A stretch of 47,175 nt of DNA, counting the filler, from Streblomastix strix (taxonomy: Eukaryota), in the NCBI GenBank assembly GCA_008636045.1. It is 2 parts of 2 records of this genome, joined end to end, with 100 filler letters (N's around TTAATTAATTAA, not from the genome) between each part and the next. Parts side by side here need not be neighbours in the genome. Positions count along the whole stretch, not along the records: positions 1 to 23,539 come from SNRW01000273.1; positions 23,640 to 47,175 come from SNRW01000274.1. One strand, 5' to 3'. Shown piece by piece: positions 1-47,175 of the stretch (positions are counted from its first letter, which is position 1; the number at the start of each line of letters is the position of its first letter). Under the pieces are notes generated by a model, which worked only from the letters and a program-made list of their open reading frames with translations, was not told where the DNA came from and did no database searches. The translations under genes were made by a program, and so were the position numbers.

Positions 1-42
1 TATATATTTTTCTTTAATATTTCATTTTTAATATTTATATAG

Positions 43-2733
43 TTACTGTGTCTTATAAGCTAAGCCCTTTAATCCAATACTTGGCGAGACATTACAAGCT
101 ACATATCCCGGTGGAATAAATGTATAAGACAATAAAATCGAAATGGAAATTATAAATAATACAAAAACATATTAAGTAAAAATTAATTAAAATTTGTATT
201 TATTAGTTTCATAATATTTTTCATTTATTTTCATTTATTCGATTATATATTAGTTGTATATGGAGCAAGTCACACATCACCCTCCTGCATCAGCTTGGCT
301 TATGACTGACAAGTTTATAATTATTAATATTTATTAATATAATTTTATATTTTTGTTTAAAATTAATCAATTCTTATTAATTTAAATATACTCATAATAA
401 TTTTTTAATATTAATTTCATTCAAGGAAAAAAAGATTCACATTTGTTGGGTCAGCCGAATATGCAGCTTCATTCAGAGGAAACTCAATCAATGCGTATGT
501 AAATAAGAAATATTAGTGAATTTTATATAAAATAAAGAAAAATTAATATAAAAAAATTTATGAATTAATTTCATTTTTATTAATTAATTATTATAAATAT
601 TCTATTTTATTCTTTCATATATTTAATTCAGCCGCCAATTTGGTCCACAAAGACTCTTCTTCAATGATTAAGGTGAATCAAATGAAACAAACTACATTGA
701 ATGGGGCTGGCCTATTCTTAGAATGACTGGTATTATATTTTACAATATTGATTTACATATATATTATATATAATAATTAATAAGAATAATTAATTTGTTA
801 TTTTTTATGCACTATTATATTTAAATTTATTATAAATATTTTCTGCTCTATATTATATTATATAATAATAGGGTATGTATATGGAGAAAGAAGATCAAAT
901 TATAAAGGAACAATGATATTCAGATATCCAAAGCACAAGTTACAGTATTGAAATTTAAATATAATTTTCTTTATTATTTATTATTTATTATTTAGTTGGT
1001 TTTTTAAAAAAATTATTGATTTAATTTTCACAAATTCTTATTTATTTATTTTTAAATCCAGACTCAACATTTCATTTGAATTTAATAAGAGAGGCTTCTT
1101 CTCTTCATCAAAGCACGACAGACCAGGAGATTATTTCACTGGAGAAGTATATATATAATATAATAGTACAAAACAAATAGAAAATGAATATAAATAATAT
1201 TTAATTGAAATATATAACTATTTTATTTTAATTTTTTATATTCAATATTATTTTTTTCTTATTTAATTTGATTACATCACAGGTCTGTCGATACACAATT
1301 ACTCCTGAAGGCCCTCTTTACATTGAGAATGCCAATGATAATCCTATTAGCAATTCGAAGGTTAAACATATATATTGGAAATATAATGAAGTATAAGAAA
1401 ATATTTTTTTATTTTAATTATTAATTTATATAATATCAGGGAAATACCAAAGAAGTACTTGAGAAAATTGATGGAACATGGCTTGGATACTTAGATTTCA
1501 ATGGGAAAAGGTAACATAACTTTATTGATATAAAAATTATTTTATGTAAATATTAATCTTTTAACTAAAACATTTTATTATTATAATAATAATTATTATT
1601 CCAATTTCTTTTTTAATTTCAATAAATTAATCTTTATATTTTAACCATATTGCAGATATTGGGACGTCCGATATTCAACGCCCCTTGGTCCAACACCCGT
1701 TGAAATCCCAGACTCGCTTCCTGTCCATCCATATAAATCAGAGAAGCAGATAAAACAGGAATCACTCACTGAAAAAGAACACGAGAAGAAAAAATTGACT
1801 CTTGAAGTATTTGGTGGTGTGCATTCCTCTTCGTCTATAGCGAAGCTTGAATCAAATACTCAAACGTCGTCATCTTATTCTTTATCATCATCTTCTTCTT
1901 CTTCTTCTTCATCATCATCTTCTTCTTCTTCATCTTCTTCTTCTTCATCATCTTCAACATCAACTCTATAATCATCTTCTATAATATCACCACAATTAGA
2001 ATCGCCTTCAGATCTGAACAGAGATACTTTTGATCCATCCCCAATTCCAGCAAATAGTCCATCTTCTCTATCTGAGAGCGAGTTACCTACATACCAACAT
2101 GAGAATGAAGATGAAGATATGAATGATAAAGATAAATAAAAAGAAAGGAAAGAAAATGTTGATAATTTAGATAGAGAAAATGATTTTGAGAATTAAAATG
2201 ATTAAACAGCAGATTCACCACAAAAAGCAAAAGCTAAACCAGTCAAATAAAAAAGACCACTTGAATTTGGACACCAGGAATTCGTAGTCTCATAGATTCC
2301 AGTTCCAGTGAGTTTCTCTCCATCACTTTCAGCAATGCAAATATAGCAACTTACACCTACAAAACTTCTTCTGTCAAATTCTTCCTCATAAACATCACTA
2401 TCGAAGTCAAATACAAAATCACAAGTTTTCCTGCTCCCTTCAGACTGCCGTTTCAGACTTGATCGGTAACTATTGGAAAAGAAAAGACTTGACGAGGCTC
2501 AGGATTACAAAGAAGTGTTAGAAGTCCAATAAAGGAAAGAAGCATCACTCAGGAAGTATTATCAGAGTAATGAAAAGAAGAGGATTGCAGATAATGAGAA
2601 GTAATTGAAGAGAGAAGCGAAGAAGAAAGAAGACGAGAGAATCAGAGAAGAGAAAGAAAAGTAGAAAGCTGAGAAGAAAGCACAAAAAGATAAAGAAAAG
2701 GAGACAAGGAGGAAAACTGGTGATGATAACTGA
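43..2733 (+). CDS. Oxysterol-binding protein-related (ORP/Osh family) lipid-transfer protein, 5'-partial, multi-exon, TAR=Gln
   Basis: Spliced translation gives KPFNPILGET (~62-91), EQVTHHPP (ORP signature EQVSHHPP, ~262-285), IDGTWLG, YWD, and C-terminal LLPSDCRFRLD...DEAQDYKEVLEVQQRKE. GT-AG introns separate the motifs. Ends GAT AAC TGA at 2731-2733. Confidence 0.93.
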
Positions 2734-3305
2734 TTTTTTAGCTTTAATTTTTTTGGTGACAATTATCGTAAGATACTTATAGCATATTTTTTATTTTAAT
2801 TAGAGTTGCATTATTTTTATTTAATAACTTTCTTTGTCATACTTCTTTTCGTACTTGTACGCAGTGAATAATAAAAAAGCGTGAGATTAAATATTTCCAG
2901 TAAGTAAAATATAAATATTATATTCCAATGATATATTTATAGTTTATTAGTCCGTCATCATTGAAAACTTTCAAAATTTAATAATTTCAAGTTAAAATGC
3001 CAATTCAAAAAGTTAAACTTGTTTGAATTTAAAAATGATTATTTATATATAATGCTTTCAATTTTATTAATTTTCAAAACTTCATTAAATCTTTAAAAAC
3101 TTGTGAAAAATATATTGGGATTTAAAGCAACAGTTTGTAATATTTATATTTAATTACTTGATATATGCATAATAATATAAAAAAATTATTAAATTATGAA
3201 AGCTAGAGTATAAATAATAAAGTCAAACCTGACTTAAATCAATTTTTATTTTAATTTGTTTTTTGTGCAACTAACCAATCAGCAATTCATTTAAGCATTA
3301 AAGTA

Positions 3306-6300
3306 ATGGCAGATATATAATTATTGAATAATTAAGGAATAACGGTATTTAAACACTTTTACACTTGCATTGACTATGATATTGGCATTTTAAATTCTTT
3401 TGAAAATATCTAGGTATTTAAGTCTTTAGGTTTGAAACTGTTATTAATTTTTTACTTATTTTGATAATACTCATATATTTCAATTGTTTAACGTAGAACA
3501 ATGTTTCTCTGGCGGGTGTGCAAATAAACAATCTAAGTTTCTTTTTTAAATTTCATTTTTTTAACTATTTTCCACTTTTAGAGTATATTTGGGTTATAAA
3601 GGTGATACTGGACTGGTTTCTGTTAAGGTTAGAAATATTGATTAAGTAGGCGAGAGGGAGTTGGATGCTATTGAGCGATTTAAAGAGTATATTTTATTTT
3701 GTTTAATTTATGCTTGTTTATACATATATTTTATTTCAATATGCAGGATGGAGGCTATTCCATTTGTATCTTAATATAAAGAAATTATTAAATTAGAAAA
3801 GTAGATAATAATATTAAATGATTTTGCAAATATGAAAGTATGATAGTATTTTTAATTTTATTAAATCTATTTCAAGCTTATATTGTTATTTTTTCATATT
3901 TCTGTAACATCTAAGAGTATTGAACATATAATCAAGAATAAATATTCTCTTTCATCTGGGACATTTCGTGCACTAGCAAAATAAATATGTTTGAATGTTT
4001 TCTTCTTCTTTTTTCGAAGTTTTATATTTTTAACTTTTATTACTTATCATTAGTTGAAGGCATACGATATATAAATTCGATTGACATTATTCTCAGGTTT
4101 TCTTTGTTGCATTATCATTCAAATTATTATAATTATTATATGTTTAATATATCAGAGATATCAATGCTGAAAATTTGCTGCTGCATTGCCCACATGGATC
4201 TAATCGCGTGGTTTGATAATAATATTAAATTCAATGTTTTATTCTCAAATTATATATATTATTATTAATATCAATATTCAGATTGTAAAAATTGCTGGGT
4301 TCGAATGCGCTAAGGTCCTTGGAAAATATTAAACGAATAATCTTGAATAAGAAGATAAATCATTTAAAATGTCAGCAATAGAGTATATTAAAATTAAATA
4401 AATAAAAAAATTAATAAATTTTCTATTTAATAATTTATAAATTATCATATATATCATTAGATAATAATTTGGCTTTCGGTAGAATATGGCACCTGAACTT
4501 GATATTGAAGGCGAAAAAGCTGATTCAAGAGTATTATTAAAATAAAATAATGATTATTTACTATTTAAAAAATAATGATTTTTAATTTATTTATTATGAT
4601 TTTACTTATATTACAATTATACCAGGTTGATGGCTGGTCTTCTGGGGTTGTTCTCTTCCAACTTGCTGGACACGATCACCCAATCAAAGCGAAGACAATT
4701 GATGAACTGAAAAAGTTTGAAATAATACTATAAGAAAATTTATTTATTTATTTATTTTTTATTAATATTTTTGAACTATCTAAAAAAAGTTTTATAAAAT
4801 TTTAGACCATTGTTAGACCAGCAGCCATATAAGATGACCAACTCTGGGACCTTCTTACTCATCTTCTTGACTTCAACAGGAAAACGAGATACTCAGCAGA
4901 ATTAGCCCTTCAACATCCCTATTTCACAAGTCCATCATTTGAGATTAGCGCTGAAGCTAATGAAATTGCAATTCAGTCCCTATATGATAAATAATAAGGC
5001 GATAAAAGTATCACAATTTATGACCAAGACTCAACATATATTGTCCCTAAATCTGAAATCAAAGCTGCACTTGAATATGATCCTGATATTGATCTTCAAC
5101 CAATTTATCATCAAATCCAATAATAATAAATTATAGGCAGTCCTTCTCCTTAAATTATTCTTTCTCCTTTTAATTAAAATTAGTAATAACAACCCCAATT
5201 TCCTCCTCTAAATCCTCCAAATTCAGCTTTTATTACCCATAATTTTTCTCCATATCCAATTTTACATGCTCATTCGTCAAAACTATAACAATCAAACAAT
5301 AATAATTAACAATTAGAATTATAGTGGCAAAATTCTCCTAAATATGATGAATAAAGCCCATATAACGCACAACGTCGTCAATTTTCTTCATAATCTTAAT
5401 CATCATCTGATCATTCTATTTATCCAATTGATGATTAGTTATAATAAATTCCAATGAACATTTAACCAAAAAAATAACAGTTGCGACAATAATAATTAAA
5501 TTATTATTTAGAAAAAGCACAATAAATTGCAAAATAAATGCAATTAAGTAATTCCGAATAAACTTAAGATTTAGATAATGAAGATATAGACCAATAATAT
5601 AATGAATTAACCATTAATAGTAATTAAAATTAATAAAATTTATCCTTATCTTTAACTCCATCTAATTTATAGTCAATATAACACCCTTAATATCTTAATT
5701 CCACCTATCCTCAATAAAGCAATTAATAATAATAATAATAATAATAATAATCAACTCTTCCTCTTCCTTATCATCAGAGACCCTAAACATAATTATAACA
5801 TAATAGTAAGTTCCAATATCCTTAATATCAGGAAACACAATTTTACATAGAATAATAACAATAACAAAAATAAAATAATAATAATAATTCTATTATATAA
5901 ACAGGAAGATTATCAACAAACTCTGGGTTTATGACTAGTAATACATAATGTATGATATTTAGAAATTATTAATATTTATGTAATAATTCATTTTTTACTT
6001 TATTATTATTCATAATTTTTATATTTACTATCTGCCATGATTTATTTTCTGTAATATTTTATTTCTGTTCATTAAATTCAGCTCGAGTTGATAAATCGAT
6101 GTTACATCCACCATTTCCATCTCTTATCACCAAGACACTTAGCATCCCTTAACTACAATATAATAATAATAATGCACTTAGTATTCCTCCTTTTAATCGT
6201 TCTGACATTCAATATTCAGAGTAATAATAGGATATATAATAATAAATTGATAATTTCTCATTAATTCCATTGAGTAAACGTGATGATTATGATGATGATG

Positions 6301-7457
6301 AATTTGAATAGGAAGAGAATGAAAATATTTACAAAGTTAATAATGAAGGAAATTAAGAAAAAGAGAAGGAAAAAGAAAATATAAAAGAATTTCATAAAAA
6401 ATAAAAAAATAAAGATTAACATATTGATTTAGCTAGAAAAGAATAATAAAAAGATTAATAAAATATAATTGAAGTATAAAAGAATAAAGAAAAAGAAAAG
6501 GAAAAGGAAATATAGATTATTAATAATAATGATTAAAATAATTAATTAATTAGATAAGAATAATAAAAAGATTAATAAAATATAATTGAAGTATAAAAGA
6601 ATAAAGAAAAAGAAAAGGAAAAGGAAATATAGATTATTAATAATAATGATTAAAATAATTAATTAATTAGATAAGAATAATAAAAAGATTAATAAAATAT
6701 AATAGAACCTCAAGATAATATCGAAGATTTGATTAAAAAGTAAAAAACTAATAAACCAATAATAAGAAAAGTTCTGAAAAATAAATAAAATAAAATATAA
6801 AAAACAGAAATGCAAAAATTATTAGAAGAATTTTAAAAATAAAATATGAAAGGATTAAACAAAATTATAGAAGTAATAAAAGCCTAAATCAAATTAGAAA
6901 AGAAAAATGATAGACTTTTAGCTGCAAAAATAAGATTAGACAAGTAAAAGGAAGAAAATTTAAGAAAAAAATAATAATAAAGAGAAAAATTGAATCCAAT
7001 TCAATTAAAATCTAGAAGTAAATAACATGCAATTACAGCACACCATACTTTCAGACTTCCACCGTAATAAAATCCAAAAATACAACAGTTACCTTTGAAA
7101 GGAACATAGAATATTACCAACCAGCCTCAAGAAAATAACACAGTCCAGTGCCCTTTCTGCACTAATTCACTTCCTATTGCTCTTATTGAGGGCCATATCA
7201 AATCACGCATACATTCCTCGCACCCACGCAACAACAATTCAATTCACGAACACATTCAAAAAATTCTCCCTTAGATGAATCGCAGGCCAGACGGAGGATT
7301 TGAATCAAAAGCTGATCAGTAGATTGACTGTCCATTTTGTAATTAAAAGGAATTATATCCTATTGAGAAACATATTAATAATTATCACATTAATAAATAT
7401 AATGAATTCCAAGGCCTTCTAAATTATCATTATCAATTAAATTAGAATTAGAAATGA
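3306..7457 (+). CDS. Divergent Ser/Thr kinase-domain protein (probable pseudokinase) with long Q/P-rich and coiled-coil tail and two C-terminal C2H2/UBZ-like zinc fingers
   Basis: ATG at 3306 and about 11 GT-AG introns. Motifs: VSVKV, LRDINAENLLL, VKIAGFE, MAPE, VDGWSSGVVLFQL, RYSAELALQHPYF. C-terminal CPFC-x10-H-x4/5-H twice (~7148-7212, ~7329-7388). TGA at 7455-7457. Confidence 0.85.
6441..6703 (+). repeat. Near-perfect 117-bp (39-codon) in-frame tandem repeat, ~2.25 copies
   Basis: Unit GAATAATAAAAAGATTAATAAAATATAATTGAAG...AATTAATTAATTAGATAA starts at 6441 and 6558, with a partial copy at 6675. Confidence 0.92.
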
Positions 7458-7647
7458 TTATTAATAACAATAATAAAGAAGACAGAATTAAAAAATTGAA
7501 TATTGGATAAGAATGCAAATTTGAAATTCAATTCATTCCATTTATTTCAAACATATATATATTTATCATTCTCTGTTATTTTTATTTTATTTTTTATTCT
7601 AAATTGCATCATTTCTTATTCAATATAATGAAGAGTTTTAAATTTAA

Positions 7648-8085
7648 TCATTCTTAAGTTTGAACAATTTTCTTATTATTATTGTTAATTCCTTTCTGTT
7701 GATAAATTGAAAAATATAGATCTTGATCTTGAAGATAAGTGTTTGACTTTGAATCTGCGATATCCAAAAATATAGTTAGATCCTCTTTCAACTTAACTTA
7801 TTCTTCTACTCTAGTCAAAAAGAAAAGGAGTAGCTGCCTACAATTAAAAAATTTACCTCAATTAATTTTTCTTTCCCTAATTAAATATCCATTACATCCA
7901 ATTAAAATTTTGCAATATTCCCTTCACGATATCTCATTATCAAATATTCAATACTCTATATTTTATTTAATTAATTTGAATATTACTAGCACATTTGAAT
8001 ATTAATAAGAATATATAACATACATCTGATTAAAAGCAAGCTTTTTTAAATTTTTTCACTTTATCAGCAGATGCATTATAATATC
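7648..8085 (-). other. Possible small or degenerate minus-strand gene between the kinase and the 8456 gene; structure unresolved
   Basis: Slightly more complex sequence than the flanks, with minus-strand GTATGT...ATAG and GTAAAT...TAG intron-like signals. More than one frame reads protein-like and no family is recognised. Confidence 0.25.
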
Positions 8086-8455
8086 TACAAAATAACTATT
8101 GAATTCATTTATAAATCATAATACTTTAATTTTAATTCGCAATTTAATACATTTTATTCTTGATTTTACACCAATAACGATTTTCTTAAAAACTTCAAAA
8201 CAAATTTTAATTTTAAACAATAAATCAAAATATATTTTCTATACACTGTTCATTTTTATACAAATTATGATAATTTAAATCCATATTGTGTTTTATGAAT
8301 CATAAAATAGCAATTTCACTATCCAAAAATTCTGGTTTGTCCTGCCCCACTTTATTTCAGAAAAAAAGTTATCTATTTAAATTCAAAACTAAACACTATT
8401 TTCTAAATTTTATTTTTATTTAATAATTGATTCTTTTATACTTTTAAAAGAAACA

Positions 8456-10057
8456 ATGAATCATTTTTCTTGCAAAATTCCTGATAAATTTCTAAAGCAG
8501 ATTGATATTTAAACTTCAACAACTGGATAAGTTGATGTATGAGTAAATATTTACATGTATAACTTTTTTTCCTTTTTTTATTTTATAATTTAGGGTGAAT
8601 CTGCGCAATAACTAATTTGCTTATTGGTTGATGACTATTAGAGTCTTCTTGTTGAGAATGATAAACTTCATGCTGAAATAGATGAACTTAAAAGAGTGAA
8701 AAACGAAAACAACAAATTGATGAGTAAAAATGCTGGTGTACCTTAAAAGAAATTGAAAATTTCTACTTAATAATTTTAATTAATTTTCTGTTTTTAATTT
8801 TATTTTTCAAAATTCATCTATATATTATATATTTAAATAAAAATTCTTGATATTGATGAAGAAGTTAAGATTTTTGATAATTAAAATTCTAAAATTCCAT
8901 CACATGAAAAGGAACAAAATTAAGAATAAATAATGAATAAAACCCAGTTTGAAGAGATTTAGCTACATCAAACCACATTTTGCGCTCTTCTCAAAATGTA
9001 AGATGATTTAATTAACAATAGAATCAGCATTGATATTCCATTTATCAACAAAGACGCTAATTATGATGATGTCAGAAATTTCATAATCTAAGAGTATAAC
9101 TTTCTTCCACAATTCACAACTATTTTGACTTCAATTTCTGAATCAATTACTTAAAAACGCAATCAAAATTAAGAATCAAAATCATTATCATTTATTACTC
9201 CATAATTTATTTCTTCTACTCTTTATATTCTTTATTATTTTCTCCATGGAAATTAATCTAGATTTTCTTATTTTAATCAAATTAACAATAAATTTGATTG
9301 TAAATAGATGTTATAAATACCACATCTTATATAAATCCTAGACAATTTTCTCAAAAGTTAACATTGTCAAAGTGTTAAAAGAAATGATGATTTATTAATA
9401 AATAAATTTTTAGAATATACGGAAAGATCCTGTAAAGAAATATTAAAATAATAATCATTTGATATTAAGCAAAATAGATTTTCCATTATTAGAGATATTC
9501 ATGGGAAATTAAATGAAAATATTTATTACAAAAATGATTATTGGAAAACAAATTCATAACAACGAAAAGATTATTATAATGATGAAAAAATTGTTGAAAA
9601 AACAATCAGAAGCAACTGCCTGATGTGCTTGAAGGAAATTCAACAACATGGAGATGAAATTATATAAGAGGATATTTTAGATTCGGGATATATGGAAGCT
9701 CTTGTTGAAAATTCGGCAAATTGTGGAGGATATATGTAAGAAGATTAGGATGAAATCATTCAATCTTTGTCCAATCTTGAAGTGTTCTACAAAGATCTTA
9801 TATCACAAAGAAAAAATAGATATAAATAGCATGAAAACAAGAGTAATAATTTGTATCCAGCTCTATTGAAGAATTTAGACGAATAAGTTGAGAGAGAAGG
9901 TGGATTTGAAGAAGTAGAAGCCTACTTAACTGCTAAAAGAACAAATAGATAAACATTAATTTTATCTTAGAAATTAAGGTGCATAATGCTTAACACATAT
10001 ATAGATCAAACAAATTACTATTAAGATCGTCAATGGGATGAAAATTAATAAAATTGA
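8456..10057 (+). CDS. Hypothetical alpha-helical protein (~515 aa) with an N-terminal coiled coil; likely lineage-specific family
   Basis: ATG 8456, intron ~8537-8593, then continuous frame with TAR=Gln to TGA 10055-10057. C-terminal ...IRSNCLMCLKEIQQHGDE...LDEQVEREGGFEEVEAYL...MLNTYIDQTN resembles a motif I recall from expanded Streblomastix hypothetical proteins (not verified). Confidence 0.75.
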
Positions 10058-10305
10058 TTTTTTTTGCCTTAAATTATTCTCGTTTGCAATCAATCATTCA
10101 CCAACATTCATAATAATAAATAATAAATAAATATAAATTTTATAGTTTAATTATAATATTTTAGAACTATTTGAAATTGTATGTAGAAAGTTTGATTTTC
10201 GGCGAAACAAGCGTTTTATCTCGTCGTTCTGTAGAAAAATTGATTAAAAATTATATCTATCATTTTTAATTATTGTTTATCTCTATTTTTTATTCATTCA
10301 GTACG

Positions 10306-13300
10306 ATGGACGATTCCTTGCGCGCCGAAATTCGGCATCGGAGATTCTTCCTCTCACTGACTCGGGGATGCTTCTCGCCATTATGCACCAATCCTAACTG
10401 TCTCAATAGTGGTATTATTAAACCTAGTCCTAGCGAAGTTGAAGAGAAGTGCCAACAACTGGTTTGTTTTAAATTAAAAATTTCAAAAATTTTAATTCCT
10501 TTTTTTATTCATAAATTACAATACAGATCAAAGTGGAATCCAAAGGATATTGCGCGATTGAGAACTGGGTGCCTGATCATCTTACTCTATCAACATTTAA
10601 TGTCTGCCATTTCAACTTTTTATAATTACTTAAATTCTACTTTTTTTACTTTTTTATTTTCTTCTGTATTCTTTACTTACTTATAATCAGGATCTTGACA
10701 AATTCTCATAAGAAGAAGGCACAACTGCAGGAATGCTTATTCTAGTAACAAAATTCTTCTCTGATCCGAAGAAACTCGCTCAATCATTTTTTGAATCAGA
10801 AAATGAAACGAAAAATGATTTTATAAATCTTCCTGATGCAAGCGATTCAAATCCTCGGATTTTATCACAATCTCCTTCTCCAAGAATTCTGCGATATATT
10901 TATGAGCAAATAGAAAAATACGAAAACTACGATTTCAAAAAGAAAGATAAAATTAAAGAAAAGGAAAAAGATAATTAAAAAGAAAAAATTAAATTGAGTT
11001 CAAAAGAGAAAGAAAAAGATAAAGAAAAAGACAAAGATAAATAAAATGAATGGAAAAGCGAAGAAGTGAAAGAAAGATTGAGAGAATGTCTGAATAAGCT
11101 TGTTTCATCTCCTGTTGATCTCGCATTGATGATTGAGAAGAACCATAAGGAGGTGGAATTAGAATTATTTAATTAATTATTAATCAATTATTTATTATTA
11201 TTTATTTATTATTTTAATATAATTTATTAATTATTTATATATTATTAATTATTTCATATTTAGTTCCTCGAATCAGAAAACAAACGCAGCAAACATTCAC
11301 AATCATCTTCAACTTTTCCATCTTCATTCATGAACAAATACAAATCAAAAGATGCTGAAAAAGATAAATAGAAAGAAAAAGAATAAATAAACGAATAGAA
11401 ATAAAAATAAGAAAAGGATAAAGAGAAAGAAAAAGATAAAGATAAGAAAACATCCCCAAATCATCAGAAAAATACTGATCTGTCAAAACAGCTTATTACT
11501 CAATCAAAATAATAGTAACAATAGTAAATATAATCTTCTTCATCATCTGCCAGTTCAAATATTTAATTATCTCCATAGAAATCTAAAGAATAATTATAAC
11601 TATAATAAACCCCAAATTAAGTTTCTTCTCCGTTAAATTAGTCCTAATCTTAAATATAATCTTAATCCTAATTAAATACAGTTGCTTCAAATTAACTGAA
11701 AACAAAATCAAAAACGAAATTGCAAGCTATACAAAGTTCTGTACAAACACCTCTACCACCAAATTAAGCTAATTAGACAAATTAAAATGCAAATATTCAA
11801 AATATATAAAATTTGTCTTCTTCTTCAACTTCATCATCATCTAATTAATAATAATAGTAATAATAATAGAAACCGCTCAATAATATCTCAATTAAGCCAA
11901 AATCATTAGCATCTTTAATTCTCACAAACTAGACCTAGCCAAATACAAATCAATCAACGACAAATTAATCCAATTCAAAATCGCCAATTTAATCTTCTTC
12001 TCCCACGTCATTATCATAACCGATTTAATCTACAATAACTTCACCACCAGGAAACAAATAATAAATATCGTCATCATAATCATAATAAATATAATAGAAA
12101 TATTCCACATCTACATTATAGTTAAATGATTAGTAATATAAAACAATGAATTATTCATATAATTAATACACTCTTCTGAGAATAATTCCATTTTGCTTCT
12201 TTTCGCCTTTTTTTATTAAAGAATCAGATGATTAATTTGTATCAAAAGTGTGCTAAGTTATACATAATTTGAAAGGTATGAGTATTTTTTGATTGATTAT
12301 GTATATAATAATATAATATATTTGATTTGAAGTTTAAACTAATAATAATTTATTTGATTTGAAATATATATAATAAATTTATTCATTCATATTTCAATAT
12401 TAATTATTCATCCATACTAAATTATATTCATACATGTTTCATATTAATTTATATTTTCATCCATATTATATTAATTATTCATCCATATTAAATTATATTC
12501 ATCCATATTATATTAATTATTCATTCATATCAAATTATATTCATCCATATTATATTAATTATTCATTCATATCAAATTATATTCATCCATGTTTATATCA
12601 GAACTGACCAAACCCGTACTCAGATCCTGGATATCCCGATACCCACTCAATTCAGCTTTCATTCCCCTCATTATGCCATTTCACACGTATGTTACACTGT
12701 CTGTACTGAAGGAGATTGTTGATATTGAGGTATTAATAATAATAATTTATATGTAATATATGTAAATGAATGAATTAATGGATGAATTAATTAGATAAAT
12801 ATTAAACTTAAATATATTTCCTTATATATTTATATTTTCATTAATAATTTAATTTATCTTAATTTATTAATTCAATATAATCCGCACATCAATTAATTCT
12901 CAGGGAATAATCCCCATCTTTTCTGCATTTGATATAATCCACCAATCTGGCGTTTTTGTCTCAAAACTGCCATTTTCGTCCAATTTGGCTCCAGAATGCT
13001 CTGTATTCTACAACGAGATGATGGAGGAGATTAATTTGATCAGAGATTATGAGAGGTTTGTATTTATATGAATATATATAAATATAAATATGAATAAGTA
13101 GAAATTATAAATATGAATATATATAAATATAAATATAAATATATTTGAATTATTGTATTATATATTAAATTTAATTTAATATATTTATTATTATTTAATT
13201 TCATTTATTATTTTATTATTTTTATATTTAGATATCGAAGTGAAGGTTTCTCATTCTTAGAACATTCATATTTATTCTCAGTTGCAATGAAAGCAAAAAT

Positions 13301-16300
13301 ATTGGAAATTGAAGTTTGAATGAACAATTAATAAAATTGAAAAATTAATTAAATATTATTAATATATTTAATTCATTTTATTTCAATTATTCAATTATAT
13401 TTTATTCCAATCATTCAATTATATTATTATTAATCAATTATATTATCAATAATCATTTTATTCCCCCTAATATTAAGGCTCGCACATCCATGTTCACCGA
13501 AATACGCAGCGAAGTAAGCCACTCTTTGATGGGACCTTTTGGAATGTTCGGTCCAATGTTCCATATGTTAAGAAGAGGAAACAGTAGCAATGAATAAAAT
13601 AATGAAGGAGGATTAAATAGTGGATCAAATAGTAATATTAATAATAATAATAGAGGAAGATAAGGAATTACTGTTAATAGAGCTGGATATAGAGGTAGAG
13701 GTGGTTTGTAGGGAAGAGGGAGAGGAAGAGGTGTTGGGTATGAAATATTATATATTATAGATATTGAATTATTGATATTGAATATATAGAATTATATAAT
13801 TGATGTTGAATGTATTGAATTTAATACTATATTGAATATATTGAATTTAATATTATATTGAACTATGATAATTTATTTATTTATATTATTAAATAAATAT
13901 TGAATTAATAATTTTATTATTAATTTTGCATTTATTTATTCAATTCATAAGAGTTTCTGCAAACCCGATGTTAAACCTACTCAGTAGCATAATGGGAATA
14001 CCTATTACTGAGATTCATCAACAATAACCGCGATAATAAACTTCTTCTTCATCATCATCATCTTCTTCATCTACTTCTTCATCATCCAATTAAACTAATT
14101 TACACCAATAAGCCGAAAGAATCAGAAATTAAAATGAATTACAATTTGAGTTTGAAGTTGATGATTAGGAATAAGAATAAGAACATGATTGGGGGGAAGG
14201 ATAAGGCGAACCAGAAGAAATGATGATTGTTTGTTTAATTTTAATTTAAATTGAATAATTTAATCAAAATAGTTATAATATTTTATTTATTTGTTTGTTT
14301 TTCTATACATTTATTATTATTTATTATTTTAGCCTATGTTCCAAAGACCGGTAATCAACTTTGAGTTATTCCTTCGAAGAGATCATATTATTGAAGATTT
14401 GTTAATTAAGGTTTGTTCATATTAGAAATTAGTATAAGGAAAATAAACATATAAATTTAATGTTATATCAATTTATTTGTTCATGTTAATTTTACTTAAT
14501 TATTATGTTAATTCAGCTTGAAAATACAAATGAGAATGATCTGAAAAAACCTCTTAAGGTCAAATTTGATAATGAAGAAGGTATTATATTTCACATATTT
14601 TCATTTACTTTCATATCTAAATAATTATTTAATAATTATCAAAATTAATTTATATCAATATAAGTAACTCATTTATTATACAAATTTTTCACAATACATT
14701 CTTCAGGTGTTGATGAAGGCGGTGTAACCAAAGAGTTCTTCCTCCTTATAACCCGAGAGCTCTTCAACCCAAATTATGGGATGTTCACATGGGGAGATGG
14801 AAATGAAGATGATGAATATGATGATGAATATAATAGGAGTAATAATAATAATAATAATAATAATAGTTAGATTAATTAGGGGTTGAATTATAAGTAAAGA
14901 TAAAGCGCAAGCTAATATTAGAGGGGGAATTAATAGTTGAATGAGAAGAAAAGCAAATCGCCACCAAAAACGCTTTCTTTTACTTCGAAGGATATTATTT
15001 CATCTCATCCTTAATAATAATAAATATAATAATCATCATCATCGTCAACATCTTCATTAATTAGTACAACCAAACCCAATCCAAAGAAAGAACTCGCGGT
15101 TATTCTTCCAACATAACAGCAATTAAACTCACAATAAGAAAAACTCAAGTAATAACAATTAAAACTCTAAAAAGAACAGAACGATTTACTACAACGTGCG
15201 AAACAGCATTATTATCACTGGTTTTCCCCGTTATACCACGAAGACAGCCGCGAATTCAAATTAATAGGCGTCGTTATTGGTCTGGCTATATATAACTCAG
15301 TTATACTCGATTTGCACTTCCCTTTAGCTGTGTATAAGAAACTGCTCAATATCGACCCAACTTTGGCTGATTTGGAGGAAATGAAGCCCGAAGTTGGAAA
15401 GTCGATGCGTCTGATGCTGGAAATGGGGAATAACAGAGAAAATAATAAGAAGAATATAAAGTTTAATGATATTGAAAATGAAGATGATGATAATAATGAA
15501 TAATAAGATCGTAAAGGAGGATTTAGTGACTAAGATGATTATGATGAAGAAGAAGATGAAGTTGCATAACTTGAGCAGACTTTCAGTATTACAAGGCGTG
15601 TTCTAGGAACCCTTGAGACGATTGATCTGAAGCCGAATGGCAGGAATATTCTAGTCACAAGCAAGAACAGAGTTGAATTTGTCAATTTGTACCTACGTTG
15701 GTACTTCCATACCGATGTTGAACAATCTTTTCTTCCCTTTTCTAAAGGCTTCAAATAAATAGCCAGTAATTTCATACAGAAATTAGATCCACATGAACTG
15801 CAGTTACTGGTTGTTGGTAAACCGAACTTAGATTTCCTTGAACTTAAAAACACAACACGATATGAAGGCGGCTTTGATGAGAACCATGTCAGTATTAAAT
15901 ATATATGGGAAATTCTTATTGACGATTTTGATGAAGAATAAAGAAGAGGATTTCTGAGATTTGTGACGAGCAGTGATCGAGCGCCGATTGGTGGGATGAA
16001 GGAGGTTTGAATTAATGAAATTAAATGAATATAATTTAATAAAATAAAAGATAATAATTTTTATTATTTATTAATTATTATTATTTATTAATTTTAACCT
16101 AATTTTTTTATTCATTTTAACCTAATTTTCTTATTCATTTTAATAATCATCTATTTATTCGCTAATTTTTTATACACTTTCAGATCCACATGATCATCCA
16201 GCGCAACGGTCCAGACTCAGAACTTCTTCCAACGTGTAGAACGTGTTTCAATGTCCTTCTGTTGCCTGAATATTCCAGTAAGTACAAAATGAAGAAGAAA

Positions 16301-16345
16301 CTGATCATTGCTCTGAATAATGGCGAGGGATTTGGATTAATGTGA
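10306..16345 (+). CDS. UBE3A: UBE3A/E6AP-like HECT E3 ubiquitin ligase with N-terminal AZUL zinc domain
   Basis: N-terminal [21 protein letters not shown] (AZUL pattern QLxxGCxxxxCxNxxC). HECT motifs [91 protein letters not shown]...EGFGLM, then TGA 16343-16345 at the expected HECT C-terminus. About 11 introns. Confidence 0.93.
12378..12591 (+). repeat. Intronic minisatellite of alternating 20/22-bp subunits (~42-bp higher-order unit) in the HECT gene
   Basis: Repeated TATTCAT(C/T)CATAT core, e.g. ...AATTATATTCATCCATATTATATTAATTATTCATTCATATCA... occurs twice at ~12491-12574, with degenerate copies upstream. Confidence 0.8.
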
Positions 16346-16806
16346 TATATATATGTATTAAATAATGTGAATGGATTATGCTAAATAAATAAATATATGG
16401 TTAGGGAAATTCAATTTGAGTTATTAATTGATGATTTGATATTATTAGTTATAGTAAGATAATTTAGTAATTCTGATTTTTAATAATTTTTCTTACATTT
16501 TAATTTTGGTCTTACTTTCTCGCCAATCATTCCGATTTATGCTTTTTGAGCGAATAGTATTATTTATTGTTTTTGTATATTTATAATGCAGTAAATCAAA
16601 GTTCTATTAATAATAAACAACAAATAGAAATAGAAATAGGAAATGGAGTGAAGTGAAATACACTATTGTAAGTAAATGTTGATATATTTATAAATTTATA
16701 TAACACAATTACTAATAATTGCAATATTCATTCATTTAATTATTCATAAATCTAAATTAAAATTATATTCACTATACAATAATAATCCATTCATTTACAA
16801 TATTAT

Positions 16807-18071
16807 TCACCAAGGTCTTGTGCTTCTATTCCCCATACCAGCCCATGTCTACTCACTTTATCCATAATTATCATCATACTTACTTCCAAAAGGAGATGAA
16901 TTGTGATCCATGAAATATTGATTTGTTGCTAAAACATTGTCAGCAGAGGTCGCATTGGATGTTAATGGGTTTTTACCACTGCCTCCGCCCCAACCTGAGA
17001 ATACATAAATATTGATATAATGAAAATATATAGATATATATAATAATTTAAATATAATATAATATATTAATATTTATATCTATTCTATATATTAATCACA
17101 CCACTTCCCCATCCTTCAATATTTCCACCTCGTCTGGGTCTCGAATCTGCTTAGAAATAATCTTCATTCAAAGGATCCCCAAATCGTGAATAATCTCTGT
17201 CTAATGGTCCAAATGATTTATTTGGTTTATTTGGTTTATTCATGATTGACTTTTAATTGGGTTTGTTATCATCGTTATATTTGCTGAATTTATTGGACGA
17301 TGAACTTCGCGTTTTATTCTGAGATGAAGAAGATGTCGGCTGTAAATATCGAGGTTTGTTTTATTACGATCTTGCTCGACTATTATTATTACTACTGCTA
17401 TTATTATCTTTAATTGTATCCTAATCCATTTACTAAGTTTAATTCATTTCTTTTTCTTTACCACGAACTCCAGAAGCAGTTTTACTTATATTTTTATTCT
17501 TAGGTTTTGGATATGAAATATTCAGTCCTTTTCCAGTTCCACCTCCACTGAATCCTCCTCCTCTATATTTCTATTATTGTATTTATTACTCATATTATTA
17601 TTACTGATTAACTTATTTAGGATGTTACTATGAGTATTTCCTGGCTTCATGAACAGCTTTGATGAATTGAAGATGTTCATCTCTCCAATTTCCTTTGTTT
17701 GGGTTGTAATGACTTCCGCTTCCACTGCTTCTACTGCCCCCACCAAAGCTAGATCCTCGCATTGATACTGGAAAGCCGGATGTGCGTTGTTGGCTGCTGT
17801 TGAATACACGGCTTGGGCCATCGTGGTTCACGTGCGCGCAGATTGATTGGTGTTTGTCAATACGATCAGTGGCGAATTGTCGGCCGCAGTATTAGCAAGG
17901 TTCCAGTGCACCTCCGTTGTTTACAGAATCAAAAATTGAACGGTGTGCTTTGGCTTATGATCGGGATTGTGCAGGCATATCACTGAATTTATTCCACGGA
18001 GCAGATTTCGGTTTCGATTTTGCTTTTGATTTAGTTTTTACCTTTCCTCGCGCTATTGATTTGGGCGGCAT
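16807..18071 (-). CDS. ZC2HC1/FAM164-type C2HC zinc-finger protein
   Basis: ATG at 18071 (MPPKSIARGK...). LEPCQYCGRQFATDRIDKHQSICAH matches zf-C2HC_2, followed by RVFNSSQQR and NWRDEHLQFIKAVHEARK as in ZC2HC1 proteins. One intron ~16996-17101. Ends CCT TGG TGA at 16809-16807. Confidence 0.85.
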
Positions 18072-18792
18072 TTATTTCTAAAAACAATTATCTGAAAATA
18101 AGTAAATTAATTATTAGAAATATAATAAAATAATAAATATAACAAATTATTATATTGACCCTTATTAAATATAGAATTTAAAATAAAAAAATATATTTAA
18201 TTTAATTAAATTGCTGTTTTCTTTGAATATTTTCATTAGTGAATTAAATATTATAGATAATATTAATTATAGACTCAAATATTTATATATTAAAAAATTT
18301 ATAATTCCGGTGTTGTAAGAATTTGACTTTTTTAGCTTTATGTTATCAAGGAATTATTTTTTGGTAGAAATTATGAAAATTGCGAACATTATATATTTAG
18401 ATTAAAATTAATAGAAAATGAATAAATATAAACTTTAAAATAATAAAGTTTATTTGGATTTATCTCACATCACCTTTGCAACAACAGAGTGCTAAATGAT
18501 ATATTGGTATATTGCTACAATTATTCTTTACATCTATAATTTATATAATATTAAACTCATCGTTGTCTAATTGACAAATATTAATAATTTAAAATAAAAA
18601 TAAGATTTTAACGATTAATATTACTAATATTTTAAATTAAAATATATATTTCATTCATATCTTTTTGTTTATACTTTTTAAATTAACAAATTAATTAATA
18701 TAACACTATTTTAGCGTTTTTTAATGAATATATATAAATTTTACATTCTAAACATTTTATTTCTAAAATTTTATTTATTTTTAATAATTTCT

Positions 18793-20951
18793 ATGTTTTC
18801 AAGTTGCCCGGAATATTGTTAACCAACTCCCAACAATTTTATACCTTAATAAACTGAAACTGAGCTCGTTGCCTATGGTTTGTTTGTTATTTTGAAGTTG
18901 TTTCAATTTTTAATTGCTTTAATTAAAATTCTTATCAAGGAGTTATTCAAAAAGCATTTTTAGCTCCTATGATCCTATTTATTTAAATTATTTGCCTTAT
19001 CTCATCTATTATGCTCTTACTTTTTGTAAATTGGATTACTGGTCTAATTGTATGGTTATTTATATTATTATTATTATTATTATTATTATTTTGGTTCTTT
19101 ATTTATTTATAATTTTGTTCCTTTTTATAGTTGATATTTGTCGACTTATTTTCGATCATATATGTTTTAATTTAGGGACATTTCGTTCTTTCTCATCACA
19201 AGAAACTCACTGTTAATTCAATTTCTCGTACAATAGTTTATGAACAGATTCCAATTACATGTGCATGTTGTTTCTGTACCTACAAACGAACGCGTGAGAT
19301 TCAATTTAATGAAGTTAATGAAGTCCGCTATATAATTGGTCAAAGAAATAACCAATACTTTTTAGTTATAGTTTTCTAGTTGAGAAGTGGTGAAATATTT
19401 ACTCCAGCTATAGAATTCACAGATTAGCAAATAAATTTCATAAAGAATCTGATGGAATAAGTTCCATAATAAGACGATCGTGCAATTTAGAGATAAGGAT
19501 AACGTCAACCAAATTTAAGATATGCTCCTCCACAATCTAGTTTGCAATTATCTCCATCAGAAACTGGAGTATAAGAAGCATCTAACTAGATTACACTCAA
19601 TTATATACATCAGTAGTATTAAATTCAGTCAGATATTGAATAGTAATTATATTAATCAAGCCAGTAACAAAGTCAATAATAATAATCTGATTCTATTGAT
19701 CACTCTTTACACGATTCTCTTCCTCCTGTTTAATAGAGTCAAAATTCTTCTCAATAAAGTTAATAAGAATAAGATAAACACCAAATTGAATCAAATTTGA
19801 GCAATATTGATAATAAATTAAAGAAAAGTTTAAATATTGAAAATGAAAAGATAAATAAAAAGATGGAAGAAAATCGTTCTGAATCAAGCATATCAAAACA
19901 CAAAAGTAAATCCCGTAAAATGAAGAAAGAAAAAGAAATTCATAAAACTGCTCAAAAAGAAAATGATATAGAAAAGCAAAATAAAACAGAAATGAATATT
20001 GAAAAGGAAAATGATTATGAAAATCAAAGTGAAAAAGCAAAATAAAAAGAATAAGATAATGTGATAAATTAAAATATAAAGAAATCAAAAGGTTAATATT
20101 AAATAAGTCATAAAATTGAAGATAATAAATCTGAAAATTCAATACAAACAAAGAAAAATAAAAAGGAAAAGAAAATTAATCTAACCCTTTCAAAAGAATC
20201 AAAGCATAAATAAAGAAAAAGAGATTATAATAATAAAGGAAAGAAACTTAATCAAAAAAATTAATCACAGAAATAAAAAGAATAAAATTAAGTTCCACAT
20301 TTGGATTTAAATGAAGGAATTTCAAAACTTAAGTCCAAATAATCAAAAACAAAGAAATTAAATAGAAAAGATGAATAAGATGAAGATTCTGAAAGTTCAA
20401 GTAGCTCATCATCTTCTTCATCTTCTTCTTCATCATCATCTTCTTCTTCTCAAATATAATCACCAGAATTATATCCAGAGATTATATTCTAAACTCCCAA
20501 ATCTCAATTCTCTACCAATAGTAATAGTGGAATTACATATGCGACAAGTCATCGTGGAGATCAATCTGAAAATGTGAGTGAAATATCAAGTCTTAATTCA
20601 TTTCAAAGTGGAAGATCAGATTTCAGTAGTTCAGAATTTGAATCTGGATGTGATAAAAGTGAGAAAGAAAAAGATAAAGAAAAGGAATTTGTTCCAACTG
20701 AATTCGAATTGAAGATGGACATGAAATATGCAAAATTTATGGTTTGATATATATAATTCATTAATTTTCATTATAGAAACAATAAAATTTTAAATTTAAT
20801 ATTAATCAACATTTTTTAATTCTTTATTTACAGTTTCCAGAAGAAAAAGAATAAGAAATTGATTAATATTAAAATAAAGATTAAAGCTCAAATGAAAGCA
20901 CAAGTTCAGATAGCATTTGAGCTGATGAAACAAATCAGGAAAAGAAAATGA
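18793..20951 (+). CDS. Hypothetical membrane protein: N-terminal hydrophobic hairpin, short beta-rich domain, long Q/K/E/S low-complexity tail
   Basis: ATG 18793, introns ~18878-18939 and ~19050-19130. Hydrophobic APMILFIQIICLISSIMLLLFVNWITGLILIFVDLFSIIYVLI. Frame open to 20741. The 3' end is ambiguous: TGA at 20745, 20918 or 20949 depending on last-intron usage. Confidence 0.7.
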
Positions 20952-20989
20952 AAAAATAAGCGAATTAGAATTTTATATAACAATCTTTG

Positions 20990-23539
20990 TCATTTGTTTT
21001 TATTCTTTTCTTTTTATTTTTTCTTCTTATCTTCTTCTTCTTCTTTATCTACTTCTTCTTATTCTTCTTCTTTCATTCTTATTTCTTTTTCATTTTTCTT
21101 ATGTTCTTCTTCTAGTTTAAATCAAAACCTATCATGATCTTCATCTTGTAGTTTCTTTATTCTATCTCTTTAAATATCTCTAGGCTCATTTTAATCTCTT
21201 TATTCTCTATCTTTATATGCATCTCTATTTCGATCTCGATCTCGATTGTCTTTTATTCTTTCCTTTGATCTATTCAAAGTATCATCATTATTATCATCAG
21301 CATTATCTTTATCTTATTATTTATCTTATTATTTATCTTATTATTTTTCTTTCTCCCTGATTTCTCTCAATTCTTTATCTCTCGCATCTCTTTCGCGATT
21401 TTCTCGATCTTTCTTTCTCTTCTCATCAGCTTCTCTTCTTCTTCTTTCTTCCTCATCTCTTCTTTTTTTCTCATCTTCAAGATTCTTTCTTCTTTCTTCT
21501 TGTTCTTATTTGATCAATTCTACTTCTTTTCTTCGACGTCTGCCATTTTCTTCATCTTATAATGTTCTTGAATCATCCAAATAATCTCGTTTAAGATTTC
21601 TATCAGAATATTTAGGTTTCTTTTCTTCTTATGCTGCTTGTTCTTCTGCTTCTAATTACATAGCAACTGCAAGTGCCGCAGCTGAAGCAGGTGAAAGTCC
21701 CATCGCTTATGCAGGAACAGCTGATACAGCTGGATGATCATTGATATTTCGGTCAGTATTATCTTTATCTTTGTCTTTATTATTTATAATTAATTAATTA
21801 ATTTCAATATTATCGCTGTTCTATCTATACTGAGGTAATGGAATTGGTATAATAGGAGGAGGAGGTGATTGTTGTCTTTTTGATTATAATTGTTCATTGT
21901 AAGATTTATTTTATTCAATTTATTTATTTGGCTTTTGAGATTAACTTTATTTATTTAATTAATCTTTTTAAATCATTCTTTTCTAATCTTAATCTTATTA
22001 TTATTCTTTCTCATATTCTTTCTTTTATTCTTTCTTTTATTCTTTCTTTTTTTCGCATTCTCTCAATTATAATTATTATTATTATTATTTATTCCATAAA
22101 TTTTAATCTTTTTCTTATTATTTTTCTAATTTTTTTTCTTATTTTTCAACAATATCAATTATTATTGGAAGCAGTTTTTTGGACTTGGATTTTATTTTTG
22201 AAATTTCATCTTCATTCCAGTTAGGCCATTATTTATTGCCCAATTCATTAATATATTTATCATTTGTTAATTATTCAACTTTCTCTCTAATAATAAATGC
22301 TACTATTATTTAATTAATATTTGATCCATATTTAAGAATAGATATTGAGAAATTAAGACATTCAAGAGTATATTATTCATCTTTGAAAAGTTTTATTTCA
22401 AATCCTTCATCAAGTATTGCATCATGGTTATCTATATATATTGATTATATATTGGAAAAAAGAATAAAATTAAATATAAAATTAATATTTAAATTAATAT
22501 AATTATATTCATTAATATATAAATGCATACCAGGGCATTCAGCTAGAAGTGAAAGTTCATCAATATAATGTAATTTGAGTTCTTTAATAACAATATTTCT
22601 AATTTCTGGTGGAAGAGGAAGTGCTTTGAATAGATAAGCAAATATTAATGCAATGCTAGAATGAATATCTTCATCTTTTTCATCTTTGAATATTTGAATT
22701 AATTTTGGAATTGTTCCATCTGACTACAATTATTAATATAATGGATGGTTTTACCCTTCTTTTAATCCATTAAGTTATAATTTGATAAAATTTAGAATTA
22801 TTTCAATTGCATTTTCTTTGACATCATAATCTTCAGAATCTAAAATTCTAGTCATTGATTGAATTATTCCTTTTTCAAATAAATTCTATTATTATAATTT
22901 TGTATGGAAAATGTCAAATAATTTAGATAATAGAGTAAGATATTAAGATTCAAATTGTAATATTGGAATAGAATTAACAAGTTTAATATATTGATCAATA
23001 AAGTCAGTTTTTATAATTATTAATTTATTTGCTTCTGGATTATTTGTGATTAATAATAATATTATTTCTTTTATAATAATCATTTTTCCATATCTTTCAT
23101 CTTCTTATACTGTTTTTGCAATTATTTCATTTGCCCCCTTCAGTAATCCTGCTTTAATCAATTCAATTAACCCTTCTTAACTTCTTCTTTCAACAACTCT
23201 TCTTATTTTTATTAATTCTTTCATTCCTTTTGGATCTGAATATGAACTTATAAGTTATTATTAATAATCATTATAGCATTTATCAATATTAAGTTTCAAT
23301 ATCATTTCTTTTGAAAATTAGTTTATGATTAATTGTTGTGTTTAACTAAATAATAAAATAAATTATTTAATTAATTAAAATTATTAAAACCAAAATATAT
23401 ATTTTTATGCATACATTCACATTCAGCAAGATAAGATAATGCAAGAAGTGATTCATGAACATAAATTAAATATTTATCTACAACAACTAATTTGAGATTA
23501 CTAATAATAGAAGATCCAATTTCATTTGGAAGTAGAGTT
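20990..23539 (-). CDS. ARM/HEAT-like repeat protein with charged coiled-coil C-terminus, 5'-partial, one internal TGA
   Basis: Two related modules each ending ...LAEC(E/P) followed by an intron. Helical repeats such as LFEKGIIQSMTRILDSEDYDVKENAIEIILNFI and LQSDGTIPKLIQIF...YLFKALPLPPEIRNIVIKELK. Frame continuous through internal TGA 21124-21122 to TGA 20992-20990. Confidence 0.8.
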
Positions 23540-23639
23540 NNNNNNNNNNNNNNNNNNNNNNNNNNNNNNNNNNNNNNNNNNNNTTAATTAATTAANNNNN
23601 NNNNNNNNNNNNNNNNNNNNNNNNNNNNNNNNNNNNNNN
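23540..23639. other. Artificial contig-joining linker (N44-TTAATTAATTAA-N44)
   Basis: Exactly 100 nt with symmetric N runs and a central six-frame-stop spacer TTAATTAATTAA (23584-23595). Genes on both sides are truncated at it. Confidence 0.95.
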
Positions 23640-23641
23640 CA

Positions 23642-26600
23642 AAATTGAATAAAGAGAAATAAAAAGAATAATTAAATAAAGAGAAAACCAAAGAAATATA
23701 ATAAAATTCAGAAAGAAATAAATCTCCATTTGATGAACCCATAAATAATACCAATGAAAATATTCTCATTTCTCCAACATTACCTTTAATTTAATCTCCT
23801 CATCAAGTTATTCCATCGTTATAATATCCTTCATAACAATAATTTTCTAACTCTAATTAATAATTATAATAGTAAGAATTAATTTAGAGGAATTTTGTTG
23901 ATACTGACAAACAATAAATATAACAAAGCAATTTGAAATTGTAATGGGACAATATTAGTGGTACTAGTTTGCTTTAATATGAATAAAAAGGAGATAAATA
24001 AACAGTTAATGATAATAATTAATAATCAGAATCAGAATCAGTGCCACAAGCAATATTTTAAAAACTTCTTAGTAACATGAAAGAAAAAAATCCACTTTTT
24101 TTGTTGTATGCTGAAAGATAAATGGCATTTTTAGGAAGAGTCTGCACTGTGCATGAGAATTTAGAGAATATGGAGAGAGAGGACAGAAAAACATACTTTA
24201 TTAGATTTGCTCGCGATATATACAATGTTTATGAACCGTTTCCTTCCCCGATATCACCCGAATTTTTCACTTAAAATATTAAACCCAATAATATTGTAGT
24301 TTATAAATCTAATGTTAAACCTGTGTTACTCCCATTTACAGTTGTGCTCTCAAAAGAAGTTTTAAAAAGAGGACTTGAAATATAAGAGAAAGGAGAAAGA
24401 AATTAAAATGGTTTGTTTGCTTAAATTAATTCAATAATAATCTCTTTAATTATTATGAACATGAAAAATTATTTTATTTATTTTAATTTTCTTTACTCTA
24501 ACTATTATATAAATTATATATCATAAATTGATTTGAATAAAGTGAGATATAAAGATAATATATCATTAGATGGGAATAGATAAGAAGAAATTATGAAATG
24601 AATGGATTTAATAGTCGAAAAGGATAATTAAAGTGAAAGACCATAATTTGAAGAATTAAAAGATAATTAATCATAAATTTCTATAGGCATAACAAATTCA
24701 TATTAAGAAATACAATAACAATAACAATAGTAAGTTAATTTAAATTAAAGTGAAATCGATGAATAATTTCAATATGAATATACCATGGCCGATAGTATTG
24801 ATATTCAATCTTAACATAAATAGACAAATAATAAAATGGAATAATCCTAATAATTGAATAAATTCAGCAATTAAGAGGGAAAAGAAAAAATGAATGAAAA
24901 AATGATAAAATATAATTAAGAAACCGAAAATAAAACTGTAGAGACTTAGAAAGATAATAATTAAGAGATGAATACAACATCAAATATAAGAATAACACCT
25001 AAAATATTTCTTCAGTGGGCCTTAGTACCTAAAAAGAAGCTGTAAGAATAGAGCAGCGAATCATATTCACATTTATTACAGAATAAGTTCAGTCTCTTTG
25101 GGAATGAGATATAAAACAAATTACAAAATGATAAATAATTTGCCTAATTTTATGATAAAAAGATGGGATTATAGAAACAGAAAGAAAAAGAAAGAAAGAA
25201 AGATTTGATTAGAGAAAAAGAATAGGAGAAGAAAGATAAACAGAAAGATAAGTAGAGAGATAAGTAAATAAAGAAAGAATAAGATGATTATAAATCTAAA
25301 TTAGATAAGGGAAACAATAAGTAGATTTAATTCACTGAATAGAAATAAGAAGAAATATATTATGGAGGGGCTAAATAAATAAAAGATAATAAATAAATAG
25401 AAAAATAAGATGATTTTGATCAGAATTCACTGATTAGCAAAGATTAGAATAGAAGATCATCTCATAGCCACAATAGTCACCATAGAAATAAAGAAAAGAA
25501 AGATAAGCACCATCATAAGCATAAACATTCACATTCTCATTCACATTCACATTCACATTCACACTCAAATAGAAGAAAGGATCAAAGTGAAGATAAAGAA
25601 TCAGATGTTAAATAGGAGAATAAATTTATTAATAAAATGAGTAGAAAAGGAAAACAAGGTTAAGGATTGACTGATGAAGAAGAAGATGAATATTAGGATG
25701 AAACACAAAAGAAGGAGAAAAAATAAAAGAATGAATAAGATGAAGAATTAAATAGAAAGAACAGTAGAAGAAAATCAAAAGAAGATTCATCTTCTGATGT
25801 TGATGAGGATGAGAATACCAGCGAAAATGAATAATTTGAATAATAGAACATAAATGATACATCATTGATTCATTCTCATTCATTTACTATGAAATAATAA
25901 ACTGAAAAACAAATCAGAAAAGAAGAAAAAGATAATGAAAAGCATAAAATCAGTTCTCCTGATGAATAAACACATTAATATAACTAATAATACAATAACC
26001 AAACTAATCCTTCACCTCCTTCTAATGTATCTGCATCAATTACTATACATCAGCCTTCTAATATTACAACACAAAATCATTCAACCAAAACAAATACACA
26101 ATAATAGTCCCAACTTCATCTGAATTAATCCACTCATTTGGAAACAGGACATCTTCAAATATTGACAAATTCTGAAGCTGTTTAAAATGATAAAAACAAG
26201 AAAAATGTTTAATAATAATAAAATGATTAATCTAATTAACAATAGTCTTCAATCATCAACAATTTTTAATCATTTTAATCCGTTTCACAGTCATTAATAT
26301 AATAATAAAATTTGAATTATACTTTTAATTAATAATTATTATAACAATCTTTCATTTAATAATCTCAAAACAATTAGTAATAATAATAAATTTTTTTGCA
26401 AGCACAATAACATTCATTTATTTTTAAGAATAATGATGATTGCAGATTAGATATGCTTGCAATGCAGATCATTACAATTATGGACAGTATTCTAAAGTAT
26501 TATACATTTTCTTTTATACATATTTTATTATTATCATTTTGTATAAATTAAAATATACTTAATGATATTATTACATTATTATGATTTTCTATATTTTTTA

Positions 26601-27789
26601 ATTAATAAATTTGTTATAAATTTAATAGGGAAGAAAACCTTGATCTTCGTATTGTTACATTTAAAGTGTAGCCCATCAGTACAAAACCACCAAGAGGTGT
26701 AAATTAAAATTTATTTATTTTTATTATATTGAAAATTGATATTTTTAGATGAAGTTTTTTTATAATAATTTTTAAAATATTTTTCAATAATAAATAATTT
26801 TTAGGATTAATTGAATTTGTTCCTTCAATGACTATTGATCAAATTAAATTAATAAGTCGTTATTAAAAAAAATTAGAAAAGTTTGATAAATACTGATATA
26901 TGAAAAGTTAAAAATATTATTAATTTCTTTTTTATTTATAATATCAATTTTTCTCTAAATTCAAATATTTTTATATTCAGCTACTACATAGAAAAAGCTC
27001 CTGATCCTTCCACCCGATACAAGTTCAGTCCAGCAGTGATGGAGAATATAGTGAGAAGTATAGCTGGATATTGTGTTATTACATACATTATTGGAGTAGG
27101 AGACAGACATTAGGATAATTTACTCATGACTGAGGATGGTATGTGATTGTGTTAGAGGGAATTATATTGATTCATAAAACTATTTTACTGAATTAATTCT
27201 ATTTTTAATTGTTATTGTTTATTTCATACAGGGAGATTATTTCACGTTGATTTTGCATATTTATTAGGAAAAAATAATAAAATAATGCCATCACCAATGA
27301 AATTGAGTAGTGAAATGGTAGATGTATGATGGATTAATAATGAACAATATTATTTTAATATTTATCTATATTTAATTTAAATAATTATAATTGATTTTTT
27401 TTATATTTATATTATTTTTCAGTTAATGTAAGGGTCAAGTTCTTAATAATACACCTAATTCAAATGTTATTGCATTCAGGTGAACTTTCACTTATTTCTT
27501 TTTTAATATTATGTTTAATTTATTTGCTATAATTTTACAGGCCTTTAGTATTTTGAGGAGAAAAGCCTCTTAATTAGTGCTTACATTATTGAGAATGTTG
27601 AGAAATACTACCATTCCTGATTTAACACAACGCGATGGAATAAAATAAGTATAAATGAAATTTTCACTTGATATTTCTGAGTCAGAAGCAACCAAATTAC
27701 TTATTGATAAAATTAATGAAAGCGAAAAAGCGATTGTCTCTGGAATAGTGGACTCAATTCACAGGTTTAGTCAAAGTGTAAAAAGTTGA
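23642..27789 (+). CDS. VPS34: Class III phosphatidylinositol 3-kinase (Vps34-like), 5'-partial, large insertion in the kinase N-lobe, one internal TGA
   Basis: [11 protein letters not shown]...[14 protein letters not shown] (~24234-24340), [118 protein letters not shown] 27787-27789. Confidence 0.92.
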
Positions 27790-28107
27790 TCTTTAAATAA
27801 ATATTTTTTGTACAATAAATACAAACAATCTATCATCCAATTAATATTAGATAGTAAGTTTAAAGCCAGGAAAAAAAAATTAATAAATTGAGGCTTTTTC
27901 TTGCTACATAGATTTATAATCTGTTGAAAAAATATATATTCAATTTTTTTAGGTTATTACTACTAAATTATATCATTTTCTATCACATTTCTAAATAAAT
28001 TATGCTAATTCTAATATTTTAGTCATTTTAGTCGTTTACTCTCTCTTTCTCTCTTAATAAGTCTCTCCCTATCTTTATTTCTTAATTTATTTTAGTAGTA
28101 TACTGCA

Positions 28108-31100
28108 ATGAGCATTAAAATTCCTGATGTTATCTGTTCTGAATTACCATCGCAAAATGTTTCAATAGAATGTATGTATATTTTGCCATATTTTATTTGA
28201 AATAATTATATAATTTTTTTTTAATAATTTTTTTAAAATATTCTTTAGAAAATGAAAATATTGCAGAGTGTATATTATAATTTCCCGAGCCAATTCTTGT
28301 GAATGGGGTTTATTTTTACTCACAAACAAAATTATTTGAAGACAATTTTAAGAAATGTGAGATTTTTGCAGAGAAAGCTAATGGGGAAATTTCAGTTATT
28401 TAATAGATAAACATTAGTTGTGCTCCATGCAATAGACCCAACTTCATTAATTCATGATCACAAGCTAATACTCCGAGATACGAATCAGATGGAATTCTTT
28501 TTTGCAATTGGCTTGCCATATAATTTTCTTCGATTTGTAAGTCTCTTGCAATTATATTCACTCTTCCAAAAGATATATCAATTGGATCAGTAGCGTAATT
28601 ATAAAGAGAAAACCCAGATGTTTCAATACTCTTTGACAGTTTCAGAGTTATTGGGTTTTCAATTAATAGAATAGTTCCTTCTCAATATTATATTCAACTT
28701 ATATCTCAAGCGTCATTGTTTAATATACAAACACATGGAAATGATAAAATAGATTCACTTTTTTTATCTACACTCTCACTTTAAGCTGGTCGCTTATATT
28801 CACAAACCATTGATACCATTAGAATAATTTAACAATTATTTATTGACTAACTCTAAAACAGAGATAAATAAATAATATCTGCATCTTATAATAATAATAC
28901 TAATAATATTAACTTAATGTCAGTTTATAAGTTTAGAATAGCAGCACTGTTAGAATTATGTGTTACTTCAATAATTTTACAATCTGGAAAGTATAGTTCA
29001 CATGAATGGCAGGTTTCAATGCTTCGCGCAGGTTGGCTTAATTTACATGCTGAATTCTATGAATGGTAAATTGCATAACAAAAAAGAGATCCAGAATCAG
29101 TTCATTAAACAAAAGAATAATTTTTTGTTCCAATTGATCCTCCATCTATTGTTGTATTTGGTTCTCCATATCTTAATCTTTTCTATTATCATCTCCCAAA
29201 ACCTACATTACCAGGGATCTATTTCAGAAATTATGATTAAATTGATTTTAATGAAGAAAATCACTCAAATTAAAATAAATCAATAAATGATGATATTGAT
29301 TCATAATCTTTTATTCCTCTCTTTTCTCCATACATTATTTCACTCACACGTCTAATCAATCATGGATTAATATGTTCATCTGGTCTTTTGAGGTATCATT
29401 CAGTGAGAACATCATCAGCACTTCTGGAGATTATGTGTGATGCTGCTTAATCTGACTCTGGAATTGAATGCTTTGGTGGAATTGAAGGAAATAGTCCATC
29501 TTTATTTGATCTTGCAATATATTTGGCATTTGGTGTGTTTAAGTCTTGCATATCTGTTGGGCGACTCTGTTTATAGTATTAAGTATAAAGTAACGTTTTT
29601 TCAAGAATTGGATTTGGATCTTTGGTTTAAAGAGTTTAATATTTGAGAGAATCATCAACAAGAATTGATGTAGAGAAAGTTTCATTACCTTTCTTACTAC
29701 TTCAAGCACTCCCTGCAACTGTTCTCAATGTTGAAGATATTAACTCATAATCAAGAAGAATGATAAACATGCAATTATCTCCAACAGAAGTTCACACTTA
29801 ATCAAAATAACTTCCATCATCATCACCATTCTTCTTCTTCTATCCTTCACTTATATCTGGATACTACAGATTATATATTCATAGGAACTATGTTGCTCTT
29901 TATACATTAATCAGTCCACGACCTCCTCCAAATGCTGCTTCTGAATTCTTTGAAGCTCAATGAAGGACTCAATAAATTATTTAACAGAAGAAATATAATG
30001 TATTAACTTCATACTATTATTCCATGTTCCCTCTTACTACACTCATTAGAATATATGTTGAAAGAGTAATACCATTTATTTAAGAGGAATTAGATAGACA
30101 TAACCTTTACTTGTCATTTGGGAGTGTATATTATAAATGTTATTATCAGCACCATAAAATGTGTATGTAAGGGAAATAAATAGTACTTCTCAGAGAATCG
30201 TAGAAATAAATATAGAAAGTTGAAGATAAGTAGAATGATAAAGGAAGTAGCATATCATTGAAGAGTGATGAAGGAAGATTAATCCAAATCCACAATCCTT
30301 GATACATTACTAAATTAGAACCACTTGTATCACCACGATTGGATTAATCAGATAATTGTGATGAATTATCTCAAACATCTCATTCACCTCATCGTAACTA
30401 TCAATAATAACAATATTCATATCAACTCACATATTCATCTTCAATTAGTTCCAGATCTTCATCTGATTCTGGAAGTTCAATAAACAATTCAAACATGTCA
30501 ACGCCTTCAGCTTCAGCACTTGATATTGGTACTCCACACTTTGGGTTTCAAGAACCTGGACTTCAGAATATGGCCATAACAGCTGCTGCAAATATTCTGA
30601 ATCTTGGATCCTTATTACCAACTATTATTATTCAGCGAATCAATTAAATAACTTTATTACAATTTCATAGAAAGAGCAACAATTATCTATCTCTATAATT
30701 CGCTTTACATCTATTTGCTTTGATAAACCCAACTGCAAAAAGGTCCGAATAAATTCTTTAAAAATTATTAAAATAATAAGAATTTGGCAATGAAAAAATA
30801 GATAAATAAACTAAATCAGATATTAATGATTAAAAAAATGTAAATTCAGACATTTCATCCATCTCAGAATCAGATAAAGTTTCTTCCTTAATAAATGTAT
30901 AAGAGCATTTGGAAGAGAACAACAATCAATGTCCATGTAAAATTATGTTGTAAAGTGCTTGGGAGGAAGCACCTTTATGATTTGTGGAGTTGAAATAGCC
31001 AATATTCTTTGCTATTCCTTCATACAATAGAAGGGACCAATCAACAATTGGAAATAGATTTGAAACACTGAACCCATTTAAGAGAGCAAAACAATAACGA

Positions 31101-34100
31101 TCATAATCAAAACCAAATAGAATTGAATTTCGAATAGCAACATACTCTCTTATACCTGAGACAAGCATACCTCGATACATTCACAATCTATTTTCAAAGA
31201 TTGAGGAGAATCGAATGATTGTAAGGGATAAAAGATCAATTAGATTATTGTTGAAGAATTTGAAATCACTTCGAAATAAGTTCAGAGAAACGACCACAAG
31301 TATTGATGCCAATGATGAGATGATATTCCATGATTTTGAACCCAACACATAAACATCAAATTAATTGGAGAATGGATGGATACAAGATCCTGAAGAAGAA
31401 GATGAATTCAAAGATGAAGACCTTGGAGATGAAGATGATGATGATGTCATTATAGAAAGAGAGATAGCCCGTGGTCTCCTCGTATAGGAGATAAAGAAGG
31501 ATGAACATTAGGCAGCAAAAGAAGCTGAGAGACTCAGACAGTAACTTTGGAGGGAGAGAGAAAAAGAAAGAGAAAGAGAAGGTGGGTTTGGAGGATGGGG
31601 TGACATTCAGATTAAGCAGAAGAGGGGGAATAAGAAGAAGAATTAATAAAGTAGGAGACATAATCTGAAATCTAATTTCTATAGATTAGATAAATTGACT
31701 AAGATTAAGATTCCGAGTTCATATGATAGAAACCATCAATACGAGTAGAAATCAATTGGGTAAGAAGTGAGTGTGAGATTAAAACAGAAACTTCAGCAAT
31801 AGAACTTTTCAGCATCATTTAAGGATGATCATAGAAACTAAATTGTATTGAAGAATAGAAATGATAATTTGGGTAATTAATTCTTAATTCAATCAAATAA
31901 TTATAACCGACAAGATCAAACGCAGTATTTTAACTCTGATAATAACAGCATTGGTCTTTATTCTAGTGACAACAATTCTATTATCAGAAGTGAAGTTTTT
32001 GAAAGAGAAAACGATTAAGTAAACCCATTGAAAGTTATTCCTCTCATATCACTTGAACTCACCAAATCACAAGTTCAGGAAATCCTTCCAACATTGAAAG
32101 AGAGAAGAATTAATGACTCTCCATTCATTTCGTCTATTCCAACATTTATTCTTTCAAATTCTATTCTCATGTTCACCAACATGGTTCCACTCTTTGCATT
32201 GAAAGAACCTGAATCTGCTTCTTAAATTACTCCCACTTCAAGAAGATTGAATTTGAGAGACTAGAATGAAAAGGATAATAATAATAATGGAAAGGAAACA
32301 ATCAATCAATCACAATCAACAACTGGAAGTCCCTGGATGCCACCAAATGAAAAAACAAAACTTTTAGAATTGGCTTTGTATAGAATAGCGGATTCTTTAA
32401 TGATACGTTTGGAGTTGTATTTGAATGAAGAAGGAAGTCATAAGTCCAGATAACACCCATTTAATTATAGACAAAATGATCCATAGATAAGAGAATAATA
32501 ATCAAGATCATGGGTTTATAAAAAAGCCTATTAATTGTTTAGAAGATGGAAAAATCAGCTTGAAAATGCAGAATTAGAAAATTCAACACCAAATTCAAAC
32601 AAATCTCCCAATACTTCTTAAAGTTAAAATGCACAGTATACTTCTGATTCATTAAGATTGCGATAAAATAAATCAAATCTTTATTCCCACCCACTCACAT
32701 AAGGTACAGCTGCATAAGAATAACATCCTGATTAATAGGAAAAAGATTCAGATTAGATATTGAATACACAGGATAATCAATAAAGAAAATCAGAAAGCAA
32801 CATAACTTATCACAAATAAGCATCTTAATTACGCTAAAATAGATCCACACAATCCGGATCTGAGAAGCTCATACAACAGAGTATTAATTAATCTCTTCAA
32901 CCACTTCATGATACTTTGAACATTCAGACATAATCATTTGATAAAAATTAATTTACTCCAATTATATCTCCAAAAAGAAATTTGAATGACAATTCTTAGT
33001 TTAAATAACAGCTTTCACAATAAATACACAAATAAGACGAATATTTGAAAGGGAAATATGTAAGAGATAATTATATGAAAAGCGAAGATATGCAATCAGT
33101 AACCAATATGAGCAATGTTGTTGGTAAAACAAGCACAGTTAATGAATTTGGAGGAATAAGCATCAATGCATCTTCACCACAATATAATTCATTCATGGAT
33201 ATGATTATGATTAGAATTGTGCATACTTTGATTCCTAACTTATGGCATGGTGAATAAATTAAGAAGCAAATAAGGATAGAAAAGATAAAATAAAAAGAAA
33301 CTGGATAAAATATGGATAATTAAGATGTAAAGTATCAAAAAGGAATAAATAGTAAAGTATTAGATAATAATGTTCATTTAACACCAAGAGCAATTAATTC
33401 AATATTAATGCTAATAGATATTCTTTCTTTGATAATTCGAGAAGAAGAGATTATAAATAGTCAAATGGACCAATTCTAATAACAGAAGATTAATAAAAGG
33501 AAAAGAATTGGCTCATTTGATACACTTACAAGCAAGAATCATATTCTCACTATTTCTCAGAATAAAATAGACTCATTTTCTTCATCAACGTCTGTTAATG
33601 TTCACACATCACCCCATAGAACATCAACAAGTCCAAGAGATCTTATATCCTATAATTCTCCATCTCCAAGTCATTCTCCAAGAGTATCATCTTTTTTATC
33701 AGATTCACTTTCAGATTCATCACATTCAAATACAAGTTATGCTGATTTTAGTCGTTAAACCTACTCTTAATTAAGTTATGCCATACCTGCATAGCTTCTT
33801 AAGCACATGCATCTCCTACTTACTCTATCTCCTCTTCTACATCCATCTCTCTCTCTTCGTATTCTACGTCTTGTATGTCTCCCATCAACTGCACTATTAT
33901 ATAGATAAATATTGGGGGTATTTGAGAATGAAGATTAAAAAGATAATAAAGAAACTATTAAGGAAGATAAGGAGATGAAGCACGATTAGATTAATCTCAC
34001 AAATTAAGAGTCTGATTACATGTTCCCAACTCTTATTATATAATTAGCTGCAAACACATTAACGAAGGTTGTAGATAAATAGAGGAATGAAAGAGCTTCT

Positions 34101-37100
34101 TTAGTTTATAAGGAGATAAAAGTGGATTAAAAAACTAAAAAAGATGAAAATGAAGAAGAAAATGAAGATTGGATGATAAAAAAGAATGATGACCAATAAG
34201 AAACTAACATCCCATTATTTATTGATCTTATAGATGAAGCTCTCAATAACAATGAAAATGTCTGGGAAATGGAAGTTAGTAAAATGTCGGAGGATAAAAT
34301 TTAGTCATTTCATAAAAAAACGGAACATATAAGGTAAGAGATATTTCAAAAGCATGTAACTAAAAAGAAAACAAAATATTAGAAATAGTAATTAAAACGA
34401 TCCAAATCATTTGACGGTAAATTAAGATAAGAATTAAATGAAGATAACGATTTTAAAGAGAATTATGAAAAATGGGGAGATAATAACACGCACTTGAATA
34501 TGAACTAATGTCTATTAAGATGCAGATTGTATTATGAATAGTGCCTTAAACCAAAAAAATTACTTTCTCAATTTTTTAGAGTTATTTGGCCTTTGATTGA
34601 ATCAGTGCAGAGGATCGCCGAACTACTTCCACATTCCTTTGCAAATTAATACTCAGGAAAGAGTATCAATGCAAAGGGAAATGTGCCTAATTAGAATATG
34701 ATACCTCCTTCTTTGAAGAATTGTATTGATACGAAATTAGAACAATAATATAGTTTCCAGATTCCAATTATTTCTGCCATTAGATATGTTTGTGCTGTTC
34801 TATGTTTCATTGGAGATTTGATACCACCTTACATTCTAACTCTGCTAATGAACTCTCTTATGTACAGACAGATGCAGATGACAGCTACATTTGTAGCAGC
34901 AAAGACAGCAAGCGAGGCTGAAACTGAAGATAAACCACTTCCAACACTTCAGTCACTTGATCCAATTAATTAGAAGTAGGATGAAGGTTAAGGGACAGAT
35001 ACTGATAAATCTGGAGATAAAAGAACAGACATTGCAAATCCAGTTAAATAACAGAAATAAGGATTTTATTTATATTCATAAGAAGCATCAGATCAATTGT
35101 AAACAGCTGTCAATACTTTGGTTGTTATTCTTTCTAAAATTATTGCAAAAGATAAATCCAGAAGATGGTCTTAAAGACAAATAGAAAGAGATATTACAAC
35201 TTAAGATGATCTTCCTGTGAGATTCAGATACATTCTTTCTGTTTTCCTTCCATATCCAAAACCATCTGATATCCACCTTTCATAAATATAATCATCCACA
35301 TCTAAATCTTCATTATTATCTGCTTCTACATAGACTACAACAGTTTCATCTTCATCAATATATGAATACCAACCAAATACTTAAATTAATGAATCTATAC
35401 TTACACTCCTTAAACTATCATATCCTCTGAAAGAATAAAACTACTCTTTTAATTCTTTTACTTTCTTCCTCTACACTGAAGCAAATATTTTCTGCATAAA
35501 ATTTGTGCTCAGAAATATTCTTGCAAAATAAAGAAAAATAATTTGGCTTGAATTCCCTTTGAATCAACCAGACCAACAGACAACTACCAGAAAACAAGAA
35601 TAAAATTCATTATAGAGAAATATTGCTTTAATTTTTTTAAATTTAGTCAAAAATTGTAGAATTGAAAGAGATAATCCAAATAATAAATTGAATAATTATC
35701 CAAATCAAGAGAAAAGCGACAGTTTGAGTGACAATTCCTCCAATTCTTCAGATGTGGATATAATCACTGCAAAATAATAAGATAACGGAGAATTGACTTA
35801 AGATATCAATTAAAATGATTTGAATATTTTAGAAGTTCTGTCAATTGAGAATTACACAAATCATTTATCAAATCTTTCTTTATTTATTGACAGATTGCTT
35901 GATTTTTTTGTCAAGAAAAACTCTTCTCTTTTTTCAACATAAATTTCTTCTTTTCGTCATTCAGTGGAATTTTCTATAATAATTGAGTTCCCTTCCTTAG
36001 CTCTTCGAGAATAGATTATTAATTTGCTTATTGATTCAACTCGAATTGTGATTATTGAGCTTCTAATGAATCCAAGTTAATGCATTGCAGTTCATAGATA
36101 TGTTTCTACCTTATTTGTTATATGTAGATGCTTGAATACATTATGTTATTTCAGCTCAGTTCCTGTTCCAACATCCAATGTAACAAACCTTTCTCAAGAA
36201 AAAAAGATAGATCATGATATATATTCTGGATATATATGTGAACATTATGAGTGGATTCCAACACCATTAACTGATTCTATTGTATCTTTCTCTACAAACA
36301 TTCTGACTTTGCTTCTTAATTTTGCCTTAAATGATATATTTCCTTTGCGAAAGGATGAAAAAGAACCATTTCTTAATTTATTTGCATCATCCATAATTCA
36401 CATATGCACTTTTCATTGTATTCAATCACAGAGTAACAGTGTTTAGTCAAGACTTGTGTAATTCAGGATAAATATTCTTATCAACATTCTTATTTCAGCA
36501 GGAAACAGAGTTGCTAATAAATTTAGGAATAAAAAATAAAAAAAGAAAGAGAAATATCATTGGGTTATTTATGATAAAATTATCTTTTATGTTTTATAAA
36601 ATTTCCAGAACAATAAACTTTCATTATAATATAGAATTATCGAATCTTTGGAAATTCTTCAGAAAATTGATTAAGAAAATATGATTATTTGTTTGAAGGA
36701 AGAAGAGAAGAGCTCATTGGAAGGAATATAATAAAATATTAAAGAAGATTCTGAAGGGTATCGATGTTAATATATGTTAAATGAAATATTAAATTAGGTT
36801 AATGATCTTCTTCCTCATTTAAATAATGCATATTTAGTTAATTAAGCTGCTACAATGAAGAAAATGATTGAATTTCTACTTTATAAAGGAAGATAATCAA
36901 AGGTTAAGAAACATTATTACAATCATATAAATAATCAGGAATTTGTTTATATAAATTCAAATAATACAATTTATAATTTATATTCTTATAAACAAATTCC
37001 CTTTTTCTCTTCATTATCAGCTAATATTCGTGCATCTCCATATGCATTCTCACTTCTTTCTACTCCATTAACACCGCAAACATCATTAATAGTCGATGCT

Positions 37101-40100
37101 GAATTGCTTAAAGTTAATTAATAGGGTAATTCAACACCAGCAATTTCATAGAAACAAAACTAATCATTAATAGGAGGAGAATAAAACTTGAATTAGAAAG
37201 TTTACTAACATTCGCAATAAGATTAAAATTAATCGAACCTCAAAACAACATCCATTAGTTCAGATGATTCACCTAATATTAATTCATAAGACCATTTAGA
37301 GGATGACGAAGATATTTACTAAGATGAAAATGATGATAAATCTCAAATTAACTTCAATCTTCGAGATGAAATATAATAAGAAACTGATCAACACATCTAT
37401 ATTGGAGTATTTAGACCATTACATTCTCTTAAAAATAACTTTTATTAGAAAAAAGAAGATGAATAATGTCCAAATAACAGTATTAAAGTCCAAACCAAAG
37501 ATGAAATGCTTATTCAAATTCTAAGATAGAATGAAGGGAAGATTGAAAAGTTACAAATTAATTATTTCAGCAGACACCCACTCATCTTAGTTGATAAGAA
37601 AGCACAACCGTCAGCAAATTATAGCATTGCAAAAGACTAATCATTTATAACATAGCAATGGAAATACCTTCCACTTGTCTCATTCTTGTCACTTCAACCA
37701 AGTCTTAAAGATCCTTTTGATCGACTTTTTAATTCACACATAACTTACAATATGACATAAAGACTTAAATCAGGAATTGCTAAATATTTATCCAGAGATT
37801 AATCAATGATTTCTCCTCTTCTTTCACAAACCTTCACTTCATTCTTCTTTGATCCTGAATTAACAAGTGGGAATATAACAAAGAATGAATATATCACAAA
37901 AGATGGATTTGAAAGGAAGAAGATTCAAATGTAAACAAGCAGATACAGAAGTGGGTTTAATTTCTCTCTTATAGCAAATTCATTTCGAGCTTAATTTATT
38001 CCTCCTTCTCCAATGGTTACCAGATTTAGACCTTCTGGAACATAATAATTCACAAGTTCAGAACAATTAGATGCAATTGATAGGGGATTCCAACCAAAGA
38101 GTTAAGTAGAAAGAATAGCAGATTCAAATGAAAAATTAAATGAATAAGGCAAAATTGCATTAAGCAAATATACGAGGAATTCATCTCCTCTTTCATCATC
38201 ATATGTACCACCAATACAAACATATTAATTAGTTGAGCCAACAAATAAAGACAAAAACTAATTATAAATTAATGAGTCTAATATTAATGATAAAAGAAGG
38301 CAAGGAAGATCTCAATCTATTGGATCTGGATAAGATGACAGTGAAGGAGCAGCAATCAGGGCATTAGCTCTATTTAATATGCAACAGGAGAAGGAATAGA
38401 AACAAATGAAGATGGAGGATAAAGAAGAGATTGAAAATGATGCATAATAATATGATGATGAAAAAGCAATGAGAATAATTGGAGAAAAGTTGAAAAGAGG
38501 GAAATAAAATATGTTTAAAGATGAAATAGCAAAAACACTTCTGCATTAAAATGAAATTTCAGCCGTTTTGGATACTGATCCTTTTATTAATTCACCACTT
38601 GCACCTCCTAATGTGAATTCTAACTTCAAATAGATCAATGATAAGAATAGAACATATCTGCTTCCTTCAGGTTAAAATGATTTTAATGAAAAGAAGAATA
38701 TTTTTATGAATATTTTGTTGGGTGATGATGAAGATGATCATAACAAGGATAATAACACAAATAATCCTCAATCTTTCTAACCTCAAAATAAATAAAGCAC
38801 AATTAGAATGAATAAAGATAGTATAGATGAAGTAATTTAGTCAGCAATTCTTCTTTTAGGAATAATTGGATTTAATTTGTCTATAAAATCATCTCAATAA
38901 TAAAATTAGAGTAAATAAACATAAGATTCATTTGAGGATCTAGATGATGAATAAGTTTTTAGACCTCCTTATTCAACATAAAGAATTATTCCACTTCCAT
39001 TTACTCCATTTTATGTTGATATGAATTAATAGATCACAAATGAAGTAGCTTTCTAAGGATCTTTATTTTCACAACATGTCATTGATACTATTATATATTA
39101 ATGGATACAAATTGAATAACAGAAGCACTATAAAGACAGATTTGATGCGCCAGAAGGAATATATCTTCCAATTACTGACAGAAAAAGAGAATTTGATTAA
39201 CTTTGGACCGTATCTAGCATTGCTGAAGAAGAATAAACACAGGAAGAAAATATTTTGAAAGAAGAGTAGTAGAAATAGAATTATCATAGAAATGAGAATT
39301 ATAATGTAATAGATAAATAAATTACGCCCAAATAATAATAAAAATAATAATAAACAGAACCAAAAGATATATCTGAAAATTCATTCAATATTCATGACCT
39401 ATCTCCCCATGATTCGTTATCAAAAAGAGCAGAAAGTGTTTAATCATCAATTTAGAGCTCATTAAATCTTTTTCATTATAGCAAATTTCCTTTGGGCTTC
39501 TTTTTATAAGGATCATCAGTAGGACTAAGATAGCTCTATGATTGGGGCACTTCTTTCTCATCTCCAAGATGCTTTGATTTGGCTCTTCTGGATCAGATGG
39601 CTTCTGTTGTATGCAGTGAACCTCACATTGAATTTCGCTTTACTGAAGGAAATACTGAGGAATTGGAGATGGAATTTGGAGATGTGGACAAATTGAGTGC
39701 AAAAGAAGCAGAGAATAGGATAGCTGAAATCTAAAAGCAAATTGATCTTCTAAGAATAAAAGTGAAAATATACAAATCAAGAAAAGACTAAAGAAGTTAA
39801 TAAAAATTGGACATCTAAATCCCATTTTCTGATTACGATAATTAAAATCCATTTAGTCCATAAACAAGATCACCTGTATCTGAGAAATACGGATCATTAA
39901 TGCAATATAATTCTAGTAATTATAATAGACGAACAATGGATATTCCTTTGTAATATTAAAATTAGCATGAGTAGTACATAGAAGAAGAGGAATATGGATT
40001 ATTTGCTGAACCTTAAGATCCATTTTCTTAAGGAGATAATTCTGCATCTCCAAAGCCAGATAACATTTTATATGAAAGATAGAGAATGGCTTCTGTTGAA

Positions 40101-41459
40101 GTTGTCAGATCAACCAGAACTAATCTGAATGATTAGTTTTACAAAGATTATAGCAATAAAAATGAGATCAATTAATCATCTCTAAATTTCATTGATGAAT
40201 CTAATGAAAATTAAAATGAATAATAATAAAGCAACTCATAATACTAACATCAGAATAACTATAATTTACTCTAATTGTAATCTGAATCATATTCAACTCT
40301 TTCTTCATTACCACAAACTTCATTCACACATATCTCATAATCTTCTTCTTAATTACCATATCAAAGATAAACATCTGGATTAGTTAGAGAAGCATCAAAG
40401 AAATCATCAATGTTATATAACAAATCTTTTGGGGAAGCAATTCAAGAAGATTACTTGCCCGAAGATAAAGATGAAATTATTAAGTCTTAATTAGAACCAA
40501 TTTAAGATTTAAATAATGAATTTGACCCATTTACCTCGCCGAAATTGAATAATTAAGATTAAAACAAGAATTCTGATTAAAAGTTGAATCAATATTTTTT
40601 CCCTTCATATTCAAATGATAATAAATAACTTGAATCTGATGAAACATCCAGATAAGAATAATAAACGCCTACAAGAATTTAACCATAAGATCCAGATTCT
40701 AATACTTAATCTCCTATTAAAATATCACCTAATAAATCTGAATAGGAAAATGGTTTCCTTTAATCAAATGCAAATATAGTATTATAAAAATATGATAGAG
40801 AAACATTGCCAAAATTTCGAAATATTCCACCATTGGTTCTTAATCAAGCAAACACAGCTAATATTCACTTCAGAAATAACTCATATGATGTGAGGAGGAC
40901 AATTAAAGATTTAAATTAACTTGAATTAGATAAAACTTAGCCAAAATTAGATGAATAAAAGAAAGTCCAGAAAACTCCACGTTAACATATTCATCACCAC
41001 AATAAGAGAAAGAGCATGATTCTACCCAGAAGCTCATCAAGGGACCAAGATAACTAATAAGGTGAATCACAATATGCAGATAGATATGCAGACATTGACA
41101 AAGTGATTGATGAATATATTGAGATGAAGAACACAATTGGAGAATAATCAAATATTTATGTAAGAGGTGCATAGTCAAGTAGATAAAGAAAGAGAAGGAA
41201 TTAAGGAAGGGATGATAATGGGATGAATAAGAGAAGCTAACAAAGATCTCATAGCAAATCTCCATTGTAAATTCACAGCCAATTACACTCAAAACAAAAC
41301 GAAGATAAGAAAAAATAATATAAAAAAGATTCTAGTAGTGAAGGTGATGAATTGGATATCAGCGAAGAAAGGAGACTCGAGAAGCGTGCGTTGAAAATTA
41401 GTCGAATGATGAAGAGACTGGAGCAGAAAGATGAAGATTTTATAGGGAAGAAGAAATGA
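28108..41459 (+). CDS. Giant hypothetical protein (~4,424 aa), two exons, four internal TGA codons
   Basis: ATG 28108, intron 28172-28248 (splits a TAA=Gln codon), then one 13.2-kb exon read codon by codon in a single frame with no frameshift. Track ORFs 32028, 33045 and 36132 are in this frame. Internal TGA at 28455, 29961, 30300, 30978. Terminal TGA 41457-41459 is followed by non-coding-like AT-rich DNA. Confidence 0.8.
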
Positions 41460-42129
41460 GTAAAATCAATATTTGATTTTAAAGTGCTATATCATGTTGA
41501 ATAAACTCTTATTCACTTCATTTTACATATTATTGAATAGTGTAAAATAATATATTGTCATTTTTCATGTGATTTTATCCGAAATTTTTGTGTGCAGAGC
41601 AAAAGAAATATAAAAATCACCAAGTGTTTTTACAACAATTATACATCCATTTATTTTTACTCTCTTGATAATTAATTGACATTTATAAATTTATTCAATA
41701 TTATTTATATATGTTATATAGGACGAACAATCGAGAACGGTGAAATCAAAAAACCCGTTTTATTGATTTTCCGCATATACACAAGTGCAAACTTGTTATT
41801 TGTGTAATTAATCAGCATGTTTAATTAAACTGTTAATATATTTATATAATATAATGTATAATAACCTCATCTGCACATAATTTTATTCCTGTCCAAAAAA
41901 AGCCGATTTTTTGAACTATTTTTAACATATTTATTAATATTTGATTTATTACTTTAATATTATCTTTTTGTAGCTTAAAGTTTGCTTATCTCTTACTGCC
42001 TAACAAGAGAATTATAATAGATTGATATGATTAAAAATAGTTTCATCAATAAAATGCAAATACCTAGTCTTATTATTTATTTTAAGCTTTTTTAAAATAT
42101 TTATCTGTTTTTTAATCTGTATTCTCTAG

Positions 42130-42676
42130 ATGAGTAATTGGGTTTGTTTCAATATTTCGAGTATTTAGCTTATTTGTTTTCTAGAATTCTTATTATAAAC
42201 CTAGTGGCGCTCGTCGAGACCGGATTGACGAAGAACTAAAGAATTTAAATCAATCACACATTGAAAGCGAAGAAATGCGTCAGGTGCAGATTATCAGGTA
42301 GTAAGATGTATAACTTGATGTTCTTCATGAAGCAACAGGTTAATTAAAATAAATGTCAGTCGTTATGGGGGATGAGATTGATAAATAGGATAAGTATATT
42401 CTGCTATTTTATTATTCTTACTTTCATTTTGGATTAATATAGGGCAATAGATGGTCTAGGGGAAGATATAGACAGAAACAAAAATAAGATCGGAATTCTC
42501 AATAAAACTATAGACAAAGTCCGAAATACAAAACGTATATCTTTATTATTATTTTTCATCATTTATTATGTTGTCCTAATTTAATTTGCTTAGACAAAGG
42601 GCTCTGGTGTACAATCTTTATATTAGCTATGATATTGGTAGCTCTCATCATCATCTTATTCAAAACAATATTTTGA
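42130..42676 (+). CDS. Qc-SNARE (syntaxin-6/8/Tlg1-like motif) with C-terminal transmembrane anchor
   Basis: Four coding exons give ...QVQIIRQQDVQLDVLHEATGQLKQMSVVMGDEIDKQDKAIDGLGEDIDRNKNKIGILNKTIDKV...GLWCTIFILAMILVALIIILFKTIF, TGA 42674-42676. The zero-layer Gln is encoded by TAG (42386-42388). Confidence 0.9.
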
Positions 42677-43228
42677 GTTTTGTATAATAAAACAAGTTGA
42701 GTATCATTATATTAAGCATAAAAATTAATTTCTTACCAGACAATTTAGTTTTTAATAATAATTTACCAATTTGTTCCTATTTAAATAAGAAATAAAAAAA
42801 ATTGATCTTAAATTCACAGTGCAGCTTACAAAAAATTATCATTAAAATTTAATTTCTAGCTAAAACTAGATTATTAAACAGCTTATATATATATCTATCA
42901 AATTATAAACTGTTATTAATATAAATTTTCACTATTACAAACATATATTAACTCGATTTAGTACATTTTAATTTATTTCAATTAAATTTCAAGATTTAAC
43001 CTCAACAAATAATATTATTTAAATAATTTTGATTTAAATATTAGATAATTTATTATTTGTTTTATATTTTTCATCATCCTTCTATTTGAACATATATAAT
43101 TTAAAAACTTAATCAAATTGAAATGATTCATTAAGCAAGAAATTTAAAAAAACATCTTATAATTTTCACCCCATCTAAAAATTATTATATTTTTCTATTA
43201 GCAATTCAGGTAAATAAGTTCAATTTAA

Positions 43229-46200
43229 ATGACAATGAAAGATTAGAAAAGAACAAGTACTGGCCAGATGAAAGACTAAGAAATAATTTATAGAGAAAAA
43301 TTAAATGATCTCAAACATTAAATTGGAGTGTTATAATTGATGCCGTTTGCCATAATAAATTTTTTTGTCAAATTCTAATGTATACTTTATAATTTTGATT
43401 GTTTAATTTTTGTTCAAGAACATCACAAACAATAGACGCAAAAGAATTTGAATCTCAACTTTAGACAAAACAAGTTCGTAGAGCACAAGAGTAGCAGAGG
43501 ATCTTAGAGCGTTTCAATGAGATGAATAGAGCAGCTGTAATGGGCGATTTGGAAAAGGCTGAAAAAATGCTTAGTTAAAAGATAGAACGTATGATAGTAT
43601 ACATTTATATTCATTATATTCATTTCTATTGTCAATAAGGTTCTGAGTAGGAAATTGATGATTTTATTGAGTAGCGTCTAAGCAACTATTAGTAATATAA
43701 AAACAAGGTTATTAACACAAACAGTCGTATAAATAAGTTCATGATTGAGGTTTTATTTTTTTATTCTTTCACAAATTATTCACCTGAAATATTAATTCTA
43801 TTCAGGCTGAAACAAATTTATCAAAGGGAATTCATGAGATTATTTAGTAATAAGATTCATCAAGCCCTTAGTAACCAAATACATTCACTCTTCGTAAATA
43901 AATTAAACCAAATAATCTAACGCAGAATTAAAGACAATTGTCGTTAATGTTAAACCAAACAAATGCAAATCAGGAAAAATAAGAATCAGAATTTGTAGAA
44001 ATGACTCGAAGTAGTATGCAACAATTAATGAATAGTCTTGAGTAGTCTCATTAGAACACAACAATGGGAGATCTTGATAAGTGGCTTGGAGGAAGATAAA
44101 TTAATTACGAGATGGATAAAGAGAAGCTTCAGAATATGGAGATCAATGCTTCTGTTGGTGAGGATGTTGCTGTCACTCAAACTGATGTTGTTGATACACT
44201 ATTAGAGAAGATGGTTAATGAGAAGGAAGCTACTTGGGATCGTTGGAATTAACTTACAAACGCTGCTGAGATAATTTAAGTTGAAAATATTACAAATAAA
44301 TAGAAAAACGAAAAATTACTATAAAAACTGTAAAAAGAAAAAGAAAGAGCTGATCAAATTAACAGTAAAATAAATGCAATCAAAAAAGGAGACCAATAAA
44401 ATGTAACATCTGAATCTGGAGGTCTTTTAATTTAGTTATTAGGTGAAGAAAGTGATACAGATTCTGATGAAGTTGAGATTAATAATGCAGATTGAGCACC
44501 TGATAGCAATAATGAAGAGTATTTATAAAAGAAAGGAGCATCAATTTAATAGAATGCATAATAGAATATAACACCACATAAAGATAATTCTGTTGTTAAT
44601 GAAGCATAAAGATTAAGAGACATTATGTAGAATTTAGAATAATCAATGATAGGAATGAGACAAAGAATTTAATAGAAAGAAGAAGAAAATAAAGTTAATT
44701 TGGCTAAGTTATAATCAAGAATGAATGATCTTGGAAGTAAATTAGGGGAGAAATCAGCATAAACAGAATAAATTGCATAATTATTAGAGAAAACATAAAC
44801 TGAGAAATCATCTGTAGAGAAAAATATGAGATAATAATATGCATCTCGTGAGAAGGCAATAGAAGGTGTTAAGATGCATTTAATTAGGTTATAAGCATAT
44901 ATTGAAGATCCTCAGAATAATGCTATAGATGATAATGCTATTGAATAAATGAGATAAGTTTTGGCTGCTGATACTCCAGCTGCATTAGCTGCACTTGCTG
45001 TTGAAGACAACTAAGCATTATTCCCATATTCAATTGGAGATCTCAATATTCTCAATTAAAAGAAAGAAAAGAAATAATAGAATGGTGATTAGGATAATGA
45101 AGATAGAAATTATACTGAAGAAGATGAAGATGATGAAGATGAAGATATTTAATGGGATTATAATAAATAAAAACAAAGCAATTCAAATATTCAATCTGTA
45201 TCAGATATGGATAGATAGTAAAGTGATTATGTATAATAAAAGAAGAAATACAAATAAAATGAGAAATATGATGAATAAGATTCAGATTAATAATATTAAT
45301 TTCATCGTCGAAATCGTCATAATACATAACAAGACCCCTTTCAGATTGAATTACCATCAGATAATTCAAACAGTTTAATAAAGAATTAAAATAAATTCAA
45401 ATCACAAAGTCAGTTAAATTAAGGCAGTTAACATCTTCATTAATCTTCTTCTTCTTCTTTATTATAAAATTAATAATTAATTTTTTCACCAACATTCTCT
45501 CTTGATGAATTAAATTCATTTAATTAATAAAACAATTAGCTTTAAAAGAGTAAAAGCTCTTCTAATGTTAATGATATAGCATCTTGAGTTTCAGAATCTG
45601 TAATAGGAAATTCTGAGTCTTTTTCATAATTAATTAGTAGTTCAATAATTGATAAAGAAGATGATACAATTGAATAAGAAGCTGCAACTGCTTCTGATGG
45701 TCAGTAATTAAAGCAAGGAAAGAAAAAAGGAAGAAAAGGATTAAATACAAAACTATCTTCATATCCATCATAAGTTAGTAGATAGGATTCATAATTGATA
45801 ATATAAGTTCCAAAGAAGAGAAAGAAATAAAATAAACAATCTCCAAATGATGTTTAAAATGCAATACTGGACTAAACACCAAGACAATAAAAAGATAAAG
45901 AAAAAGATAAAAATATTATAAAGAATAAAGACAAATAGAAATCAGCATAATTAACTTATATAGTTCCTCCTACTCCTCAAAAATAAACCAGTAAAAAAGA
46001 TTTCAAAGATAATTAGAAGCAAAAAGCAACATCGCCAATTCTTGGATAATAGAGAGATAAATAAAAAGATAAATAAAAAGTGAGCAAATTAAAATAAAAA
46101 AATAAAAAAGATGGAGAATCAAATGAAGATAAATTATCCAACTAAATCATTTCAATATCTCCAAGTACTGCATAATTAGATAATTAGGATTAGGAATAGT

Positions 46201-47175
46201 AAAATACTGAATAAGAATAAGAATAAGAGTAAGATGATAATGAACAATAAGAATAATAACAATAATAAGAAGAATAGAAAGATGAGAGTAAAATGACCAT
46301 AACTGAAATATGGTTGAAGAGAAAGAAAGATTTGGAAGATTGGAATCAAGAAATGGAGAAGAAGAAGAAGGAAAGAGAAATTGAAGTAAAAGAAACTCCT
46401 GTTCTGACTGGGAAGAAGAAATTGAAGCATCTTTAGTCTAATCTGACAATAAGTACATCTAAAGGTAATTTATTAAAGAGGTAACAGTCATCATTGTTTA
46501 AATCTAAATTCAAAGATGGATAAACTCCTAATTCTCTTTCTTCATTTAGATAAGGTCAATAATTCTCTACAAGTAAAAAATAAGAAAGCAAAGATTAGTT
46601 TGATGATAATAATTCAAATAGTAATTAATATTCACCTCAAAAACTGGAATAATAAAAATAGTAATAATATGATAGAGATTTTGATGAAGAAGAAGATTAT
46701 GATAATAAAGGAATCTAATAATGGAAAGGAGAAGAAGTAACTGGATTGGGATCAGATTTGCTGGATGGAATTCTCTCATAGGGAACAGGAGCTGGAATAT
46801 TTGGAACTAAATTAAGAAACTCTCAATCTGCATAAACATAAGGAATTGGAGATAGAAAATTAATTGGATCTGTTGCATTACCTGGATCAGATGAATATAT
46901 ATAACAATAACTGAAATTGTAATATTTGGATTAAAATTAGTAATCAATATAATTTGGTGGTAGCTAATAGGAGTTACTTGGAAAGAAAATAGATATAAAT
47001 GAAGAGTTGTTAAAATAGAGATTAAATAATGAAAAAAGAGATAGCCTTTCAGAAGAAATAAAAGAAGAAGAGAAAATAAAATAAGCTCCACCAATGTCCA
47101 GATCTGAGCAAAGAGCAGCCGAAAGAAGAGCAAGAATTGCAGAATAAGGAAAGAAAGAAAATGTGAAAGAAAAAG
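43229..47175 (+). CDS. Long coiled-coil/low-complexity hypothetical protein, 3'-partial, two internal TGA codons
   Basis: ATG 43229 (start uncertain), three short GT-AG introns, then one frame from 43806 open to the window end. Heptad-rich segments such as EAQRLRDIMQNLEQSMIGMRQRIQQKEEENKVNLAKLQSRMNDL. Internal TGA at 44493 and 45585. Confidence 0.8.

Follow-up and report, generated by a model that had tools for sequence, protein, structure and literature searches.

UGA as a candidate dual-meaning codon, both stop and sense, in the oxymonad Streblomastix strix

Genetic codes without a dedicated stop codon are on the lists for no organisms beyond some ciliates, Blastocrithidia, and a single strain of Amoebophrya. 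The code in which UGA means either Trp or stop (table 27) is used by Parduczia sp. and the karyorelict ciliates, and UGA has these two meanings in Amoebophrya sp. ex Karlodinium as well. Internal UGA accounts for 0.120% of codons in Parduczia and 0.042% in Condylostoma magnum (PMC4967479), and in karyorelicts UGA is also met at positions conserved in BUSCO genes (bioRxiv 2022.04.12.488043). In Blastocrithidia (table 31), where UAR stands for Glu, genes terminate with UAA and most Trp codons are UGA, which makes up 0.72-0.85% of codons (PMC12153298). In C. magnum (table 28), all three canonical stops serve as sense codons without distinguishing context, and all three also terminate.

Streblomastix strix is a protist of the termite gut and belongs to the oxymonads, the group which the sequence-only reading of this DNA had named as the host with an "if", and which is here confirmed. 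According to Keeling and Leander (2003), cited in PMC13002328, the published code of S. strix is table 6, with TAR encoding Gln and TGA as stop; for comparison, there are related organisms that use the standard code and one further oxymonad in which TAR=Gln. In the window analysed here (47,175 nt, composed of two contigs of 23,539 and 23,536 nt joined by an artificial N-spacer at 23540..23639), both TAR=Gln and TGA termination were confirmed, whereas table 6 makes no room for the internal TGAs, which number 8 among 10,726 codons (0.075%) and lie in four of about eleven genes. Our preferred reading, to which we assign a probability of about 0.58, is that UGA in S. strix is a stop only near the 3' end of the mRNA and an amino acid, probably tryptophan, upstream. 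All the evidence comes from this one window, which was selected for its TGAs. The locus resembles table 27 in using UAA/UAG for Gln and UGA both at gene ends and rarely inside, at an internal frequency similar to that in Parduczia; the host is a metamonad, whereas table 27 hosts are alveolates, and, in contrast to karyorelicts, no UGA was placed on a conserved Trp. Like C. magnum, with an internal UGA frequency of the same order, S. strix appears to use all three canonical stops as sense codons, but TGA alone was seen at all ten inspected gene ends, and the present case is read from DNA alone, whereas for C. magnum ribosome profiling together with mass spectrometry has given proof of readthrough. 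Blastocrithidia is also an insect-associated protist with an AT-rich genome, no dedicated stop, and non-random avoidance of the reassigned codons; its codon assignments differ from those proposed here, and its UGA rate is about ten times higher. An independent, new ambiguous code similar to table 27 is probable in S. strix.

The claim that TAA and TAG are sense codons was upheld: they are the main Gln codons of a 3,492-codon ORF (231 of 338), and table-6 S. strix proteins match the window. UGA terminates genes at 10/10 gene ends inspected, with non-coding-like DNA beyond each, including the expected C-termini of the HECT (EGFGLM*), SNARE (LFKTIF*), and Vps34-like (TGA at 27787) proteins, as had been proposed. 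All eight internal TGAs were found in frame at the coordinates, strands, and peptide contexts originally given for them. When the 120 nt 3' of each TGA were scored with a coding-versus-noncoding model, all eight internal sites were positive (1.5 to 25.1), which agrees with the earlier claim of coding-like continuation, and all ten terminal sites were negative (-4.9 to -14.8; Mann-Whitney p=2e-5); the sites were fixed beforehand, the terminal ones being picked by the analyst. The +4 context showed no obvious difference between internal and terminal TGAs, and +4 C was present at 0/8 internal sites, so no readthrough motif explains the internal TGAs. The distance to the gene or contig end exceeds 1.5 kb for seven of these few sites and is 43 codons for the remaining one.

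Half of the internal TGAs belong to a giant gene of about 4,400 codons (28108..41459, plus strand) with a 5' intron (28172-28248), one reading frame throughout, and no assigned family. The sites are 28455..28457 (FINS*SQA), 29961..29963 (FEAQ*RTQ), 30300..30302 (IHNP*YIT), and 30978..30980 (EAPL*FVEL, with a TGG six codons upstream). Exon 2 has all four among its first 910 codons, and the last 3,492 codons contain none; together with TGG, the 5' part has 4 TGA and 5 TGG and the rest 0 TGA and 19 TGG (Fisher p=0.006, post hoc). Across the four TGAs, frame 0 outscored the other two plus-strand frames in 10/10 windows of 300 nt, and a check for accompanying frameshifts found none over 13 kb. Separate same-frame genes meeting at the TGAs were ruled out, because no AT-rich spacer is present there. 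An HMMER search against 1.84 billion proteins returned one match, a fragment of the giant gene itself; no homolog was found among proteins of 878-2505 aa, a Pfam scan assigned no family, and AlphaFold run on the single sequence gave a model of too low confidence for use (pLDDT 42.7). The public table-6 model KAA6402187.1 is a chimera which starts after the TGA at 24599, skips that at 28455, and stops exactly at 29961, bearing out the suspicion that table-6 annotation hides internal TGAs.

Comparison with other sequencing runs covered the four giant-gene sites, and TGA was unchanged at every one. The contig from run X1 keeps all four while differing at 11 other positions in 7.2 kb, X2 (another sample, kind of run not on record) keeps 30300 and 30978, and X4 keeps 28455; among the pieces listed for X3, from a second study, none spans a TGA, the nearest ending at 30974. 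Among the recorded runs, none is classed as RNA. The TGAs at these four sites are thus not assembly errors. Of the 40 differences listed out of 163 in total, 5/7 before the last TGA of the giant gene are synonymous (p 0.007-0.026), as are 19/28 after it and all seven of those listed for X2.

These data bear on the possibility that nonsense mutations mark the affected genes as pseudogenes or dead alleles. In S. strix, families of genes have expanded and many models are fragments, no ortholog was found to confirm function, and the TGA at 21124 would trim only 43 residues, all of which would suit such decay. Neutral decay to four TGAs, on the other hand, would take about 208 substitutions (7.6%), and the giant gene runs for 13 kb without a frameshift, its long 3' part free of TGA; the synonymous excess on both sides of its last TGA, the TGAs common to every compared contig listed as covering them, the intact catalytic exon of the Vps34-like gene, and the share of window genes affected also stand against decay, which we consider very unlikely. 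The internal UGAs appear to sit inside functional genes.

The remaining four TGAs lie in three other genes. A gene for an Armadillo-like protein with a charged low-complexity tail (20990..23305, minus strand, start approximate; terminal TGA at 20992) matches Pfam ELMO_ARM with E=0.0016, below the Pfam cut-off. Its internal TGA (21122..21124, minus strand, DRF*FKL) is the weakest site, located in the low-complexity tail 43 codons before the next TGA; its frame scores 13.7 there compared with 11.4 for an alternative frame, and it could be the true stop of this gene. The Vps34-like class III PI3-kinase gene (23640..27789, plus strand, 5'-cut at the contig start) has a kinase N-lobe insertion of about 700 aa and an intact catalytic DRH motif. 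Its internal TGA (24599..24601, EIMK*MDL) falls within this insertion, between DNA matching contiguous Vps34 (2x6f) residues 393-433 (E=0.095) and 438-468 (E=9e-4). The last gene (43229..47175, plus strand, start approximate) is coiled-coil-like, has no assigned family, is open at the contig end, and contains TGAs at 44493..44495 (NAD*APD) and 45585..45587 (DIAS*VSES), both of which were covered by the intron test and the coding score.

It is also conceivable that the TGAs never meet the ribosome, being spliced out with atypical introns or edited from A to I in the mRNA and read as UGG. Scoring the DNA for introns, with 21 putative true introns (7.6 to 58.8) as reference, gave best frame-keeping candidates at seven TGAs of -2.8 to -24.4, similar to random exon positions. 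The exception is 24599, a weaker site, which intron 24411-24614 could take out in frame with a score of 4.2; a better acceptor at 24569 (15.5) leaves this TGA exonic, and in 20 of the 21 training introns the final 60 nt contain no TAG/CAG ahead of the acceptor. The X2 contigs, of a kind not on record, also span 30300 and 30978 without a joint or change. Splicing or editing is regarded as improbable. The sites being in frame and followed by coding-like sequence, those of the giant gene being kept in other runs, accompanied by synonymous excess, and free of intron-like removal, and that of the Vps34-like gene lying between split segments of one homolog, internal UGA is likely to be sense in S. 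strix, and the view of the TGAs as real, exonic, and within regions under purifying selection is supported.

By analogy with ciliates, tryptophan would be the probable residue. No homolog aligned at the eight sites, in line with the sequence-only remark that none falls on a recognisable conserved Trp. An indirect test used four Trp columns in 98 S. strix kinase models. Of their 155 covered cells, 136 hold Trp and 14 another residue, and 5 are gaps, which is the background level. None of the 98 models ends directly before a conserved Trp, and three end two residues before it, which could be either; annotation does end models at such TGAs, as in KAA6402187.1, which bears on this test. Models ending in NMA, NMV, or KV were rejected as signs of TGA, as they fit intron run-ins instead (inferred from protein models alone). 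UGA use of 10% at these columns gives p=0.004; use of at least 10% is excluded and about 4-5% is compatible. The argument from AT bias for TGG>TGA changes proved weak: TGA makes up 8 of 59 TGA+TGG codons (14%), compared with A-ending shares of 67-87% at six other NNA/NNG pairs, and simple mutational modelling makes TAA (31%) a more probable origin of a TGA than TGG (10%). The hydrophobicity of the TGA flanks gave no discrimination among residues.

This lack of a signature at conserved kinase Trp, the deficit of TGA against AT-bias expectation, the position of identifiable sites in insertion or low-complexity regions, and the standing of TAA as likeliest mutational source would all fit leaky UGA termination far from poly(A) without true reassignment, with nonsense changes at any kind of codon (TAA, TCA, GGA, TGG, AGA) tolerated at unconstrained positions and mixed residues inserted. 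Such leakage, which grades into our preferred reading, meets the difficulty that a row of four UGAs demands a high rate of readthrough at each (at 10% each, 1 in 10,000 products would be full-length, by arithmetic) and that the segments between the giant-gene TGAs are constrained; we consider it unlikely. Recoding of UGA as selenocysteine or cysteine has precedents, in that selenocysteine synthesis is reported in oxymonads (PMC10703272) and UGA encodes Cys in Euplotes (PMC10089648). Against such recoding, Rfam models matched nothing in the window at gathering level, SECIS included (one sub-threshold snoRNA hit; a divergent SECIS may escape Rfam models), 0/4 genes match a selenoprotein family in Pfam scans, and the TGA contexts are not redox motifs, making this explanation highly improbable.

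Searches of public databases added no comparative material: exact look-up of guessed gene models found 0/12 window ORFs, a kinase query for oxymonad DNA in metagenomes confirmed 0 among 250 stretches, the same query gave 5 distant loci in viral contigs and 1 weak locus in bacterial DNA with no oxymonad DNA in either, and none of the 61 matches to a TGA-flanking pattern showed homology with the window except low-complexity hits.

By analogy with ciliates, a dual-meaning UGA in S. strix could arise if UAR is captured by Gln tRNAs and eRF1, when not assisted by poly(A)-binding protein, is a poor competitor at UGA, in which case a near-cognate tRNA-Trp(CCA) would decode the internal UGAs; a search of the window for tRNA genes found none. 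The rarity of UGA and its avoidance at conserved Trp of short kinase genes would fit costly or position-limited decoding. UPF1 is present in S. strix (PMC1501061), and mRNAs with internal UGA would therefore need to escape nonsense-mediated decay. The genome of S. strix is intron-rich. Tentatively, and with low confidence, we also raise an early-stage ambiguous code, in which the meaning of UGA is graded by kilobase-scale distance from the mRNA 3' end, so that UGA is read as sense only far within very long mRNAs and remains a stop in kinase genes of 1 kb; in ciliates the corresponding scale is tens of bases.

If the dual meaning of UGA is true, S. strix would represent a further independent origin of a code free of dedicated stops, in another supergroup, in a eukaryote group without earlier reports of one, and converging on table 27, and would offer a test of whether UAR=Gln makes UGA ambiguity more likely to evolve and of whether the short-stem tRNA-Trp mechanism recurs. 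A graded early-stage code, if true, would be without precedent in Metamonada, and would have arisen in a genome rich in introns and still equipped with UPF1. The proteins in public databases for S. strix would be truncated or chimeric at such genes, as shown for one model, KAA6402187.1, which bears on claims of gene absence in this organism.

All eight internal in-frame TGAs quoted with their peptide contexts in the sequence-only reading are present in the window sequence (21124 on the minus strand; 24599, 28455, 29961, 30300, 30978, 44493 and 45585 on the plus strand), the N-spacer between the two contigs occupying 23540-23639. Its view of TAA and TAG as sense codons also held: together they make up 231 of the 338 Gln codons in a 3,492-codon ORF, in which TGG is used 19 times for Trp and whose five other frames contain 49-195 TGAs each. 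Over 18 coding blocks with bounds set by hand (10,726 codons), eight internal TGAs stand beside 51 TGG codons. As a control, a coding-versus-noncoding model was applied to the 120 nt 3' of each TGA; it was trained on the 3' part of a giant gene (28108-41459, plus strand), and the scored internal stretches were absent from the training set. The claims that coding-like sequence continues beyond the internal TGAs and that TGA also ends genes were both upheld, with positive scores at 8/8 internal sites and negative scores past 10/10 gene-ending TGAs (p=2e-5). Genes ending at TGA include an oxysterol-binding-protein-like gene (1-2733, plus; PF01237, E=2e-6) and, both named by eye, a C2HC zinc-finger-like gene (16791-18070, minus) and a syntaxin-like SNARE (41730-42676, plus). 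The HECT E3 ligase gene (10307-16345, plus; PF00632, E=2e-63) is interrupted by long Gln/Ser-rich insertions, and every Trp codon in its counted blocks is TGG.

The published S. strix code is TAR=Gln, translated under the Hexamita code, according to the accessible portions of a March 2026 oxymonad paper, which contain neither 'UGA' nor 'TGA' (PMC13002328). A public S. strix protein agrees with window DNA letter for letter when table 6 (UGA as stop) is applied, and a kinase exon of the window also matches a protein labelled S. strix at NCBI; the host is this oxymonad. At the level of titles and abstract openings, among mostly open-access papers, no report of sense UGA in an oxymonad was found. 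Table-6 annotation does hide internal TGAs, as had been suspected, in one public model that breaks at them: KAA6402187.1 begins downstream of TGA 24599 and joins Vps34 to the next gene, skips TGA 28455 through a ~750-nt gap, and terminates exactly at TGA 29961. TGA 24599 lies within a ~700-aa insertion of the Vps34-like gene, between DNA segments matching residues 393-433 (best of four hits, E=0.095) and 438-468 (E=9e-4) of Vps34 chain 2x6f; the catalytic exon of this gene remains intact (E=1e-11). The insertion (24360-26400, plus) is low-complexity and Gln-, Lys- and His-Ser-rich, whereas the same loop in 2x6f is only four residues long (between 433 and 438).

Sequencing runs were compared over 27176-42900, which takes in only four of the eight internal TGAs (28455, 29961, 30300 and 30978); at these, TGA was kept in other runs, and agreement of runs X1, X2 and X4 ruled out assembly error. 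The 9,410-nt X1 contig, possibly the origin of the window DNA, differs at 11 positions, every one of them listed, and the four sites are not among these; X4, from the X1 sample, crosses 28455, and X2, from a different sample, crosses 30300 and 30978, with every TGA unaltered. X3, from a different study, has no piece across any TGA among the pieces listed. X2 cover is confined to a 1.4-kb patch (30178-31546) of the 15.7 kb, at depth 11-14, and could represent a cDNA fragment spanning two TGAs; X4 cover is thin and scattered.

That the genes are pseudogenes bearing nonsense mutations is quite improbable. The giant gene keeps a single frame through its four TGAs, and its following 3,492 codons contain no TGA. 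Over 28251-31250, frame 0 outscores both other plus-strand frames in 10/10 windows, and one reverse frame outscores it in two of the ten. Under a simple mutation model, TGA-creating substitutions amount to 1.9%, so that four TGAs require ~208 substitutions (7.6%), yet no frameshift accompanies them. Of 163 differences among runs, 40 were listed; 35 within the giant gene were used and five outside it excluded. Among those listed, synonymous changes make up 5/7 upstream of the last TGA, against an expected 22-29% (p 0.007-0.026), 19/28 downstream, and 7/7 listed for X2, four of these between TGAs 30300 and 30978; the synonymous excess on both sides also argues against pseudogenes. The giant gene, of ~4,400 codons, has one intron only, though the genome is otherwise intron-rich; it has no Pfam match, no relatives of its first 917 aa were found among 1.84 billion representatives, and its N-terminus may resemble a Virilizer-type beta-sandwich.

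Removal of the TGAs from mRNA by splicing or editing is improbable. An intron model was built from 21 putative introns seen in the sequence; their GC content is 6-22%, and in leave-one-out scoring they reach 7.6 to 58.8. At seven of the TGA sites, the top GT-AG intron that would preserve the frame scores between -2.8 and -24.4, no better than 40 random exon positions, whose range (-68.5 to 7.9) encloses them. At 24599, an available frame-keeping intron (24411-24614, score 4.2) would excise the TGA and favors splicing, but the better-scoring acceptor 24569 (15.5) leaves it exonic.

The suggestion that TGG>TGA fits the AT bias is weak, the TGA share being far under the 67-87% A-ending of six other codon pairs; in the simple model, TAA (31%) exceeds TGG (10%) as mutational source of TGA. 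No homolog alignable at any of the eight sites was found, and Trp was tested indirectly on 98 S. strix kinase models (125 proteins minus 27 lacking the S. strix label), drawn largely from the best 120 of 715 hits. Four kinase Trp columns gave 155 covered cells, with 136 Trp, 14 other residues and five gaps, the gaps being at background level (mean 3-4%). None of the complete models among the 98 ends immediately before a conserved Trp; three end two residues before it, probably as run-in to an intron (8/144 with these counted). Since 10% UGA use at these columns has p=0.004, the 14% UGA share of the window is not extended to conserved kinase Trp; Condylostoma-like use of a few percent may fit (5%, p=0.29). 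Several S. strix kinase models (P0070, P0142, P0143 and P0022) end in Ala and their paralogs in Val, a pattern that would be consistent with GC-AG introns overlooked by the gene finder. A kinase in the window (3306-7457, plus), from an expanded S. strix family, has a degenerate catalytic loop (LRDINAEN and AGFE vs HRDIKxEN and ADFG) and C-terminal, zinc-finger-like CPFC motifs; by its sequence it is likely a pseudokinase. Within the giant gene, the first 910 codons hold four TGA and five TGG, and the remainder no TGA and 19 TGG (p=0.006, post hoc). UGA read as selenocysteine or cysteine is highly improbable, no SECIS element, as selenocysteine would call for, having been found in the window.

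UAR encodes Gln and UGA ends genes in this DNA, and the internal UGAs are real and lie within constrained frames. Sense readthrough of internal UGA as a code, with a putative residue, has a probability of roughly 0.58, while leaky termination with tolerated nonsense mutations is unlikely. Readthrough would have to be efficient, because four serial stops in one gene are otherwise incompatible with constraint. By analogy, near-cognate tRNA-Trp(CCA) would insert Trp, and termination would depend on the poly(A) tail: UGA readthrough in yeast is 86% Trp and a poly(A)-proximity model was put forward for Condylostoma (PMC4967479), a 4-bp-stem tRNA-Trp is present in ciliates with UGA=Trp, and substitutions at eRF1 Ser67 are not required and do not suffice (bioRxiv 2023.10.09.561518). 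The window contains no tRNA genes. The distance to the gene or contig end exceeds 1.5 kb for 7/8 sites, which, together with the kinase result, suggests a putative long-range position effect. The departure from the published S. strix code is real and unexplained; it is best read as a putative new, independent, table-27-like ambiguous code (UGA as Trp or stop), for which we infer both the amino acid and the readthrough.
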